Source: an uncultured Pelagibacteraceae bacterium
GTDB taxonomy: Bacteria; Pseudomonadota; Alphaproteobacteria; Pelagibacterales; AG-422-B15
Direction: 5' to 3'
Length of the DNA stretch: 64,000 nt
Assembly: GCA_902614655.1 (NCBI GenBank)
Contig: CACMLX010000005.1
Coordinates: forward strand, 2,643-66,642
Below are positions 1-64,000 of the stretch, piece by piece. Both the position numbers and the translations under genes were made by a program. A model generated the notes under the pieces. It did no database searches and had not been told where the DNA came from. It saw only the letters and a program-made list of their open reading frames with translations. The number at the start of each line of letters is the position of its first letter. Within the stretch, counting starts at the first letter, position 1.

Positions 1-633
1 GTATTTGAATTAGTTGAAAATAAACTATCAAAAATACTAGATAATGCAGAACGTATTTTAGAAAGTAAAAGAAGTGAAGTGAAAAATAATTTAGATTTGT
101 TTAAGCAAAACTATAGGTTAAAAGTAGAGCAAGAAATAAATTATTTAAAAGAACAGGCAGAAATTGCTAGATCACTAGGCATAGAAAAAGGCGTACTTAA
201 TAATGTTGTTTCTCAACAAGTAACGCCAGACTCAGTAGAAATTGCAGTAGGCTCTAATGTTCCATATTATTATTTTGGTTATAAGGCAATTGAAAAAGAA
301 ATTGAGGTAAAATCAAACGAGTTAAATAATTATTCAAACATAATTTTGAATGAAGAGTATGCAATTTATACTGATTTAGTCAAAAACCTTAATAATGTTT
401 CAATAACAAACTATCTCCAGGAGAAACTAAGAGAATTAAGTTTGAATTATGGAGAATATAATGAAGAATTTGTTGCCGCAGAATATATAAAAGAGAATAT
501 AGTAATCGAAAAAATTGGTTATGATCAAAAACTGCTTAATGTAATTTATTTTATTTTATCAATTGGACTGTCAATTTTATTCGTATTTATTTCAGATCTT
601 TATATAAGATTTCTCGTCCAAAAAAAAAAATAA
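1..633 (+). CDS. Polysaccharide chain-length determinant (Wzz/PCP)-like protein, C-terminal part; 5' end lies outside the window
   Basis: Frame 1 has no stop from nt 1 into the listed ORF at 79. A coiled-coil-like soluble region is followed by one C-terminal TM helix (LLNVIYFILSIGLSILFVFISDLY) and a basic tail. Neighbours are glycan genes (gmhA, gmd). Confidence 0.4.
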   Translation, partial: VFELVENKLSKILDNAERILESKRSEVKNNLDLFKQNYRLKVEQEINYLKEQAEIARSLGIEKGVLNNVVSQQVTPDSVEIAVGSNVPYYYFGYKAIEKEIEVKSNELNNYSNIILNEEYAIYTDLVKNLNNVSITNYLQEKLRELSLNYGEYNEEFVAAEYIKENIVIEKIGYDQKLLNVIYFILSIGLSILFVFISDLYIRFLVQKKK

Positions 634-636
634 CAG

Positions 637-1119
637 ATGTGGAAAGTAAAAAAATCCCCAATGCATGGTACTGGTATTTTCGCAACTCAAGATATCTCGA
701 AAGGAACTAAAATAATTGAGTATATTGGAGAAAAGATATTAAAATCTGAAGGTGATAAAAGGTCGGAAAGAAGAATTAACAGATATTTAAACTCTAAAAG
801 CACAGGATCAGTTTATATTTTTGAATTAAATAGTAAATTTGATATCGATGGCTCACCACGATACAATAAAGCTAGATATATAAATCACTCATGCAGCCCT
901 AATTGTGAAGTTGATGTTAAAAGGGGAAGAATATGGATAAGTTCAATTAAAAATATTAAAGCTGGTGAAGAGCTTTCATATGATTATGGATACGAGTTTA
1001 ATAAAGATGATTATAAAGACCATAAATGTAAATGTGGTTCTAAGAAATGCATAGGCTATATAATATCATCTGACCAACGATATAAATTAAGAAGACTTCA
1101 AAATAAAAAAAAGAGATGA
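637..1119 (+). CDS. SET-domain protein (putative protein lysine methyltransferase)
   Basis: SET motifs NHSCSPNC and ELSYDYGY plus a Cys-rich post-SET segment CKCGSKKCIGY. The stop overlaps the gmhA start (ATGA at 1116-1119). Confidence 0.85.
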   Translation: MWKVKKSPMHGTGIFATQDISKGTKIIEYIGEKILKSEGDKRSERRINRYLNSKSTGSVYIFELNSKFDIDGSPRYNKARYINHSCSPNCEVDVKRGRIWISSIKNIKAGEELSYDYGYEFNKDDYKDHKCKCGSKKCIGYIISSDQRYKLRRLQNKKKR

Positions 1120-1676
1120 TAGAAGAAACATTAATTGAAATATCTGAAAATTTTAAAAAATTATCAGAAAAAAATATTGGACATATACAAAGTGCAAGTA
1201 AAATTATAATTGAATCTTTGCAACATGGTGGAAAGGTAATGTTCTGCGGAAATGGTGGATCAGCAGCAGATTCTCAACATCTCGCAGCAGAGTTAACGGG
1301 AAGATACAGAAAAAATAGAGCACCTTTAGCAGCTATAGCTTTGACAACAGATACTTCTGCAATCACAGCAATTGCTAACGATTTTTCATTCGAAGAAATA
1401 TTTACAAGGCAAATTTCTGCTATTGGTAAAAAAGGTGATATTTTATATGCAATATCTACAAGCGGAGAAAGTAAGAACATATTAGCTGCAATCAAAATTG
1501 CTCGAGAAATGAATATAAAAGTTATCGGTCTAACAGGAGAAAATAAGTCAAAAATGGACTCGATTTGTGACATTGTAATAAAAGTACCTGCAAATAGGGC
1601 TGATAGAATTCAAGAAATGCATATTGCCGTTGGACAAATAATTTGTCAAATAATTGAGAACTCATTTTTTCCCTAA
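1116..1676 (+). CDS. gmhA: D-sedoheptulose-7-phosphate isomerase (SIS domain)
   Basis: FCGNGGSAADSQHLAAEL, ISTSGESKNI and QEMHIAVGQ are typical GmhA/SIS motifs; 186 aa. Confidence 0.85.
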   Translation: MIEETLIEISENFKKLSEKNIGHIQSASKIIIESLQHGGKVMFCGNGGSAADSQHLAAELTGRYRKNRAPLAAIALTTDTSAITAIANDFSFEEIFTRQISAIGKKGDILYAISTSGESKNILAAIKIAREMNIKVIGLTGENKSKMDSICDIVIKVPANRADRIQEMHIAVGQIICQIIENSFFP

Positions 1677-1683
1677 CTTATCT

Positions 1684-2634
1684 TTACAAATTTTTTAAAT
1701 CTTCTAATTCTATCGATCTAAAATTATGTTTGACTTGATTTAAATCAAGCCATTCAATATATGTTTGACGATTGTGTGACTTTTTCTTTTGTTCTGATGA
1801 ACGAAAATTAATACAATATGAACAATGAACTCCTTTAATGTAATTAATTGATAAAGTATCTTTTTTTGTTAAAGGTCTTCTACAGCCAAAGCATTGTGTG
1901 TAACTGCCTTTTTTTAAATTATTATTAATAGTTACTCTATTATCAAAAACAAAACATTCTCCAACCCATTTTGAGTCAATATGATTTTTCTTGAAATCTT
2001 TTAGGTAGTTTATAATTCCACCCTTTAGTAGAATGACATTTTTAAAACCTTTTGATTTTAAGAAGGCAGAGGCTTTCTCACATCTAATACCGCCTGTACA
2101 ATACATAGCAATTTTGTCAGTTTTTTTAATATTCATCTTTTTAAATTTACTTGGAAATTCCCTGAAATTTTCTGTTTTTGGGTCAATTGAATTTTTAAAT
2201 TTTCCAACACCTATTTCATATTGATTTCTTACATCAATAATTTTTGTATTTTTTTCCGAAAGTATGCGATTCCAATCCTTTGAGCTTGCATATTTATTAT
2301 TTTGCAAATTAAGTTTTTTTAATCCAATTGAAATTATTTCTTTCTTTAGTCTAATCTTCAATCTATTAAATGGCAGAATATTTGTCTCTACAGTATTAAC
2401 ACTTACTTTTCTGATTCGTATGATCTTCTTTATATAATTGAGGGCTTGAAAAATCTCTCTTTCAAAACCAGCCAAAGACCCATTTATTCCTTCATCTGAA
2501 ATTAAAACTGTGCCTTTAATAACCTTACCTTTAAGAAATAAATCTAAATGTTTTTTTAAATTCTTCTTATTTTCAATCTCAACAAATCTATAAAAAGATA
2601 TAATTTTAAATCTATTAGCTAAGTTACTCATCAA
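1684..2634 (-). CDS. trhO: Rhodanese-domain protein of the UPF0176/TrhO (tRNA U34 hydroxylase) family
   Basis: Rhodanese active-site loop YCTGGIRCEKA preceded by an N-terminal UPF0176 region. C-terminal Cys cluster CFGCRRP...HCSYC; 316 aa. Confidence 0.75.
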   Translation of the reverse strand: MMSNLANRFKIISFYRFVEIENKKNLKKHLDLFLKGKVIKGTVLISDEGINGSLAGFEREIFQALNYIKKIIRIRKVSVNTVETNILPFNRLKIRLKKEIISIGLKKLNLQNNKYASSKDWNRILSEKNTKIIDVRNQYEIGVGKFKNSIDPKTENFREFPSKFKKMNIKKTDKIAMYCTGGIRCEKASAFLKSKGFKNVILLKGGIINYLKDFKKNHIDSKWVGECFVFDNRVTINNNLKKGSYTQCFGCRRPLTKKDTLSINYIKGVHCSYCINFRSSEQKKKSHNRQTYIEWLDLNQVKHNFRSIELEDLKNL

Positions 2635-2745
2635 ATTACTTTAATTAATTATTTATTATCTAATAATACTTTAATAGAAGATATTGAAATGATATATTAC
2701 AATTAAATTTACAAATAAATAAATATCTTTCTATTATCTTAATTT

Positions 2746-3768
2746 ATGAAAAAAAAGACTGCCTTTATTACAGGTATATCTGGTCAAGATGGAGCATATC
2801 TAGCTAAATTTCTAGTTGAGAAAAACTATGTGGTTACAGGAGGAGATAAAGATATACAAAAGAAAAATCTCTGGAGATTAAAAAAATTAGACCTCATTGA
2901 TGATATTAAAATCATTCCTTTTGATCTTACAAAAGAAAATAAGATAAATAAAATTATTAAATTAGGTAAGTTTAATGAAATCTATAATTTAGCAGCTCAG
3001 TCCCTTGTTAAGAAATCATTCAAAATTCCCATTGAAACGTCAAATGTTAACACTCTTGGCGTGATAAGATTGTTAGAGGCTATTAAAAATAGTTCAAAAA
3101 AAACTAAATTTTATCAAGCGTCTTCATCAGAAATGTATGGCAATGTAAATTCACAAAGACGAAACGAAAAGACAAATTTCAATCCCATTAGCCCTTATGC
3201 CGTTTCAAAACTTCATGCACATCTTATGATAAATGTATATAGAAGCGTGTATAACCTTTTTTGTTGTTCTGGAATCCTTTTCAATCACGACTCCCCGCTA
3301 AGAGGTGATGAATTTGTAACGAAAAAAATTGTGTCAGATTTGATCAGGGTAAAATATAAAGAACTTTCCTGTTTAACCCTAGGAAATATATACGTAAAGA
3401 GAGACTGGGGGTATGCTTTAGATTATGTTGAGGCAATGTGGCTTATGCTTCAGCAAAAATTTCCTGATGATTACGTAATTTCATCTGGAGCGACATACAA
3501 TGTAAAATCATTTGTTCAAAAAACTGCAAAATATTTAGGTATTGATTTGACATGGAAGGGAACTGGAATAAACGAAAGAGGGATAGATAAAAAAAGTAAT
3601 AAAATAATTGTAAAAATCGATCAAAAGTTTTTTAGACCAAATGAAATCAAATTTTCGTATGGCAATTCAAATAAAGCAAAAAAAATATTAAATTGGTCAC
3701 CTACTACTAATTTAGATGATCTAGTAAGTATAATGTGTGAGTCTGAATTAATAAAATATAAAAAATAA
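2746..3768 (+). CDS. gmd: GDP-mannose 4,6-dehydratase
   Basis: Rossmann start FITGISGQDGAYLAKFL, catalytic SSSEMYG / YAVSKL, NHDSPLRG; 340 aa. Confidence 0.85.
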   Translation: MKKKTAFITGISGQDGAYLAKFLVEKNYVVTGGDKDIQKKNLWRLKKLDLIDDIKIIPFDLTKENKINKIIKLGKFNEIYNLAAQSLVKKSFKIPIETSNVNTLGVIRLLEAIKNSSKKTKFYQASSSEMYGNVNSQRRNEKTNFNPISPYAVSKLHAHLMINVYRSVYNLFCCSGILFNHDSPLRGDEFVTKKIVSDLIRVKYKELSCLTLGNIYVKRDWGYALDYVEAMWLMLQQKFPDDYVISSGATYNVKSFVQKTAKYLGIDLTWKGTGINERGIDKKSNKIIVKIDQKFFRPNEIKFSYGNSNKAKKILNWSPTTNLDDLVSIMCESELIKYKK

Positions 3769-3792
3769 ATATTGCTAGCCTAAAAAATATAA

Positions 3793-4626
3793 TTATGTAT
3801 GTCTTAAATTATACGTAATTTCTTTTAGTTTTTTTGTAAGTTCTAATCTGTCTTTTAAGTGTGAAACATCATTGTAATTCAATAACTCTCCCGAATATAT
3901 AACTATTTCTTTACCAATTTTTTTTCTTGTCTCGTGAATATATGATGAATATTTTAAAGTTTGATTTTTTAACTTTGATGCAAACAAATGAAACATAAAT
4001 CCATTTTTACCATCAAAATATATTGGTAAAATGTTAGTTTTTGTTTGATGAATTAATTTTGCAGGAAATAGTTTCCAATCATCATCTCTTGCATCTGATT
4101 TTAAACTTCGTGCAGTTGATACACTTCCTGAAGGAAATATTATTAATGATCCTTGCTTTAATAAATGGTTTCTGGCCTTAATTGCAGTTTCCAAATTTAA
4201 TTTTTTTGATGCTGACGTATTTTCACTAAAATCTACAGGCAATATGAAGTCATCTAATTCTGGTAAAAATCTTAAAGTTTCATGTGTCATAATTTTAAAA
4301 TCTTTTCTCTTTTTTGATAAAAGAGAGCACAAAATAAGTCCATCGATGATTCCAAAAGGGTGATTTGCAATAACTAACAAAGAGCCACTATTTGGTATGT
4401 CAAGAGGTTTTTTTGACTTATCGTTTATTTTAATTTTCATAAGATTTAAAACATCACTCCAAAAATTTATTGGATCCTTAGAATCAATGGAATATCCCTT
4501 ATATATCTTTTCTAACTTTTTCTTTCCTGTAAGGTTTTCTATTGTTTTAATAAGAATTCTTTGTGCAAAGTTATGCTCAACTTTAGATGCATATGAAAAG
4601 TTAATTTTGTTCATTTTAATATTCAA
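3793..4626 (-). CDS. Lysophospholipid/PlsC-family acyltransferase
   Basis: Acyltransferase histidine box VIANHPFGIIDG and a downstream IIFPSGSVS motif; 277 aa. Substrate unknown. Confidence 0.55.
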   Translation of the reverse strand: MNIKMNKINFSYASKVEHNFAQRILIKTIENLTGKKKLEKIYKGYSIDSKDPINFWSDVLNLMKIKINDKSKKPLDIPNSGSLLVIANHPFGIIDGLILCSLLSKKRKDFKIMTHETLRFLPELDDFILPVDFSENTSASKKLNLETAIKARNHLLKQGSLIIFPSGSVSTARSLKSDARDDDWKLFPAKLIHQTKTNILPIYFDGKNGFMFHLFASKLKNQTLKYSSYIHETRKKIGKEIVIYSGELLNYNDVSHLKDRLELTKKLKEITYNLRHT

Positions 4627-5236
4627 CTGGTATCGGGTCTAGGCTTCTCCAAAAATACCATGTGGCAACTGACCTGTATGGCTTCCAATTTTCAGACATT
4701 TTTAAAGCAACCTCTTTTTTTATTGGATAATTTAAATTATAACATTTACATATACCCCTCAATAAACCAATATCATCTACTGGAAATATATCTGGTCTAC
4801 AAAGATTAAAAATTAAATACATTTCTGCAGTCCATCTACCAATTCCTTTAATCAAAACTAATTCGTTAATTATGTCTTCATCACTATATTTTTTCCATTT
4901 ATCCGGATTTATTTTATTTTGCATGAACGCTGAGGATAGAGATTTTAGATATTTTATTTTTTGCCTAGAAAGCCCACACGATTTAAGACTCATAAAATGC
5001 ATTTTTGAAATGTAGTTGGGTTCAATTCTCTTTACCTTATTTTCAAGCCTGTCCCATACAGCTTGAGCAGCTTTGACAGAAATTTGCTGCCCAACAATAG
5101 ACCTAGCTAAAGTATAAAAAGGATCAGATTTAGAGAAAAGAAAATCTTTAGGATAATTACTTATAATTTCTCCTAACTTCTTATCTTTACTTATTAGAAC
5201 TTTTTTTGCTTTTTCCCAAAAAAACGGTTTTTTCAT
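4616..5236 (-). CDS. DNA-3-methyladenine glycosylase II-like (HhH-GPD superfamily)
   Basis: Helix-hairpin-helix LIKGIGRWTAEMYLIF followed by PVDDIGLLRG (catalytic Asp region); 206 aa. Confidence 0.75.
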   Translation of the reverse strand: MKKPFFWEKAKKVLISKDKKLGEIISNYPKDFLFSKSDPFYTLARSIVGQQISVKAAQAVWDRLENKVKRIEPNYISKMHFMSLKSCGLSRQKIKYLKSLSSAFMQNKINPDKWKKYSDEDIINELVLIKGIGRWTAEMYLIFNLCRPDIFPVDDIGLLRGICKCYNLNYPIKKEVALKMSENWKPYRSVATWYFWRSLDPIPVEY

Positions 5237-5318
5237 ATTTATACAATGAATTTAATATTGACATATATAATGTAAATTGTTTTATTTGCCATTCTAAATA
5301 ATAAATGGAGATAAAATT

Positions 5319-5633
5319 ATGGCTGACGTTGCAAGTTTATTGGCTGAGTTTCAAAAAGGTATCGAAGGAAAAGACACTGGTCTTGGGGCAACAGTTAAAT
5401 TTGACTTTGAGGGTGCTGGTTGCATTTTTCTTGATGGCAAATCTAACCCTAATACTGTTTCTGATGAGGATAAAGATGCCGATTGCACTTTATCTATGTC
5501 TCTTGAAACATTTGAGCAAATGAGATCAGGTGAGGTTGATGGAACTTCAGCATTTATGCAAGGTAAATTGAAAGTATCTGGTGATATGTCAATTGCAATG
5601 AAGTTGCAATCTGTAATGGACGCACTTGCTTAA
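5319..5633 (+). CDS. SCP2 sterol-carrier-like domain protein
   Basis: 104 aa with the SCP2-type C-terminal pattern AFMQGKLKVSGDMSIAMKL. The overlapping 5305 ORF in another frame looks spurious. Confidence 0.7.
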   Translation: MADVASLLAEFQKGIEGKDTGLGATVKFDFEGAGCIFLDGKSNPNTVSDEDKDADCTLSMSLETFEQMRSGEVDGTSAFMQGKLKVSGDMSIAMKLQSVMDALA

Positions 5634-5650
5634 ATCTTAAATTATTAAAA

Positions 5651-6469
5651 TTAACCCATCTTTGACAAATTCTTAGATGGGTTTTTTTTATTTAAAATTA
5701 TCCTGCATTTATTAAAAATCTTATTGTTTGAGCAAGCAATTATTCTTCCGCCATTTAATATTTTTTTATTATCCCAAGTTTTTAATATTCCGCCTGCGTT
5801 AGTGATTATTGGTTCTAAAGCTCTTATATCCCATGGATTTAGTCCACTTTCCACCACTATATCCACATGTCCATCTGCGAGTAAACAATAACTGTAGCAA
5901 TCTCCTCCAAGCCTAGTTAATTTGACTCTTTTACTTAGTCTCTCAAATGATGATTGATCATTTTTATTTGCAAATAAATATGGAGAAGTTGTATTTAATA
6001 TTGACTCAGAAATTTCTTTATTGTTTTTAACCTTCAAATTAGTTTTTTTACCGTTAATAATTTTGTATGATTTTTTTTCATATCCAATGTATCTCTCATC
6101 TAACGCAGGAATATCCGCAAGACCCAAAATAATATTGCCATTTTCCGATAGCGAAATTAATGTACCCCAAAGCGGCATACCTTGTATAAACGACTTTGTT
6201 CCGTCAATTGGATCAATACACCATTCATAAGTACTATTTTTAGAATGGGTTTCTTCCTCTCCAATAATTGAATGATTTGGAAAATATTTTAGAATTAAAC
6301 GATTTAATTTTTTTTGAATTTTGATGTCTGCTACTGTTACCGGATCAAAACCAGATTTTTCTTTATTTTTAAATTTCATTTTTTTTTTAAAATATTTAAG
6401 AGAAATTAGACGAGCTTCGTCTGCTAACACATTTGAGAAATTTAAAAATGTTTTTATATCTTTTTTCAT
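5651..6469 (-). CDS. Inositol monophosphatase-family phosphatase (possibly HisN-type histidinol-phosphatase)
   Basis: IMPase metal-binding motifs IIGEEE, WCIDPIDGTKSF and WDIRALEPI; 272 aa. A second paralogue (suhB-like) lies at 17625-18413. Confidence 0.6.
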   Translation of the reverse strand: MKKDIKTFLNFSNVLADEARLISLKYFKKKMKFKNKEKSGFDPVTVADIKIQKKLNRLILKYFPNHSIIGEEETHSKNSTYEWCIDPIDGTKSFIQGMPLWGTLISLSENGNIILGLADIPALDERYIGYEKKSYKIINGKKTNLKVKNNKEISESILNTTSPYLFANKNDQSSFERLSKRVKLTRLGGDCYSYCLLADGHVDIVVESGLNPWDIRALEPIITNAGGILKTWDNKKILNGGRIIACSNNKIFNKCRIILNKKNPSKNLSKMG

Positions 6470-6510
6470 ACTATATATAGAAATTATATATTGAATGGTT
6501 AGGTAACCTT

Positions 6511-7803
6511 TTGTACCATAGAAATGTGACTATAAAAAATACCCTTTTATTCATTTTTCTCCTTTTGCCATCATTTTTATTAGCAAATAGTGAAATTAAT
6601 GACATTTATATTGGTGACAGAGAGCCAATAACCACTCCAATTCCTGAACATAATCCTGACTCAAACTCTTATCCAAACCCTTTCAATGATGACCAAATAA
6701 TCTTAACTGTAGATAAAGATAATTATATAAATTTTGTCGAAAATATTCTTACGCCAGGCCAAATTGAAATGTTTGAAACATATCCTGAAACTTTTAAGAT
6801 GCATGTGTATCCCTCGAGAAGGAGTTGTGCAGTGCCTCCTGAGGTTTTAAAATTAACGAAAGAAAATGCAAAACTTACCGATGAAGGTGAGGGATTAGAG
6901 GGTGTTGTAGGAAGCATTCCTTTTCCAAACCCAAGTGAAGCACTCCACCATGTATGGAATCATATTTTAAGATATAGAGGAGTAAACATATATGGCGCTT
7001 CTCCTTTTTATATAGTAAATCCAGATAGTTCTAGAACATTTGGCGCTGGCGAAGCCATTGCAATCAACTATTGGAATCCTTTTGTTGAAAACGATAAAGG
7101 CCTGCAAGGTATGCTAATGTCAAAAGTAACTCATCCACCAAGACTAGCAGATGCATCTTTACTTGTAATTGAATCTTTAAATGCCTTTAAAACTCCTCGT
7201 CGGGCTTGGGTATATAATCCTGGAACGAGGAGAGTAAGAAGAGCGCCTGATATAGCATATGATTATAAGCCGTCAGCAAATCAGGGTTTAACAACGACAG
7301 ACCAGTTTGATGGCTTTAATGGTGCAAAAGATAGATACAATTGGTCGTTTGTTGGAACAACAAAAAAATTGATGCCGTACAATGCATACGAATTTCACGA
7401 GACAAATATAGAAGAAACACTAAATCCATATCACGTAAATCAAGATTTTTTAAGATATGAATTAGTAAATGTTAATATTGTTCAAGCAGATCTCAAATCG
7501 GATAAGAGGCACATTATTCCTCATAGAACTATGTATTTTGATTTAGATAGCCATAATATGCTTGTAGAAGAAACATATGATGATGAAAATCAAATAATGG
7601 CGTATAGAGAGTTTCCAATAATAAATTTTTATGATCAACCCATGTGTTTATCAATCCATAGTGCCACTTATGACTTTGCTACAAAACGTTATCAATTAAC
7701 CAATGTCAGATCAAAGGATATACCTAAAATTCAATGGAGGCTTAGTGAACCTCATGATGAAAAAATGTTTACGCCTGAAGGATTAAAAAGATTTGCCAGA
7801 TAG
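6511..7803 (+). CDS. DUF1329-family periplasmic/outer-membrane-associated protein
   Basis: N-terminal signal peptide (LLFIFLLLPSFLLANS) and the DUF1329-like core WVYNPGTRRVRRAPDIAYD...DQFDGFNG...YNW. The start is TTG 6511 or in-frame GTG 6526. Confidence 0.65.
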   Translation: MYHRNVTIKNTLLFIFLLLPSFLLANSEINDIYIGDREPITTPIPEHNPDSNSYPNPFNDDQIILTVDKDNYINFVENILTPGQIEMFETYPETFKMHVYPSRRSCAVPPEVLKLTKENAKLTDEGEGLEGVVGSIPFPNPSEALHHVWNHILRYRGVNIYGASPFYIVNPDSSRTFGAGEAIAINYWNPFVENDKGLQGMLMSKVTHPPRLADASLLVIESLNAFKTPRRAWVYNPGTRRVRRAPDIAYDYKPSANQGLTTTDQFDGFNGAKDRYNWSFVGTTKKLMPYNAYEFHETNIEETLNPYHVNQDFLRYELVNVNIVQADLKSDKRHIIPHRTMYFDLDSHNMLVEETYDDENQIMAYREFPIINFYDQPMCLSIHSATYDFATKRYQLTNVRSKDIPKIQWRLSEPHDEKMFTPEGLKRFAR

Positions 7804-7845
7804 CAATTAAAAAATTATATATCATTGAAATATAATACGATTTTT

Positions 7846-7920
7846 GGGCACGCAGCTCAGTGGTAGAGCATCACGTTGACATCGTGGGGGTTGTTGGTTC
7901 GATCCCAACCGTGCCCACCA
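7846..7920 (+). tRNA. tRNA-Val (anticodon GAC)
   Basis: Hand-folded cloverleaf: acceptor GGGCACG/CGTGCCC, D arm GCTC/GAGC, anticodon stem TCACG/CGTGG with loop TTGACAT, T arm GTTGG-TTCGATC-CCAAC, encoded CCA. Confidence 0.95.
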
Positions 7921-7977
7921 TAAATCTCAATTAAATGTTGTTTTTTATTACTTAATTAGATAAAAGATCGCAATATT

Positions 7978-8112
7978 ATGAAAAAGCCAAATAAAATAAG
8001 AGAAGCGAGACTTAATAAGATGAGATCTAGAAAAAATAATATTCGTAAAGAAAAAGTTAGACTTAAAAAAATTGAAGAAGCAAACGCACCACAACCAGAG
8101 CCTCAACAATGA
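7978..8112 (+). CDS. Hypothetical 44-aa highly basic protein translationally coupled to rpmJ
   Basis: Not in the ORF track (too short). ATG at 7978; product [44 protein letters not shown]. Its TGA overlaps the rpmJ ATG (ATGA, 8109-8112). Confidence 0.35.
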
Positions 8113-8234
8113 AAGTAAGAAGTTCCTTAAAAAATCTAAAGACAAGAGACCGAAATAATAAGCTTATAAAAAGAAAAGGTCGCCTATACGTTATTAATAA
8201 AAGAAATCCACGAATGAAAGCTCGTCAAGGCTAA
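8109..8234 (+). CDS. rpmJ: 50S ribosomal protein L36
   Basis: Not in the ORF track (41 aa). Product [41 protein letters not shown] matches the non-zinc alphaproteobacterial L36 pattern (MKVR.SLK...R...YVINK..P..KARQG). Confidence 0.9.
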
Positions 8235-8240
8235 TAATAT

Positions 8241-8939
8241 TTGTCGTCAAAAAAAAATAAAAAAATTCTTTTTATTGCAGATCATGCATCAAATTACATA
8301 CCTAATTCATTAAAAAATTTAGGCCTAAAAAAAAATCAAATAAATTCACATATTGCGTATGATGTAGGTGTAAAGGAATTGTGCATTAATCTGTCTAATC
8401 TTCTTAACTCTAATTATATTATAGGTGAATACTCAAGACTCATTATTGATTTAAATAGAGATATTTCAGATCCAACATTAATTCCAGAAATTGTTGATAG
8501 AAAAATAATAACAAAAAATTTGTATCTAACTAATTATGATAAGAAAAAAAGAATTTCAGAGATCTACAATAAATATCATTACAAAATTAAAACAGCTATA
8601 AAACATAATAATATAATGACATTAATTTCTCTTCATTCATTTAATCCAATATTCAAAAAGCGAAAACGAAATATTCATTTTGGCATTCTATCAAATCAAG
8701 ATAGAAGATTTAGTGATTGTATAATTACAGAAATGAAAAGAAGAAAATTAAAAGTCGGTGACAATGAGCCGTATGAGGGAAATTTAATTGGTGATACGAT
8801 GCATAAACACGGTCTTAAAAATAATTTACATCATACTTTAATTGAGGTTAGAAACGATTTACTTTCTTCCTCAACTAAGATACACAGAGTATCGGTATTA
8901 TTAAAGCAAGTAATTAATAATTCAATTAATAGGATTTAA
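8241..8939 (+). CDS. N-formylglutamate amidohydrolase-family protein
   Basis: FGase-family pattern FIADHASNYIP ... EYSRLIIDLNR ... SLHSF ... LIEVRNDL; 232 aa; TTG start. Confidence 0.65.
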   Translation: MSSKKNKKILFIADHASNYIPNSLKNLGLKKNQINSHIAYDVGVKELCINLSNLLNSNYIIGEYSRLIIDLNRDISDPTLIPEIVDRKIITKNLYLTNYDKKKRISEIYNKYHYKIKTAIKHNNIMTLISLHSFNPIFKKRKRNIHFGILSNQDRRFSDCIITEMKRRKLKVGDNEPYEGNLIGDTMHKHGLKNNLHHTLIEVRNDLLSSSTKIHRVSVLLKQVINNSINRI

Positions 8940-8946
8940 AGACAAA

Positions 8947-9849
8947 ATGAGTAATGTAGCTCCAAAGTGGTTTGAAAAAGCAATAGCTAATAAGCCTGAT
9001 GTACTGTACGTGAAAATAAAAGGGACAAAAATTTCCTATAATGCCTGGGGCGACAAATCAAAACCGGGCTTAATTTTTATTCATGGTGGTATGGCACATG
9101 CAGAGTGGTGGAGTTTTATTGCTCCTTACTTCGCAAAAACACATAGAGTTATAGCTATGAATCTAGGTGGAATGGGTGATAGTGAATGGAAGAAAAAATA
9201 TTCAGTTGAGTCTTGGGGAGCAGAAATAGTTGGTGTATGTAAAAAAGAAAAATTAAAAAAACCTATTTTTATAGGACATAGCCTTGGAGGTATGTGTGGT
9301 GTGTATGCTGCTTCTTTAATGAAAAAAAAATTGTATGGTTTAGTTATTGTAGACACAGCTATTATGCCTCCTACTGATAATCCTCCTAAATTCGATTTAA
9401 AAGTCAGAGCTAATAACGTTTACAAAAAAATGTCAGATATTATTGAACGTTTTAGATTAGTTCCATCCCAGAGTGACGCTCTTGAATATGCGATGAATTT
9501 CATAGCAGAAAAATCTATTAAAAAAGTCAGAGGTGGATGGACATGGAAATTTGATCCAAGTTATATGAATATTTTTACAAGCGAAAATTTTGCGGAAAGG
9601 CAAGCAGTTTTGAGAAAAACACTGAAGGGCCTTAAATGTAGAGTTGCGGTATTTAGGGGTGAGAAATCATCTATCTTTCCAGGATTTAGTGCAAAATATA
9701 TGAATGAATTGATGGATAAGAAATCACCGATAATCAACATACCAGAAGCTCATCACCATATTATGGTAGATCAACCTTTAGCGCTCGTTTCAGCTTTAAG
9801 ATCATTAATTATTGATTGGGATCATTCAAAACCATCTAAAGCACTGTAA
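8947..9849 (+). CDS. Alpha/beta-fold hydrolase
   Basis: Oxyanion region IFIHGG, nucleophile elbow GHSLGG and a C-terminal catalytic His region PEAHHHIM; 300 aa. Confidence 0.7.
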   Translation: MSNVAPKWFEKAIANKPDVLYVKIKGTKISYNAWGDKSKPGLIFIHGGMAHAEWWSFIAPYFAKTHRVIAMNLGGMGDSEWKKKYSVESWGAEIVGVCKKEKLKKPIFIGHSLGGMCGVYAASLMKKKLYGLVIVDTAIMPPTDNPPKFDLKVRANNVYKKMSDIIERFRLVPSQSDALEYAMNFIAEKSIKKVRGGWTWKFDPSYMNIFTSENFAERQAVLRKTLKGLKCRVAVFRGEKSSIFPGFSAKYMNELMDKKSPIINIPEAHHHIMVDQPLALVSALRSLIIDWDHSKPSKAL

Positions 9850-9938
9850 ATTATATATAAATCAATCATTTCTAATTCAACATAAACTAAAAAAAACACT
9901 GTTAAATTCGATATTTAGAAATATATTAACTGCTTATC

Positions 9939-10049
9939 ATGGATATATCAGAGCAAAAAAAAACATATAGTTTCTTCGGCAAACTCATTTTATGGGGGTC
10001 TGTTGGTGTTGTTGTTTTATTGGTTTTGATGGCAATTTTTTTAATCTAA
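9939..10049 (+). CDS. 36-aa single-TM protein resembling the aa3-type cytochrome c oxidase subunit IV family, found upstream of pntA
   Basis: Not in the ORF track. Product MDISEQKKTYSFFGKLILWGSVGVVVLLVLMAIFLI fits the MDI..Q..T(F/Y)..F.K...W + TM pattern of that small-protein family. Confidence 0.6.
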   Translation: MDISEQKKTYSFFGKLILWGSVGVVVLLVLMAIFLI

Positions 10050-10060
10050 ATTTTAAATTT

Positions 10061-11182
10061 ATGCGCGCTTATATTTTAAAAGAAAGTGAGTCAGAATTAC
10101 GTGTGTCGGCTTCCCCTGATAGTGTAAAAAAGATGGTTGAGTTGGGTATTTCTGTAAATATACAAACCACTGCGGGTCAAAATTCAAATTTTTCTGACGA
10201 AAGATATAAGGCAAACGGGGCCGAGATTTTTAATAATACTTCTGAAATTTCAAACGCTGATATCATAATAAAAGTCAACAAACCAACCGACGATGAAATC
10301 GCATCAATGAAAGAAGGCTCTTTATTCATCGGTTCTTTGGATCCTTATAATAGTAGGGAGACGCTAGATAAACTAAGGGATAAGGGCGTAACATCGTTTG
10401 CAATGGAATTAATGCCAAGAATAACAAGAGCTCAATCTATGGATATTCTCTCTTCACAATCTAACTTAGCTGGTTACAAGGCTGTGATAGACGCGACCTA
10501 TTTATTTAATAAAGCAATGCCAATGATGATGACGGCTGCTGGCACAATCGCACCTGCAAAAGTTATGGTATTTGGCGCTGGTGTTGCTGGATTACAAGCT
10601 ATTGCTACTGCAAAAAGACTTGGAGCAATCGTTTCTGCAACTGACGTAAGAATGGCAGCAAAAGAACAAGTCGAGAGTTTAGGTGGTAAATTTGTTATGG
10701 TTGAGGATGATGAGACCCAGGATGCAGAAACATCCGGGGGTTATGCAAAAGAAATGAGTGATGAATTCAAAGCTAAGCAGGCAAAGCTTATTTCAGATAC
10801 CCTTGCAACTCAAGATATTGCAATATGTACAGCACTTATTCCTGGGAAGAAAGCTCCAATACTTATTTCAGAGGAACAGGTTAGATCAATGAAACCCGGA
10901 TCAATAATAATTGATCTTGCAGCCGAAAGCGGTGGGAATTGCGAGTGCTCTGTAGCTGGTGAGACTAAGGAGGTTGGAGGCGTGCATGTAGTTGGTTCAA
11001 AAGATATAACTTCAACAATTTCTGAAGATGCTTCAGCACTATTTTCAAAAAATATACTTAATTTTTTAACACTATTAATCGACAGCGAGTCCAAGTCGAT
11101 AAGTATTGATTGGGATGATGAGATTATTCAAGGTATACTTGTAACAAAAAATAATGAAATTGTTCATAAGGAGCTTAGCTAA
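10061..11182 (+). CDS. pntAA: NAD(P) transhydrogenase subunit alpha part 1 (dI)
   Basis: Alanine-dehydrogenase/PNT fold with Rossmann VMVFGAGVAGLQAIATAKRLGA. I start it at ATG 10061 (MRAYILKE...). The listed 9992 start adds a Cys-rich artefact that overlaps the small ORF above. Confidence 0.9.
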   Translation: MRAYILKESESELRVSASPDSVKKMVELGISVNIQTTAGQNSNFSDERYKANGAEIFNNTSEISNADIIIKVNKPTDDEIASMKEGSLFIGSLDPYNSRETLDKLRDKGVTSFAMELMPRITRAQSMDILSSQSNLAGYKAVIDATYLFNKAMPMMMTAAGTIAPAKVMVFGAGVAGLQAIATAKRLGAIVSATDVRMAAKEQVESLGGKFVMVEDDETQDAETSGGYAKEMSDEFKAKQAKLISDTLATQDIAICTALIPGKKAPILISEEQVRSMKPGSIIIDLAAESGGNCECSVAGETKEVGGVHVVGSKDITSTISEDASALFSKNILNFLTLLIDSESKSISIDWDDEIIQGILVTKNNEIVHKELS

Positions 11183-11505
11183 TGGAAGCAATTGATCCAA
11201 ATATATTTAGACTAACCATTTTTGTGCTATCAATTTTTGTAGGCTACTATGTTGTTTGGAGTGTGACACCTGCCTTACATACTCCTTTAATGGCTGTTAC
11301 TAATGCGATTTCATCAGTAATAATTGTTGGCGGGTTATTTGCTCTTGTCTCAAGCACTGATCAGACATTTCTGGGAGTTTTATCTAAAAGTTTTGGATTT
11401 ATAGCGGTTTTGCTAGCTGCGGTAAATATATTTGGTGGATTCTTAGTAACACAAAGAATGTTAGCAATGTATAAAAAGAAACCGAAAAATCAGGATAAAA
11501 AATAA
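11182..11505 (+). CDS. pntAB: NAD(P) transhydrogenase subunit alpha part 2 (membrane dII fragment)
   Basis: 107-aa protein with several TM helices. TAATG overlaps with both pntAA and pntB. Confidence 0.85.
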
Positions 11506-12902
11506 TGCACAATCTTGTAGCAGTTGCTTACGTTATATCAGGAATATTCTTTATCATTGCTTTAAGAGGCCTATCTTCACCAGAAAGTTCTCGAAGAGGG
11601 AATATTTTTGGTATGCTTGGTATGCTCATTGCTGTGCTCGCCACATTATTCTCTGTTAATTTTTTTACATCCAATATTCAAACTATAGGATTAGTACTAA
11701 TTGCAATAGTTATTGGTGGATTAATTGGTTCAGTGATTGCTAGGAAAATTGCAATGACTGCGATGCCGCAACTCGTTGCTGCTTTTCATAGCTTAGTAGG
11801 ACTTGCAGCAGTATTCGTTGCATTAGCTGCGTTCTATGCACCCGAAGCTTTTAACATTGGGACTGTTGGAAAAATTAAAACTTTAAGTTTAGTAGAAATG
11901 TCTCTTGGTGCTGTGATTGGCGCTATTACTTTTTCTGGCTCAGTAATTGCATTTGGTAAATTGCAAGGCATCATGTCAGGCTCACCAATTGTATTTAAGG
12001 GTCAGCACCTTGTAAATTTATTAATAGGTTTGATTATCATCGCAGGTATTGTTTATTTTTGTTTTAATCAGGATCAAAATATTTATTTAGCAATTATCGC
12101 TCTCTCATTTCTGATTGGATTTTTAATTATTATTCCTATTGGTGGCGCCGATATGCCTGTTGTTGTATCAATGTTAAACTCTTATTCTGGATGGGCTGCA
12201 GCTGGAATTGGTTTTACTCTTGGAAACACTGCACTGATCATCACAGGAGCTTTAGTTGGGTCATCTGGAGCAATTTTATCATATATAATGTGCGCTGCTA
12301 TGAACAGATCGTTCATCAGTGTTATTCTAGGTGGGTTTGGAGCAGAAGATGCTGCAGTTTCTAAAGATGTGGAGCAAAGACCTGTCAAAGAAGGTAGCGC
12401 TGATGATGCTGCATTTATTATGAAGAATGCTGGCTCAGTTATTATTGTTCCTGGATATGGAATGGCGGTAGCACAAGCTCAGCATGCACTTAAAGAAATG
12501 ACAGATGCGCTAAAATCAAATGGTGTGAAGGTTACGTTTGCAATACATCCCGTTGCAGGAAGAATGCCTGGACACATGAATGTATTGTTAGCTGAAGCAA
12601 ATGTTCCTTATGACGAGGTTTTTGAACTTGAAGATATTAATTCTGAATTTTCCCAAGCTGATGTCGCTTTTGTTATTGGTGCGAATGATGTAACAAATCC
12701 CATAGCAAAAACTGATCCTGCTTCACCGATTTATGGAATGCCTATTCTTGATGTCGAAAAAGCCAGTACAGTTCTTTTTGTCAAAAGAGGACGAGGTCTC
12801 GGCTATGCAGGTATTGATAATGAATTATTCTATCGCGACAATACTATGATGCTATTTTCGGATGCAAAAAAAATGGTTGAAGGTATTGTTAAAGCTTTAT
12901 AA
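11505..12902 (+). CDS. pntB: NAD(P) transhydrogenase subunit beta
   Basis: N-terminal polytopic membrane domain plus C-terminal dIII NADP(H) domain ([39 protein letters not shown]). Confidence 0.95.
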
Positions 12903-12906
12903 GGAT

Positions 12907-13104
12907 TTAGCTATAAATTTTTCTTCTAGCCATTTTACGTGAGCGACGAATGTTTTCAGCTTTCTCTCTTAATTTTTTTTGACTAGGTTTTTCAAAGTAA
13001 GTTCTCATCTTCATTTCTTTAAAAATGCCTTCTCTTTGCATCTTTTTTTTAAGAATACGAAGGGCTCCTTCCACATTATTATCTTTTACACTTACTTCGA
13101 CTAT
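12907..13104 (-). CDS. rpsU: 30S ribosomal protein S21, apparently initiated at ATA
   Basis: Not in the ORF track. The minus-strand frame gives (I/M)[64 protein letters not shown], a clear S21. An in-frame TAA lies 9 codons upstream, and a strong SD AAGGAGG (13112-13119) sits 8 nt before ATA (13102-13104). Confidence 0.8.
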
Positions 13105-13192
13105 TGTTCTGCCCTCCTTAAGAGCAAGTTAAAATTTGAGGGTTTTTAGCACTTGGATACACGCTTGTCCACATAAAAGAAAAAGATTTAAT

Positions 13193-14269
13193 CTACATTA
13201 CAAAATTAATATGGCCCATTTTACGGCCTTGTTTAATTGCTTTTTTACCATAGTCGTATGCCTTCTTTTTTTTATAAACCTTATAACTTTTCAATTTACT
13301 TATTTGTTTGGTTCTTTTGATCTCATTGCCAATAAGATTTCTCATAAGACCTTTTTTAATAATTTTTGGGGTTTTAATTTTATCTTTTGTGATTGCTTTA
13401 ATATGCAACTCGAATTGATTCACATTCGCATTATCAAGTGTTATATGGCCTGAATTGTGAACTCTTGGTGCAATTTCGTTCACATAGATATTATTTTCAT
13501 CATCTAAAAAGAATTCTATTGTGAGTAAGCCAATATAATTAAGCTTATTTAAAATCTTTTTTGATATTCTTATTAGCTGTTTATTTATTTTTTCATCTAT
13601 TTGTGATGGAGATATTGTTTCAAACAATATATGGTTTTTGTGAATATTCTCAAATGGTGGATAAAAACATATATTTTTTTTTATGTTTCTTGAGCAAATG
13701 ACAGATAGTTCTCTATCAAACTTTATTACCTTCTCAATTACGCACGATTGATAATCAAGCTTTTTCCATTTATTTTTTAAGTCAGAAAAATTTTTTACTT
13801 TGTATTGACCTTTTCCGTCATAACCAAATCTACAGGTTTTTAATATAACTGGAAAATTAATTTTATCTTTAAACTTATTTAAATTTGTTTTCTTATTAAT
13901 AAAAAAAAGTCCAGCATGTTTAATTTTATTCTGTGAAAAAAATAATTTTTCTTTTTTTCTATCTTGACTTATTTCTAAAGCCGCAATCGGTGGGTATATT
14001 TTTATTTGTTTATTGATTTGTTTTAATGTTTTTATAGCAACATTTTCAAATTCATAAGTTAGCAAATCAACATTTTTTCTAAATTCATTTAACTTCTTAT
14101 GATCATTAAAAGAACCATAAATAATTTTATTAGCATATTTTTTTGCGGGAGCATCATCTGTATCAGAATAGATATGCGTAATAAGTCCAATTTTTTGACA
14201 AGCTTGAGCTAAAAACATGCCAAGTTGACCCCCACCGATTATGCCTACAGTGGAAACTTCAGCTTTCAT
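13193..14269 (-). CDS. purK: N5-carboxyaminoimidazole ribonucleotide synthase
   Basis: N-terminal IIGGGQLG, ATP-grasp body, 358 aa, immediately downstream of purE with a 1-nt overlap. Confidence 0.85.
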   Translation of the reverse strand: MKAEVSTVGIIGGGQLGMFLAQACQKIGLITHIYSDTDDAPAKKYANKIIYGSFNDHKKLNEFRKNVDLLTYEFENVAIKTLKQINKQIKIYPPIAALEISQDRKKEKLFFSQNKIKHAGLFFINKKTNLNKFKDKINFPVILKTCRFGYDGKGQYKVKNFSDLKNKWKKLDYQSCVIEKVIKFDRELSVICSRNIKKNICFYPPFENIHKNHILFETISPSQIDEKINKQLIRISKKILNKLNYIGLLTIEFFLDDENNIYVNEIAPRVHNSGHITLDNANVNQFELHIKAITKDKIKTPKIIKKGLMRNLIGNEIKRTKQISKLKSYKVYKKKKAYDYGKKAIKQGRKMGHINFVM

Positions 14270-14754
14270 TATTTAGGTATATTTTTTACTGACTTAGTTT
14301 GTTTTGATCTCCATGAAGCGTATTTCTTTTTCAGTTTTGTGTTATTGCTGCTTAAAATTGATACCGCAAGCAATGCAGCATTTTTTGCTCCAGCTTCTCC
14401 AACAGCAAGTGTTCCAACTGGCACGCCTGCTGGCATTTGAGCGATCGATAGTAAGCTATCTAAGCCTTTTAGTTTTTTTGATTCAATTGGAACACCTAGT
14501 ACAGGAATATTTGAAATAGAGGCTGTCATTCCAGGCAAATGAGCTGCTCCACCAGCGCCTGCAATTATTATTTCTATCCCTCTTTGTTCTGCTCTTTCAG
14601 CATATTCAAACATTCTTTTAGGCGTTCTATGGGCAGAAATAATTTTTACTTCGTGTTTTATATTAAACAATTTTAAAATTTTTGAAGCATGCTTCATTAT
14701 GGGCCAATCAGATTGACTGCCCATAATGATGCTTACCAGTGAAGGATTTTTCAT
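14269..14754 (-). CDS. purE: N5-carboxyaminoimidazole ribonucleotide mutase
   Basis: [15 protein letters not shown] and [10 protein letters not shown] motifs; 161 aa. Confidence 0.95.
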
Positions 14755-14765
14755 TTTAATATTTA

Positions 14766-15407
14766 TTATCCATCGACAGCAGAAGTTTCTGACTCATTTA
14801 TGTCTGAAACTTTTTCATCTGCTTCTAACAGTCTCAATCTCTCTTCTTTTTCTTTTTTCTTTTGAGCTCTTTTCATTGATCTTTCAGCTTTAGCTAATGC
14901 CTCATCTAATTCAACTTGCCTACAAATTCCAAGTCCAATTGGATCTTGTGGACGGATATTTGCCATGTTCCAATGAGTTCTTTTTCTAATAGCATCAATT
15001 GTATTTTTTGTACTGCCAACTAGTCTTGCAACCTGTGAATCCCTTAGTTCGGGGTGATTTCTTATCAACCAATAAACTGCGTCTGGCCTATCCTGTCTTT
15101 TTGAAAGAGGAGTATATTTTTTTTTCTTTTTTGATTGCTCAGTCTTTTCAGAGATTTCATTTTCAATAATCTTCAGTGACTCATCTTCATTATCCGCACA
15201 TCTATCGATTTCATCTTTTGTTAATTGACCACTGGTTATAGGATTTAATCCTTTAATCCCCACACCAACTTCACCATCTGCTATACCTTTAATTTCTAAT
15301 TCATGCATCCCACAGAAATCACCTATCTGCCTGAATGACAAAGAGGTATTATCAACAAGCCATATTGCTGTGGCTTTTGGCATTAATGGTAATTTTGCTG
15401 TTTTCAT
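14766..15407 (-). CDS. DUF1013-family protein (conserved alphaproteobacterial)
   Basis: N-terminal [33 protein letters not shown] and a repeated HTH-like half ([20 protein letters not shown]); acidic/basic C-terminal tail. Confidence 0.7.
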
Positions 15408-15461
15408 AATAATTATAGAGTGCCTCTTATAAGTTAATTTTAAAGTTTTTCAAAGGATATC

Positions 15462-16454
15462 CTAAAATTTAAGCAGTAATTTGCCAATATTCTTATTATT
15501 TTCCATGTATTGATGTGCTTTTTGAACACTCTCATAATCAAATTTTTGGTCAATATGCAATTTGATATTGCCATTTTCAATTAATGGCCAAATATGTTTC
15601 TTAAGATTATCAGCAATGAGTTTCTTTTCATCATTACTTCTTATTCTTAACGTTGAGCCAGAAACTGTTAATCGCTTTAACATAATTGGCAGTAAGTTTA
15701 CTTCTACCTTAGATCCCTTTAGGTATGCGATATTTATAAGCCTACCAAGCCTATTTAGGACATTAATGTTTTTTTGAAAATAATCCCCACCTACCATGTC
15801 TAGTATTACATCAACTCCTTTATATTCATTTTTAATTATGCTTTCAAAATCCTCAAGATTGTAATTAATTACTCTTTCTAAACCCAAATCCTTCAAATAC
15901 TTAAATTTTTCGTCTGATCCTACGGTTGCTATGCATTTAATTTGCATGGCTAATGCAATAGAAATAGCAGTCAAACCTATACCACTAGCACCACCATGAA
16001 TTAATAATGTCTCACCTTGTTTTAGCTTTGCTTGATCAAATAGATTTGTCCAAACTGTAAAAAATGTTTCAGGAATTGTGCAAGCATCAATAATTGAAAT
16101 GCCTTTAGGTATAGGAAGAATTGTTGATGTATGACATTTTACAAATTCTGCGTAACCTCCGCCAGGGACAAGTGCACAGACTTTTGTGTTGAGTAAATTT
16201 TTATTTACATCTTCACCAACATCAACAATTTCTCCTGAAACTTCTAAGCCCAAAATTTCTGATGCGCCGGGCGGTGGTGGGTAACCACCAGATCGTTGAA
16301 GAATGTCTGGTCGATTTATACCTGCCGCGTGAACTTGGATCAAAACTTCATGTTTTTCTATTTGAGGTACCTCAACATCATTGGTTACTACTAAAACCTC
16401 TGGTCCACCAAATTCTTTGTGTAATATTGCTTTCATTTTAATCTTAGGAGCCAC
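15462..16454 (-). CDS. NAD(P)H:quinone oxidoreductase (zeta-crystallin/PIG3-type MDR)
   Basis: AAGINRPDILQRSGGYPPPPGAS and cofactor loop IHGGASGIG; 330 aa. Confidence 0.8.
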   Translation of the reverse strand: MAPKIKMKAILHKEFGGPEVLVVTNDVEVPQIEKHEVLIQVHAAGINRPDILQRSGGYPPPPGASEILGLEVSGEIVDVGEDVNKNLLNTKVCALVPGGGYAEFVKCHTSTILPIPKGISIIDACTIPETFFTVWTNLFDQAKLKQGETLLIHGGASGIGLTAISIALAMQIKCIATVGSDEKFKYLKDLGLERVINYNLEDFESIIKNEYKGVDVILDMVGGDYFQKNINVLNRLGRLINIAYLKGSKVEVNLLPIMLKRLTVSGSTLRIRSNDEKKLIADNLKKHIWPLIENGNIKLHIDQKFDYESVQKAHQYMENNKNIGKLLLKF

Positions 16455-16479
16455 TATTTAAAGTGACTCCTAATTCTTT

Positions 16480-16908
16480 TTAGTTAATTTTTGAATTAAT
16501 TTCAATTTTTCTAGGTTTTTGATGTTCTGGTATTTCTCTTTCAAGAAAAATGTGAAGTAACCCATTTTCGTAATTTGCATCAGTAACTTTTATGGTATCA
16601 GCTAATCTAAATTTTCTCTCAAAATTTCTACCTGCTATACCTCTGTGCAAAAATTCGATTTCCTTATTAGAGTCATTAGTTGATCCCTTAATAACCAACT
16701 CATTTTCCTGTACAGATATATCTAAATCTGATTTTGAAAAACCAGCTACAGCTACTGTTATAGTGTAATTATTGCCTGATTTAACAATATTATATGGTGG
16801 ATAAGCTCCACTGGACTCATTTAAATTAAAAACCGAGTCAAAAATATTATCAAATGCATCGAAACCAACACTAGAGCGTAGTAATGGTGATAAGTCAAAT
16901 GTAGTCAT
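16480..16908 (-). CDS. Small heat-shock protein (Hsp20/alpha-crystallin family, IbpA-like)
   Basis: PPYNI...YTITVAVAGF, alpha-crystallin core and the GLLHIFLERE motif; 142 aa. Confidence 0.9.
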   Translation of the reverse strand: MTTFDLSPLLRSSVGFDAFDNIFDSVFNLNESSGAYPPYNIVKSGNNYTITVAVAGFSKSDLDISVQENELVIKGSTNDSNKEIEFLHRGIAGRNFERKFRLADTIKVTDANYENGLLHIFLEREIPEHQKPRKIEINSKIN

Positions 16909-17025
16909 AATTTAATCCTCCTTAAGCGATTAAAAATTTGCTTACTCTTTAAGAGCTAAGCTTTGTTTGCTGACGCAGAATGCCATCAGCACTTTATATG
17001 TTGTGACTAATGATTTATTTTCAAT
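16909..17025 (-). promoter_or_regulatory. hsp20 leader/promoter region; possible heat-shock promoter and SD-occluding RNA thermometer
   Basis: Minus strand: ATTGAAA (17019-17025) and CATATA (16995-17000) are weak sigma-32-like boxes. The leader hairpin GCTTAGCTCTTAAAGAGTAAGC (16940-16961) contains CTCTTAA, which can pair with the SD region TTAAGGAG leaving a bulged G. Hand-folded only. Confidence 0.25.
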
Positions 17026-17039
17026 ACTAGAAATTTGAA

Positions 17040-17258
17040 TTATGTCTTGAGGTTACTGAACCTTTTTTTGAAACGACTAACTTGGCCTTTATCCTGAATT
17101 TTTTGCTGCCCACCAGTCCAAGCTGGGTGGGAAAGGGGATCAATATCTAGAGACATTGTGTCACCTTCTTTTCCCCATGTAGACATAGTCTCAAATTTTG
17201 TGCCGTCTGTCATCACGACTGTAATTTTATGGTAATCAGGATGTTTATCTTTTTTCAT
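17040..17258 (-). CDS. rpmE: 50S ribosomal protein L31
   Basis: [10 protein letters not shown]...[12 protein letters not shown]...RFKKRF; 72 aa. Confidence 0.95.
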
Positions 17259-17315
17259 ATATGTTCTATTTTTTGTGAGTAGATATCCTATATAATATTA
17301 TTGATCAACAGTTAA

Positions 17316-17630
17316 TTGTTAAATTTTATGAATATAATTTCAATAATGATGAGACGGCTTAATATTCATAGTTTCTCTCAATTTATCGTAATCATGATTA
17401 TTTTTGCTATCACAGGGTCATTGTCGCTTTATATCACTGTCGAATTATTTCAATTTATAGGTCTTCAGGAAGAGAATTTAAATCCAATAATTTTTTGGCC
17501 GCTTAGAATAATATTACTTTTTGTAATCTATCAAATATTACTGCTACTTGTTGCACTGCCATTTGGACAATTTCAATATTTTTGGTCATTTGAAAAAAAA
17601 TTTTTAAGTAGATTTGGACTTAAATTATAA
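17316..17630 (+). CDS. Hypothetical small integral membrane protein
   Basis: About 100 aa with 2-3 predicted TM helices and no recognisable motif. Start is TTG 17316 or ATG 17328. Confidence 0.4.
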   Translation: MLNFMNIISIMMRRLNIHSFSQFIVIMIIFAITGSLSLYITVELFQFIGLQEENLNPIIFWPLRIILLFVIYQILLLLVALPFGQFQYFWSFEKKFLSRFGLKL

Positions 17631-18413
17631 TTCAATTATTTTTTTAAGCTTTTCATGTATTCTAAAATTAGATGCTAATATTCTTCCACTTTTGAGATAG
17701 TCCTCTTTTCCATCAAAATCAGTTACTTTTCCTCCAGCCTCTTTTACAATTAATGAGCCAGCTGCAATATCAACCAATTTTAAATTTTTTTCCCAATATC
17801 CGTCAAATTTTCCTGCGGCCACATAAGCTAAGTCGAGTGACGCTGCGCCAAATCGTCTAATGCCGCATACTTTTTCCATAACTTGCTTTAACCCTGGAAC
17901 ATACTCTTCATGACCTTTCATACCTTTATGAGGAATGCCTGTACCAATCATACAGTCTTCAAGGTTTTCTTTTGAGGACACTCTTAGTCTCAGATTATTA
18001 CAGTAGGCGCCCCTTCCTTTAACTGCCCAAAAGAATTCATCAGTAAGCGGTTGATATACACCTCCAACTGTTACCTCGTTATTCTTTTCAAGCGCAATTG
18101 ATATAGCAAAGTGTGGAATACTAAAAACAAAGTTGCTTGTGCCATCAAGAGGATCAATAATCCATCTAATATTTTCATCAGAATTTTTTATAACACCTGT
18201 TTCTTCGGCAATAATATTTATTTTAGGATATGAATAAGTTAGTTCTTTAATCAACATTTTTTCAGCTTTTGTATCTGCTAATGATACAAAATCAGAAACA
18301 CCCTTTAGAGACACTTGAAGCTTTTCAACTTCTCCAAAATCCCGAATAAGGCTTTTACTAGTTTTTCTACAGGCTAAAAAAATCGCATTGATATAAGGGT
18401 CTGAGTAGCTCAT
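17625..18413 (-). CDS. suhB: Inositol monophosphatase (SuhB-type)
   Basis: IIAEE, WIIDPLDGTSNF and WDIAAGSLIVKEAGG motifs; 262 aa. Confidence 0.85.
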   Translation of the reverse strand: MSYSDPYINAIFLACRKTSKSLIRDFGEVEKLQVSLKGVSDFVSLADTKAEKMLIKELTYSYPKINIIAEETGVIKNSDENIRWIIDPLDGTSNFVFSIPHFAISIALEKNNEVTVGGVYQPLTDEFFWAVKGRGAYCNNLRLRVSSKENLEDCMIGTGIPHKGMKGHEEYVPGLKQVMEKVCGIRRFGAASLDLAYVAAGKFDGYWEKNLKLVDIAAGSLIVKEAGGKVTDFDGKEDYLKSGRILASNFRIHEKLKKIIEL

Positions 18414-18976
18414 TAGTCTACTCTTTTTGAATATGATAGGTCCTCTGTATTAATTTCTATCTTTTCACCCTGTTCTATAAAAGGTGGAACCATTACTCTA
18501 ATACCATTTTCAAGAATGGCAGGCTTGTTCGATGAAGCGGCTGTTTGTCCTTTAACAACAGCCTCTGTTTCATTGACAATAAAAGACAAGGTTTTAGGAA
18601 GTTGAATTCCTATTGGCTTTTCATTATACATTTCTAGGATGACCTCATCATTTTCACTCATTAAAGCTAGCTTTTCTCCAACTATTTCCTCATCAATTTC
18701 AATTTGTTCATATGAAGTACTGTTCATAAAGAAAAGTTTGTTATCTTGCTTGTACAGATACTGATATTTTTCTTCATCTACTCTAACCCTCTCTACTTCT
18801 TCTGATGCTCTGAAACGTTCATTTAATTTCGTACTAGTTTTAATATTTTTCATCTCAACTTGATTAAATGCACCACCTTTACCAGGTTTTACAGACTGAG
18901 ATTTATTCACAACCCACAATTCTCCCTTGTGTTCAACTATCATTCCTGGTTTAACAGCGTTTCCATTAATTTTCAT
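18413..18976 (-). CDS. efp: Elongation factor P
   Basis: GMIVEHKGELW...VKPGKGGAF loop; three-domain length of 187 aa. Confidence 0.95.
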   Translation of the reverse strand: MKINGNAVKPGMIVEHKGELWVVNKSQSVKPGKGGAFNQVEMKNIKTSTKLNERFRASEEVERVRVDEEKYQYLYKQDNKLFFMNSTSYEQIEIDEEIVGEKLALMSENDEVILEMYNEKPIGIQLPKTLSFIVNETEAVVKGQTAASSNKPAILENGIRVMVPPFIEQGEKIEINTEDLSYSKRVD

Positions 18977-18982
18977 TTTTTC

Positions 18983-19996
18983 TTAACCTTCGAGAGATTT
19001 ATCCCACTGACCTTGTGCGGCCTTCATATTCATTACAGCTCTATGGCTAAAAGCTTTTTGAGCCGCTTCAAGATTGTCATCTTTGCCAGCCCAAGTTTTG
19101 AGAGCCGCTTGTTGTAAAGCCCTTCCATAAGAAAAACTTAGCTTCCATTTGAAGCCACCTATTTTATTCATTGCATCGAGATGAGCTGTTGCATCTAGGT
19201 CTGACTGACCACCAGATAAAAAAACAATTCCAGGTAATTCATCTGGAACAGATGATTTGAGACATTGAAGTGTTTTTTCTGCAACTTCTTCAATGGGGGC
19301 TTGGTAGTTATTTTCTGTTCCTGATACAACCATATTTGGTTTAAGAAGAGTTCCTTTAATATTGACATTTTTTTTATCAAGCATTTCAAATAAAACTAAT
19401 AGTGTTTGATTAGTAACCTCATGACACCTTTCCACAGAGTGGGACCCATCCATAATAACCTCAGGCTCAACAATCGGTACCATATTGCTTTGTTGAGCAA
19501 TGAGTGCATATTCAGCTAATGCATTCATATTTTCGCTTATACAATTGTTTGATGGTATTTCATCACTTACATTTATAACGGCTCTCCATTTTGTAAATTT
19601 CGCTCCAAGCTTATCGTACTCTTGACAGCGTTCATGAAGTCCGTCTAATCCTGTAGTAATTTTTTCATCACTACCACCTTCAAATTCTTTTACTCCTTGA
19701 TCAACTTTAATTCCAGGCAGTGAGCCGTGATCAAGTATAACATTTCTTAAATAGTCTCCATCACCAGACTTTTGTCTGAGAGTTTCGTCGAAAAGTATCA
19801 CTCCGCCAATTGCCTCTGCCATAGCCGGAGATCTAAATAACATTTCTCTATACTTTCTTCTATTGTCTTCGGTAGACTCAACATTAATTGATTTGAATCG
19901 TTTCTCAATGGTTCCTGAACTTTCATCGGCTGCCAGAATTCCTTTGCCATCACTAACAATGTAATTTGCTATCTCTTCTAAGGTCTTTGGTATCAT
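18983..19996 (-). CDS. fba: Fructose-bisphosphate aldolase, class I
   Basis: GILAADES, LLKPNMV (Schiff-base Lys region), VFLSGGQS and SFSYGRALQ; 337 aa. Confidence 0.9.
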   Translation of the reverse strand: MIPKTLEEIANYIVSDGKGILAADESSGTIEKRFKSINVESTEDNRRKYREMLFRSPAMAEAIGGVILFDETLRQKSGDGDYLRNVILDHGSLPGIKVDQGVKEFEGGSDEKITTGLDGLHERCQEYDKLGAKFTKWRAVINVSDEIPSNNCISENMNALAEYALIAQQSNMVPIVEPEVIMDGSHSVERCHEVTNQTLLVLFEMLDKKNVNIKGTLLKPNMVVSGTENNYQAPIEEVAEKTLQCLKSSVPDELPGIVFLSGGQSDLDATAHLDAMNKIGGFKWKLSFSYGRALQQAALKTWAGKDDNLEAAQKAFSHRAVMNMKAAQGQWDKSLEG

Positions 19997-20009
19997 TTTC
20001 TTCTCCTTT

Positions 20010-21206
20010 TTATAAAGCTCCTAAGGCAACTAAACCTGGCAATTTCTTACCTTCTATTAGCTCAAGTAGAGCTCCTCCGCCAGTAGAAACATAAGAAAAT
20101 TTATCTTTAACAGACGCCATATCCAGCGCGGAAATTGTATCACCGCCCCCAGCAAAAGATCGAAGACTATTTTTATCAGTAATTTCAGCAATGAATTTAG
20201 CGATCTCGATTGTGCCTTTATGAAATGGTTTAGTTTCAAAGACACCCACTGGTCCATTCCAAAATACTGTTTTACAATTTGAAATTTCATTTTTAATCAA
20301 CTCGATAGTTTGTTTCCCAATATCTAAAATCATTTGATTATCTTTTACAGCATCAACTGCACATTCGTTTATTTCTGTAGTTTCAGATACTTTCTCAGCT
20401 GTAACGACATCTAAAGGTAAAATTAGTTTACATTTTTGCTCATTTGCAAAATTAATAATTTCTTTTACGAGGTGATTTACATCATTTTCAATCAATGAAT
20501 TTTTTACATCATTTCCTAAATATTTAAGAAAATTATTAGCCATCCCACCAGCAATGACAATTGAGTCCATTTTTTGCAGGAGATTTTTTATAACTGTAAT
20601 TTTTGTTGAGATTTTTGAGCCACCAATGATAGTTAATGCAGGAGTTTTAGGGTTATTAACTACATCATTTAAGTTTAATATTTCTTCATGTAATAACTCT
20701 CCACAATAAGATGGTATGAAGTTTGTGATTGCTGCAATTGAGGCGTGAGCTCTATGAGAGCATGCAAAAGCATCATTAATATAAACGTCTGCTAATTTTG
20801 ATAGCTCGGATGCAAAAAATTTATCATTTTGCTCTTCGCCTTCATGAAAACGGCAATTTTCAAGAAGAATAATTGAGTCCTGGTTTAAAGAATTTATTTT
20901 TTTTTCAATCTCATCGCCTATGCAATTTGAAAGAAATATTATTTTTTTTTGCAATACGTTTTCTAATGAGCTGATTAATTGATTAAGTGAAAGCTCATCA
21001 TTTCTTTTTCCTTTTGGTCTTCCTAGATGAGACAGAATTACAACTTTATTATTCTTATTAAGAAGGTTTTGTATTGGATTTTTAATTCTCGTAATCCGAT
21101 CGCTTATTGTAGAGGCTTCTTTATTGAGCGGAATATTTAAGTCAAAGCGAATAAGTACAGTTTTATTTTTCTGATCAAATGTTTTTAGAGCTTTAACATT
21201 TAACAT
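20010..21206 (-). CDS. pgk: Phosphoglycerate kinase
   Basis: IRFDLNIP, SHLGRPKG, NDAFACSHRAHAS, FWNGPVGVFE and STGGGA motifs; 398 aa. Confidence 0.95.
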   Translation of the reverse strand: MLNVKALKTFDQKNKTVLIRFDLNIPLNKEASTISDRITRIKNPIQNLLNKNNKVVILSHLGRPKGKRNDELSLNQLISSLENVLQKKIIFLSNCIGDEIEKKINSLNQDSIILLENCRFHEGEEQNDKFFASELSKLADVYINDAFACSHRAHASIAAITNFIPSYCGELLHEEILNLNDVVNNPKTPALTIIGGSKISTKITVIKNLLQKMDSIVIAGGMANNFLKYLGNDVKNSLIENDVNHLVKEIINFANEQKCKLILPLDVVTAEKVSETTEINECAVDAVKDNQMILDIGKQTIELIKNEISNCKTVFWNGPVGVFETKPFHKGTIEIAKFIAEITDKNSLRSFAGGGDTISALDMASVKDKFSYVSTGGGALLELIEGKKLPGLVALGAL

Positions 21207-21207
21207 T

Positions 21208-22218
21208 CTATCTAGATCTTTTCATCGCAACTGCAGTATCACACATTCGATTTGAAAAGCCCCATTCATTATCATACCAACTTAAAACTCTTCCAAACTT
21301 TCCATCAATTACTTGTGTTTGAGTTAAATCAAAATTTGATGAGGCAGGATTATGATTAAAATCAGATGAAACCAATGGTTTAGAATTTACATCTAGGACT
21401 CCATTTAGCTTATTTGATTTTGCTGCAGCCGACATAGCCTTATTAATACTATCGACTGTCATTCTTTTTTTAGAAACAAATTTAAAGTCGATTAATGAAA
21501 CATTAGGTGTTGGTACTCTAATTGCAGTTCCATCTAACTTACCAGCAAGCTCAGGCATAACGAGTCCTACTGCTTTTGCAGCTCCTGTAGATGTAGGTAT
21601 CATTGACAATGACGCAGCTCGAGCTCTTCTTATGTCTGAGTGAAATGTATCCAGAACACTTTGGTCACCAGTAAAGGCATGTATAGTTGTCATATATCCA
21701 TGCACAATTTTGAATTTATCGTGTAAAACTTTTGCAACAGGAGCTAAACAATTTGTCGTGCAAGACGCATTAGATACAACTAGGTCTTCTTTTGTTATCT
21801 CATCTTCATTCACTCCATACACAATGGTTTTATCAGCATTTGTACATGGCGCTGAGACTAAAACCTTTTTTGCGCCGGCCTTAATATGCATTGCCGCCTT
21901 ATCTTTTGAAGTAAATAATCCAGTGCATTCAAGAGCGACATCAATTTTCATTCTTTTCCAAGGAAGTTTTTGAGGATCTCTTTGATTCAATACTGTTATA
22001 TTTTTTCTTCCAACGATCATTTTATTTCGTTTGAACGATACTTTTTCATTAAGAGGGCCGTGAACAGTATCATTTGCAAGTAAAAATGCGTTTGTTTCTA
22101 TTGGGGCTAAATCGTTAATAGCCACGACATTAATATCTTTTCTTTTACTCTCAATGATTGATCTTAAAACCAACCTTCCAATTCTTCCAAATCCACTTAT
22201 CGCAACATTTACAGCCAT
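21208..22218 (-). CDS. gap: Glyceraldehyde-3-phosphate dehydrogenase
   Basis: ISGFGRIGR, active site SNASCTTNCLAP and WYDNEWGFSNR; 336 aa. Confidence 0.95.
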   Translation of the reverse strand: MAVNVAISGFGRIGRLVLRSIIESKRKDINVVAINDLAPIETNAFLLANDTVHGPLNEKVSFKRNKMIVGRKNITVLNQRDPQKLPWKRMKIDVALECTGLFTSKDKAAMHIKAGAKKVLVSAPCTNADKTIVYGVNEDEITKEDLVVSNASCTTNCLAPVAKVLHDKFKIVHGYMTTIHAFTGDQSVLDTFHSDIRRARAASLSMIPTSTGAAKAVGLVMPELAGKLDGTAIRVPTPNVSLIDFKFVSKKRMTVDSINKAMSAAAKSNKLNGVLDVNSKPLVSSDFNHNPASSNFDLTQTQVIDGKFGRVLSWYDNEWGFSNRMCDTAVAMKRSR

Positions 22219-22230
22219 ATTTAGTAACTC

Positions 22231-24228
22231 CTATATTTTCTTACTTATTAATTTGAATATTTTTTTTGCCGTAATCCCATAAAAATCGTAAAGCTTTTGA
22301 TAAGGAGCACTTGCTCCAAAATCTTTCATACCGATGTATATTGTATTTTCAGGGCATACTTGGCTCCACCCAAAATTAGTTCCCGCCTCAATCGAGATAT
22401 TAATTTCAGAGTTTCCTCTAATTGTTTTTTGATACGTTTTACTTTGGATTTTAAACTGTTCCATGCACGGTACCGAAACGACTCTCACTAACTTTTTCTT
22501 TTTTTCAAGCATAATCATTAATTGCAGTGCAATTTCGACTTCAGAGCCAGACGCGAAAATAGAAATATTAGGTTTTTTTGAATTACTTTTTAATTCGTAA
22601 GCTCCTTGAGCACTAATATTTTTTGCATGATACTTTTTTCTTATCATTGGAAGTTTTTGCCTTGTTAGTGCAATTACACTTGGTCCCTTTGAATTTGAAA
22701 GTGCTAATTCCCATGCTTCCGCAGTTTCAATTAAATCAGCAGGTCTAAAGACTTTTACATTTGGCGTTGCTCTTAATGATGCAAGCTGTTCAATTGGTTG
22801 ATGCGTTGGACCATCTTCACCAAGACCGATTGAGTCATGAGTTAATATATATATAGCTCTTTGTTTCATTAAAGCTGCAAGACGAAGAGATGGTTTACAA
22901 TAATCTAAAAAAATTAAAAAAGTTCCACCAAATGGAATAATTCCTTTATGGAGTGACAACCCATTCATGATAGAAGCCATACCGTGCTCTCGTATTCCAT
23001 AGTAAATATAATTGCCATTGTAATTTGTAGAATTAATAACTTCCATTTTACTACCTTTAGTATTGTTAGAGCCTGTCAAGTCTGCTGAGCCTCCAACCAA
23101 TTCAGGTAGTGATGATGAAATTGTATTTATTACCATTTCTGATGCTTGTCGTGTGGCAACATCGAGTGGTTTCTTAATATATTTCTTCTTAAACTGATTA
23201 AAGTTTTGAATTAATTTTAATGGAAGCTTTCCTTCGATTCTTCTTATGTAGTGAGCCTTTTTGCTTTTTGGAAGTTTCTCATAATTCAATTTCCAAGACT
23301 TATATGCATCTATTGATTTTTTACTAAGATTTTTCCACTCCTCAAGTATATTTTTTGGAACTGTAAATGGTTTGTGTGGCCAATTCAGTTTAGTTCTAGT
23401 AAGTTTTACTTCATCCTCACCAAGTGGTGAACCATGAACTGATGATTTCCCCTGTTTGTTTGGAGATCCAAAACCAATTTTAGTTTTACAAGAAATTAAT
23501 GTTGGTTTCTTAGATTTTTGAGCTTTCTTAATTGACTGTATTATTTCTTTAGGTTTGTGACCATTTATTTTAATTGTATTCCATCCATAGGCTTTAAATC
23601 TCTCAGCCGTATTTTCTGAGTTTGCCAGTTTAACAGGCCCATCTATTGAAATTCCATTATCGTCAAAAAAAACAATCAACTTATTTAGTTTTAGATGCCC
23701 TGCAAAAGATGCGACTTCATGAGAAATCCCCTCCATTAAATCTCCATCACTTGCAATAACGTAAGTGAAATGATTTACAATTTTTTCGCCAAATTGACTT
23801 CTTAGTATTTCTTCTGCTAACGCCATTCCAACTGCATTGCCGATACCTTGTCCAAGTGGGCCAGTCGTTGTTTCTATACCTTTAGCGTGCCCATACTCTG
23901 GATGACCTGCACATTTACTACCAAGCTGTCTAAATTTCTTGATCTCTTGAATAGTCATATCTTTATGACCGGTTAGATAGAGTAGTGAGTATAAAAGCAT
24001 TGATCCATGACCAGCAGATAGTACGAATCTATCTCTATCATGCCACCTTGGAACATTAGGATTGTATTTTAAAAACTTCGTAAAAAGAACAGTTGCTACA
24101 TCTGCCATACCCATTGGTAAACCTGGGTGACCACTTTTTGCTTTTTCAACCGCATCGATTGAAAGAAACCTTATTGCGTTAGCTAAATCATCATGAGAAA
24201 CTGCAGACTGATCTTTTTTGTTAGGCAT
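22231..24228 (-). CDS. tkt: Transketolase
   Basis: SGHPGLPMG, GDGDLMEGISHE and THDSIGLGEDGPTHQPIE; 665 aa. Confidence 0.95.
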   Translation of the reverse strand: MPNKKDQSAVSHDDLANAIRFLSIDAVEKAKSGHPGLPMGMADVATVLFTKFLKYNPNVPRWHDRDRFVLSAGHGSMLLYSLLYLTGHKDMTIQEIKKFRQLGSKCAGHPEYGHAKGIETTTGPLGQGIGNAVGMALAEEILRSQFGEKIVNHFTYVIASDGDLMEGISHEVASFAGHLKLNKLIVFFDDNGISIDGPVKLANSENTAERFKAYGWNTIKINGHKPKEIIQSIKKAQKSKKPTLISCKTKIGFGSPNKQGKSSVHGSPLGEDEVKLTRTKLNWPHKPFTVPKNILEEWKNLSKKSIDAYKSWKLNYEKLPKSKKAHYIRRIEGKLPLKLIQNFNQFKKKYIKKPLDVATRQASEMVINTISSSLPELVGGSADLTGSNNTKGSKMEVINSTNYNGNYIYYGIREHGMASIMNGLSLHKGIIPFGGTFLIFLDYCKPSLRLAALMKQRAIYILTHDSIGLGEDGPTHQPIEQLASLRATPNVKVFRPADLIETAEAWELALSNSKGPSVIALTRQKLPMIRKKYHAKNISAQGAYELKSNSKKPNISIFASGSEVEIALQLMIMLEKKKKLVRVVSVPCMEQFKIQSKTYQKTIRGNSEINISIEAGTNFGWSQVCPENTIYIGMKDFGASAPYQKLYDFYGITAKKIFKLISKKI

Positions 24229-24393
24229 ATTATCAATAAATTGGATTTTGAGCTTAATATAAGCAATTATCTATAAAGAGTCTTAAATTTTAGCAAATTA
24301 TTAACAAAAAAATAATCTGTCTATTTGCAATATTATAAGTTGACTGAGAACAAAAAAGACAGTTAAACTCGATTAAACTTTCAAGGGGCTTTA

Positions 24394-24657
24394 ATGTCGA
24401 GTTATCAAGATTCAAAAGATAAATTTAATGGTGCAATTGATAAACTTACTGAGGAAATCGACAAATTAACAAAAAAGGCTCAAAGAGCTACAGAATTGGA
24501 AGCGCAAAATCAAAAATTACAAGAAAATAACTCTCATCTAGAGAATGAGATTAAAATTCTTAAGTCAGATTTTATGGAACTTAAAAATATTGCAGGAAAT
24601 ATTTCTTCTCAACTAGATGAAAACATTTATACCATAAAAGATATATTAGATTCTTAA
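24394..24657 (+). CDS. Coiled-coil protein upstream of zapA (DUF4164/ZapB-like)
   Basis: 87 aa, almost entirely heptad-like coiled coil. It lies 3 nt before zapA, the arrangement common in alphaproteobacteria. Confidence 0.5.
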   Translation: MSSYQDSKDKFNGAIDKLTEEIDKLTKKAQRATELEAQNQKLQENNSHLENEIKILKSDFMELKNIAGNISSQLDENIYTIKDILDS

Positions 24658-24660
24658 TCA

Positions 24661-25023
24661 ATGCCTGAAATAATTGTAAATATTAATGATCAAGATTACG
24701 CAATTGTCTGCGATCCGGGTGAAGAAAACCATCTTAAACATTTAAGCTCAAAAATTGACTATAAAGTGAGAGAATTAACAAAGAGATTTGGAAAAATTGG
24801 AGAAACTAGATTAATGGTAATGGCTTCACTGTTAATAGCAGATGAAATACATGAGCTAAATAAAAAACTAGAAACAAATATTGAAAAAATAAATTCCCTT
24901 GAAGCGAACATTGGTTCAAAAGATAAAGAATTGACTGACCAGAAAAAAGAGAGTCAGGAATATATAGACATTAGCAACGATAGATTAACAGATTTATTAT
25001 CACGCTTGTCTCTTTTAAACTAA
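24661..25023 (+). CDS. zapA: Cell division protein ZapA
   Basis: N-terminal ZapA fold pattern (IVNINDQDYAIVCDPGEE..L..L) followed by a coiled coil; 120 aa. Synteny with the 5-FCL gene. Confidence 0.7.
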   Translation: MPEIIVNINDQDYAIVCDPGEENHLKHLSSKIDYKVRELTKRFGKIGETRLMVMASLLIADEIHELNKKLETNIEKINSLEANIGSKDKELTDQKKESQEYIDISNDRLTDLLSRLSLLN

Positions 25024-25050
25024 TTTTAAAAATTAGATTTCATTTTATAC

Positions 25051-25626
25051 ATGACGAAAAGTGTGCAACTGAGAGAAAAAGAAGCATTAAGAAAGTTTTT
25101 AATCAATCGACGCTCAGAACTTGGTTCATCAATAGATTTTCAGAGAAATATACTTAATAACATTAAGCCCCTCATAGAAGAAATAGAAAATGAATATATT
25201 GGAACTTATATAAGTTTCAGAGATGAATTAGATACAAAAAAATTAAACCAATATTTACTTGAAAGAGAACTTAATTTAGCTTTACCAGCCATAGATTTTC
25301 AGACTAAAGAAATTAATTTCTTCATGTATCATGAAAACACTGAATTAATAGAAAATAAATTTACTATTTTAGAACCTAAGAATAAAGATAAAGTTATCTT
25401 TCCAAAAATTATTTTAATACCATTATTAGGTTATTCCAAAAGTGGCTTTAGGTTGGGGTACGGGGGTGGATATTATGATAAGTATTTATCAAAGAATGGT
25501 ATTGGTGAAGTAAAAAAAATAGGAATAGCATTTTCATTTCAAGAAGTAGAAGAAATTCCTGTCGAAGATCATGATGAAAGACTTGATTGGATTTTAACTG
25601 AAAAACATTTATATAAAGTTCAATGA
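25051..25626 (+). CDS. 5-formyltetrahydrofolate cyclo-ligase
   Basis: C-terminal GFRLGYGGGYYDKYL motif and ...EDHD; 191 aa. Confidence 0.8.
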   Translation: MTKSVQLREKEALRKFLINRRSELGSSIDFQRNILNNIKPLIEEIENEYIGTYISFRDELDTKKLNQYLLERELNLALPAIDFQTKEINFFMYHENTELIENKFTILEPKNKDKVIFPKIILIPLLGYSKSGFRLGYGGGYYDKYLSKNGIGEVKKIGIAFSFQEVEEIPVEDHDERLDWILTEKHLYKVQ

Positions 25627-26423
25627 GAATTCTATTTTTAGGCGATGTAATGGGTCGATCTGGAAGACATGCTTTGAGAGATCATCTACCAGATGCTATT
25701 AAAAATAATAATATAGATTTTGTTATTGCTAACGGGGAAAATTCTGCTGGTGGCTTTGGTATTACCGAGCCAATATGCAACGAATTATATTCTTATGGAG
25801 TTAATGTAATCACAACTGGAAATCATTTGTGGGATCAAAAAGAGATAAATAGTTATATCGATAAAGATGATAAACTTTTAAAGCCTTATAATTTTGCTGA
25901 AGGCTCTCCAGGTTTAGGTGTAAATACTTATATGCATGAGAATGGACAAAAAATTGCAGTAATAAATTTAATGGGGAATCTATTTATGAGATCATGTGAT
26001 AATGCATTTTTTAAAATTGAAGAAGTTCTTAAGAATTTAAAGACTGAAGATCTATCATTTATATTTGTTGATTTTCACGCTGAAGCTACAAGTGAAAAAA
26101 TGGCAATGGGACACCATCTTGACGGAAGAGTAACAGCAGTTGTTGGAACTCATACTCACGTTCCAACTGCAGATGCAACAATCATGGAACATGGAACAGC
26201 TTTTCAAACTGACGCTGGAATGTGTGGTGACTATGATTCAGTTATTGGCACAAAAAAAGAGGAGTTCGTAAGAAAATTTGCTACACAAGACACTGAGCGA
26301 AAAAGGGTACCTCCGGCTGATGGCGAAGGAACATTATGTGGGGTTATTATAGAATCAAACACTGAAAACTATTTAGCAAAAAGTATTAGTTCAATTCGTA
26401 TTGGAGGAAAAATCGGTAATTAA
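25623..26423 (+). CDS. ymdB: YmdB-family metallophosphoesterase (2',3'-cyclic-nucleotide phosphodiesterase-like)
   Basis: MRILFLGDVMGRSGR, ANGENSAGGFGIT, TTGNHLWD, VDFHAEATSEK and GTHTHVPTAD; 266 aa. Confidence 0.85.
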   Translation: MRILFLGDVMGRSGRHALRDHLPDAIKNNNIDFVIANGENSAGGFGITEPICNELYSYGVNVITTGNHLWDQKEINSYIDKDDKLLKPYNFAEGSPGLGVNTYMHENGQKIAVINLMGNLFMRSCDNAFFKIEEVLKNLKTEDLSFIFVDFHAEATSEKMAMGHHLDGRVTAVVGTHTHVPTADATIMEHGTAFQTDAGMCGDYDSVIGTKKEEFVRKFATQDTERKRVPPADGEGTLCGVIIESNTENYLAKSISSIRIGGKIGN

Positions 26424-27167
26424 ATGGCAGGCCACTCTAAATTTAAAAACATTATGTATCGAAAAGGTGCACAAGATAAAAAGAGAGCTAGTTTATTTTC
26501 TAAACTTTCAAAGGAAATTACGGTAGCAGCTAAGTTGGGCGCACCTGATCCTGATCAAAATGCGAGATTAAGATCAGCTATACAATTAGCAAAAGCCGCA
26601 AGCTTTCCTAAGGAAAACATCGATAGAGCGATAAAAAAATCTTTGGATAAAGATACGATTAACTATGATCAAATGAGGTACGAAGGATTTGGCCCAAACG
26701 GAACGTCGATAATTGTCGAGGCACTTACGGATAATCGAAATAGAACAGCTTCAAATGTAAGATCTGCATTTCAAAAATTTGGAGGTTCAATGGGTGAAAC
26801 AGGTTCAGTCTCCCATGCATTTAATCGTTATGGTTTTGTGCGTTATAACAAAGATGTGACAAGCGAAGAAGATTTTTTCAACTTTTCGATTGAGGGTGGA
26901 GCTGAAGATTGTTTTATCGAAGAAGATACTTATGAAGCAGTAACTACGCCAGAAACTCTATCAAATTTATATAATTATTTAGATAAAAAATTTGGTGAGC
27001 CTGTATCATCAGGTTTCCAATGGAAACCTGTTACGTATGTAGCTATTGAGGGCGATAAACTTAAATCCCTTGTTAACTTGCTCAATGAACTTGATAATGA
27101 TGAGGATGTTCAACAAGTCTATTCAAATTTTGAGGCATCAGACGAAGAATTAGCAAAGTTTGCTTAA
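26424..27167 (+). CDS. yebC: YebC/PmpR-family transcriptional regulator
   Basis: MAGHSKFKNIMYRKGAQDKKR... YEGFGPNG, TDNRNRTASNVR; 247 aa. Confidence 0.95.
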   Translation: MAGHSKFKNIMYRKGAQDKKRASLFSKLSKEITVAAKLGAPDPDQNARLRSAIQLAKAASFPKENIDRAIKKSLDKDTINYDQMRYEGFGPNGTSIIVEALTDNRNRTASNVRSAFQKFGGSMGETGSVSHAFNRYGFVRYNKDVTSEEDFFNFSIEGGAEDCFIEEDTYEAVTTPETLSNLYNYLDKKFGEPVSSGFQWKPVTYVAIEGDKLKSLVNLLNELDNDEDVQQVYSNFEASDEELAKFA

Positions 27168-27234
27168 TTTATTCACTTTCAAAAAAAATTTATATGAATT
27201 AATCTTAAATTATTAAGTAATTCTGATTCGCTTT

Positions 27235-27615
27235 ATGCCAGGTAGTTCTCCAAAAAGAAAAGGTGATGGATACGAGAGAGAGCTTGCGAAGTATTTCAAT
27301 GAAAAAATTTTTAATGGAGAGGACAAAGTTCAACGTATGCCTTTGTCAGGTGGTGGCGCTATCAAATCTTCTGGAGGCAGTGATTTAAAAAATACTCCTC
27401 ATATATACGTTGAAGCTAAAAGAACTGAAAAGTTCAAAATTCATGAATCAATGAGACAAGTTTGCGAAAATATTGAAACATCTAAATCAGACTCAATGCC
27501 GGTTGTTATAACTAGAAGAAATCGAGAGGCAACAGGGGACTCGCTTTGTGTTTTAAAACTTGACGACTTTATAGAACTTTATCGAATATTAATTAATAGT
27601 AAAAAAGGACTTTAG
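27235..27615 (+). CDS. Hjc-like PD-(D/E)XK nuclease (putative Holliday junction resolvase)
   Basis: KGDGYERELAKYF ... RMPLSGGG ... GSDL ... IYVEAKR reproduces the Hjc-type E / D / E-x-K catalytic arrangement; 126 aa. It occupies the slot between yebC and tolQ where ruvC-ruvA-ruvB usually sit. Confidence 0.55.
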   Translation: MPGSSPKRKGDGYERELAKYFNEKIFNGEDKVQRMPLSGGGAIKSSGGSDLKNTPHIYVEAKRTEKFKIHESMRQVCENIETSKSDSMPVVITRRNREATGDSLCVLKLDDFIELYRILINSKKGL

Positions 27616-27659
27616 GATTTGCCCTAATTAAGACAATATTTAATAATAATTGAAAAATT

Positions 27660-28364
27660 ATGGAAAACGAAGATTTAGTAAGTGTTAGCCAAGTAAACGA
27701 TGAGTTCACATTAATTTCACTTTTTTTTAGAGCAGATATTGTCGTAAAGTTAGTGATTCTAATTCTATTTGCTTCTTCCATTTTCTCATGGACAATCATA
27801 ATTCATAAAATTCGTTTATTTCGTTCTTTAAAAGAAATCAGTAAGCAATTCGAGGAGGAATTTTGGTCGGGAAGATCAATAAAAGAAATCGCTAGTAGCA
27901 CGAGAGAATTACCAGAAAGTCCGATTAAGTATGTTTTCAATGAAGCTGTTGACGAGATTGAAAAGTCTAATCAGGAAACTACAAAAAAAATAGATAGTTT
28001 AGTTGATAGATTAAATCGTGTTATGGAGGCAGCAATAGATTTTCAAAATGAGAAGCTATCTGAATACTTTAGTTATTTAGCAACAATAGGCGCTACGACT
28101 CCATTTATTGGATTATTTGGAACGGTCTGGGGAATAATGAATTCTTTTCAATCTATTGCCATTTCAAGAAATACCTCCCTTGCAGTAGTTGCTCCTGGAA
28201 TAGCTGAAGCATTATTTGCAACTGCTCTTGGTTTGTTAGCAGCAATACCTGCTGTTATTGCTTACAATATATTTACTAGTCAGGTGAATGATGAAAATGC
28301 ACGAATGTATCGATTTAAAGAACATTTTAATGTTATTTTCTCAAGAGGCTTGAGTACGAAATAG
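27660..28364 (+). CDS. tolQ: Tol-Pal system protein TolQ
   Basis: MotA/TolQ/ExbB channel pattern with three TM helices and GLFGTVWGIMNSF...APGIAEALFATALGL; 234 aa. Confidence 0.9.
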   Translation: MENEDLVSVSQVNDEFTLISLFFRADIVVKLVILILFASSIFSWTIIIHKIRLFRSLKEISKQFEEEFWSGRSIKEIASSTRELPESPIKYVFNEAVDEIEKSNQETTKKIDSLVDRLNRVMEAAIDFQNEKLSEYFSYLATIGATTPFIGLFGTVWGIMNSFQSIAISRNTSLAVVAPGIAEALFATALGLLAAIPAVIAYNIFTSQVNDENARMYRFKEHFNVIFSRGLSTK

Positions 28365-28376
28365 AAATTTTAAATT

Positions 28377-28781
28377 GTGACACGTAACACTAGATCAAAA
28401 CCATTCAGTGAAATCAATGTAACACCTTTCGTTGATGTAATGCTGGTTTTATTGATCATTTTTATGGTAACCGCTCCTTTGTTAACAGTGGGAGTTCAGG
28501 TTGACTTACCTGAAACAAATGCAGATACTTTACAATCTGACGATGAACCGCTTGAAGTAACAATTGATGCAAGCGGTAATATATTCATTCAAGAGACAGA
28601 GATAGGCATTTCTGAACTAGTTCCAAAAATGAAAGCAATAACAGAAAATAGACTTGATACAAAAATTTATGTTAGAGGAGATGAAGCAATTGATTATGGA
28701 CAGATAATGATGGTTTTAGGAGAGCTATCTGGTTCTGGTTTTACAAAGGTTGCTTTGATTACTAAGCCATTAAGTAAATAA
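28377..28781 (+). CDS. tolR: Tol-Pal system protein TolR
   Basis: ExbD/TolR pattern INVTPFVDVMLVLLIIFMV with the conserved Asp in the TM helix; 134 aa; GTG start. Confidence 0.9.
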   Translation: MTRNTRSKPFSEINVTPFVDVMLVLLIIFMVTAPLLTVGVQVDLPETNADTLQSDDEPLEVTIDASGNIFIQETEIGISELVPKMKAITENRLDTKIYVRGDEAIDYGQIMMVLGELSGSGFTKVALITKPLSK

Positions 28782-28797
28782 TTAATGCTATTTATAT

Positions 28798-29610
28798 ATG
28801 AGAGTTTCTGTTTTAGGGTCAATATTTCTACACGTTTTCATACTTTTATTTACGGTCTTATCTTTGCCATTATTTAATAATAATGATTTGGAAATGCCTC
28901 CGGTTATACAAGTTGAATTAATAGAAATCGCAGAAAAAACAAATGTCCCACAAATTAGTAAAAAAATCGAAGAACAAAAAGAACCAGTTGAAAAAAAGAA
29001 GGAAGAAACAAAACTAAACCAGCCAATTAGTAAACCCAAAGATGAAAAATCCAACGAAAAAGTAAAAGACCCTAGCGATGAAGAAAAAATTGAAAAAACT
29101 AAATTAGAAGAAAAAATGATGCAAAACATGCCTGTACGAAAACCTGAGGTTAAGAAAAAAGATAAATTTGATCCTCTTAAATTAGCCGAGTTAATCGATA
29201 AACAAAAAGATACAAAAATGGATAATCCTGAAGAAATTATGGAAAAAGATTATGAAGCGTTAGACTCAACACCTAGTCTTGACAAACGACTTACTTTATC
29301 AGAGGAGGATGCTATCAGAGCACAATTTATGCAATGCTGGAGCATACCTCTTGGAATTCCATATGATGATACAATGATTGTTAAAATTAAGATTTACTTA
29401 AACACAGATGGTTCTTTGCTCAAACCACCGGAGGTTGTTCAACATGAAAGGATGAATAAGCCTAGTGAAAAATATTTTAGAACTCTTGCTGAAAGTGCCC
29501 TTAGAGCAGTAAGACGTTGTGATCCAATAAAAGTTCCAGATGTTGAAAGATATGACAATTGGAAAAATTTGCAGTTGAATTTTGATCCTAGAGAGATACT
29601 AAGAGGATAA
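28798..29610 (+). CDS. tolA: Tol-Pal system protein TolA (TonB-C-like C terminus)
   Basis: N-terminal TM anchor, long K/E/P-rich spacer and a C-terminal globular domain. Position between tolR and tolB. Confidence 0.7.
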   Translation: MRVSVLGSIFLHVFILLFTVLSLPLFNNNDLEMPPVIQVELIEIAEKTNVPQISKKIEEQKEPVEKKKEETKLNQPISKPKDEKSNEKVKDPSDEEKIEKTKLEEKMMQNMPVRKPEVKKKDKFDPLKLAELIDKQKDTKMDNPEEIMEKDYEALDSTPSLDKRLTLSEEDAIRAQFMQCWSIPLGIPYDDTMIVKIKIYLNTDGSLLKPPEVVQHERMNKPSEKYFRTLAESALRAVRRCDPIKVPDVERYDNWKNLQLNFDPREILRG

Positions 29611-29616
29611 TTTATT

Positions 29617-30939
29617 GTGAAAAAAATACTTTTATACATCGTAATAGCTCTTCATTTTTCATCTGTTTCATTTGCTATTATTGAAATTGATATTACTGAA
29701 GGTAATAGAGAACCTCTACCAATAGCCGTTACTGAATTTTTTCACGACACAGACAGTATTTTGGATGATCAAAATATATCATCAAGCATCCGTAAAGTTA
29801 TAGCTGATGACTTAGAGAGAAGTGGATTATTTTTATCTGTAGATGAAAATGCATTTATTCAAAAAAATAGGGCAATGCATTTAAATCCGCGTTTTGCAGA
29901 TTGGAGATTAATAAAGGCTCAGGGCCTATTAACAGGTGAGCTATCGATTGAAAATGAGAGACTTCGAGTAGAGTTCAGACTTTGGGATACACTAGCTGAG
30001 AAGGAAATAGAGGGACTTGTCCTAATTACGACAATAGAAAATTGGAGAAGAATTAGCCACATGATTGCAGATAAGGTATATGAGCGCCTTACTGGTGAGC
30101 AGGGTTATTTTGATACTAGAATAGTTTATGTTGCTGAAGAAGGACCTAAAAATAAACGTATTAAGAAACTTGCGATAATGGATCAGGATGGGGCAAATCA
30201 TAAATTTTTAACTACAGGTAAAGAGCTTGTTTTGACTCCAAGATTTAACCCAGTAAGACAAGAGATTACTTATTTATCATATTTTAAAAATCTTCCGCGT
30301 GTCTATTTGTTAAACATACAAACAGGTATCCAAGAAGTGGTTGGAGACTTTCCAGGTATGACATTTGCACCTCGTTTTTCTCCAGATGGAAATAAAATTA
30401 TCATGAGTTTAGCCAGAGAAGGTAACTCTGACATATATGTAATGGATCTAGTATCTAGAGTAGTTGAAAGGTTAACAGACAGCCCTGCAATTGATACATC
30501 ACCAAGTTATTCTCCAGACGGAAAGAGAATTACATTCAACTCTGATAGAGGTGGATCTCAACAAATTTATGTAATGGACAGTAATGGCAGAAACCAAAAA
30601 AGAATCTCAAAAGGAACAGGTAATTATGCAACACCTGTTTGGTCGCCACGAGGTGATCTTATTGCTTTTACAAAAAATTTTCAGGGACAATATTTTATTG
30701 GAGTGATGAGAACAGATGGAACTGGGGAGAGACTTTTAACAGAAAATTGGTATCAAGAGGCTCCTTCTTGGTCGTCTAATGGAAGAGTTTTGATATTTTA
30801 TAGAGAAACTAAGTCAGACGATGCAGGTCAGGGCCATTCCTCAGCAATTTGGTCAATTGATTTAACAGGATTTAATGAGAGAAAGCTTGAAACTCCAGTT
30901 GATGCATCAGATCCATCATGGTCGAAATTGATACAATAA
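29617..30939 (+). CDS. tolB: Tol-Pal system beta-propeller protein TolB
   Basis: Signal peptide, N-terminal TolB domain and repeated propeller blades ([32 protein letters not shown]); 440 aa; GTG start. Confidence 0.95.
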
Positions 30940-31060
30940 GCAATTTTTGTACTAAAATAAGACCATTTTAGTCAATTCGCAGCTATTTTATTATAGACTT
31001 GCATAACTTAAATTAATAAAGTACTAGGACTTGGGCGATCAAATATTACGGGAGTTTATA

Positions 31061-31582
31061 ATGTTATTAACATTTAAAAATTTAAATAGATTTGTAGTTC
31101 TATCTTTTGCGGCACTCATACTAGCTGCATGTACTACAACATCACAAGATACCGCATCTACATCATCATCATCATCAAGTTCGGCTTCTAAAGTTGAAGT
31201 TGTAGATGGAGTTTATGTTGGTGCTGATACAATAGAAATGCTTGCTGTTGATGTACCGGACAGAGTATTCTTTGCATATGATAGTTATTCACTAACAAGC
31301 GCAGCCCAAGCAACTTTAGCTAAACAAGCAAAGTGGTTAAAGGCAAATGGATCAGTTACTATTGCAATTGAAGGTCATGCCGATGAAAGGGGTACAAGGG
31401 AATATAACTTAGCCCTAGGTGATAGAAGAGCAAATGCAGCAAAAGATTATTTAATGACGCAAGGCATAAGCGCTAGTCGAATTACCACAATTAGTTTTGG
31501 TAAAGAAAGACCGGTTAACAGTGCATCTAATAATAAAGCATGGGCTCAAAATAGACGTTCTGTAACAGTAAGAACCAACTAA
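31061..31582 (+). CDS. pal: Peptidoglycan-associated lipoprotein Pal (OmpA-like)
   Basis: Lipobox LILAAC, poly-Ser linker and OmpA-C motif EGHADERGTREYNLALGDRRA...NRR. I start it at ATG 31061, preceded by GGGAG, rather than the listed TTG 31031. Confidence 0.9.
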   Translation: MLLTFKNLNRFVVLSFAALILAACTTTSQDTASTSSSSSSSASKVEVVDGVYVGADTIEMLAVDVPDRVFFAYDSYSLTSAAQATLAKQAKWLKANGSVTIAIEGHADERGTREYNLALGDRRANAAKDYLMTQGISASRITTISFGKERPVNSASNNKAWAQNRRSVTVRTN

Positions 31583-31653
31583 TTTATAATACGCCTTTTT
31601 TTAGACAAAAGATAAGCTTAATCTTTTAAATAAGGTTAAGTTTAGATAATGTA

Positions 31654-32688
31654 ATGTTCAAAAGAATTCAATTTATTTTCTTTTTTATTCTAATCTCTTT
31701 CACACAGATTATTCATGTTCAATCAGAAGAATTAGATCTAGATCAGTTGTTGCAAAAATTGGACTCAATAGAAAGTAGAATAAAGGTTCTTGAAAAGGCA
31801 ACGTTTAGCAAAACGACCTCTGGCGCTGGTAATAATGTCAGTCTTGATGATTATCAATCAATTATAACAAAACAATCTATTCAAATATCCGAATTACAAA
31901 ATGAAGTCCAATCACTGACAGCAAAAATTGAAGAAATGATATTTACAATGCAATCTACAGTAAATAATTTTAATACATTTAGAGAAGATACTGAATTTAG
32001 GTTTATCGATATAAATTCTAAAACTGAAAGTATAGAAAAAAATCAATTATCTATGGTGTTACCCAATAATGAAACACAAACTAATAACCTGGTAGATAAC
32101 ACAAGAGAGGCACTAAATTTGGAACCTCAGTCACTAGGAACAGTAAATGTTTCTTCAGAAGAGGAGTTATCTGCTTCACCATTTGAAATCAAAAATGTTG
32201 ATGAAGAGGAAGAGCAAGAAATAATTAATACCATTTCTCAGGATAATATTGTCGCTTTTGAAGAACAAGAAGTTGTACTAGCGGTACTGCCTGAAGGAGA
32301 TGAAAAAGGTCAATATGAATACGCAATGGGTCTCCTGAAGCAAGGTGACTATGAACTTGCTGAAAAAGCATTCCAAGAATTTATGGCTGTCGGAAACGAC
32401 TCCAGCCTTTTAAGCAATGCAAACTTTTGGCTAGCAGAAACTTATTATGTTAGAGAAAATTACAAAGACGCAGCTAAAAATTATTTAAGCCTATACCAAG
32501 TTTATCCAGACTCAAAGAAAGCCGCAGATGCACTTTTAAAACTCGGAATTTCTTTGGTTAACATGGACCAAAAGGAACAAGGGTGTGTAACTTTTATACA
32601 ATTAAAAGATACCTATCCAAATGCAAATACTGCTGTATTAAACAGGGGTAAATTAGAAATTGAAAAAAATGGCTGTGAAATTAGTTAA
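31654..32688 (+). CDS. cpoB: Cell division coordinator CpoB/YbgF (coiled coil + TPR)
   Basis: Signal peptide, N-terminal coiled coil and C-terminal TPR region (YEYAMGLLKQGDYELAEKAFQEF...WLAETYY...ALLKLG). Position after pal. Confidence 0.75.
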   Translation: MFKRIQFIFFFILISFTQIIHVQSEELDLDQLLQKLDSIESRIKVLEKATFSKTTSGAGNNVSLDDYQSIITKQSIQISELQNEVQSLTAKIEEMIFTMQSTVNNFNTFREDTEFRFIDINSKTESIEKNQLSMVLPNNETQTNNLVDNTREALNLEPQSLGTVNVSSEEELSASPFEIKNVDEEEEQEIINTISQDNIVAFEEQEVVLAVLPEGDEKGQYEYAMGLLKQGDYELAEKAFQEFMAVGNDSSLLSNANFWLAETYYVRENYKDAAKNYLSLYQVYPDSKKAADALLKLGISLVNMDQKEQGCVTFIQLKDTYPNANTAVLNRGKLEIEKNGCEIS

Positions 32689-33754
32689 GCCTATTAATCA
32701 TAAAAAAGTCGTAAAAATAACCAATCAAGATTTCGAAGCAAAGATGAAAGAGCTTCGAGTTAATTCAGATATTGCCGTAGCAGTTTCTGGTGGTCCAGAT
32801 AGTTTAGCACTCATGCATTTGTCTAATAGATATGCATTAAATAATAATATCAAACTAACTGTATTAAGCATCGATCATGGAATTAGAGTAGATTCATCAA
32901 AAGAAATTGTGTGGTTAGAAAAGATTGCAAAAAAGAATAAAATTAACTTCTACTCAACTAAATTAAAAAAAAAGATCAACAGCTCTAATACCCTCTCGAA
33001 GGCAAGGACACTTCGATATGAAGCCTTATCAAAATATTGTAACAAGAAAAAAATAAGATTTTTGTTAACAGCCCATCATCTTGATGATGAAATAGAAAAT
33101 TTTTTAATGAGATTAATAAGGGGGAGTGGAGTAAAAGGACTTTCATCATTGAAAGTTAAATCTAGATATAAGAATACAAATTTAATTTTAGTTAGGCCAT
33201 TACTCGAATACCCAAAAAAATCTCTTATTGCGTATTTATCAGAGAAAAAGCAAGCTTATATAAACGACAGAACAAATTATAATAATAAGTATGATAGGTC
33301 TCGTATTCGAAAGCTATCTCAACAATTAATACACGAAGGCCTAAGTAAAGTAAGGTTCAAAAACGTTTTGAAGAATTTAAAAAGTGCAGATATGGCAATA
33401 AATACTGCAGTTAGTAATTACTTAGAAGAACATGTAAAATTTAATCAAAAGAAAATTATTAGTTTCAAGTCTAATGAATTTATTAACTTACCCGAGGAAA
33501 TCCAACATAGAGTACTTGTAAAACTTTGCAGATTTGCTGGAAAAAGCATTAAAGTGCCTAGATCGCGATCAATACAAGAATTGATATATTCAATTGTGAA
33601 AGAAAAAAGTTTTAAGCGTACATTAAACAGCTGCACATTTGTTGGAAAGAAGGGAGTTGTAAATATTCAGCCTGAGAACAGCAGAGCTAAATCTAATAAG
33701 ACTGAAAATTTGGCTATTTCTAAAAATTGGATAAAATTTATCGAGCATTACTAG
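32660..33754 (+). CDS. tilS: tRNA(Ile)-lysidine synthetase
   Basis: PP-loop AVAVSGGPDSLAL and TAHHLDDEIENFLMRLIRG. The start is uncertain (TTG 32660, ATG 32669 or an internal ATG); it overlaps the cpoB end. Confidence 0.85.
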   Translation: MKKMAVKLVKPINHKKVVKITNQDFEAKMKELRVNSDIAVAVSGGPDSLALMHLSNRYALNNNIKLTVLSIDHGIRVDSSKEIVWLEKIAKKNKINFYSTKLKKKINSSNTLSKARTLRYEALSKYCNKKKIRFLLTAHHLDDEIENFLMRLIRGSGVKGLSSLKVKSRYKNTNLILVRPLLEYPKKSLIAYLSEKKQAYINDRTNYNNKYDRSRIRKLSQQLIHEGLSKVRFKNVLKNLKSADMAINTAVSNYLEEHVKFNQKKIISFKSNEFINLPEEIQHRVLVKLCRFAGKSIKVPRSRSIQELIYSIVKEKSFKRTLNSCTFVGKKGVVNIQPENSRAKSNKTENLAISKNWIKFIEHY

Positions 33755-33846
33755 ACTAAGCTATTGAATATAATGTTAAATTTTATTGATATATTTTCTT
33801 GTATGCTGAAAAATAGTAATTATCTAATATTATCAATATCTTTATT

Positions 33847-35760
33847 ATGATGAATTTACGAAATATAGTTCTTTGGCTCTTTATAGCTTTAATCGTTTTT
33901 GGACTGTTTAATCTATTTAGCAACACCAGTGGTGAAAGAAATACTGTTGATTTAACTTACTCACAATTCTTAGATGAAGTTGAAGCTGGCTCAATCAAAG
34001 ATGTTATTATTCGAGGTAATAATATCAACGGAGCTTATGAAGATGGTAGATCCTTTAAGACCTATGCCGCTAATGACCCAACACTCGTTGATAGACTTAA
34101 TGATAGAGGTGTAAACATTTCAGCCGCGCCACTGGATGACGGCTATCCGTCACTTCTTGGAGTTCTAATTTCCTGGTTCCCAATGCTTTTACTTATTGGT
34201 GTATGGATTTTCTTCATGCGTCAAATGCAAGGTGGAAGAGGTGGAGCAATGGGGTTTGGTAGATCCAAAGCCAAATTACTAACTGAAAATAAAAATAAAG
34301 TTACTTTTAATGATGTAGCTGGAATAGATGAAGCAAAAGAGGAGCTCGTTGAAATTGTTGAATTTTTAAAAGATCCTAGAAAATTTCAAAAACTTGGTGG
34401 CAGAATTCCAAAAGGTGCCTTACTAATTGGCCCTCCTGGAACAGGAAAGACATTGCTAGCCAGAGCAGTCGCTGGGGAAGCCGGCGTACCTTTCTTTACA
34501 ATCTCGGGTTCTGATTTTGTTGAAATGTTTGTTGGTGTTGGAGCTTCTCGAGTAAGGGATATGTTCGAGCAGGGAAGAAGAAACGCCCCATGTATAATTT
34601 TCATTGATGAAATTGATGCAGTTGGCAGAAGCCGTGGAGCAGGCCTTGGTGGTGGAAATGATGAGAGAGAACAAACACTTAATCAGATTTTAGTTGAGAT
34701 GGATGGATTTGATACTCAGGAAGGTATTATTTTGGTTGCCGCAACTAACAGACCAGATGTACTTGATCCGGCTCTATTAAGACCGGGTCGTTTTGACAGG
34801 CAGGTTGTTGTTCCTAATCCAGACATCTTAGGCAGAGAAGCAATTTTGAAAGTTCATATTAAAAAAATCTCAGTCGCGCCTGATGTAGATATTAGAACAA
34901 TAGCAAGGGGAACACCCGGTTTTTCTGGCGCAGATCTAGCTAACATTGTAAATGAAGCAGCATTGTTGGCAGCAAGAAAAAATAAGAAAATTGTTACTAT
35001 GGTAGATTTTGAGGAAGCGAAAGATAAAGTAATGATGGGGTCAGAAAGAAGATCTCTTGTTATGAGTCAAGAGGAAAAGGAACTTACCGCTTACCACGAA
35101 GGAGGTCACGCTGTTGTTGCATTAAATCAATCCGCTTCAGATCCAATACATAAAGCTACAATAATACCAAGAGGCAGAGCTCTTGGAATGGTAATGAGGT
35201 TACCCGAGAGAGACCAATTATCTTTACCTAGGGAAAAAATGTTAGCAGATATCACAGTTGCTATGGGCGGTAGAGTTGCTGAAGAAATAATCTTTGGTGA
35301 CAAAAAAGTTACTTCTGGTGCTTCATCAGACATCGAAATGGCAACTAAGATGGCTAGAAATATGGTGACAAAATTTGGAATGAGCGAAAAATTAGGACCA
35401 TTACAATATGGTGAAAATGAGGAAGAAGTATTTTTAGGAAGATCAGTACAAAGACATCAAAATGTGTCTGAAGAAACAGCTAAACTAATAGACTCAGAGA
35501 TAAGGCAAATTGTTGATAGCTGTTATGATTTAGCAAAGAAAATTTTAAATGAAAAAATAGACGATTTGCATGCTCTCGCAAAAGGTTTAATTGAATATGA
35601 AACTTTAAATGGAGATGAAATAACTACATTATTAAAAGAGGGTAAGATTGACAGATCTAATCCCGAAGAAGAGATTAATAATGCTGGACCATCTGTTCCT
35701 AAAAGTGGTAAATCAGCTCCCGTTGGTCCTAGTTTCAAGCCTAAACCTCAAACAAGTTAA
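33847..35760 (+). CDS. ftsH: ATP-dependent zinc metalloprotease FtsH
   Basis: Walker [12 protein letters not shown], Walker [13 protein letters not shown] region [19 protein letters not shown] and zinc site HEGGHA; 637 aa. Confidence 0.97.
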
Positions 35761-35769
35761 CTAATTACA

Positions 35770-36825
35770 GTGTCCCTTGTGCGTAATTCGAATAGATATT
35801 ACGTACGACCAATATTTAGTAAAATAAAAACAAAAGACTCACTTTTTCTTGGGTCCTCTAAATTATTCTTTAATGAAATTGAATTAATAACAAGAGGCAA
35901 AACCAAGACTCGATCAAAGTTTCTAAAAATTAATGAAATAAAATATTTGGAACCTGATATTCAGAGAAATATAAATAAAAAAATTTCAAATCTTACAAAG
36001 AAAAGAAAAAAATTAGGAAAGTTTAACTTTGAAAGATCACTTGTGATGGGTATTCTTAATGTAACACCTGATAGTTTTTTTGACGGTGGAAAATATTTAT
36101 TACGCGATAATGCAATTGATCAGTTTAAAAAACTAATTAAAGAAGGCGCAGATATAATTGATATTGGCGGAGAGTCAACAAGGCCTGGATCAAAAGAAAT
36201 TACAGTTAAAGAGGAAATTAGCCGAATTATTCCAATAATTTCTCAAATCAGAAAAAAATATAAGAAAGAATTTATCTCGGTAGATACAAGAAAATCTCAT
36301 GTTATGAAAGAAGCATGTAAATTTAATATAAATCTTATAAATGATGTTTCAGGACTTAGATTTGATAAAAATTCAAAAAAATTTTTAAAATCGACTAAAA
36401 TTCCTTTTATTTTAATGCATTCAATTTCAACTCCTGAAAAGATGCAAAAAAATATAAAGTACAAAGATGTACTTCTTGATATTTATGATTTCTTTGAAAA
36501 GCAAATCAGTCTATGTGAGAAAAATGGCATATCTAAAAGCCGAATTATAATAGACCCTGGAATTGGTTTTGGTAAAACTTTGCAACAAAATTTGAAACTA
36601 ATTTCAAACATCGCATTGTTTCATTCCTTAGGCCTACCTGTGCTGTTGGGAAGCTCTCGAAAAAGTTTTATTGGCAAGATTGAAAAAAATGAATTATACG
36701 AAGATCGATTAGGTGGTTCAATAGCAACAGTTTTGCATGGATTAGCTGAAGGAGTTCAAATATTTAGGGTGCACGATGTTTATTCAACAAAACAATCAAT
36801 TAAGGTTTATTCTAAAATAAAATGA
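35770..36825 (+). CDS. folP: Dihydropteroate synthase with an unusual N-terminal extension of about 90 aa
   Basis: Core starts at MGILNVTPDSFFDGG, then DIGGESTRPG and DPGIGFGK. The listed ORF starts at GTG 35770, 92 codons upstream of the core, with no in-frame stop. Confidence 0.85.
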   Translation: MSLVRNSNRYYVRPIFSKIKTKDSLFLGSSKLFFNEIELITRGKTKTRSKFLKINEIKYLEPDIQRNINKKISNLTKKRKKLGKFNFERSLVMGILNVTPDSFFDGGKYLLRDNAIDQFKKLIKEGADIIDIGGESTRPGSKEITVKEEISRIIPIISQIRKKYKKEFISVDTRKSHVMKEACKFNINLINDVSGLRFDKNSKKFLKSTKIPFILMHSISTPEKMQKNIKYKDVLLDIYDFFEKQISLCEKNGISKSRIIIDPGIGFGKTLQQNLKLISNIALFHSLGLPVLLGSSRKSFIGKIEKNELYEDRLGGSIATVLHGLAEGVQIFRVHDVYSTKQSIKVYSKIK

Positions 36826-38153
36826 AAAAGTTTTTTGGAACAGATGGAGTAAGAGCAAGTTCAAATAGTCAAAAACTTAATGGCCTGACGCTTATGAAAC
36901 TTGGAATGGCGCTAGGTAAACACTTTACTGTTGGAGAACATCGTCACAAGGTCGTTATTGGTAAAGATACAAGACTATCAGGATATATGATTGAACAGGC
37001 ATTAACCTCTGGATTATTATCTATGGGAATGGATGTCTTTCTTTTTGGGCCCATACCTACACCCGCAGTTGCAATGTTGACAAAATCTATGCGAGCAGAC
37101 TTAGGGATAATGATAACCGCTTCACACAACCAATATCAAGATAATGGTATTAAAATATTTGATAAAAATGGAAATAAATTATCAGACAAAACTGAAATTG
37201 AAATAGAGTCTCTTATGGAGTCTGAATTGGAAAATTCATTAGCGGGTCCAGAAAAAATAGGCAGAGCAAAAAGACTCGAAGATGCAAATGGTAGATATAT
37301 AGAATTCCTTAAAGGTACTTTTCCTAAATCACAACGGCTTGATGGTCTTAAAATTGTAATAGATTGTGCAAATGGGGCTTCTTATATTTCTGCACCTTTA
37401 ATTTTATGGGAGCTTGGTGCAGAAGTTATTCAAATAGCTACTCAACCAAATGGAACTAATATAAATTTCGAATGTGGGTCTACTAATACCAATAAACTTG
37501 CTAAAAAAGTATTAGAAGAGAAGGCTGATATTGGTATTGCCTTAGATGGCGATGGTGATCGATTGGTTGTTATTGATGAAAAAGGACATTTAGTCAATGG
37601 CGACCAGATACTGGCATTACTAGCTATTGAAATGTCAAAAGGTAAAAAATTAAAAAATAATAATGTAGTTGGCACTTCAATGGCAAACATGGGCCTAGAA
37701 ACTTTATTAAAGAAACATAACATTGGGTTAATCAGGGCAAAAGTTGGTGATCGATATGTAAAAGAAAAAATGATTTCAGAAGATTTAAATTTAGGCGGTG
37801 AACAATCTGGACATATAATTTTACGTGATTTTACTTCATCAGGAGATGGAATAGTAGTTGCTCTTCAAGTTCTATCTATCTTAAGTAGAAAAAAAGGAAA
37901 AGCCAGTGACTGCCTTCATTTATTCAGTCCTCTACCACAAAACCTGATTAGTTTCCCCGTAAAAGAAAGAAATATTTTAGATCACGAGGATACGAAATTA
38001 TTTATCAAATCTTGTGAAGAAAAAGTTTCAGAAGATGGAAGAATCGTAGTTAGAATGTCTGGTACTGAACCTCTTTTAAGAGTTATGATTGAAAGTGGAA
38101 ATCAGCATACAATTGATGAATTAACTGAAAGCGTAACAAAATATTTTTCATAA
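36822..38153 (+). CDS. glmM: Phosphoglucosamine mutase
   Basis: FGTDGVRA, phosphoserine loop TASHNQYQDNGIK, metal site DGDGDR and GEQSGH; 443 aa. Confidence 0.95.
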   Translation: MKKFFGTDGVRASSNSQKLNGLTLMKLGMALGKHFTVGEHRHKVVIGKDTRLSGYMIEQALTSGLLSMGMDVFLFGPIPTPAVAMLTKSMRADLGIMITASHNQYQDNGIKIFDKNGNKLSDKTEIEIESLMESELENSLAGPEKIGRAKRLEDANGRYIEFLKGTFPKSQRLDGLKIVIDCANGASYISAPLILWELGAEVIQIATQPNGTNINFECGSTNTNKLAKKVLEEKADIGIALDGDGDRLVVIDEKGHLVNGDQILALLAIEMSKGKKLKNNNVVGTSMANMGLETLLKKHNIGLIRAKVGDRYVKEKMISEDLNLGGEQSGHIILRDFTSSGDGIVVALQVLSILSRKKGKASDCLHLFSPLPQNLISFPVKERNILDHEDTKLFIKSCEEKVSEDGRIVVRMSGTEPLLRVMIESGNQHTIDELTESVTKYFS

Positions 38154-38167
38154 AATATAGGCATTAA

Positions 38168-40344
<2,177 letters not shown>

Positions 40345-40375
40345 AATATGGTTACTTTTTTCTAGAAATCAATGT

Positions 40376-41368
40376 TCAGCTTTTAATTGAATTTACCAAT
40401 TTGCTCAAGTAATCCGGCATAACAGACTGAAAATGAAGCATTTTTTCTTTTTTAGGATGAAGAAACCCAAGAGATTGCGCATGCAGAGCCTGTCCTGGCA
40501 ACATTTTAATCGATTGAACCGTGCTTTCTGAAAGTGATTTTAGTTTACTTTGAGGCGATCGCCCATAAGTACGGTCTCCTATGAGTGGATTTCCCTTTTC
40601 TGTTAGATGCACTCTTATTTGATGAGTTCTTCCGGTTTCTAAGCGACATTCTAATACTGTGGCAACAATTTGATTTTTTTTGTTCTTTAAATTTTCAAGT
40701 GTCTTGTAATGAGTGATAGCAACCTTACCTCTACTCACAGAACTCATCATTTTTGTTCTATTCCTATTACTTCTAGATAAGAGTGACTTAATTTTTCCAT
40801 TTGCTGGTGAGATTTTGTTCCAGCATACAGCAATATAAACTCTTTCGATAGAGTGAGCAGCAAATTGGTCAGATAAATGTTTATGAGTAAAATCATTTTT
40901 AGCTATTACAACCAGTCCACTCGTATCTTTATCAATTCGATGAACTATTCCTGGCCTTTGAGCATCACCTACAAATTTTAATTCATCTCCACAATGATTG
41001 ATCAAAGCATTAACAATTGTACCTGTCTTATTTCCAGCACCGGGGTGCATTACAATACCTGCAGGTTTATTGATAACTATCAAATCCTTATCTTCATAAA
41101 TAATATTTAATTTTATGTTTTCACCAATTATTGGTGTCTCATTTGCTAATTTTATATTCACTGAAATATGATCGCCTAATGAGATCTTATAATCAGGATC
41201 TACAATATTATTATTTACTGTAATATTGGAGGACTTTATTAATTGAATTATTTTAGACCTACTAAATTCTTTCAAATTTAAAGCAATATATTTGTCTATA
41301 CGTTGGCCTACTTGCTTCTTATGGTTGACTTTATATTGATAGAACATTATGAGATAACGATGTACCAA
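40376..41368 (-). CDS. rluD: 23S rRNA pseudouridine synthase RluD family
   Basis: S4 domain (QRIDKYI...SRSKIIQLI), catalytic HRIDKDTSG and RTHQIRVH. The start may be the second ATG at 41347. Confidence 0.9.
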   Translation of the reverse strand: MVHRYLIMFYQYKVNHKKQVGQRIDKYIALNLKEFSRSKIIQLIKSSNITVNNNIVDPDYKISLGDHISVNIKLANETPIIGENIKLNIIYEDKDLIVINKPAGIVMHPGAGNKTGTIVNALINHCGDELKFVGDAQRPGIVHRIDKDTSGLVVIAKNDFTHKHLSDQFAAHSIERVYIAVCWNKISPANGKIKSLLSRSNRNRTKMMSSVSRGKVAITHYKTLENLKNKKNQIVATVLECRLETGRTHQIRVHLTEKGNPLIGDRTYGRSPQSKLKSLSESTVQSIKMLPGQALHAQSLGFLHPKKEKMLHFQSVMPDYLSKLVNSIKS

Positions 41369-41647
41369 AAAATTATGTTATTTATAGTTATATTTCTCGG
41401 AATTGTAATTTTAATTGGTACCACGATTGTTATTACTACTATTATTGAGCGATCATACAAGATTGATTTTTTTACTTCCACTGATAATTCTGAGAAGGAT
41501 ATAAATATTGAAAAAAAATGTGATCTTGTGGGTGAAAAAACTAAAGTTATTTCTCTAAGTGAGGACAAATTAGCTATTATTTGTGAGGGTCGTGTTGAGG
41601 TAATAAATTTATCTAATAATCAAGTAGAAAAAGTAGTTAACTACTAG
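41360..41647 (+). CDS. Hypothetical single-TM protein
   Basis: I start it at ATG 41360 (MYQKIMLFIVIFLGIVILIG...), giving 95 aa. The listed 41303 start would run antisense through the rluD 5' end. Confidence 0.4.
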   Translation: MYQKIMLFIVIFLGIVILIGTTIVITTIIERSYKIDFFTSTDNSEKDINIEKKCDLVGEKTKVISLSEDKLAIICEGRVEVINLSNNQVEKVVNY

Positions 41648-43293
41648 CTTGCTCTATAAAAACTGGTCTCTACATCAGGTAAAGTTTCTTTTTTGAGGAT
41701 GTGATCAGATGCCTTTTCAGCGATCATCACAGTTGTTGCATTGAGATTTCCTGTAATGATATTTGGCATTATTGAAGCATCTACAACTCTTAAATTTTCA
41801 ATCCCATAAACTTTGAGCTCTTCATCGACAACAGATAACTCATCTTTTCCCATCTTGCATGTACAAGAAGGATGATAAGCAGTATCACCTTTATTTTTAA
41901 TGAATTCATTTAAATCACCCTCAGAGCTTGAATTTATTCCAGGGTTAATTTCTTTTCCTCGATATTTATCAAAAGCTTTTTGATGAAAAATTTCCCTTGC
42001 AATTTTAATACCATCTCTCATTTCTTTTAAATCATGCTCTGTCTGCATATAATTAAACTGTATAGCGGGTGAAGCTGAGGGATTGTTTGACTTTAATTTG
42101 ACATGTCCTCTACTTGTTGGCCTCATTGGTCCTACATGCGCTTGAAAAGAATGAGAGCTTGGAGATTGTCTTCCATGATCCAATACAAGCGATGGAAAGA
42201 AGTGATACTGAATATTAGGATAATCAACCATATCATTACTTCTCACGAAGCCGCCTGTCTCTAAGTTTGAATATGCTGCCACTCCAGATTTAAAAATAAA
42301 CCACTCTATCCCTATGAATGCCATTCTTATTGGATTATATGATGTGTAAAGTGTAACGGGCTTTGTACACTCATATTGTAAATAAGTTTCAAGATGATCT
42401 TGTAAATTTTCACCTACACCTCTTAGGTCATGTTGAACAGAAATATCTAATTTTTTTAGTTCTTCAGCATTTCCTATACCTGAAAGCATTAGAAGTTGAG
42501 GTGAATTTATTGCTCCAGCTGATAATATCACTTCATTTTCAGCATGTATTTTTTTTCTCTCTCTTCCTGTAGTACATTCAACCCCAACGGCTTTATTATT
42601 TTCAATGATAACTTTGTTTACTATTGTGTTTGTAAAGACGGTAAGATTTCTTCTGTTAATAACTGGATGCAAGTAAGTTACACTCGTACTTTGTCTTCTG
42701 CCTCCATAAATAGTGGTGTCCATTAGACCAAATCCCTCTTGCTTATATCCATTCATGTCATTATTTATCTCATAGCCGGCTTGTTCTGCCGCTTCTAGGT
42801 AGACTTTACTCAATTCACTGCCTTCCGAAGATCGAGATAGTTTTAAAGGACCGCTTTTATTCCTATAAGTTTCATCTAATCCTTCAATTGACTCTGATTT
42901 TTTAAAATACGGAAGAACATTATTATAATTCCATGACTTAAGATCTTTTTGAGCCCAGTTTTCAAAATCCATTGGATTTCCTCTTACATGAACCATACCG
43001 TTGTGTGATGAACTTCCTCCCAACATCTTTCCTCTTGGGCAAAACATTTTTCTATTGTTCATGAACGGTTCAGGCTCAGTTTCGTATAAATAATTATATT
43101 TTGGGTCATGCATTGTGTATAATAAAGCTGCTGGCATTGAGGTTTTCCAAGTTTTATCTGATGGACCTGACTCTATTAATAATACATTTATCTCTGGATT
43201 AGTTGAAAGTCTATTTGCCAGAACACAACCCGCACTTCCGGCACCAATAATAATATAATTATAAGAATTAAATTGCATAACTAATTTTACCAA
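41644..43293 (-). CDS. GMC-family FAD oxidoreductase, choline dehydrogenase-like
   Basis: N-terminal YIIIGAGSAGCVLANRLS, GMC signatures GGSSSHNGMVHVRG and SGIGNAEEL, C-terminal HPSCTCKMG; 549 aa. Confidence 0.85.
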   Translation of the reverse strand: MVKLVMQFNSYNYIIIGAGSAGCVLANRLSTNPEINVLLIESGPSDKTWKTSMPAALLYTMHDPKYNYLYETEPEPFMNNRKMFCPRGKMLGGSSSHNGMVHVRGNPMDFENWAQKDLKSWNYNNVLPYFKKSESIEGLDETYRNKSGPLKLSRSSEGSELSKVYLEAAEQAGYEINNDMNGYKQEGFGLMDTTIYGGRRQSTSVTYLHPVINRRNLTVFTNTIVNKVIIENNKAVGVECTTGRERKKIHAENEVILSAGAINSPQLLMLSGIGNAEELKKLDISVQHDLRGVGENLQDHLETYLQYECTKPVTLYTSYNPIRMAFIGIEWFIFKSGVAAYSNLETGGFVRSNDMVDYPNIQYHFFPSLVLDHGRQSPSSHSFQAHVGPMRPTSRGHVKLKSNNPSASPAIQFNYMQTEHDLKEMRDGIKIAREIFHQKAFDKYRGKEINPGINSSSEGDLNEFIKNKGDTAYHPSCTCKMGKDELSVVDEELKVYGIENLRVVDASIMPNIITGNLNATTVMIAEKASDHILKKETLPDVETSFYRAS

Positions 43294-43322
43294 AGTTTAT
43301 AATTATAGTACAACATAAGCTT

Positions 43323-44210
43323 ATGTTAAAAAATTTAAACCCCAATTATGCAATTGTACTTTCAACATTATTGTGGGGTACGTGGTGGTATCCATTAAGG
43401 CTACTTAATGAATATGCTTATAATAATGCAATTCCACTCACTTTAAGTTTCACTATTGCTGGGTTATTTTTATTATTTTTTTCATACAAAAATATATCAA
43501 AATTAACTAATCGAAATTTGATACTTACAATAGTCGCAGCCTCAGCAGGAGCAGCTGCAATGTGTCTTTATAATGAAGGTTTAATTAGAGGTAATGTTGC
43601 AAGAGTCTTAATCTTTTTTTATTTAACAGCTGTATGGAGCACTCTAATTGAAATTGTTTTTCTTAGAGCGACTTTAAATATTTATAGATTTTTTTCAATT
43701 TCTTCAGGTTTTATAGGTCTATTTATTATAACTGGGTTGGATCAAGGAAATTTTATGCCTAGCACTCTGGCAGATTTATTTGGAATACTCTCAGGATTTC
43801 TCTGGTCAATCTGTGCAACACTAATAAGAATAAATGAGGAACTTGATGTAAATTTTGGTACTTCAGTCTTTATTTTAATTGGAGGTCTTTTTGTTGTTAT
43901 TGCAACATTCTTACCAGATGGGCAAATACTCTCAGGATTTAACTATGATATTTTAAAGAATACTATCTTTATAATTTTAATATTTGCATTTATTTGGTTA
44001 TTACCCGGTTACTGGCTCGTTACTTACGGTCAGGATCAAGTTGATCCGGGACGCGCAGGTATTCTATTGATGTTTGAAGTTGTTATTGGCGTTATATCTG
44101 CGTATCTACTTGCAAACGAAATAATTTCAATCAGAGAGTTTATCGGTGCAATATTTGTTATGAGTGCGCCGTTAATAGAAATTTATTCTGTAAGTCCTTC
44201 TAAGAGTTAG
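43323..44210 (+). CDS. EamA/DMT-superfamily permease
   Basis: About 10 predicted TM helices in two EamA-like halves; 295 aa. Substrate unknown. Confidence 0.65.
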   Translation: MLKNLNPNYAIVLSTLLWGTWWYPLRLLNEYAYNNAIPLTLSFTIAGLFLLFFSYKNISKLTNRNLILTIVAASAGAAAMCLYNEGLIRGNVARVLIFFYLTAVWSTLIEIVFLRATLNIYRFFSISSGFIGLFIITGLDQGNFMPSTLADLFGILSGFLWSICATLIRINEELDVNFGTSVFILIGGLFVVIATFLPDGQILSGFNYDILKNTIFIILIFAFIWLLPGYWLVTYGQDQVDPGRAGILLMFEVVIGVISAYLLANEIISIREFIGAIFVMSAPLIEIYSVSPSKS

Positions 44211-44305
44211 TTTTTTTCATAAATTTTTATTTTATTTTTTTCTAGATGCTTGTGCTTATATATGTTTCAATATTTACAAATTTAATGAAATTGGGAGAAT
44301 AATTA

Positions 44306-45301
44306 ATGAAATTTATGAATAAAATACTTATCTCTGCAATATTTGCACTTGGCTTTGGGTCGTTTACGACTTCGGCTAATGCATGTGGCACAATCACGGT
44401 TGCAGAAATGAACTGGGCTTCAGCAGAAATGTTTGCTCATGTTGATAAAATGATACTTGAAAATGGTTACGGATGTGATGTCGAATTAGTTCCAGGAGAT
44501 ACTATGCCTACAGCTACATCTATGATGGAAAAAGGTGAGCCGGATGTAGCTCCTGAACTCTGGATTAATTCAGTTCGTATAGCTCTAGATAATGCAGTAG
44601 GTGAGGGTCGTTTGCATTATGCAGCTGAGGTATTGTCTGATACTGGTGAAGAAGGTTGGTGGATACCTCAGTATTTAGCTGACGCAAACCCGGATATACA
44701 AACTGTTTATGATGTTCTTGATCGACCTGATCTCTTTCCACACCCAGAGGGAGGTGATGGCGCTATATACACATGCCCTTCAGGTTGGAACTGTCAAATT
44801 AGCACGGGCAATTTGTTTAACGCATATGGAATGGAAGCAAAAGGCTTTAGACTTGTAGACCCAGGTTCAGGGGGTGCATTGGCTGGAGCAATAGCTGAGG
44901 CTTATAACAAAGAAGAAGGATGGCTCGGATATTACTGGGCACCGACAGCTGTATTAGGAAAATATCCAATGAAAAAACTCAGCTTTGGCGTAGAACACAG
45001 TAAAGAAGAGTGGGATAATTGTACTTCTCAGGATGGATGTGCGGACCCGCAACCTAATGCATGGGTTGTGTCTGAAGTTTATACTGTTGTGACTGACAAT
45101 TTTAAAAATGAGTCAGCCACAGGAATGGAGTATATCTCAAAAAGAGCTCTTCCTAATTCCACTGTAAATGCATTACTTGCCTGGAAAGACGATAATCAAG
45201 CAACAGGTGAGGATACTGCACTATACTTTTTAGAAAATTTTACAGAGTGGCATAACTGGGTAGACAGTGATGCACGTTCAAAAGTAGAAGCAGCATTATA
45301 A
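44306..45301 (+). CDS. proX: Glycine betaine/quaternary-amine ABC transporter substrate-binding protein (ProX/OpuAC type)
   Basis: Signal peptide, Trp-rich binding-protein body (AEMNWASAE, EEGWWIPQY, GWLGYYWAPT) and position upstream of the permease and ATPase. Confidence 0.85.
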   Translation: MKFMNKILISAIFALGFGSFTTSANACGTITVAEMNWASAEMFAHVDKMILENGYGCDVELVPGDTMPTATSMMEKGEPDVAPELWINSVRIALDNAVGEGRLHYAAEVLSDTGEEGWWIPQYLADANPDIQTVYDVLDRPDLFPHPEGGDGAIYTCPSGWNCQISTGNLFNAYGMEAKGFRLVDPGSGGALAGAIAEAYNKEEGWLGYYWAPTAVLGKYPMKKLSFGVEHSKEEWDNCTSQDGCADPQPNAWVVSEVYTVVTDNFKNESATGMEYISKRALPNSTVNALLAWKDDNQATGEDTALYFLENFTEWHNWVDSDARSKVEAAL

Positions 45302-45310
45302 TAAAATATT

Positions 45311-45331
45311 GCGGGCTAATTTTTAGCCCGC
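45311..45331 (+). terminator. Stem-loop between proX and proW (partial terminator/attenuator)
   Basis: GCGGGCTA-ATTTT-TAGCCCGC, an 8-bp perfect GC-rich stem 10 nt after the proX stop, followed by an AT-rich tail. Confidence 0.55.
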
Positions 45332-45341
45332 ATTATATTCA

Positions 45342-46238
45342 ATGAATTTATCAGAATTATTTTTAACTTTTCCTGAAATGAGTAAGGAAAGTCTTCGGAT
45401 GTTTAGAAAATCCGTAGACGGCGCTTATAGGAATTTTTCAAGAGAATATGGTGATACAATTGAAGCTGTATTTGATCCAGTGCTTTATTTTTTGGTATGG
45501 TTTGAAAAATTATTGCAAAATTCACCTTGGCCATTAATTATTCTGGCAATTCTTATATTAGTGTATCTTGGCAGCAGAAGTATTTATTTAACTATTGGAT
45601 CTTTAATTGCACTGCTTTTAATCGGTTACTTCGGTATGTGGGAAGACACAATGTCAACTGTAAGTATCATTGGTGTATGTACATTTATGTCTATTGGCCT
45701 TGGAATACCAATAGGTATAGCCATGTCAAATTCTGATAGAGCTCGAGCTGCGATAACCCCTATACTTGATGTAATGCAAACAATGCCTTCATTTGTATAT
45801 TTAATTCCAGTAGTAATGCTTCTTGGAATAGGAAAAATTCCTGGTTTATTAGCAGTAATTATTTATGCAATCCCACCCATTATAAGATTAACTGATTTAG
45901 GAATTAGAGAAGTTGACAAAGAAGTTCTTGAGGCAGCAGACGCATTCGGTGCAAATAAGGCACAAAAATTATTTAGAGTTCAATTGCCACTTGCTTTACC
46001 AACAATATTTGCAGGAATAAACCAAACGATTATGATGGCATTAGCGATGGTAGTCATAGCTTCAATGATTGGAGTTAAAGGGCTTGGCCAGCCAGTATTA
46101 AAGGCAATTACTAATCAGTACTTTACGATGGGATTACTCAATGGACTTGCAATTGTCGCTTTAGCAATAATTTTTGATAGAGTTTCCCAATCATTTGGAA
46201 AAAGATTGCAACAACACAGGTCAGGCTCCCGTGAATAA
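45342..46238 (+). CDS. proW: Glycine betaine ABC transporter permease
   Basis: Polytopic BPD-type permease with the EAA loop LEAADAFGANKAQKLFRVQLPLA; 298 aa. Confidence 0.9.
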   Translation: MNLSELFLTFPEMSKESLRMFRKSVDGAYRNFSREYGDTIEAVFDPVLYFLVWFEKLLQNSPWPLIILAILILVYLGSRSIYLTIGSLIALLLIGYFGMWEDTMSTVSIIGVCTFMSIGLGIPIGIAMSNSDRARAAITPILDVMQTMPSFVYLIPVVMLLGIGKIPGLLAVIIYAIPPIIRLTDLGIREVDKEVLEAADAFGANKAQKLFRVQLPLALPTIFAGINQTIMMALAMVVIASMIGVKGLGQPVLKAITNQYFTMGLLNGLAIVALAIIFDRVSQSFGKRLQQHRSGSRE

Positions 46239-47256
46239 GACAAAGATCAAGATAACCAATCTCTATAAAATTTTTGGAAATAATTCAAAGAAATATATTT
46301 CGAGTGTGCGTGATGGCATGTCAAAAGATGAACTGCTTTCAAAATATAATCATGTATTAGGTTTGGATAACATCAATTTAAACGTTGAAGATCAATCTAT
46401 ACAAGTTGTGATGGGTTTATCGGGATCAGGAAAATCTACTTTGATAAGACACATTAATAGATTGATTGAGCCAACCGAGGGAACGGTCACAGTTGATGGA
46501 GAGGATATTACTAAACTTAATAAAATGGATCTTCTAGAGTTTAGAAGAAATAAAACAGGGATGGTTTTTCAACGCTTTGCACTATTTCCTCATCAAAATA
46601 TATTAGACAATGTCCAGTTTGGATTGAGCATAAAAAATCTAGATAAGTCAGACTCTATAGAAAGAGCAATGTACTGGATCGAAAAAGTTGGTTTAACCGG
46701 TTTTGAAAATAAATTCCCAAATCAATTGTCAGGAGGAATGCAGCAAAGAGTAGGTTTAGCTAGGGCGTTAGCTACTGATCCAGATATATTGCTAATGGAC
46801 GAAGCCTTTAGTGCGCTTGATCCATTAATAAGAACTGATATGCAGGACCAATTACTGGACTTACAAAAGAATTTAAATAAAACAATTATGTTCATAACTC
46901 ATGACCTCGATGAGGCACTAAAATTAGGCGACCGAATAGCTATACTCAATGGCGGAAAACTTGTTCAAGATGGAAATGCAGAGGAAATTCTTTTAAAACC
47001 CGCTGATCAATATGTGGCCAATTTTGTTAAGGATGTTAATCGTATAAAGGTTTTAAAAATCAAGACAATTCTTGACCAAGGAGGTGAACGAGCAAATTCT
47101 AATCCAACTGTAAACGTAAATGATAGTATTGAAAATTGCATGCCGGCAATACTTGAAAGTCAATCCGGTCTTAACGTAATTGATGAGAAAAACAATTTTG
47201 TTGGCTCAGTATCAAAAAACAAAATTATAGATATTTTGCAAAAATCTAAGGATTAA
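46231..47256 (+). CDS. proV: Glycine betaine ABC transporter ATP-binding protein with C-terminal CBS-like region
   Basis: Walker A GLSGSGKST, signature LSGGMQQRV and Walker B ILLMDEAFSALD. I start it at GTG 46231 (VNKTKIKITNLYKIFG), overlapping the proW stop, rather than the listed 46174. Confidence 0.9.
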   Translation: MNKTKIKITNLYKIFGNNSKKYISSVRDGMSKDELLSKYNHVLGLDNINLNVEDQSIQVVMGLSGSGKSTLIRHINRLIEPTEGTVTVDGEDITKLNKMDLLEFRRNKTGMVFQRFALFPHQNILDNVQFGLSIKNLDKSDSIERAMYWIEKVGLTGFENKFPNQLSGGMQQRVGLARALATDPDILLMDEAFSALDPLIRTDMQDQLLDLQKNLNKTIMFITHDLDEALKLGDRIAILNGGKLVQDGNAEEILLKPADQYVANFVKDVNRIKVLKIKTILDQGGERANSNPTVNVNDSIENCMPAILESQSGLNVIDEKNNFVGSVSKNKIIDILQKSKD

Positions 47257-47271
47257 TTCTACTAAATTTTT

Positions 47272-49680
47272 TTATTGCCTTAAATTTTTACCGGTTTGGT
47301 CATAACAAGCATTATCAACAATTGAGGCATTATAAAACTCTCCATTTATTTCAACTTGCAAAACTTCTTTGGATTTTAATAAATCATTGTTCAAGTATGC
47401 AAAAGCAATACTTTTTTGCACATAGTGGCCGAAGCCTCCAGATGTTACATATCCGATACATACTTCATTCTGCATAACAGCTTCATTGCTAGTCACATCT
47501 ATGTTGTCAGTTTCAATTACCAAGGAAAATAATCTGTGATTGCTATCATCTTTAACTGCAGCGTCTTTACCAATAAAATCTTTATCCCAATTTATAAATG
47601 CAGAAAGGCCAGTTTCTTTTGGAGTATAGTCAGGTCTAAAATCTAGTGTCCATGCGCCCCAATTTTTTTCTAGTCTCATAGACATCAAAGCTCTTCCGCC
47701 AAAAGGTTTAATGTTGAATTCTTCTCCTGCATCCTCAATAGCCTCATACAGCTTGATTTGATAGTGTGGAGCTACATATATTTCATATCCCAATTCTCCA
47801 GTAAATGACAACCGGTTGACTAATGCAGGAACACCAGCAACAAACATTTGTCTAGAATCTCTAAATTTAAATGACTCATTAGAAACATCTTCTCTTACCA
47901 ATAATTGCAGTAAATTTCTAGACTTTGGGCCAGAAATAGCAAGGCCGTGATAATCATCAGATCTGTTTTTATAAATGACCTCATATTGATCTAGATGTTG
48001 TTCAAACCATCGTCGATGCATTTCCTGAGCGGCACCAGATCCATAAACCATAAAATGATTTTCACTAATACACGAAACTGTAAGGTCCCCATATAATTTA
48101 CCTTTTTTAGATAGCATTGGACTTAGTGCTATGCGTCCAACTTTAGGTATTCTACCTGCCAAAATATAATCCAAAAATTTTCTTGAGTCTTTTCCCTTAA
48201 ATTCATGTTTAGAAAAATTAGCAATCTCTGTTACTCCAACGTTTTCTCTTACATTTTTTACTTCATTTGAAACATAGTTATGGGATCGAGAGCGCTTGAT
48301 AGTTGGTTCTTCGTAAGCATCATCAGGATTATCAGCAAACCATAGGACATTTTCGAGTCCAAAGCTGTCACCCATAACTGCTCCCATGTTAACGAAGCGA
48401 TCATATAAAGCTGTAGTTTTTTGTTTCCTTCCTTTTGGCAAAGTCTCATTTGGAAATGTCATAATAAATCTTCGTTCATAATTTTCAGATGATTTAATTG
48501 TTCCATAATGTGGAGATGCATAATCACCAAACCGTGCGACATCCATCGCCCAAACATCTATGGAAGGTTCACCATCAATAATCCATTCTGCAATACATTT
48601 GCCAACACCTCCTCCTTGACAGAACCCGGCCATAACACCGACTGCTACCCAATAATTTCTCATACCTGGAACTGGTCCAATGAGAGGATTTCCATCAGGA
48701 CCAAATGTAAAAGGGCCGTTAACAATATTTTTAATTCCTGCTTTTTCCAAAGCTGGCATTCTCTCAAAACCAATGACTAATCGATCTTGAATATTTTCTA
48801 ATTTTGGTTCCAACAGTTCATGTCCAAAATCTAATGGGGTTCCCTGAACTTTCCAAGGAGTAGACTTATGTTCATATGTGCCAAGCAACATGCCTTGTCC
48901 TTCTTGTCTAAAATAGATATTACCATCAAAATCAGTTCCAACTGGTAGCCTTGTTCCCTTAGGCATCGCTGCTATTTCTGGAATTGTATCAGTGATTAAA
49001 TAATGATGCTCCATTGGCTGTACAGGCAAATTTAATCCAGCAAGTTTACTGACCTCTCTCGCCCAAAGTCCTGCAGCATTAATTACAATTTCTGTATGAA
49101 TATTGCCCTTATCAGTAAACACATCCCAGGTTCCATCTTCTCTTTGCTTAGTGTCTTTAACCTCAGTATTTGTGTAATAGTTAGCGCCATGAACTTTTGC
49201 AGATTTTGCAAATGCATATGTGACACCTGATGGATCTACTTCTCCATCGATCGGATCCCACAAAGCTGAAATATATTTATTGGGATCGATAAGAGGATTT
49301 TTTTTTGCAACCTCCTCTAATGAGATAAACTCTTGATCAAGACCCATATATCTGGCTTTTGTTCTTTCTCTTTTAAGATAATCAGCCCAAACTTCATTAG
49401 AGGCTAAATAAAACCCTCCACTTGGTTTAAAGCCAACTGAATGACCTGAAGTCTCTTCAATTTCCTTGTACAAGTTTATTGTATATGCCATCAGTCTGGA
49501 TATGTTTGGATCTGAAGAAATGACATGAACGTTTCCTGCGGCATGCCATGAGGATCCTGCTGTTAATTCTTTTCGCTCAAGGAGAACGCAGTCCTTCACC
49601 CCAAACTTTGCTAAATGGAAAAGAATAGAGCAACCTACAACTCCCCCGCCAATAACAACAACTTTAGCATGAGTTTGCAT
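47272..49680 (-). CDS. Dimethylglycine (or sarcosine) dehydrogenase: FAD DAO domain fused to a GcvT-like folate-binding domain
   Basis: N-terminal VVIGGGVVGCS, covalent-FAD-type region SSWHAAG and C-terminal aminomethyltransferase-like domains; 802 aa. Confidence 0.85.
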   Translation of the reverse strand: MQTHAKVVVIGGGVVGCSILFHLAKFGVKDCVLLERKELTAGSSWHAAGNVHVISSDPNISRLMAYTINLYKEIEETSGHSVGFKPSGGFYLASNEVWADYLKRERTKARYMGLDQEFISLEEVAKKNPLIDPNKYISALWDPIDGEVDPSGVTYAFAKSAKVHGANYYTNTEVKDTKQREDGTWDVFTDKGNIHTEIVINAAGLWAREVSKLAGLNLPVQPMEHHYLITDTIPEIAAMPKGTRLPVGTDFDGNIYFRQEGQGMLLGTYEHKSTPWKVQGTPLDFGHELLEPKLENIQDRLVIGFERMPALEKAGIKNIVNGPFTFGPDGNPLIGPVPGMRNYWVAVGVMAGFCQGGGVGKCIAEWIIDGEPSIDVWAMDVARFGDYASPHYGTIKSSENYERRFIMTFPNETLPKGRKQKTTALYDRFVNMGAVMGDSFGLENVLWFADNPDDAYEEPTIKRSRSHNYVSNEVKNVRENVGVTEIANFSKHEFKGKDSRKFLDYILAGRIPKVGRIALSPMLSKKGKLYGDLTVSCISENHFMVYGSGAAQEMHRRWFEQHLDQYEVIYKNRSDDYHGLAISGPKSRNLLQLLVREDVSNESFKFRDSRQMFVAGVPALVNRLSFTGELGYEIYVAPHYQIKLYEAIEDAGEEFNIKPFGGRALMSMRLEKNWGAWTLDFRPDYTPKETGLSAFINWDKDFIGKDAAVKDDSNHRLFSLVIETDNIDVTSNEAVMQNEVCIGYVTSGGFGHYVQKSIAFAYLNNDLLKSKEVLQVEINGEFYNASIVDNACYDQTGKNLRQ

Positions 49681-49682
49681 TC

Positions 49683-50723
49683 TTAAGGTGTGAATTCTTT
49701 ATTTACCTGCTTAAGAGTTTCGTCTGTTCCATGGTGAAAATGTTTTCTCATGTCCGGCATATATTTCATCGAAATTGGTTTTTTACCAACTGCAACTGAC
49801 ATTTCTCTCACGTGATGTGCTTCGGCGCCACAACAAATTCCAATAAAGTTGATATTTTTTTCCATACAGTCTGCAGCAAATTTAGCCATTTCAAAACGAT
49901 TACAAAAAAGATTATCCAAGGCTACAGGAAATGCATTATTTCCAGGAATACAATCACATCCATCATCAGAAATATTTAAAAAACCAGGTTCCTTTTCTGT
50001 TGTTCGATAAGGCACTGGCAATCCAGCAACATGGCAAGATACTTTATCTCTTACTTTTTCTAGAAGTTTCATAGTCATATCTGGCCCTCTATAACAGTTT
50101 AAACCAACGACATTTGCACCCAAGTCTTCCATCATTTTACATGCATCTTCAGGTGTATGTCCTTCTCTTGTCTTATCTCCCCTGGGTATCGCAAAATTTG
50201 TAACTGCAATCATGCCTTCATCTTTGATTGCTTTTAGAGCAATTTTCATTTCCTCAGTCCAATTAATTGTCTCAGCGACAATAAAATCAACTCCCGCTTC
50301 CTTTGCCCACGCCACTTGCTCCTCATACATTTTCTGACATTGAATAAGAGATTGTTTATCATTTGGATCATAAATATTTGTATTTGCTACATCTCCACAA
50401 ACCATAAGATCTAAATCTTTATATTCATTAGCTGCATCTTTTGCAATTTGAAGAGCATTTTTCTGTAAAGACTCTAATAAATGTTCTTTTCCAATTATTC
50501 TTAATTTTTCTCTATGGCCATAATAAGTGAAAGCTTGTACAACATCAGATCCTGCTCTTATAAATTCTCTATGTAATTGAGTAACAACTTCTGGGTGCTC
50601 TAAAACAACTTCAGGAACAAATCCTCCTGCGGATAAGTAACCTCTTCGTTCCATGGCGAATAAATAACCTTCAGCACAAATGATTGGTCCCTCATTTAAT
50701 CTCGTTATCAGATCTTTTTTCAT
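49683..50723 (-). CDS. bhmt: Betaine-homocysteine S-methyltransferase
   Basis: Homocysteine S-methyltransferase fold with zinc-ligand Cys positions (VGLNC...GICCGAEAHHV); 346 aa. Adjacent to the DMG dehydrogenase gene. Confidence 0.8.
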   Translation of the reverse strand: MKKDLITRLNEGPIICAEGYLFAMERRGYLSAGGFVPEVVLEHPEVVTQLHREFIRAGSDVVQAFTYYGHREKLRIIGKEHLLESLQKNALQIAKDAANEYKDLDLMVCGDVANTNIYDPNDKQSLIQCQKMYEEQVAWAKEAGVDFIVAETINWTEEMKIALKAIKDEGMIAVTNFAIPRGDKTREGHTPEDACKMMEDLGANVVGLNCYRGPDMTMKLLEKVRDKVSCHVAGLPVPYRTTEKEPGFLNISDDGCDCIPGNNAFPVALDNLFCNRFEMAKFAADCMEKNINFIGICCGAEAHHVREMSVAVGKKPISMKYMPDMRKHFHHGTDETLKQVNKEFTP

Positions 50724-50834
50724 GAATGCACTCCTAATTTATTCAAACAATAAATAAAAAATTATACCTAATTTAATATTCTGTCGAATTAAAAATATGA
50801 CAAGGCTATTCTTTTTTGGAATGAATAAGCATTT

Positions 50835-52205
50835 CTAATTTGAAAACAAACGCTCATCGAGCGGATAAGTAGAAATCGTTTCGTAACCATTATTTGTTAC
50901 GACACCCTGGTCCTCAAGCTTGACCATGTGGTCCCCATTAACTTCACCCACCAAAGCCTCGACACAAAGAGTCAGTCCTGGTTCCAGAACAGCGTCAAAG
51001 GCATTTTTGACCAAACGGTCTGGGTAGGCGATCAATGGCCATTCGTCACACATCCCGACACCATGCATAGGCGATGAATACTTGAGCGCCTGATACTTGT
51101 CCTGCAACACGTGCAAAGAACGAGTTAAGTCTTCCATGTGGAGGCCGGGCTTGAGAAGCTTTGTGTTATAGCGAATGTGTTCTACTGCCTCTGCATAACT
51201 CTCGCGCATGTTAGCTGGCGCTAAACTATCTCCAATCCACCAGGTACGACTGAGATCTGCACAAATCCCATAGGGGCCGATCAAATCAGTATCAAAAGCA
51301 AGAATTTCGTTCTCAGATATGATCCTTGGCCCACATTCTTGAAACCATGGGTTGGTGCGTGGCCCTGAAGTAAGCAGTCTTGTCTCAATCCACTCGCCAC
51401 CTCTTTTAATATTTTCTGCATGGAGTACCGCCCAAACATCATCCTCTGTCACACCACCTTTTGGAATTTCTGCGCGTGCAAACTCCTCCATAACTGCCAT
51501 CGAGCGTTCACAAGAATAAATAGAACAGCGCATTGCTCGTAATTCGTGCTCGGTTTTGATAGCTCGTGCACGTTCTGTCACTTCCTCACCGTCACAGTAC
51601 TCAAGCCCCGCTCGACGGACCGCATCTAAACCTGCAGGCTGAATTTTGTCTATACCGACTTGTGTACAACCTGGAGCGTGAGTGGCAATTAAGTCTAGTA
51701 CCTCAGCTGCGAAAGCGTCAGCTGCTGGCCCAATCCGGTCACCACGGGCGAAGTAAAACATGTCCGCACCTGAGCGGCTCTCCCGAACAAGTGGATTGTA
51801 TTGGGCGAGGAATGGTGCGTTTTTATAATCCCAGAGTACCATATACCCATCAGCACAAAGTAAGCACGCCCGGAACGGATTGTGGGTGTTCCACAACTGC
51901 ATATTTGTCGTGTCAGTTGCATAACGAATATTAAGGGGATCAAACATCAATAAGCCCCCATAACCCCTGGCTACAATTGCATCAGTCAAGCGTTTGTGTC
52001 TGGCTTTGCGCATCTCAGTCAGATCTGGCAATATAAGCCCTGCATCTTGCCATTCAGCATAGGCTAATGCGGTTGGGCCAATTTCGACACGATCGCCATC
52101 ATTGATTGTTCCATCGCCCAGATGCACCCCCTGGCTTGGATCTATCTTATGATTATCGCTGTAGTAATTATTTATATTTGGTAATATTTTACGATTTATC
52201 TTCAT
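50835..52205 (-). CDS. dddP: DddP-type dimethylsulfoniopropionate (DMSP) lyase (M24 metallopeptidase fold)
   Basis: From memory of roseobacter DddP, long stretches match closely: GYGGLLMFDPLNIRYATDTTNMQLWNTHNPFRA, GGEWIETRLLTSGPRTNPWFQECGPR, MHGVGMCDEWPLIAYPD. 456 aa. GC-rich codons and a TAG stop differ from the neighbours. Confidence 0.8.
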   Translation of the reverse strand: MKINRKILPNINNYYSDNHKIDPSQGVHLGDGTINDGDRVEIGPTALAYAEWQDAGLILPDLTEMRKARHKRLTDAIVARGYGGLLMFDPLNIRYATDTTNMQLWNTHNPFRACLLCADGYMVLWDYKNAPFLAQYNPLVRESRSGADMFYFARGDRIGPAADAFAAEVLDLIATHAPGCTQVGIDKIQPAGLDAVRRAGLEYCDGEEVTERARAIKTEHELRAMRCSIYSCERSMAVMEEFARAEIPKGGVTEDDVWAVLHAENIKRGGEWIETRLLTSGPRTNPWFQECGPRIISENEILAFDTDLIGPYGICADLSRTWWIGDSLAPANMRESYAEAVEHIRYNTKLLKPGLHMEDLTRSLHVLQDKYQALKYSSPMHGVGMCDEWPLIAYPDRLVKNAFDAVLEPGLTLCVEALVGEVNGDHMVKLEDQGVVTNNGYETISTYPLDERLFSN

Positions 52206-52213
52206 TTTATTAA

Positions 52214-53356
52214 TTAAGGGTTAATTCTATTCAAATAATTTAATCTACCCACAATCTCATCCCTATCAATATAATATCCTTGGAGGTGCCTATTACCTGA
52301 ATTGGCATCATATTCTTTCCTGCCATGCAAGACTCTTCTGTTATTAAAGCTAAAAATGTCTCCAGCTTCTAATCTGAAATTGATTTCAAACATAGGGTCA
52401 TGTAGCAATGAAAGAAGTTTACGATATGCTTCATAGAAGCTATCCATAACTTCAGGACTGCAATCCATTATTCCCATATAAGCAACGCTAAACCGTATAT
52501 CATTAAAATCATTGTTGTGATCTAGCGTAAATATGGGTTTATGCATTACTCTAATTGTGTTTGCGGTGTAATCTCTATTTACAAATTTTACAGGTGTATC
52601 AAGAAGAGTCTTGAAATATTCAGCAAAATTTTCTTTCATATAGCTTGCAACTTTAAATCCATCTAACGCAACTGATTCACCACCGGTAGCATCGTTTATT
52701 AAACAATGAAGGAACTGGTAGCCAGGAGCAATTTCATAATATGGTAAGTCGATGTGATTTCTTAGAGCTGCAGCTGTATATGCTGAATTATTTGGATTAG
52801 GAATGTCGATTACTTCAAATGGTGTTTTAAAAAAAGTTTCTCTATGATGACTTATATTAGATAGAACATCAAAACCTGACTCTTTTTCAGTGGGTGCATT
52901 CTTCACGATTGAAATCCCTTTATAATGAAGTTGTTCAAGCCATTTTTTTATTCCTTCATCTCCACTAATGATTTCTTGATAATCTATTTGAATATCTTCA
53001 AAATTTGATTGCATACTATTATCCCACAAAAAATAAGGTGAACTATATTTTTTTTTACTTTTCATCGTGTAGCAGTTATGTCGAAGCCATTCGACGTCAT
53101 AGTGACTTATATGGCTTCCTTCACTCCACTCAATCTCCAACTGCCCTTTATCATTTATTGTAAACGCTTTTGGGTGAATATTTTCCGAAACATTTAGCAA
53201 GTTAAAGGTTCTCTCCCTTGCAGTAGGGTGAACCTCTGAAGGACAATTATCCCTTAACCATAAAAAATTAAATTTACTCTGCTCACCATCACTCCAATCA
53301 ATTAGAATCGATTTACCATTCTTTTTTAATGATGATATTGATGGATTCTCATTCAT
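52214..53356 (-). CDS. Gamma-butyrobetaine dioxygenase-like Fe(II)/2OG oxygenase (copy 1)
   Basis: DUF971-like N-terminal domain (ILIDWSDGEQSKFNFLWLRDNCPS) and a TauD fold with HxD (RNHIDLPYY) and distal His (NNRRVLHGRKEY); 380 aa. Confidence 0.75.
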   Translation of the reverse strand: MNENPSISSLKKNGKSILIDWSDGEQSKFNFLWLRDNCPSEVHPTARERTFNLLNVSENIHPKAFTINDKGQLEIEWSEGSHISHYDVEWLRHNCYTMKSKKKYSSPYFLWDNSMQSNFEDIQIDYQEIISGDEGIKKWLEQLHYKGISIVKNAPTEKESGFDVLSNISHHRETFFKTPFEVIDIPNPNNSAYTAAALRNHIDLPYYEIAPGYQFLHCLINDATGGESVALDGFKVASYMKENFAEYFKTLLDTPVKFVNRDYTANTIRVMHKPIFTLDHNNDFNDIRFSVAYMGIMDCSPEVMDSFYEAYRKLLSLLHDPMFEINFRLEAGDIFSFNNRRVLHGRKEYDANSGNRHLQGYYIDRDEIVGRLNYLNRINP

Positions 53357-53359
53357 ATC

Positions 53360-54334
53360 TTATTTAAATGTATTATATTTTCTGTCCCAATTCGGAAACT
53401 TACTTTTTTGATTCTTATTTAAAGTTTTCATAATTTCAATCAAAAACAAATCTCTTTGTTTTTCTAGTTCTTTAATATTGAATTTTCCTGCTTGTTTTTT
53501 TGTTCCTGAAACCATTGCTTTTTTAAGTTTGTTGGTTAATTCAGGTGCTTTCAATTTTGTCCAAGGGAGTTTTAGTGCAGGACCAAATTGTTCCAGCATG
53601 TGTTTCATGCCAGTTTCTCCACCAGCTAAATGGAACGTTAGACAAACCCCCATAAAAGCCCATCTCAATCCAGGACCATAAACAATTGCATCATCAACTT
53701 CATCCGTTGATGCTACTCCGTCATTTATTAGATGTAAGGCCTCTCGCCATAGTGCTTCTTGTAGTCTGTCTGAAATGTATCCTTCTATTTCTTTTTGAAC
53801 AATAAGTGGTCGCATTCCAATATGTTCATATAATTTTTTTAATTTTTTAACACTTATATGACTAGTTTTCTTGCCAGCTACAATCTCTACTAGAGGTAAT
53901 AAGTACACAGGATTAAATGGATGACCTACTAAAACTCTCTCAGGAAACTTACAAGCCGATTGAATTTTTGATGGTAATAAGCCTGACGAACTAGATGCGA
54001 TTATAACTCTCTTATCAACTAAATTATCAATTTGTTTGAGTATATTTTTTTTAATCTTTTCGTTTTCTGGTGCATTCTCTTGAACAAAAGTTGTATCCTT
54101 CAATGCACTAGGTAATTTTGAATAGACCTTAAGATTTCTTAATGAGGCATTTCTATTCAAACCAATTTTCTTTAAGCTTTGAAAAGCAGTTCGAACATTT
54201 ATTTTTAGCTGCTCACGTGAAACACTATTAGGGTCATATGCTTTTACAGTATAACCTTTAGCTAGAAATCTTGCAGCCCAGCCTGCACCAATTACTCCAG
54301 TACCCACAATAGTGATGACTTTATTTTGTTTCAA
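53360..54334 (-). CDS. L-carnitine dehydrogenase-like (3-hydroxyacyl-CoA dehydrogenase/lambda-crystallin family)
   Basis: Rossmann [40 protein letters not shown] and the family-typical [10 protein letters not shown]...[24 protein letters not shown]; 324 aa. Confidence 0.75.
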
Positions 54335-55215
54335 ACTTTAAGCCCAAGTTTTTTTCTGGCTTCATCTGGCCCCATAACATTAGCACCAAGATTACTAATT
54401 ATTGTCGTCGCTTTTTCAACAAGTTGACCGTTTGAAGCGTATACACCTTTTTCAAGATATAGGTTGTCTTCAAGACCAACTCTAACATTGCCTCCCAAGA
54501 GAACCGCTTGAGCAACCATCGGCATTTGATGAACCCCAATTCCAAAAGCTGCCCAGTTACTGCCCGATGGTAGCATGTCTACCATGTTTTTCATTGAACC
54601 GGTATTAGCCGGTGCCCCATAGGGAATGCCAAGACAAATTTGAAATAGAGGAGGGCTGTCAAGCAACCCCTCATCGTACATTTGATTTGCAAACCACATA
54701 TGCCCTGTATCAAAAACTTCTAACTCGGGTTTTACGCCTAATTCTTGAATTCTTTTTGCACCAATTCTTAATTGTTCAGGAGTACTAACATAAATCATGT
54801 TGCCATCGCCAAAATTAAGAGTTCCACAATCAAGGGAACATATATCTGGTAATATTTCTTCAACGTGACTTAGTCTTTCAATCGCATTAACAAAATCAGT
54901 ATTAGGTCCGAACTTTAATAGATCATCCTCAGGTCCAATTTCTATATCACCGCCCATACCACTGGTAAGATTTATTATGACATTTGTGCCACTATCTTTT
55001 ATGCGGCTCACAACCTCTTTATAAAGCTCATCGTCTCTTGATCCCTTTCCTGTATTTAAATCTCTGACATGGATATGCGCTATAGCAGCTCCAGCTGACG
55101 CTGCTTCAATTGCTGCATTAGCAATTTGCTCTGGCGTCACCGGTATGTTTGGATGTTTGTTGACTGTATCTCCTGATCCAGTAACAGCACATGAAATAAT
55201 GACGTCTCTGTTCAT
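54331..55215 (-). CDS. BKACE (beta-keto acid cleavage enzyme, DUF849) family; candidate dehydrocarnitine cleavage enzyme
   Basis: [25 protein letters not shown]...[12 protein letters not shown] and a TIM-barrel length of 294 aa. 4-nt overlap with the carnitine-dehydrogenase-like gene. Confidence 0.8.
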
Positions 55216-55254
55216 ATTTCCTTTACTAGTGAAAAAAAATTAATTTACAATTAC

Positions 55255-55268
55255 CATACTATAGTATG
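55255..55268. promoter_or_regulatory. Perfect 14-bp palindrome CATACTATAGTATG in the divergent promoter region (candidate operator)
   Basis: Read directly from the sequence. It lies in the 68-nt spacer between the BKACE-operon start (55215, minus) and the ALDH-operon start (55284, plus). Confidence 0.3.
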
Positions 55269-55283
55269 TAATCATCATCTGAA

Positions 55284-56708
55284 ATGCAAAATCTACAAAA
55301 ATTTTATATTGATGGTCAATGGGTGGCGCCACAATCTAGTAAAAAAATGCCTGTCGTAAATCCAGCCACTGAGGAAGTTATCGGTGAAGTCATATTAGGT
55401 AATGAAGAAGATGTAAATATCGCAGTAAAGGCTGCTAAAAATGCATTTATGAGTTTTTCAAAAACTTCTAAAGAAGAGAGAATGAATATTTTGAAAAATA
55501 TACGAAAAATTTCAGAAGAAAGATTTGATGACTTAGCTGATGCTATGACAATGGAGATGGGTGCACCAAGAAAAATGTCACGTGAAGCCCAAGCTGATGC
55601 AGCTATAGGTCATTTGGATGGTTTTATTAGTGCATTAGAAAAACATGAAGAAAAAATTGAGTTATCCAATACAGATATTTTATTAAAAGAACCAATTGGA
55701 GTATGTGGTTTAATCACTCCATGGAATTGGCCAATAAACCAAATCACACTAAAAGTTTTGCCAGTCATTGCAACCGGCTGTACTTGTATTTTAAAACCAT
55801 CAGAACATACGCCATTATCAGCAATGGTTTATGCCGAAATACTAGATAAAGCTGGTGTCCCTGCAGGTGTATTCAATTTAGTTCATGGTGATGGCGAGGG
55901 TGTGGGCATATCCATGTCAAGACATCCAGATATTGAGATGATGTCTTTTACCGGCTCTAAAAGAGGCGGAAAGTCGGTTACAATAGAGTCTGCTGAAACT
56001 GTCAAAAAAGTTACACTTGAGCTTGGAGGCAAGTCACCAAATTTAGTTTTTGCAGATTGTGATCTTGAGGAAAAAGTAACCGCATCTGTAAATGAATGTA
56101 TGTTTAACACTGGCCAATCATGTGACGCTCCTACCAGATTACTGGTTGAAAAAAAATGCTACAATGAAGTCGTTACAATAGCAAAAAAGGCGGCTGAAGA
56201 AATAAAAGTTGGAGACCCACAAGAGGATGGAGATCATCTAGGACCTTTATTTGATAAAATCCAATTTGATAGAGTTCAAAACATGATTCAGGTAGGAATA
56301 GATGAAGGTGCCGAAATGCTTGTTGGTGGATTGGGTAAACCTGAGGGGTTAGAAAAAGGTTGGTTTACTAAACCAACTATATTCATAAATGTTAACAACA
56401 GCATGCGAGTAGCTCAAGAAGAGATTTTTGGCCCCGTACTCGTAATAATTCCATTTGAAGATGAAAAAGAAGCTATTGAAATAGCTAATGACACACCGTA
56501 CGGACTTGCTGCATATTTACAAACAGGCGACACTGAGAGGGCAGAAAGAGTTTCAAGACAACTTAGAGCTGGCGGTGTACATGTAAACGGAGGCGGTTAT
56601 AACTACGGCTCTCCTTTTGGCGGTTATAAAGAGTCTGGAAACGGCCGCGAAGGCGGTGATATGGGGCTTGAAGATTATCTTGAAACAAAAGCATTACATA
56701 TTGCTTAA
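55284..56708 (+). CDS. NAD(P)-dependent aldehyde dehydrogenase (betaine-aldehyde / trimethylaminobutyraldehyde dehydrogenase-like)
   Basis: ITPWNWP, catalytic Glu LELGGKSP and catalytic Cys FNTGQSCDAP, EEIFGPV; 474 aa. Confidence 0.9.
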   Translation: MQNLQKFYIDGQWVAPQSSKKMPVVNPATEEVIGEVILGNEEDVNIAVKAAKNAFMSFSKTSKEERMNILKNIRKISEERFDDLADAMTMEMGAPRKMSREAQADAAIGHLDGFISALEKHEEKIELSNTDILLKEPIGVCGLITPWNWPINQITLKVLPVIATGCTCILKPSEHTPLSAMVYAEILDKAGVPAGVFNLVHGDGEGVGISMSRHPDIEMMSFTGSKRGGKSVTIESAETVKKVTLELGGKSPNLVFADCDLEEKVTASVNECMFNTGQSCDAPTRLLVEKKCYNEVVTIAKKAAEEIKVGDPQEDGDHLGPLFDKIQFDRVQNMIQVGIDEGAEMLVGGLGKPEGLEKGWFTKPTIFINVNNSMRVAQEEIFGPVLVIIPFEDEKEAIEIANDTPYGLAAYLQTGDTERAERVSRQLRAGGVHVNGGGYNYGSPFGGYKESGNGREGGDMGLEDYLETKALHIA

Positions 56709-56733
56709 AATTTAATTCAAAGCAGTAAAATTT

Positions 56734-58674
56734 ATGGAAAAATTACTGTGGCAAGCCTCCGAAAAAAGACGAAAACAATCGAACTTAATTAAATACCATC
56801 GTTATCTTAAAAAAAGCTACTCAATAAATTTTGATTATGAATATGACTCTTTATTCAACTGGAGTATAGCAAAGCCTAATTTATTTTGGACGAGTCTTTT
56901 GAGTTATTTAGATATAAACTATAGTGGCAATGAAAACCCTGCTATTAGTGAAAGTGAAAATATTTATGACAAGAAATTTTTTCCAAACTTAAAGCTTAGC
57001 TATAGTGAAAATATCATTAATAATTTAAATTCTATTCCTATACTCTATGTAAATGAAATTGGATTTAAAAAATATTACAGCAAAGAAGAAGTTGTTCATA
57101 AAGTAAATATAGTCGCTAAATATTTGAGATCTATTGGTGTTAAAAAGGGCGATAGAGTTGTAGGCATTGTAACTAATAATGCGGAAACATTGATTTCATT
57201 TCTTGCAGTAAATTCAATTGGTGCGGTATGGTCTTCTTGTTCACCAGATTTTGGTGAACAGGCTATATTAGATAGGTTTAGTCAAATAGAGCCCAAAATT
57301 TTATTTTATTCCAGCAACTACATGTATGGAGGAAAGAAATTTGAAATTTTAGAAAAAATAAAAAATGTTGAGAGTAAGCTTAATACATTGGAAGTGTCCA
57401 TATGCATTGATTATTCTCAAAAAGATAAAAGTTTTATCGATGAAAAATTAAATTTTTTTGAAGAAAACAATAGAGAATTGAATGAACTCTCTTTTGAAAG
57501 ATGTCAGTTTAATGACCCAATGTATATATTGTATTCTAGCGGTACAACTGGAAAACCAAAATGTATTGTACATAATACTGGAGGTCCATTAATCCAACAT
57601 TTAAAAGAACAGCAACTTCACTGTGAAATTTGTGAAGACGATAAGCTTTTCTATTTTACTACTTGTGGATGGATGATGTGGAATTGGCTTATTTCTGGTC
57701 TTGCTTCTAAGGCAACAGTTGTTCTTTATGAAGGGTCTCCTTTTTTTCCACAACAGGACTCACTTTTTAAGGTGGCGGAAGAAGAGGAAATTACTTGTTT
57801 TGGCACAAGCGCAAAGTTTATTGATGCGCTAAGAAATAGCCAAATTCAAATTTCAAATAAATATAAACTATTAAAATTAAAAACAATTTTAAGTACTGGA
57901 TCACCACTAGTTAGTGAGAGTTTTAATTATGTTTATAGCAATATTAAGCAAGACGTTCATTTAGCCTCTATTAGTGGTGGTACTGATATTGTTTCATGTT
58001 TTGTTGGAGGAGATCCAACCAGCGCAGTATTTTCAGGAGAAATTCAATGTGAATGTTTAGGAGTTGATGTAGATATTTTTAATGAAGATGGGATTAGTAC
58101 TCAGCAAAAAGGAGAATTAGTCTGTAAATCAGCAATTCCTTCAATGCCAATTGGGTTCTGGAAAGATGTTAATAATGAAAAATATAAAAAATCATATTTT
58201 TCAAAGTATCCTAATATTTGGACACAAGGTGACTATGCAATCAAAACAGAAAATAAAGGTTTCATAATTTTTGGGCGCTCTGACTCAACTCTCAATCCCG
58301 GAGGTATTAGAATTGGTACCGCAGAAATATATAGGTCTGTTGAAAAACTAGAAGATATCAATGAAGCTATTGTGGTTGGGCAAGAATGGAATGATGATGT
58401 CAGAATTATTTTATTTATAACCCTTAAAGCCAAAAGCCTTCTAAATGATAAATTAGTTTCTGATATTAAGGAAAATATTAAGAATTCAACCTCCATCAGA
58501 CATGTGCCTGAGAAGATAATTCAAGTTACTGATATTCCAAGAACTCGGAGCGGTAAGATAGCTGAATTGACTGTAAGAGATATTATAAATGGTAAAAAAG
58601 TTAAAAATATAGAGGCTCTTGCAAATCCTGAATGTCTTACAGAATATGAAAATATTGAAGAATTAGATTATTAG
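56734..58674 (+). CDS. Acetoacetyl-CoA synthetase
   Basis: AMP-binding motif YSSGTTGKPKCIVH, an AACS-type N terminus (LWQASEKRRKQSNL..Y) and C-terminal RTRSGKI; 646 aa. Confidence 0.85.
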   Translation: MEKLLWQASEKRRKQSNLIKYHRYLKKSYSINFDYEYDSLFNWSIAKPNLFWTSLLSYLDINYSGNENPAISESENIYDKKFFPNLKLSYSENIINNLNSIPILYVNEIGFKKYYSKEEVVHKVNIVAKYLRSIGVKKGDRVVGIVTNNAETLISFLAVNSIGAVWSSCSPDFGEQAILDRFSQIEPKILFYSSNYMYGGKKFEILEKIKNVESKLNTLEVSICIDYSQKDKSFIDEKLNFFEENNRELNELSFERCQFNDPMYILYSSGTTGKPKCIVHNTGGPLIQHLKEQQLHCEICEDDKLFYFTTCGWMMWNWLISGLASKATVVLYEGSPFFPQQDSLFKVAEEEEITCFGTSAKFIDALRNSQIQISNKYKLLKLKTILSTGSPLVSESFNYVYSNIKQDVHLASISGGTDIVSCFVGGDPTSAVFSGEIQCECLGVDVDIFNEDGISTQQKGELVCKSAIPSMPIGFWKDVNNEKYKKSYFSKYPNIWTQGDYAIKTENKGFIIFGRSDSTLNPGGIRIGTAEIYRSVEKLEDINEAIVVGQEWNDDVRIILFITLKAKSLLNDKLVSDIKENIKNSTSIRHVPEKIIQVTDIPRTRSGKIAELTVRDIINGKKVKNIEALANPECLTEYENIEELDY

Positions 58675-58690
58675 TCATATATTTTCAATT

Positions 58691-59785
58691 ATGAAGCTAG
58701 ATTTTGATTCAAAGGAATTAAGAGTATTTGATAAAGAGGAAATTTTTAAAATTCATCCCTTGTGGATACGGGAACGATCAACTGAAAAAGGGGAAGTTGA
58801 TCAAAATTCTTTTCAAAGATTATATGATCCTGAAAAAATTAAACCAGACTTGCAAATAAAGAGTGCTCAGCTACTAGCAGACAACAAAATGCACGTAGAA
58901 TTTTCTGATAACCATAGTGCAACTTATTGTTTAGATAAATTAATAACAGAAATTACAAGATCAAATGTCCTACCGCCAAAGATTTACTGGGATAAAGATG
59001 ATGCTGAGTTAAAAAAATTTAGTTTTGCCTATGGAGCAAACGAAAGTCAGCAGCTGTTTGAAATTTTAAAATTTTATCATCAGTATGGTTACGTTGTGGT
59101 CGAAGATTTGCCAGCTAAGGATGGAGAAGTTATAAAATTTGCTGAAAAAATTGGGTTTATTCGAGAAACTAATTTTGGAAAGCTATTTAATGTGAGGTCA
59201 CAAAAACAACCTAATGACTTGGCTTATACATCCATCGAATTAGAGTCGCATACTGATAATCCCTACAGAAAACCAGTACCATCAATTCAATTTTTATTTT
59301 GTATTGAAAACAGTTGCAAAGGCGGAGACTCCACAGTTGTAGATGGTTTCAAAGTTGCAGAGGATCTAAAAAAAGAAAATCCACAAGCTTTTAATATCCT
59401 AGTAAATACTCTAATAAATTATAAATTTGAAGATAATGATGCTATTTTAGAAAAAACTGGAAAAATTATAAAATTAAGTGCTAGAGGAGAACTCAAACAA
59501 ATAAAATATAGTAATAGATTAGACTTTGTATTTTACGATGAGCCAAAGGTTTTGGAAGAATTTTATGCTGCTAAAAGAGTTATGCATCAAATGATCAATT
59601 CAGATAAATATATATTACAATTTCATTTAGAGCCTGGTAATTTATTAATTATGAATAATTATAGAACTTTACATGGAAGGCGAAGTTACAATACATCTGA
59701 AGGAAGTCGATGGCTTCAAGGGTTATATATTGACCATGACTCTGCTGAAAGTAAATATAAACTACTCTCTAAGGAAGTAGAATGA
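58691..59785 (+). CDS. Gamma-butyrobetaine dioxygenase-like Fe(II)/2OG oxygenase (copy 2), TmpA-like by context
   Basis: DUF971-like N terminus (IFKIHPLWIRERS), HxD (ESHTDNPY) and distal His (NNYRTLHGRRSY); 364 aa. The stop overlaps the start of the HD-domain gene. Confidence 0.6.
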   Translation: MKLDFDSKELRVFDKEEIFKIHPLWIRERSTEKGEVDQNSFQRLYDPEKIKPDLQIKSAQLLADNKMHVEFSDNHSATYCLDKLITEITRSNVLPPKIYWDKDDAELKKFSFAYGANESQQLFEILKFYHQYGYVVVEDLPAKDGEVIKFAEKIGFIRETNFGKLFNVRSQKQPNDLAYTSIELESHTDNPYRKPVPSIQFLFCIENSCKGGDSTVVDGFKVAEDLKKENPQAFNILVNTLINYKFEDNDAILEKTGKIIKLSARGELKQIKYSNRLDFVFYDEPKVLEEFYAAKRVMHQMINSDKYILQFHLEPGNLLIMNNYRTLHGRRSYNTSEGSRWLQGLYIDHDSAESKYKLLSKEVE

Positions 59786-60333
59786 AGACAGTCAAGTTTA
59801 CTGAAATGAAAAAAGGATCAAAAGAAGATTATGAACTTTTGGCCGAATATGAAAAAAATTACGTAAACGAACTTCCCGATCGAATTATTAAGTCGCTAAA
59901 AAATTTAGATAGTTCATTAGATGGCTATCAGGTAACAAGACTTGAACATTCTTTACAAACTGCAACTAGAGCTGAAAAAGATGGAGCAGATGAAGAAATG
60001 ATCGTTGCAACATTGCTACATGATATTGGAGACAGTCTCGCTCCTCATAACCATAGTCAACTTATAGCAGCTATATTAAGACCTTATGTTTCTGATAGAG
60101 TTCATTGGATTATGTTGCATCATGGCCTTTTTCAAGAATATTATTATGCTCATCATTTAGGCAAAGATAGAAATTCAAGAGATAAATTTAAAGATCATCC
60201 ATACTATCAAGATGCGGTTGATTTTTGTGAAAAGTGGGATCAAAAATCTTTTGATCCCAATTATGAGTCTTTTCCGTTGGATCATTTTGAGCCGATGGTT
60301 AGAAGATTATTTTCTAAAGAACCAAATTTTTAG
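59782..60333 (+). CDS. HD-domain protein of the PhnZ/TmpB mixed-valent diiron oxygenase type (candidate C-P bond-cleaving oxygenase)
   Basis: Ligand-like pattern H (RLEHSLQ), HD (LLHDIGD), H (APHNH), H (MLHHG), D (EKWDQ); 183 aa. ATGA coupling to the upstream BBOX-like gene. Confidence 0.6.
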   Translation: MKTVKFTEMKKGSKEDYELLAEYEKNYVNELPDRIIKSLKNLDSSLDGYQVTRLEHSLQTATRAEKDGADEEMIVATLLHDIGDSLAPHNHSQLIAAILRPYVSDRVHWIMLHHGLFQEYYYAHHLGKDRNSRDKFKDHPYYQDAVDFCEKWDQKSFDPNYESFPLDHFEPMVRRLFSKEPNF

Positions 60334-61457
60334 GCTATTTTTTTTACAATTACATTTCCAACTGAATAACCAGCTCCAAATGAACAAATAATTGCTAAAT
60401 CATTTTTATTTAATGATTTATTGTATTTATGAAAGGCAATAATTGAACCAGCTGAACTTGTATTTGCATATTCATCCAAAACTACAGGAGCTAATTCTCT
60501 TGGAGCATCTTTTCCCAATACATACTTTGAAATTAAAATATTCATATTCTCGTTAGCTTGATGAAGATACATACCTTTGAGATCATTGGCTGATAAGTTA
60601 TTTTCTTCCAAATGAGATTTGATCAAGTTTGAAACTTCTGGAACAACTTCCTTAAATACTTTTCTTCCATTTTGATGAAATAATTTATCTGACTGACCAA
60701 TACCATCAGGTGATGAATTATTTAGAAAGCCATAATTATTTCTTATATTATTTGAAAACTTAGTTAATAATCTCGTTCCAATTATTTCATAGGAGTTTTC
60801 TTTAATATTTTCTTCATTAAGACGTTCAAGGATAACTGCAGTCGCAACATCTCCAAAAATAAAATGACAGTCTCGATCTTTGAAATTTAAATGTCCGGTA
60901 CAAATTTCAGGATTAATCATAACAGCAGACTTAATACTCCCAGACTTTACCATGTCGAAGATAGTTTGAATTCCAAAAGTTGCCGATGAACATGCAACAT
61001 TCATATCAAAAGCAAAACCTTTAATACCTAAAGCATTTTGTATTTCGATTGCAATTGCTGGATAGGCACGTTCAAGATTTGAACAAGCTACAATTACTGC
61101 ATCAATATCTTCTACATCGATATTTGAGTTTTTAATTGCATCATTAGCCGCAATTACACCCATCTCAGCTAAATTAGATAATTCTTCTTCTGACCTTTCT
61201 CTCAATTTCGGTTTCATAAAAGAAGTATCTAGAATTCCTGTTTTATTTTGCACATATCTTGATTTGACTCCTGAAGCTTTTTCAATAAATTCAGCACTGG
61301 ATTTTTCCAAAGGTTGAACTTTCCCACTTTCTATATCTTGTGAATTTATTTCATTAAATTCATCAACATATTTATTGAATGATTGTACCAATTCCTCATT
61401 GGAGATTTTTTCCTTAGGAGTGTACAGACCTGTTCCAGAAATTTGAACTTTATGCAT
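60330..61457 (-). CDS. Beta-ketoacyl synthase III (FabH-like) family protein
   Basis: Cys-His-Asn triad contexts VACSSATFG, YLHQANENMN and YANTSSAGS; 375 aa. Convergent 4-nt overlap with the HD gene. Confidence 0.8.
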   Translation of the reverse strand: MHKVQISGTGLYTPKEKISNEELVQSFNKYVDEFNEINSQDIESGKVQPLEKSSAEFIEKASGVKSRYVQNKTGILDTSFMKPKLRERSEEELSNLAEMGVIAANDAIKNSNIDVEDIDAVIVACSNLERAYPAIAIEIQNALGIKGFAFDMNVACSSATFGIQTIFDMVKSGSIKSAVMINPEICTGHLNFKDRDCHFIFGDVATAVILERLNEENIKENSYEIIGTRLLTKFSNNIRNNYGFLNNSSPDGIGQSDKLFHQNGRKVFKEVVPEVSNLIKSHLEENNLSANDLKGMYLHQANENMNILISKYVLGKDAPRELAPVVLDEYANTSSAGSIIAFHKYNKSLNKNDLAIICSFGAGYSVGNVIVKKIA

Positions 61458-61531
61458 ATTTGAAACTATAAGATTTAAGTAGGCGATTTGACTAATTAAC
61501 TTTTTTTTCTAATTGTTACAAAAAAAGAAAA

Positions 61532-61551
61532 CTGACCCTAAAAAGGGTCAG
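61532..61551 (-). terminator. Rho-independent terminator (minus strand)
   Basis: The minus strand reads CTGACCC-TTTTTA-GGGTCAG followed by TTTTCTTTTTTT, directly downstream of the small lipoprotein ORF. Confidence 0.6.
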
Positions 61552-61561
61552 CCTTTAATAT

Positions 61562-61678
61562 TTATATTCCTGGAATATAAGGAACACCATCACCTTTAAC
61601 AGTTTCATTTATGCTTTGTAGTGTAGTACAAGCTGAAATCATAAAACTGAAAGCTAAAACTGTAAGAGTAGTACGCAT
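61562..61678 (-). CDS. 38-aa putative lipoprotein (entericidin-like size and architecture)
   Basis: Not in the ORF track. Product MRTTLTVLAFSFMISACTTLQSINETVKGDGVPYIPGI has a signal peptide with lipobox ISAC. It is followed by a strong terminator. Confidence 0.45.
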   Translation of the reverse strand: MRTTLTVLAFSFMISACTTLQSINETVKGDGVPYIPGI

Positions 61679-61748
61679 GTTTTTCTCCTATTTATTTAAG
61701 AATACTATATTTAATTAAGTGCTAATTACAATTATTATGTTTAAAATC

Positions 61749-61997
61749 ATGACATTCTATGTGTATATCATTGGTACAACTAATCCTAAGCCGAGAACAT
61801 ATGTTGGCTGGAGCAATGATATTGATAAAAGATTAAGGGCTCATAATACCTCAAAAGGTGCAAAATATACAAGAGGCAGCAAATGGAAACTTTTGTATAA
61901 AGAGATTTTCGAATCTAAATCCGATGCGATGAAGAGGGAAATTGCTTTAAAAAAAGATCGTAAATTTAGAGCGCAGTTTAGAAAGAAATTAGTTTAA
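61749..61997 (+). CDS. GIY-YIG nuclease-superfamily protein (UPF0213-like)
   Basis: FYVYIIG...TYVGWSNDIDKRLRAHN...GAKYTR... matches the GIY-(10-11)-YxG, R, E, N pattern. I start it at ATG 61749 (82 aa). Confidence 0.75.
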   Translation: MTFYVYIIGTTNPKPRTYVGWSNDIDKRLRAHNTSKGAKYTRGSKWKLLYKEIFESKSDAMKREIALKKDRKFRAQFRKKLV

Positions 61998-62411
61998 TGT
62001 CCCGTATTCACTTCTTCCTTTTTTTCTCAGTCCGTAAGGGCCAGCAATATAAATTGTAATTGGCTTAATGCCTGGTTCTAAATCAACTCGGTGTAAATTG
62101 TCAGCACTTCTAAAACCTATATAAAATTTTCCACGCCATTTTCTCTTTTTCTTGATGTTTGTCTCCCAGTACCCTCCACTTAGAATAATAGTAATATATG
62201 GAAAGGGATGATTATGTAGTCCAATTCCGTGATCATTATCTAAAATATGATGAATAAGTATATTGAAAGGAAACCACCTCGGCCTTTTTCTAAAGAGCAA
62301 ATAATATCTAGCCGTCCATGGTTTGGCCAAATGATACTCCGGGTGTGAAGGGCCTCTGTCCATCACAATTTTTTTTCGTCCTAATTTCTCTAGTATCTTA
62401 AGAAAAAGCAT
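61989..62411 (-). CDS. Hypothetical protein, possibly cupin-like
   Basis: Trimmed to ATG 62411 (141 aa) because the listed ORF runs antisense through tRNA-Arg. Contains an HNHPFPYITIILSGGYWE His-rich beta-barrel-like motif. No confident family assignment. Confidence 0.35.
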   Translation of the reverse strand: MLFLKILEKLGRKKIVMDRGPSHPEYHLAKPWTARYYLLFRKRPRWFPFNILIHHILDNDHGIGLHNHPFPYITIILSGGYWETNIKKKRKWRGKFYIGFRSADNLHRVDLEPGIKPITIYIAGPYGLRKKGRSEYGTLN

Positions 62412-62434
62412 GGTACGTGAAATATAATATAGAT

Positions 62435-62511
62435 GCGTCCGTAGCTCAACTGGATAGAGCATCAGACTTCGGATCTGAGGGTTGAGGGTTCGAATCCTTC
62501 CGGGCGCACCA
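62435..62511 (+). tRNA. tRNA-Arg (anticodon TCG)
   Basis: Hand-folded cloverleaf: acceptor GCGTCCG/CGGGCGC, D arm GCTC/GAGC, anticodon stem TCAGA/TCTGA with loop CTTCGGA, T arm GAGGG-TTCGAAT-CCTTC, encoded CCA. Confidence 0.95.
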
Positions 62512-62520
62512 GAAAAAACT

Positions 62521-63120
62521 ATGAAGATATATAAACCATTCGGGCCAACAATAGGTAAAACAAAACTCCCATCGAGAACAGTTACAAACTTAAACAAGTT
62601 TTCAGATCAAGTGTCAAAAAATAAGTCCTTATATAAAAAGTATGATTATGATCATAGGCTCATAGGAAGTATGAAACAGCAGTTTAAAATACCAAATAAA
62701 ATTCTAAAAGCTGGAATAGAAAAACAGATAATTAATTCAATAAAAGATTATTATAAGCAAACTTTAAATATAAAAGTTAAGAAAATTAAAATTGAAAGAG
62801 CTTGGATAGTAAGTCAGTTTGCTGGAGATTTTAATCCACCTCATTTACACAGAGGCAATATCAGTGGTGTGGGTTATTTAAAAATTCCCTCTTCTATAAG
62901 ATTAAATAAAGAAAAAGATTTAGCAGGTTTAATATCATTTTTTGATGGCCGTGTTTCTATGCCCAGGAATAGCCCTCCGCTTGTTAAGCACCGTGAAACA
63001 TTTAAGCCTAAGGTAGGAGATTTGTATATTTTCCCTTCTTTTTTAATGCATGATGTCCACCCTTTTAGAGGAGATGGTGAGAGACGATGTTTTTCTTTTA
63101 ACGCATTCGTAGACGCTTAA
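62521..63120 (+). CDS. Putative 2OG-Fe(II) oxygenase-like protein (PF13759/TIGR02466-like)
   Basis: NPPHLHRGNISGVGYL ... GDLYIFPSFLMHDVHPF ... RRCFSFN fits the H.H...H / R.S.SFN pattern. I start it at ATG 62521, just after the tRNA. Confidence 0.55.
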   Translation: MKIYKPFGPTIGKTKLPSRTVTNLNKFSDQVSKNKSLYKKYDYDHRLIGSMKQQFKIPNKILKAGIEKQIINSIKDYYKQTLNIKVKKIKIERAWIVSQFAGDFNPPHLHRGNISGVGYLKIPSSIRLNKEKDLAGLISFFDGRVSMPRNSPPLVKHRETFKPKVGDLYIFPSFLMHDVHPFRGDGERRCFSFNAFVDA

Positions 63121-63755
63121 TAATGTTTCTTGTTAAAATTTTTTAATTCTTCATTAATTAATTTTTTAGACAAAGAACCTTCGCGTATAATGTTTATTTG
63201 ATTATTTTTAGTTTCAACTAAAGTTGACTCTTTAAAGCTCATTGTGCCTTTTTTTTCGATTGCATAAGCGACATCTTTTGATTTTATTATTCCTAATTGA
63301 TTTAAAGATTTTATATTTATTTCTCCATGAATATTAGCGCTTGTAGTTGCAAGTGGCTTTTGAATGTACTCGAGAATTTTTATAACGTCATTATTTTTTG
63401 GAATCCGTATACCTACCTTAGACAATCTTTTATCCCCATTGTAAAACTTTTTTCCTTTCTTCTTTAATATCAAAGTAAGTGGTCCGGGCCAATATTTTGA
63501 TGCCAAATATTCTTCAAAGGGTGAAAATATTGCAAGCTTTTTAGCTTCAGCAATTGAATGAGTAAACAGAATAAGAGGAAATCTTTTGGGTCTTTTTTTT
63601 ATCTTAAATATATTTTCAACGCCTTGAAAACTCTTTGCATCGGCTGCAATACCATAAACGGTATCAGTTGGGATTACTATAGTTTTTCCTATGAGTAGAC
63701 TTCTAGTAATAATTTTAATATTATTTGAATTTAGATTTATTATTTTAGATTTCAT
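63117..63755 (-). CDS. tsaC: L-threonylcarbamoyladenylate synthase (YrdC/TsaC family)
   Basis: IPTDTVYGIAADA, WPGPLTLIL, VGIRIP and TSANIHG motifs. I prefer the start at 63755 (MKSKIINL...); the listed start 63803 would overlap the divergent gene. Confidence 0.8.
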   Translation of the reverse strand: MKSKIINLNSNNIKIITRSLLIGKTIVIPTDTVYGIAADAKSFQGVENIFKIKKRPKRFPLILFTHSIAEAKKLAIFSPFEEYLASKYWPGPLTLILKKKGKKFYNGDKRLSKVGIRIPKNNDVIKILEYIQKPLATTSANIHGEINIKSLNQLGIIKSKDVAYAIEKKGTMSFKESTLVETKNNQINIIREGSLSKKLINEELKNFNKKHY

Positions 63756-63758
63756 TAA

Positions 63759-64000
63759 ATGACTCAAACACAAATATATTTCGATGATAGTTTTAAAGAT
63801 CATGTATCTTCTCTCGATTATCCAGAGAGAACTGATCGGGTAAAAAATATCATCGATTTAATAAATAATGAAGAATTTAAAAATATATCAATAATTAAAC
63901 CGAATAAGGTAGATTACTCTCATATTTATGAAGCACATGATAAAAGTTTTGTAGATGAAACTCTTGATCGTTTTCCAAAAGATGAACAGATAGTTTTTCT
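63759..64000 (+). CDS. Histone deacetylase/acetylpolyamine amidohydrolase-family protein, N-terminal fragment (runs off the window)
   Basis: The ORF is open from ATG 63759 to the window end: MTQTQIYFDDSFKDHVSSLDYPERTDRV... resembles the H....HPE.P.R start of HDAC-like enzymes. Confidence 0.5.
   Translation, partial: MTQTQIYFDDSFKDHVSSLDYPERTDRVKNIIDLINNEEFKNISIIKPNKVDYSHIYEAHDKSFVDETLDRFPKDEQIVF

What the first reader, a model, noticed from the sequence alone, without database searches (positions are those of the whole stretch)
27235..27615. Hjc-like PD-(D/E)XK nuclease occupies the ruvC-ruvA-ruvB slot between yebC and tolQ
Seen: a 126-aa ORF contains KGDGYERELAKYF, RMPLSGGG, GSDL and IYVEAKR. 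This is the E...D...E-x-K arrangement and spacing of archaeal-type Hjc Holliday junction resolvases. Established: in many proteobacteria the order is yebC, ruvC, ruvA, ruvB, (ybgC), tolQ, tolR, tolA, tolB, pal. Here yebC is followed only by this small nuclease and then tolQ. Inference: this may be a non-orthologous displacement of RuvC, with loss or relocation of ruvAB and ybgC at this locus. That would matter for a lineage reported to recombine at high rates.
Basis: partly seen in the sequence, partly recalled or inferred. Interest (0 to 1): 0.6.

Follow-up and report, generated by a model that had tools for sequence, protein, structure and literature searches.

The report
Phage-type resolvase replaces RuvABC in SAR11
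In this SAR11 (Pelagibacterales) genome a single 126-residue phage-derived nuclease gene sits exactly where related marine bacteria carry ruvC-ruvA-ruvB-ybgC, and published tables show cultured SAR11 strains have no RuvA, RuvB, RuvC or RecU, so it is probably the cell's substitute for the near-universal RuvABC recombination-junction machinery.

Summary
ORF 27235..27615 (+, 126 aa) lies between yebC and tolQRAB-pal and carries E14...D50...E60-x-K62.

It belongs to Pfam PF24608 (PDDEXK_15, phage putative endonuclease), scoring 34.9 bits against a cut-off of 27. Archaeal Hjc is the consistent second-best match but stays below threshold.

Relatives at 45-57% identity are found only in phage replication/recombination modules, mainly CRP-810-type phages. 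Copies at 73-99% identity form one clade in Pelagibacteraceae. All five sampled lineages (the window and four relatives) share the same context, and dN/dS is 0.05-0.15.

Three other AT-rich marine alphaproteobacterial lineages, including SAR116, have identical flanks but carry yebC-ruvC-ruvA-ruvB-ybgC-tolQ. SAR11 has about 0.5 kb where they have about 2.6-2.8 kb.

A published table (PMC3403352) lists HTCC1062, HTCC7211 and HIMB114 as lacking RuvA, RuvB, RuvC and RecU. My two RuvB motif scans found no SAR11 copy.

The donor was a phage, not an archaeon. RuvAB was lost, not relocated.

Junction cleavage is inferred. No member of the family has been assayed.

The parts
27235..27615 (+). 126-aa PD-(D/E)XK nuclease gene (Pfam PF24608 PDDEXK_15; Hjc-like). 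Putative stand-alone Holliday junction resolvase of phage origin.
   Evidence: ORF and sequence. Pfam 34.9 bits against a cut-off of 27. PHROG 244, E=1e-20. AF2 model pLDDT 84 with an alpha-beta-beta-beta-alpha-beta core. Fold matches to phage Holliday junction resolvases. dN/dS 0.05-0.15.
27274..27282 (+). Codons for E14-R15-E16 on helix 1. This is the first acidic residue of the E...D...ExK site, and it aligns with E12-R13 of S. solfataricus Hjc.
   Evidence: Nearly invariant in alignment A1. HMM alignment to 4tkd Hjc.
27334..27378 (+). Codons for R34 to G48 (R-M-P-L-S-G-G-G-A-I-K-S-S-G-G). An invariant Arg is followed by a glycine-rich flexible loop, corresponding to the RAPASGSKRK loop of Hjc.
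   Evidence: R34, S38, G39-41 and G47 are invariant. pLDDT is below 50 for residues 39-46. Register with Hjc.
27382..27384 (+). Codon for D50, the metal-binding Asp of the PD motif.
   Evidence: Invariant in 38 homologues. Aligns with D42 of Sso Hjc.
27412..27420 (+). Codons for E60-A61-K62, the (D/E)-x-K motif on strand beta 3.
   Evidence: Invariant in 38 homologues. Aligns with E55-M-K57 of Sso Hjc.
26424..27167 (+). yebC (TACO1/YebC family). In other alphaproteobacteria this gene directly precedes ruvC.
   Evidence: Pfam. yebC-ruvC adjacency in L328-L333, L268 and L125 and in IMCC1322.
27168..27234 (.). 67-bp spacer between yebC and the nuclease gene. No remnant of ruvC.
   Evidence: Sequence. 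tblastn with RuvC, RuvA, RuvB and YbgC finds nothing here.
27616..27659 (.). 44-bp spacer between the nuclease gene and tolQ. No remnant of ruvB or ybgC, and no terminator-like site.
27660..32688 (+). tolQ, tolR, tolA, tolB, pal and cpoB (ybgF). This is the right-hand flank of the slot and is syntenic with the RuvCAB-bearing lineages.
   Evidence: Pfam. tblastn identities of 45-55% to L331, L328, L268, L105 and L125.
24394..26423 (+). DUF4164 small ORF, zapA, 5-formyltetrahydrofolate cyclo-ligase and ymdB. This is the left-hand flank and is syntenic with the RuvCAB-bearing lineages.
   Evidence: Pfam. The same order is seen in L328-L333.

Best explanation
The ORF encodes a small, probably homodimeric, Mg2+-dependent PD-(D/E)XK endonuclease of the phage family PF24608. 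Its active site has the same layout as archaeal Hjc: E14, D50, E60-x-K62, plus a conserved Arg and a Gly-rich DNA-binding loop.

An ancestor of SAR11 (Pelagibacteraceae) captured the gene from the replication/recombination module of a temperate phage. It was fixed at the exact chromosomal site where alphaproteobacteria normally carry ruvC-ruvA-ruvB-ybgC, and that block was lost.

The proposed working is as follows. The dimer recognises four-way (Holliday) junctions or reversed forks by their structure. It nicks two opposed strands symmetrically, leaving ligatable duplexes. Any branch migration would be supplied by another translocase such as RecG or RadA. This parallels E. coli, where the prophage resolvase RusA rescues ruvA, ruvB and ruvC mutants if RecG is present (established genetics, recalled from memory).

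Shown here: family membership, conservation of the catalytic motif, phage relatives, purifying selection, vertical inheritance in five sampled SAR11 lineages (the window and four relatives), and the exact positional replacement. Absence of RuvA, RuvB, RuvC and RecU from three cultured SAR11 genomes is published.

Inferred: dimerisation, junction specificity, the in vivo role, and the partner translocase.
For: - Family: PF24608 at 34.9 bits against a cut-off of 27, and all 38 homologues match it. PHROG 244 (Holliday junction resolvase category), E=1e-20.
- Motif: E14, D50, E60 and K62, together with R15, R34 and S38-G41, are invariant or nearly so. They align in register with S. solfataricus Hjc.
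- Fold: the AF2 model has pLDDT 84. The best PDB matches are Hjc ST1444 and RecU. There are 21 BFVD matches at E<=1e-3, and every match that carries a functional name is called 'Holliday junction resolvase'; archaeal-virus resolvases (SIRV1, haloarchaeal tailed viruses) follow at E 0.02-0.09.
- Phage relatives: 253 IMG/VR contigs, at most 57% identity. The homologues sit next to Prim-Pol, AAA_24, a PD-(D/E)XK exonuclease and an integrase. CRP-810-type phages include a SAR11 prophage (PMC11288001).
- Single acquisition: the SAR11 copies are monophyletic and nested in the phage family in a neighbour-joining tree.
- Core gene: the window and four further divergent Pelagibacteraceae lineages share an identical context. 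dN/dS is 0.05-0.15, like yebC, tolQ and ymdB, and divergence tracks that of the neighbours.
- Slot: SAR116 (L105, L125) and the L328-L333 and L268/L224 lineages have the same flanks but carry ruvC-ruvA-ruvB-ybgC. That is 2.6-2.8 kb between yebC and tolQ, against 0.49 kb in the window.
- Loss of RuvABC: HTCC1062, HTCC7211 and HIMB114 are scored RuvC-, RecU-, RuvA- and RuvB-, whereas under 2% of bacteria lack RuvAB and most of those are parasites (PMC3403352). No Pelagibacterales appeared among 120 genome hits, which included 3 SAR116. None appeared among 120 metagenome hits, which included 14 SAR116-like.
- No match to defence-system models.
Against: - No member of PF24608 has, to my knowledge, been assayed. 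'Holliday junction resolvase' is an annotation and not a measurement.
- The link to Hjc is below threshold everywhere: Pfam E=0.084 (best in the family 0.0017), Foldseek E=0.08, HMM against PDB E=0.25. hhalign against one truncated Hjc gave probability 2%.
- The complete genome of the organism that supplied this window was not searched.
- I could not verify that SAR11 has RecG or RadA.
- PD-(D/E)XK nucleases of this size also act on flaps, forks, mismatches or specific sequences.
- The monomer model superposes poorly on solved Hjc (rmsd about 10 A).
Confidence: 0.7

Rival explanations
1. It is a real, conserved PD-(D/E)XK nuclease, but its cellular substrate is not the Holliday junction. It might instead be a flap, fork or D-loop nuclease. 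It might be a damage- or mismatch-directed endonuclease compensating for other repair losses in SAR11. Its position next to yebC would then be historical accident.
For: The function of PF24608 is only 'putative'. All Hjc similarity is below threshold. Many small PD-(D/E)XK enzymes have other substrates (general knowledge).
Against: Every named structural or profile neighbour is a junction resolvase: Hjc, RecU, and phage or archaeal-virus resolvases. Phage homologues sit in recombination/replication modules with an annealing protein and an exonuclease. The gene replaces precisely the ruvCAB block in a lineage with no other known resolvase.
Confidence: 0.17
2. It is an accessory, RusA-like extra resolvase. 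RuvABC still exists elsewhere in this particular genome, relocated rather than lost.
For: Only 64 kb of this genome was available.
Against: A published genome-wide table finds no RuvA, RuvB, RuvC or RecU in three SAR11 genomes from subclades Ia and IIIa (subclade labels are from my own knowledge), one of them complete. The scans recovered 3 and 14 SAR116 loci and several other marine alphaproteobacteria, but none from the far more abundant SAR11. None of 240 RuvB-bearing loci contains a homologue of this nuclease.
Confidence: 0.05
3. It is a decaying prophage remnant, or a selfish, defence or toxin nuclease with no housekeeping role.
For: The closest relatives are phage genes. Prophages of the same phage type occur in SAR11.
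Against: There are no other phage genes, integrase or att-like context around it. The core-gene context is identical in the window and four further divergent lineages. There is strong purifying selection and neighbour-like divergence. GC content (34.9%) matches the adjacent genes. There is no PADLOC match. The exact protein is present on at least 1000 contigs.
Confidence: 0.04

Closest known systems
Phage PDDEXK_15 proteins (Pfam PF24608; PHROG 244), e.g. Roseobacter phage CRP-810 gp22 'Holliday junction resolvase'
   Same: Same family above threshold. Identity is 45-57% over the whole core, with the same invariant residues and the same length of core.
   Different: The SAR11 gene is a chromosomal core gene with no phage neighbours. 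It lacks the acidic C-terminal tail that most phage copies carry. It forms its own clade. No member of either group has been tested biochemically.
Archaeal Hjc / Hje (Pfam PF01870) and the Hjc-like resolvases of archaeal viruses (SIRV1/2)
   Same: PD-(D/E)XK fold, small size (about 120-140 aa), and an E...D...E-x-K active site with an Arg and a flexible loop between strands 1 and 2. Best PDB fold hit and in-register motif alignment.
   Different: Sequence similarity is below Pfam's threshold (13.3 bits against 21.1). The D-to-E spacing is shorter and the loop is Gly-rich. The organism is bacterial and the origin is phage.
RecU of Bacillota/Mollicutes
   Same: A PD-(D/E)XK resolvase that displaced RuvC in a large bacterial lineage. 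Second-best PDB fold hit. The displacement is described in PMC3403352.
   Different: RecU works with a retained RuvAB and lies away from ruvAB. Here RuvA and RuvB are gone too, and the new gene sits in their place. There is no RecU Pfam hit.
RusA of the E. coli cryptic prophage DLP12 (rus suppression of ruv mutants)
   Same: A phage-derived stand-alone resolvase that can replace the whole RuvABC system functionally, with RecG doing the branch migration (textbook genetics, from memory). PMC3403352 mentions RecG-RusA as an alternative system.
   Different: RusA has an unrelated fold and family. The protein has no RusA Pfam match, so the 'RusA-like' label of PHROG 244 is a misnomer. In E. coli RusA is a laboratory suppressor. 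Here the replacement is natural, ancient and fixed.
RuvC (RNase H-fold resolvase, PF02075)
   Same: Same genomic position immediately downstream of yebC, and the same presumed cellular task.
   Different: No sequence or fold relationship. RuvC acts within the RuvABC resolvasome, which SAR11 lacks.

Membership tests
Pfam PF24608 PDDEXK_15 (phage putative PD-(D/E)XK endonuclease) | Whole-protein score at or above the curated gathering threshold (27 bits) | tested here: met
   34.9 bits, E=1.8e-8, residues 7-121. All 38 aligned homologues match.
Pfam PF24608 PDDEXK_15 (phage putative PD-(D/E)XK endonuclease) | Conserved E...D...(D/E)-x-K catalytic residues | tested here: met
   E14 is nearly invariant. 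D50, E60 and K62 are invariant.
Pfam PF24608 PDDEXK_15 (phage putative PD-(D/E)XK endonuclease) | Encoded by a phage | tested here: not met
   The window copy and four further SAR11 lineages carry it between chromosomal core genes. Homologues at 57% identity or less are in phage modules. This is a context feature and not a sequence criterion.
Archaeal Hjc (Pfam PF01870) | Score at or above the gathering threshold (21.1 bits) | tested here: not met
   13.3 bits, E=0.084. Below threshold in 18 of 38 relatives, best E=0.0017.
Archaeal Hjc (Pfam PF01870) | Catalytic E, D and E-x-K plus a basic residue and loop, in the Hjc order and register | tested here: met
   The HMM alignment to 4tkd Hjc places E14, R34, D50, E60 and K62 opposite E12, R, D42, E55 and K57.
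Archaeal Hjc (Pfam PF01870) | Hjc fold | tested here: inconclusive
Archaeal Hjc (Pfam PF01870) | Homodimer that cleaves four-way junctions symmetrically | not testable with these tools
   Needs biochemistry or multimer modelling.
RuvC (PF02075) | RNase H-like fold and a RuvC profile match | tested here: not met
   No Pfam or NCBIfam hit. tblastn with a marine alphaproteobacterial RuvC finds nothing in the window.
RusA (PF05866) | RusA profile match | tested here: not met
   No RusA hit at E<=10. The PHROG 244 name 'RusA-like' is not supported by the fold.
RecU (PF03838) | RecU profile match and fold | tested here: inconclusive
   No Pfam hit. RecU is the second Foldseek hit, E=0.2.
Anti-phage defence nucleases (PADLOC-DB) | Match to any defence-system model | tested here: not met
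   0 families at E<=1.

The most novel reading that the evidence does not exclude
The most abundant free-living bacteria in the ocean process all recombination and fork-reversal junctions without any RuvAB motor. They use only a 126-residue domesticated phage resolvase, a natural and ancient equivalent of the laboratory 'rus' suppressor. It was fixed as part of genome streamlining, with a net saving of about 2.1-2.3 kb. Motor-less, structure-only resolution would then help shape SAR11's unusual recombination signature of very high r/m and short tracts.
Probability: 0.35. Interest if true: 0.75.

Novelty: new member of a known kind. Interest (0 to 1): 0.62.

Why it matters
RuvAB is among the most universal bacterial genes. 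According to PMC3403352 fewer than 2% of genomes lack it, and most of those are obligate parasites or endosymbionts.

SAR11 is free-living and hugely abundant, and it is noted for very high recombination rates (PMC3448164). It nevertheless lacks RuvA, RuvB, RuvC and RecU.

This analysis identifies a conserved, phage-derived, Hjc-like nuclease sitting exactly in the vacated slot. That gives a concrete and testable candidate for how SAR11 resolves recombination intermediates.

It is also a clean natural example of in situ non-orthologous displacement of a three-gene machine by one small phage gene, consistent with genome streamlining.

No paper in the searched library discusses this. Until now the absence has been recorded only in a supplementary table, and the gene only in automatic annotations.

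Tried and rejected
- PDB sequence search with the single protein found nothing relevant.
- NCBIfam gave no meaningful hit.
- Foldseek against PDB gave only weak matches, with rmsd about 10 A.
- I considered T7 endonuclease I because its E-35-D-10-ExK spacing is similar. I rejected it because it ranked 20th at E=1.1.
- I tried to build an Hjc profile for profile-profile comparison. The homologue search with the first 78 residues of Sso Hjc returned only two proteins. hhalign of A1 against the one usable, N-terminally truncated sequence was not significant, although it was in register.
- The promoter and terminator scan around the gene gave no more sites than shuffled sequence, so operon structure is undecided.
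- Six of the seven literature searches (SAR11 or Pelagibacter combined with ruvA, ruvB, ruvC, RuvABC, recG or HTCC1062 locus tags) found no paper discussing the matter. The seventh, SAR11 with 'Holliday junction', returned only a table row and the CRP-810 phage paper.
- The Grote 2012 text has no mention of the topic, and no supplements are held for it. Viklund 2012 is not held.
- Cluster-name look-ups for the RuvB of the L261/L331 lineage returned no organism names. That lineage and the L268 lineage therefore remain unnamed AT-rich marine alphaproteobacteria.
- I looked for an AT-rich pelagiphage donor. The nearest viral loci have 36-67% GC and are all about equally distant, so no donor can be named.
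- A strict RuvB pattern (pattern B) proved too insensitive on the control loci and was replaced.

Full report
**Observation**

The window has 33% GC. It contains an ATG-to-TAG ORF at 27235..27615 on the + strand that encodes 126 residues. Pfam confirms the neighbours:
- Upstream: a DUF4164 small ORF, zapA, 5-formyl-THF cyclo-ligase, ymdB and yebC (26424..27167).
- Downstream: tolQ (27660..28364), tolR, tolA, tolB, pal and the TPR protein cpoB/ybgF, followed by tilS, ftsH, folP and glmM.

The spacers on either side of the ORF are 67 and 44 bp. They hold no remnant of other genes.

The exact protein is GIR05684.1, a 'hypothetical protein' from a Candidatus Pelagibacterales bacterium. It has been seen on at least 1000 public contigs, the longest 1.41 Mb. 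JGI annotates it automatically as 'Holliday junction resolvase'. The organism is therefore a member of SAR11, and the gene is real and abundant.

**What the protein is**

- Pfam: PF24608 (PDDEXK_15, 'Phage putative PDDEXK endonuclease') matches at 34.9 bits against a curated cut-off of 27. Archaeal Hjc (PF01870) is the next family at 13.3 bits against a cut-off of 21.1.
- Across the family: all 38 members of alignment A1 match PF24608, and 18 also give sub-threshold Hjc matches, the best at E=0.0017.
- PHROGs: phrog_244, E=1e-20, labelled 'RusA-like Holliday junction resolvase'. There is no RusA Pfam hit, so that label is a misnomer.
- NCBIfam, PADLOC and a direct PDB sequence search give nothing.
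- Conserved residues: invariant K7, K9, G10, R34, S38-G41, G47, D50, E60, A61, K62, R63, E65, Q75, R94, S103 and Y116. Nearly invariant D11, Y13, E14, R15 and E16.
- Profile against PDB sequences: S. solfataricus Hjc (4tkd) is found at E=0.25. The alignment is in register for KRKG..ER, R-A-P-x-S-G, D and E-x-K, so E14, D50, E60 and K62 fall opposite Hjc E12, D42, E55 and K57.
- AlphaFold2 model built on A1: pLDDT 84, with helix 12-25, strands 57-62, 88-93 and 104-106, and helices 69-82 and 109-124. The Gly-rich loop at 39-46 is disordered.
- Foldseek against PDB: Hjc ST1444 ranks first (E=0.08) and RecU second, followed by Cas4, lambda exonuclease and RecE. All are PD-(D/E)XK enzymes, but the superposition is poor.
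- Foldseek against viral models: 21 matches at E<=1e-3. Every match that carries a functional name is a 'Holliday junction resolvase'. The SIRV1 and haloarchaeal-virus resolvases appear further down the list, at E 0.02-0.09.
- Family size: an exhaustive profile search finds 1270 clusters at 50% identity with E<=1e-3.

Conclusion: this is a PD-(D/E)XK nuclease with an Hjc-like active-site layout. It is formally a member of a phage family and not of Pfam Hjc. No member of the family has, to my knowledge, been assayed.

**Where its relatives live**

Homologues fall into two sets.

The first set has 73-99% identity and 123-127 aa. Where a source names the organism it is Pelagibacteraceae or Pelagibacterales. 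I fetched four further lineages: P0053, on contigs up to 1.39 Mb, and P0041, P0048 and P0023. All have the context tkt / DUF4164 / zapA / 5-FTHF ligase / ymdB / yebC / nuclease / tolQRAB / pal.

Pairwise dN is 0.08-0.23 and dN/dS is 0.05-0.15, with synonymous sites saturated. This is the same range as for yebC, tolQ and ymdB, and the nuclease's divergence tracks that of its neighbours. The gene's GC content (34.9%) equals that of the adjacent genes. This is the signature of an old, vertically inherited core gene.

The second set has 57% identity or less and is viral. It includes 253 IMG/VR contigs and Roseobacter phage CRP-810 gp22 at 50% identity. Every context I inspected showed the gene beside Prim-Pol, an AAA_24 ATPase, a PD-(D/E)XK exonuclease and an integrase.

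The CRP-810 paper reports that almost all phages of this type carry the resolvase together with an annealing protein. It also reports that one subgroup and one prophage are associated with SAR11 (PMC11288001).

In a neighbour-joining tree the SAR11 copies are monophyletic and nested inside the phage diversity. The nearest viral loci have 36-67% GC and are all about equally distant, so no specific donor can be named. Most phage copies carry an acidic C-terminal tail that the SAR11 copies lack.

**The slot**

I scanned public genomes and metagenomes with AT-biased back-translations of invariant RuvB motifs and then looked at the contexts of the hits. Three separate marine alphaproteobacterial lineages with 30-32% GC carry the same arrangement:
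- SAR116 single-cell genomes (L105, L125).
- The lineage of L261 and L328-L333.
- The lineage of L224 and L268.

Between them these lineages show the order (DUF4164) zapA, 5-FTHF ligase, ymdB, yebC, ruvC, ruvA, ruvB, ybgC (4HBT thioesterase), tolQ, tolR, tolA, tolB, pal, cpoB, tilS and ftsH, with folP and glmM following in L268. No single fetched locus spans the whole series. Both flanks match the window gene for gene.

Their flanking proteins are 43-55% identical to the window's (FtsH 67-71%). They are therefore outgroups and not SAR11 proper.

The distance from the yebC stop to the tolQ start is 2587-2776 bp in those lineages and 492 bp in the window.

Of the 240 RuvB-bearing loci fetched, 26 show all of yebC, ruvC, ruvA, ruvB, ybgC and tolQ even within the limited flanks. 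None contains a homologue of the nuclease.

It also shows that the nuclease gene occupies precisely the place of ruvC-ruvA-ruvB-ybgC.

**Lost or relocated?**

The window has no ruvA, ruvB, ruvC or ybgC.

Neither RuvB scan returned a Pelagibacterales locus:
- Among 120 genome hits there were 3 SAR116, plus Rickettsia, Bartonella, Odyssella and Hellea.
- Among 120 metagenome hits there were 14 SAR116-like, 1 and 2 from the other two lineages, 3 Rickettsia-like, and gammaproteobacteria.

SAR11 is more abundant and more AT-rich than SAR116 (my own knowledge), so this speaks against a SAR11 RuvB.

The decisive evidence is published. Additional file 1 of Zhang, Lin and Gao 2012 (PMC3403352) has the columns YebC, RuvC, RecU, RuvA and RuvB. 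It scores 'Candidatus Pelagibacter ubique' HTCC1062, 'Candidatus Pelagibacter sp.' HTCC7211 and 'alpha proteobacterium HIMB114' as YebC-positive and negative for all four others. Puniceispirillum marinum IMCC1322 (SAR116) has ruvC immediately after yebC and also has RuvA and RuvB.

The same paper states that under 2% of bacteria lack RuvAB and that these are mostly parasites with reduced genomes. It does not discuss Pelagibacter and names no substitute.

RuvABC is therefore lost in SAR11 subclades Ia and IIIa (the subclade labels for these strains are from my own knowledge). The particular genome behind this window was not checked in full.

**Mechanism proposed**

By analogy with Hjc and RecU, the protein should act as follows:
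- It forms a dimer.
- It binds four-way DNA by its structure, using the basic N-terminus (K7, R8, K9), R15, R34 and the flexible Gly-rich loop.
- It coordinates Mg2+ with E14, D50 and E60, with K62 completing the site.
- It makes paired nicks in opposed strands.

With no RuvAB, branch migration would fall to another translocase. The precedent, recalled from established E. coli genetics, is that the prophage resolvase RusA, and also an archaeal Hjc, restore repair to ruv mutants provided RecG is present. PMC3403352 itself lists RecG-RusA as an alternative system.

Retention of the position immediately downstream of yebC is suggestive. That paper proposes YebC as a regulator of ruvABC. I found no promoter or terminator signal above background, so co-regulation is undecided.

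**Comparison and novelty**

At the protein level this is a new, chromosomally domesticated member of a known phage family of Hjc-like nucleases.

At the system level it resembles the displacement of RuvC by RecU in Bacillota. It goes further, because RuvA and RuvB are gone as well and the newcomer sits in their place. It is also a natural counterpart of rus suppression.

Searches of the held literature for SAR11 or Pelagibacter together with ruv genes, Holliday junctions or the HTCC1062 locus tags found no discussion. One paper's table lists a 'putative Holliday junction resolvase' as a core SAR11 gene cluster, but it does not say which gene is meant (PMC3686209).

The components were therefore on record: the absence in a supplementary table and the gene in an automatic annotation. 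The connection between them, the phage origin and the exact positional replacement appear not to have been described.

**Verdict**

The resolvase function is well motivated but untested.

Confidence by claim:
- About 0.95 that this is a PF24608 PD-(D/E)XK nuclease.
- About 0.9 that it replaced ruvCAB-ybgC in situ.
- About 0.7 that it is the functional junction resolvase of SAR11.

Noticed in passing
window 41644..56708: A dense cluster for uptake and breakdown of quaternary-amine osmolytes (Pfam). It contains a GMC (choline-dehydrogenase-like) oxidoreductase, an OpuAC glycine-betaine binding protein with permease and ATPase ORFs, and a DAO+GCV_T dimethylglycine-dehydrogenase-like protein. It also contains a homocysteine S-methyltransferase (BHMT-like), an M24 creatinase-like peptidase, a gamma-butyrobetaine-hydroxylase-like TauD protein, a 3-hydroxyacyl-CoA dehydrogenase, a BKACE enzyme (carnitine-type degradation) and an aldehyde dehydrogenase.
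   Followed up: partly
window 62435..62511 (+), and ORFs 61989..62597 (-) and 62482..63120 (+): A tRNA-Arg(tcg) gene lies under the ends of two overlapping mechanical ORFs. Their translations there (e.g. GAPGRIRTLNPQIRSLMLYPVELR) look like read-through of the tRNA gene, so those ORF ends are probably spurious. A tRNA-Val(gac) lies at 7846..7920.
   Followed up: partly
alignment A1; loci L005-L087, L340-L344: Most phage homologues (130-190 aa) carry an acidic, low-complexity C-terminal extension. It often ends in a short hydrophobic motif (...KVVxL or ...NGGxDG). All SAR11 chromosomal copies and a few phage copies (P0082, P0099) lack it. It may be a docking tail for a phage replication or recombination partner, and it was lost or was never present in the domesticated gene.
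   Followed up: no
L328-L333 (RuvB P0210/P0257) and L224/L268: Two unnamed marine alphaproteobacterial lineages with 30-32% GC share long-range synteny with SAR11 around zapA...ftsH but keep ruvCAB-ybgC. One RuvB cluster has 513 member sequences, so the lineage is abundant. Their identity could not be established; HIMB59/AEGEAN-169-like is one possibility. They would be the natural outgroups for dating the displacement.
   Followed up: partly
PHROG phrog_244 annotation: The PHROG family that matches this protein at E=1e-20 is labelled 'RusA-like Holliday junction resolvase'. The proteins are actually PD-(D/E)XK (Pfam PF24608) and have no RusA signature. The label is likely to propagate misleading phage annotations.
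   Followed up: partly
window 17625..24228 compared with L328/L331 4326..5757: In the RuvCAB-bearing relatives, efp and the inositol monophosphatase gene lie directly upstream of the DUF4164-zapA block. In the window and the other SAR11 loci, a glycolytic block (fba, pgk, gap, tkt; 18983..24228, minus strand, named by eye from the translations) lies between them. So this neighbourhood was remodelled at more than one point in the SAR11 lineage.
   Followed up: no

What the first reader, a model, noticed from the sequence alone, without database searches (positions are those of the whole stretch)
50835..52205. Single-gene GC-rich insertion: a DddP-type DMSP lyase dropped into an AT-rich operon
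Seen: hand counts of 60-nt lines inside this ORF give about 45%, 52% and 53% GC. Compare 23% in the downstream spacer, 28% in bhmt and 38% in the adjacent BBOX gene. Codons rare elsewhere in the window (CTG, GAC, GAG, GTC, CAG, CGG) are common, and the stop is TAG. This is the only place where long shadow ORFs appear in other frames (51566-51934 and 51695-51943), as expected when stop-poor GC-rich DNA sits in an AT-rich genome. The first 22 or so codons (MKINRKILPNINNYYSDNHKID) are AT-rich like the host, and the shift to GC-rich coding begins where conservation with DddP begins (near 52140). The gene starts 8 nt after the upstream BBOX stop, so it is embedded in the operon. Established: DddP is an M24-fold DMSP lyase best known from roseobacters. 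Inference: this is a recent horizontal acquisition of just the lyase cassette from a higher-GC donor, placed beside a transporter and betaine-demethylation genes that also handle DMSP-like osmolytes.
Basis: partly seen in the sequence, partly recalled or inferred. Interest (0 to 1): 0.7.

Follow-up and report, generated by a model that had tools for sequence, protein, structure and literature searches.

The report
Old borrowed DMSP-lyase gene in SAR11-type genome
An AT-rich marine bacterium labelled Pelagibacterales carries one GC-rich gene for the DMSP-cleaving enzyme DddP, taken from roseobacter-like bacteria; the transfer is real and involved only this gene, but it is old and the gene is still drifting towards the host's composition.

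Summary
ORF 50835-52205 (-) is the only GC-rich stretch in the window: GC 0.476 and GC3 0.438, against GC3 0.223 +/- 0.031 for 55 other ORFs. Its codon adaptation is 6.3 SD below the rest.

It is a bona fide DddP. It scores 788 bits against NCBIfam's 600-bit equivalog cut-off and is ~65% identical to solved DddP structures. All six metal ligands, Tyr366 and Asp377 are conserved.

Horizontal origin is supported by four results:
- The AT-rich-host copies form one clade (100% bootstrap) that the tree places among roseobacter/SAR116 DddPs.
- Near-isogenic relatives have empty sites.
- Only dddP, ~25 nt of leader and ~47 nt of tail are foreign.
- Substitutions run 34:4 and 29:2 GC>AT in two lineages, against 31:48 in neighbouring genes.

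"Recent" is wrong. dS between two host lineages is 0.52 for dddP and 0.65 for its neighbours. dS to GC-rich relatives is saturated.

New details:
- The ancestral ATG is now ATA, so a 10-codon extension supplies the start.
- Donors carry this dddP inside a conserved glycine-betaine island, and it again sits beside betaine genes here.

DMSP lyase activity is inferred, not tested. This is a new member of a known kind, of moderate interest.

The parts
50835..52205 (-). dddP ORF: 456 aa, TAG stop. It encodes a DddP-family M24 DMSP lyase.
   Evidence: The ORF is listed. NCBIfam NF043017 DddP equivalog scores 788.1 bits against a 600-bit cut-off, covering residues 12-453. Pfam finds Peptidase_M24 and a sub-cut-off Creatinase_N match (21.4 bits vs 22). 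It aligns without gaps to PDB 4RZY, E = 5e-202. D305, D307, D317, H381, E416, E431, Y376 and D387 are conserved. dN/dS against L018 is about 0.06.
50900..52139 (.). GC-rich core of the gene, delimited by two composition change points.
   Evidence: GC is 0.498 inside and 0.343/0.325 outside. The log-likelihood gain over a single segment is 46.
52176..52205 (-). Lineage-specific 10-codon N-terminal extension (MKINRKILPN) that supplies the present ATG start.
   Evidence: No counterpart exists in any other DddP. The sequence is identical or nearly so in 11 of 12 window-type loci checked; the search motif was not found in L105. GC is 0.20.
52173..52175 (-). Ancestral dddP start codon, now ATA (Ile11).
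   Evidence: It aligns with the ATG of the Ruegeria, HIMB11, Tropicibacter, SAR116 and gammaproteobacterial genes, and with an in-frame ATG kept in L018. It reads ATA in 11 of 12 window-type loci checked; the search motif was not found in L105.
52206..52213 (.). 8-nt gap between the stop of the upstream BBOX-like gene and the dddP start. There is no room for a promoter, so dddP is appended to the upstream operon.
50788..50834 (-). About 47-nt 3' tail that travels with dddP. It is present in the window and L018 and absent from empty sites. Boundaries are approximate.
   Evidence: Alignments A1 and A3.
50724..50787 (-). Host part of the dddP-BHMT spacer. It is homologous to the Rieske-BHMT spacer of the dddP-free relatives L091-L093 and L113, and carries a conserved T(T/C)GACAGA...TTAGGTA motif, possibly the BHMT promoter.
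   Evidence: A promoter-like match lies at 50803-50775, but the consensus scan found fewer sites than shuffled sequence gives (10 found, 15.7 expected), so a promoter is not shown.
52214..55215 (-). Upstream host operon with normal host composition: BKACE (54331-55215), L-carnitine dehydrogenase-like (53360-54334) and a gamma-butyrobetaine-hydroxylase-like TauD-family dioxygenase (52214-53356).
   Evidence: GC3 is 0.21-0.28. The BBOX-like protein is below NCBIfam's equivalog cut-offs (307 bits vs 415).
47272..50723 (-). Downstream host genes: a BHMT-like homocysteine S-methyltransferase (49683-50723) and a DMGDH-like FAD/GcvT dehydrogenase (47272-49680). This pair is the constant anchor next to dddP in both host lineages and also occurs without dddP.

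Best explanation
The ORF is a functional dddP gene encoding a binuclear-metal, M24-fold DMSP lyase.

**Origin.** It entered an AT-rich marine lineage, publicly labelled Pelagibacterales, by horizontal transfer from GC-rich, roseobacter-like Alphaproteobacteria. In bacteria of the donor type this DddP subclade sits inside a conserved island: MttB-like methyltransferase, 816-aa DMGDH-like dehydrogenase, GbdR-like regulator, DddP, ThrC-like, Kbl, Tdh. Only dddP, with about 25 nt of leader and about 47 nt of tail, was retained in the recipient.

**Placement.** The gene lies immediately upstream of the host's own BHMT-DMGDH pair. In this lineage its own leader is gone and it sits 8 nt behind the last gene of a carnitine/butyrobetaine-to-betaine operon. 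It is therefore presumably co-transcribed with that operon. Its original ATG has mutated to ATA, and an ATG 10 codons upstream now starts translation.

**Age.** The transfer predates the split of at least two host lineages. Since then the gene has been under strong purifying selection on the protein. Its synonymous sites are being driven from GC to AT by the host's mutation bias, so it is about half-way ameliorated (GC3 0.43; host 0.22; GC-rich relatives 0.58-0.89). Among close relatives it is present or absent, with recombination breakpoints at its edges.

**Shown:** family membership, conserved catalytic residues, composition, phylogeny, empty sites, divergence, and direction of substitutions.

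**Inferred:** DMSP (or DMSOP) cleavage to DMS (or DMSO) plus acrylate, co-transcription with the upstream operon, the start codon used, and the identity of the donor group.
For: **Family**
- NF043017 scores 788 bits against a 600-bit cut-off.
- The protein is about 65% identical, without gaps, to R. lacuscaerulensis DddP 4RZY.
- The six metal ligands, Tyr366 and Asp377 named in PMC4108388 are all present.

**Foreign composition**
- GC3 is 0.438 against 0.223 +/- 0.031.
- CAI-like z is -6.3.
- Change points fall at 50900 and 52139.

**Phylogeny**
- The window, two SAGs and the uncultured P0004-P0006 form a clade with 100% bootstrap.
- That clade is placed among the Ruegeria/HIMB11/SAR116/gammaproteobacterial DddPs (83-90% identical), which lie within wider Rhodobacterales DddP diversity.

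**Empty sites**
- L113 has the same Rieske gene (99% aa) and the same BHMT as L018, but only 84 nt where L018 has 1497 nt.
- L091-L093 and L110-L115 also lack dddP.

**Age**
- dS between the window and L018 is 0.52 for dddP and 0.65 for both BHMT and DMGDH.
- dS to L100 and L104 is 0.73 and 0.99. dS to GC-rich relatives is saturated.

**Amelioration**
- Polarised changes run GC>AT:AT>GC 34:4 (window), 29:2 (L018) and 111:13 (shared stem).
- The control genes BHMT+DMGDH give 31:48 and 30:48.

**Selection:** dN/dS is about 0.06.

**Not an assembly artefact:** the junctions are the same, by gene-level synteny, in the independent assemblies examined, including SAGs, roughly 1.34-Mb long-read contigs, TARA and a GOS Sanger contig.

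**Donor island:** it is conserved at 85-96% aa across roseobacters, SAR116 and a gammaproteobacterial MAG.

**Start codon shift:**
Against: - No enzyme assay exists for this protein, and I found none for any member of the 83-100% subclade. Characterised DddPs are only about 64-65% identical.
- DddP enzymes have millimolar Km values (13.8 mM for RnDddP, PMC4108388). DMSP as the physiological substrate is therefore itself debated.
- The consistent linkage to betaine genes could point to another substrate.
- The tree is neighbour-joining. Nodes placing the AT-rich clade inside the 83-90% group have only 12-45% bootstrap. The direction of transfer rests on the overall topology, composition and substitution bias, not on one well-supported node.
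- Polarising with GC-rich outgroups can overcount GC>AT changes.
- No mobility gene, tRNA or target-site duplication marks the insertion, so the integration mechanism is unknown.
- Promoter and terminator scans are no better than chance, so operon membership is inferred from spacing alone.
- The host's SAR11 subclade was not determined.
Confidence: 0.82

Rival explanations
1. Recent single-gene acquisition. The gene arrived so recently that its donor composition is essentially intact.
For: There is a sharp compositional contrast confined to one ORF. Presence varies among relatives whose BHMT is 96% identical at nucleotide level (L110 against the window).
Against: dddP has accumulated dS 0.52 between two host lineages, nearly as much as its neighbours at 0.65. 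It is only about 75% identical in nucleotides to any GC-rich relative, with saturated dS. GC3 of 0.43 is well below the 0.58-0.89 of the GC-rich relatives. GC>AT changes are numerous on the shared stem, 111:13. The leader has been lost and the start codon replaced.
Confidence: 0.05
2. The protein is DddP-like in sequence, but its main physiological substrate is not DMSP. It would act on another compound of betaine or osmolyte catabolism, for example another sulfonium or ammonium betaine, or DMSOP. That would explain why it is embedded in betaine-catabolic clusters in both donors and recipients.
For: In 9 of the 13 loci of the 83-90% group (the nine at 87-90% identity), dddP lies in an island of MttB-like, DMGDH-like and, in most, GbdR-like genes. 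In both AT-rich lineages it sits directly upstream of BHMT-DMGDH. Such neighbours are essentially absent around the 62-65% 'bulk' DddPs (three loci carry only a 50%-identical MttB-like gene). DddP enzymes have a high Km for DMSP (PMC4108388) and also cleave DMSOP (PMC10686828). A related short DddP-like family with the same catalytic residues also sits in betaine clusters.
Against: The protein passes a curated equivalog model by a wide margin. All catalytic and substrate-tunnel residues checked are identical to those of characterised DMSP lyases. DMSP and glycine betaine share transporters and are structural analogues, so co-location with betaine genes is also expected for a true DMSP lyase. 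In an IMCC1322 culture (SAR116), DMSP induced dddP and the culture made DMS (PMC4304780), though that enzyme may belong to another subclade.
Confidence: 0.1
3. The GC-rich ORF is an assembly chimera or contamination, not part of the AT-rich genome.
For: The abrupt GC change coincides almost exactly with one gene.
Against: The same gene order around dddP recurs in single-cell genomes, long-read contigs of about 1.34 Mb, TARA assemblies and a GOS Sanger contig. The exact protein is indexed in 391 collection blocks. The gene shows lineage-specific, host-directed substitutions.
Confidence: 0.01
4. The gene is ancestral in the AT-rich lineage, and its high GC is kept by amino-acid composition or selection. 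The roseobacter and SAR116 copies would be the transferred ones.
For: GC1 (0.573) and GC2 (0.418) are partly dictated by a conserved, Gly/Ala/Asp/Glu/Arg-rich protein. Bootstrap for the exact nesting is weak.
Against: Synonymous positions are the ones that deviate, at GC3 0.438. A related DddP-like family in AT-rich genomes has GC3 0.17, so the fold imposes no GC constraint. Substitutions are strongly GC>AT, which means the gene is not at equilibrium. The great majority of relatives of the host lack the gene at this site. DddP diversity is centred in Rhodobacterales.
Confidence: 0.02

Closest known systems
DddP DMSP lyases of the Roseobacter group (Ruegeria lacuscaerulensis 4RZY/4RZZ/4S00/4S01; Roseobacter denitrificans 4B28; Roseovarius nubinhibens)
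   Same: Same family and length class. The alignment is gap-free at about 65% identity. The binuclear metal site (D295, D297, D307, H371, E406, E421) and the proposed base and partner (D377, Y366) are identical. It passes NCBIfam's equivalog model.
   Different: The host is an AT-rich, roughly 1.34-Mb genome labelled Pelagibacterales. The gene carries a 10-codon N-terminal extension with a replaced start codon, and a half-ameliorated codon usage. It belongs to a distinct subclade (83-100% identity within it, about 64% to the characterised enzymes). Activity is untested.
DddP of HIMB11, Ruegeria sp. MALMAid1280, Tropicibacter, Cognatiyoonia, SAR116 SAGs and a gammaproteobacterial MAG (the 83-90% subclade)
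   Same: These are the nearest relatives outside AT-rich hosts, at 87-90% aa identity. They share the association with glycine-betaine catabolic genes.
   Different: There dddP is an internal gene of a conserved island of roughly 8-10 kb, with its own leader, and its GC is near or slightly above the host's. Here only dddP is present, fused to a host operon. The neighbouring DMGDH is the host's own, at 64% identity to the island's.
DddK, the cupin DMSP lyase regarded as the SAR11 lyase (Sun et al. 2016, cited from PMC8520302 and PMC9240709)
   Same: It catalyses the same presumed reaction (DMSP to DMS plus acrylate) in the same broad group of bacteria.
   Different: The fold is unrelated (cupin against M24). 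DddK is treated as native to SAR11, whereas dddP is usually attributed to Roseobacter and SAR116 (PMC9240709). I did not check whether this genome also has dddK, because the window does not cover it.
Short DddP-like M24 family of AT-rich marine genomes (P0331, P0309, L176, L185)
   Same: It has the same catalytic and metal residues. DddP is its best NCBIfam match. It is found next to BHMT, Rieske and DMGDH genes.
   Different: It is 337-343 aa and lacks about the first 95 residues, including Trp95. It is 37% identical overall (49% for the L176 fragment). It scores below the DddP cut-off (300-357 bits against 600). It is fully AT-adapted, with GC3 0.17. It is not in this window.

Membership tests
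DddP (M24-fold DMSP lyase) | Full-length match to the curated family model above its trusted cut-off | tested here: met
   NF043017.1 equivalog scores 788.1 bits against a 600-bit cut-off, residues 12-453 on profile positions 1-442 of 443.
DddP (M24-fold DMSP lyase) | Pita-bread M24 catalytic domain plus a creatinase-like N-terminal domain | tested here: met
   Pfam PF00557 scores 75 bits. PF01321 scores 21.4 bits, just under its 22-bit cut-off. The alignment to PDB 4RZY is gap-free over 442 residues. No structure was predicted.
DddP (M24-fold DMSP lyase) | Six ligands of the binuclear metal centre, including Asp297, which is specific to DddP relative to methionine aminopeptidases | tested here: met
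   D305, D307, D317, H381, E416 and E431 correspond to D295, D297, D307, H371, E406 and E421.
DddP (M24-fold DMSP lyase) | Proposed catalytic base Asp377 and Tyr366 in the substrate tunnel | tested here: met
   D387 and Y376 are present. W105 (Trp95) is also present.
DddP (M24-fold DMSP lyase) | Cleaves DMSP to DMS plus acrylate | not testable with these tools
   This needs an enzyme assay or heterologous expression. I found no assay for any member of the 83-100% subclade.
Horizontally acquired gene (genomic islet) | Composition and codon usage deviate from the host genome | tested here: met
   GC3 lies about 7 SD above the other ORFs. CAI-like z is -6.3. Change points fall inside the ORF.
Horizontally acquired gene (genomic islet) | Gene phylogeny is incongruent with host phylogeny | tested here: met
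   The copies from AT-rich hosts (where the host is known) form one clade with 100% bootstrap, placed among Rhodobacterales, SAR116 and gammaproteobacterial sequences. Internal nodes are weakly supported.
Horizontally acquired gene (genomic islet) | Presence/absence polymorphism with a precise empty site in close relatives | tested here: met
   L113 against L018: 95% and 91% nucleotide identity on the two sides, with 84 nt in place of 1497 nt. L110 and L091-L093 also lack the gene.
Horizontally acquired gene (genomic islet) | Mobility signatures: integrase or transposase, tRNA target, flanking direct or inverted repeats | tested here: not met
   Only short chance-level repeats were found. The nearest tRNAs are at 7846 and 62435. 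No mobility genes appear in the gene tables.
Horizontally acquired gene (genomic islet) | Recent arrival: near-identity to a donor and no divergence among recipients | tested here: not met
   dS is 0.52 between recipient lineages. dS to all GC-rich relatives is saturated, at about 75% nucleotide identity.

The most novel reading that the evidence does not exclude
This DddP subclade may not be a free-standing DMSP lyase. It could instead be a dedicated component of quaternary-amine or betaine catabolism. In GC-rich hosts it is an internal gene of a laterally mobile island of MttB-like, DMGDH-like and GbdR-like genes. After transfer into an AT-rich genome, it alone was kept, again wedged between a carnitine-to-betaine operon and the BHMT-DMGDH pair. 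A second, native, N-terminally shortened DddP-like family with the same active site occupies the same kind of neighbourhood in other AT-rich genomes. If these enzymes act on a betaine-pathway intermediate, or are induced by betaines and not by DMSP, then part of the ocean's most abundant 'DMSP lyase' gene pool is mis-assigned in both function and taxon.
Probability: 0.1. Interest if true: 0.75.

Novelty: new member of a known kind. Interest (0 to 1): 0.4.

Why it matters
[quoted passage not shown] It is usually credited to Roseobacter and SAR116, while SAR11 is credited with dddK (PMC9240709).

This locus shows a widely distributed AT-rich lineage, labelled Pelagibacterales, that carries a roseobacter-type dddP. 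The exact protein is indexed in 391 collection blocks, including GOS and TARA. Best-hit taxonomic assignment, or primers designed on roseobacter sequences, could misattribute it.

The locus is also a clean natural example of amelioration in progress. It offers a dated, single-gene import with empty-site controls and two independently decaying lineages.

The repeated linkage of this subclade to glycine-betaine catabolism, in both donors and recipients, gives a concrete and testable hint about how or when the enzyme is used.

None of this changes what DddP is or shows a new mechanism.

Tried and rejected
- **Flanking repeats or inverted repeats as transposon or integron traces.** Only 10-17-nt chance-level matches were found.
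- **Promoter and terminator scans.** Fewer promoter-like sites were found than in shuffled sequence (10 against 15.7). Terminator-like sites were at chance level. A weak hairpin lies inside the last codons of dddP. These results were not used as evidence.
- **Rfam scan of the window.** It found only two tRNAs and no rRNA that could place the host.
- **Host subclade.** Searches for 'HIMB59 + dddP' and 'SAG-MED38' gave nothing useful. Sun et al. 2016 is not held in the library. My recollection that it lists DddP or DddQ in some SAR11 strains is therefore unverified.
- **Gene-specific sweep.** I considered this because eight species-representative SAGs share 99-100% DddP. I rejected it because their flanking genes are equally similar, at 98-100% aa.
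- **Co-transfer of BHMT-DMGDH with dddP.** I considered this because donors link dddP to a DMGDH-like gene. I rejected it because these genes have host composition, occur without dddP throughout the relatives, and are only 64% identical to the island's DMGDH.
- **Host of L100** (the third context: GST-dddP-glyoxalase). Cluster look-ups returned no organism names.
- **First tree attempt.** The Biopython bootstrap tree timed out. I replaced it with my own neighbour-joining and bootstrap code.
- **Structure prediction and fold search.** Not run. About 65% identity to solved DddP structures made them unnecessary.
Full report

Yes. ORF 50835-52205 on the minus strand encodes 456 aa and ends in TAG. 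Sliding-window GC rises from 0.30-0.39 to 0.45-0.52 within the ORF and falls back on both sides.

Among 56 non-nested ORFs of at least 150 aa in the window, this one has GC 0.476 and GC3 0.438. The other 55 have GC3 0.223 +/- 0.031, with a maximum of 0.320. A two-change-point fit puts the GC-rich segment at 50900-52139, with GC 0.498 against 0.343 and 0.325. No other 1-kb window in the 64 kb reaches 0.44.

A CAI-like index referenced to all other ORFs is 0.474 against 0.689 +/- 0.034, the lowest in the window. The 8-nt gap to the upstream stop, the 111-nt spacer at 22.5% GC, and the two shadow ORFs are all as described.

Three details needed correction:
- Shadow ORFs of at least 60 aa are common in the window (36 of them). 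The 122-aa one in dddP is only the longest.
- TAG ends 12 of the 56 ORFs, so it is not distinctive.
- Similarity to DddP starts at codon 11-12, not at the composition shift near codon 22.

**2. What is the gene?**

It passes NCBIfam's equivalog model for DddP, at 788 bits against a cut-off of 600. It has the M24 domain and a weak creatinase-type N-domain. It aligns without gaps over 442 residues to the crystal structures of Ruegeria lacuscaerulensis and Roseobacter denitrificans DddP.

The RdDddP structure paper names six metal ligands (Asp295, Asp297, Asp307, His371, Glu406, Glu421). It also names Tyr366 and Asp377 as the candidate catalytic residues (PMC4108388). All eight are conserved here, as D305, D307, D317, H381, E416, E431, Y376 and D387.

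dN/dS against the copy in another host lineage is about 0.06, so the protein is under purifying selection. DMSP lyase activity is a strong inference from family membership. It has not been tested for this protein.

**3. Who carries it?**

The exact protein is indexed in 391 blocks of the assembly collection. These include TARA scaffolds and long-read contigs of about 1.34 Mb, and all ten loci examined have the same gene order. In the species-representative genome set it occurs at 95-100% identity in eight single-cell genomes labelled 'uncultured Pelagibacteraceae'. Neighbouring proteins are labelled Pelagibacterales in NCBI records. I did not verify the subclade, and the window holds no rRNA.

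**4. Is it foreign, and from where?**

The closest copies outside AT-rich hosts are 83-90% identical. They occur in Ruegeria, Tropicibacter, Cognatiyoonia, HIMB11, Marinovum, Amaricoccus, two SAR116 SAGs and a gammaproteobacterial MAG. The bulk of roseobacter DddPs are about 62-65% identical.

In a neighbour-joining tree, the window, two SAGs and three uncultured proteins (P0004-P0006) form one clade with 100% bootstrap. That clade is placed among the 83-90% group, which lies inside wider Rhodobacterales diversity. The internal nodes are weak, at 12-45%.

**5. Only dddP is foreign.**

The flanking genes have host composition and occur without dddP in relatives. Loci with BHMT 96% identical (L091-L093) have Rieske oxygenase, then 68 nt, then BHMT-DMGDH.

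The cleanest comparison is L018 against L113. L018 is SAG AG-914-G18, with the order Rieske-dddP-BHMT. L113 has a Rieske protein 99% identical, and the nucleotide identity is 95% on the left and 91% on the right. L113 has 84 nt where L018 has 1497 nt.

The inserted segment is dddP plus about 25 nt upstream and about 47 nt downstream. It overwrote the Rieske stop codon. The 3' part of the dddP-BHMT spacer is homologous to the empty-site spacer.

L110, whose BHMT is 95.9% identical in nucleotides to the window's, also lacks dddP. Across 80 metagenome loci, Rieske-BHMT-DMGDH is the commonest arrangement recognised; only five loci, all of the window type, carry dddP. No repeats, tRNA or mobility genes mark the insertion.

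**6. It is not recent.**

Between the window and L018, dS is 0.52 for dddP and 0.65 for both BHMT and DMGDH. The gene was therefore already present at or near the time these lineages split. dS to two further copies is 0.73 (L100, in an AT-rich host) and 0.99 (L104, host unknown). dS to every GC-rich relative is saturated, at about 75% nucleotide identity.

I polarised substitutions with nine GC-rich outgroups:

| Lineage or branch | GC>AT | AT>GC |
|---|---|---|
| dddP, window lineage | 34 | 4 |
| dddP, L018 lineage | 29 | 2 |
| dddP, shared stem | 111 | 13 |
| BHMT+DMGDH control, L018 | 31 | 48 |
| BHMT+DMGDH control, L091 | 30 | 48 |

The gene is thus in mid-amelioration. Its GC3 is 0.43 here and in L018, 0.52 and 0.49 in L100 and L104, 0.58-0.89 in GC-rich relatives, and 0.22 in the host. 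Outgroup bias may inflate the asymmetry somewhat, but the control genes argue against a purely methodological effect.

**7. Anatomy of the 5' end.**

The start ATG of the roseobacter, SAR116 and gammaproteobacterial genes (M-N-V/I-H-Y-S-D-N-R-K-I-D-P) is retained in frame in L018. In the window it is ATA, at 52173-52175. The window ORF instead starts at an ATG 10 codons upstream, at 52205, only 8 nt after the BBOX-like stop.

This state is found in 11 of 12 window-type loci checked; the search motif was not found in the twelfth, L105. L100 and L104 still have a conserved leader of about 85 nt that partly resembles the HIMB11/SAR116 leader. That leader is absent here. The gene therefore appears to have lost its own expression signals and become the last cistron of the BKACE / carnitine-dehydrogenase / BBOX-like operon. 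This is inferred from spacing, because the promoter and terminator scans were uninformative.

**8. Functional neighbourhood.**

The neighbouring genes are:
- **Upstream:** a carnitine/gamma-butyrobetaine-to-betaine type operon (BKACE, L-carnitine dehydrogenase-like, BBOX-like).
- **Downstream:** BHMT-like and DMGDH-like genes for betaine demethylation.
- **Beyond those:** an OpuAC-type ABC transporter.

In the GC-rich relatives at 87-90% identity, dddP is an internal gene of a conserved island. The island holds an MttB-like methyltransferase, an 816-aa DMGDH-like gene, a GbdR-like AraC regulator in most cases, DddP, a ThrC-like gene, Kbl and Tdh. It is shared at 85-96% aa identity across roseobacters, SAR116 and a gammaproteobacterial MAG. 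It is absent around the 62-65% DddPs.

This DddP subclade is therefore linked to glycine-betaine catabolism in both donors and recipients, although the recipient's betaine genes are its own (64% identical). The simplest reading is co-regulation of DMSP cleavage with the catabolism of structurally similar osmolytes that share transporters. A different physiological substrate cannot be excluded. I give that about 10%.

**9. What is known.**

dddP is well known to be laterally mobile, even reaching fungi (PMC4304780, PMC4108388). Field papers treat dddP as a Roseobacter/SAR116 gene and dddK as the SAR11 lyase (PMC9240709). One polar metagenome survey already lists Pelagibacterales among the taxa with DddP hits (PMC8520302). 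I found no locus-level description of this gene. One JGI record calls it 'Xaa-Pro aminopeptidase'.

It is a new member of a known kind. The insertion, its age, its decay and its context are now well documented, but no new mechanism is involved.

**10. Verdict.**
- Confidence in the main explanation is about 0.8.
- Interest is 0.4.

Noticed in passing
L176:3-644; L185:7001-8014; proteins P0285-P0404 (not in the window): There is an abundant family of short (337-343 aa) DddP-like M24 proteins in AT-rich marine genomes. They keep all six metal ligands, Tyr366 and Asp377, but lack about the first 95 residues of DddP. They score 300-357 bits on the DddP model (cut-off 600) and are fully AT-adapted (GC3 0.17). 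In L176 the gene lies directly upstream of BHMT. In L185 it lies next to Rieske, BHMT, DMGDH and OpuAC genes. In L186 and L187 it lies next to glutamate synthase. Its function is unknown.
   Followed up: partly
L019-L029 (e.g. L020:4731-15067): A conserved island of about 8-10 kb holds an MttB-like methyltransferase, an 816-aa DMGDH-like gene, a GbdR-like regulator, DddP, a ThrC-like gene, Kbl and Tdh. It is shared at 85-96% aa identity by Ruegeria, Tropicibacter, Cognatiyoonia, HIMB11, Amaricoccus, SAR116 SAGs and a gammaproteobacterial MAG. HIMB11 and the gammaproteobacterial MAG have DddPs 96% identical (dS 0.68). In these hosts dddP is 3-6 GC points above its flanks. The island therefore looks laterally mobile itself.
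   Followed up: partly
L100:1343-1600; L104:375-1095; L020/L025/L026/L029 upstream of dddP: A conserved non-coding leader of about 85-100 nt lies upstream of dddP in loci where the gene is not fused to an upstream operon. The core is similar to ...CA(A/T)(C/T)ATGCG(T/C)T(C/G)C.... It could be a regulator-binding site or an RNA element. It is absent from the window.
   Followed up: partly
L100:1601-3378: This is a third genomic context for the AT-rich-host DddP clade: GST, a 258-nt leader, dddP (GC3 0.52), then an overlapping glyoxalase-family gene with intermediate GC3 (0.36) that may have been co-transferred. The flanking genes have GC3 0.20-0.24. The host was not identified.
   Followed up: partly
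L116-L119, L128, L130 (downstream of DMGDH); L099:12371-13495: A different M24 protein of about 374 aa (30-37% identical to DddP, possibly creatinase- or ectoine-hydrolase-like) is a frequent native member of the BHMT-DMGDH-methyltransferase-Rieske clusters in relatives.
   Followed up: no
window 52214-60333: A large block of quaternary-amine catabolism genes lies around dddP. It includes BKACE, carnitine dehydrogenase-like and BBOX-like dioxygenase genes. Divergently transcribed are an aldehyde dehydrogenase (55284-56708), an AMP-binding ligase (56734-58674), a second TauD-family dioxygenase (58691-59785) and a faintly MIOX-like protein (59782-60333). The BBOX-like protein scores below NCBIfam's cut-offs for both gamma-butyrobetaine dioxygenase and TmpA, so its substrate is open.
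   Followed up: no
window 61989-62597 (-): This ORF has the second-highest GC3 (0.320) and second-lowest codon adaptation (0.56) in the window. It overlaps a tRNA gene (62435-62508, +) and the next ORF, so it is probably not a real gene.
   Followed up: no
L018 vs L091 and L113; window vs L110: Nucleotide identity changes abruptly at the BHMT start. For L018 against L091 it is 77% upstream and 93% downstream. L110 matches the window at 96% from the BHMT start onward and not at all upstream. The upstream boundary of BHMT therefore looks like a recombination hot spot where cassettes are exchanged (Rieske/ABC transporter, BBOX operon, dddP).
   Followed up: partly
L104:2474-2574: The contig ends in a Nextera adaptor-like sequence (CTGTCTCTTATACACATCT...). 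This is an assembly artefact in a public metagenome contig.
   Followed up: no
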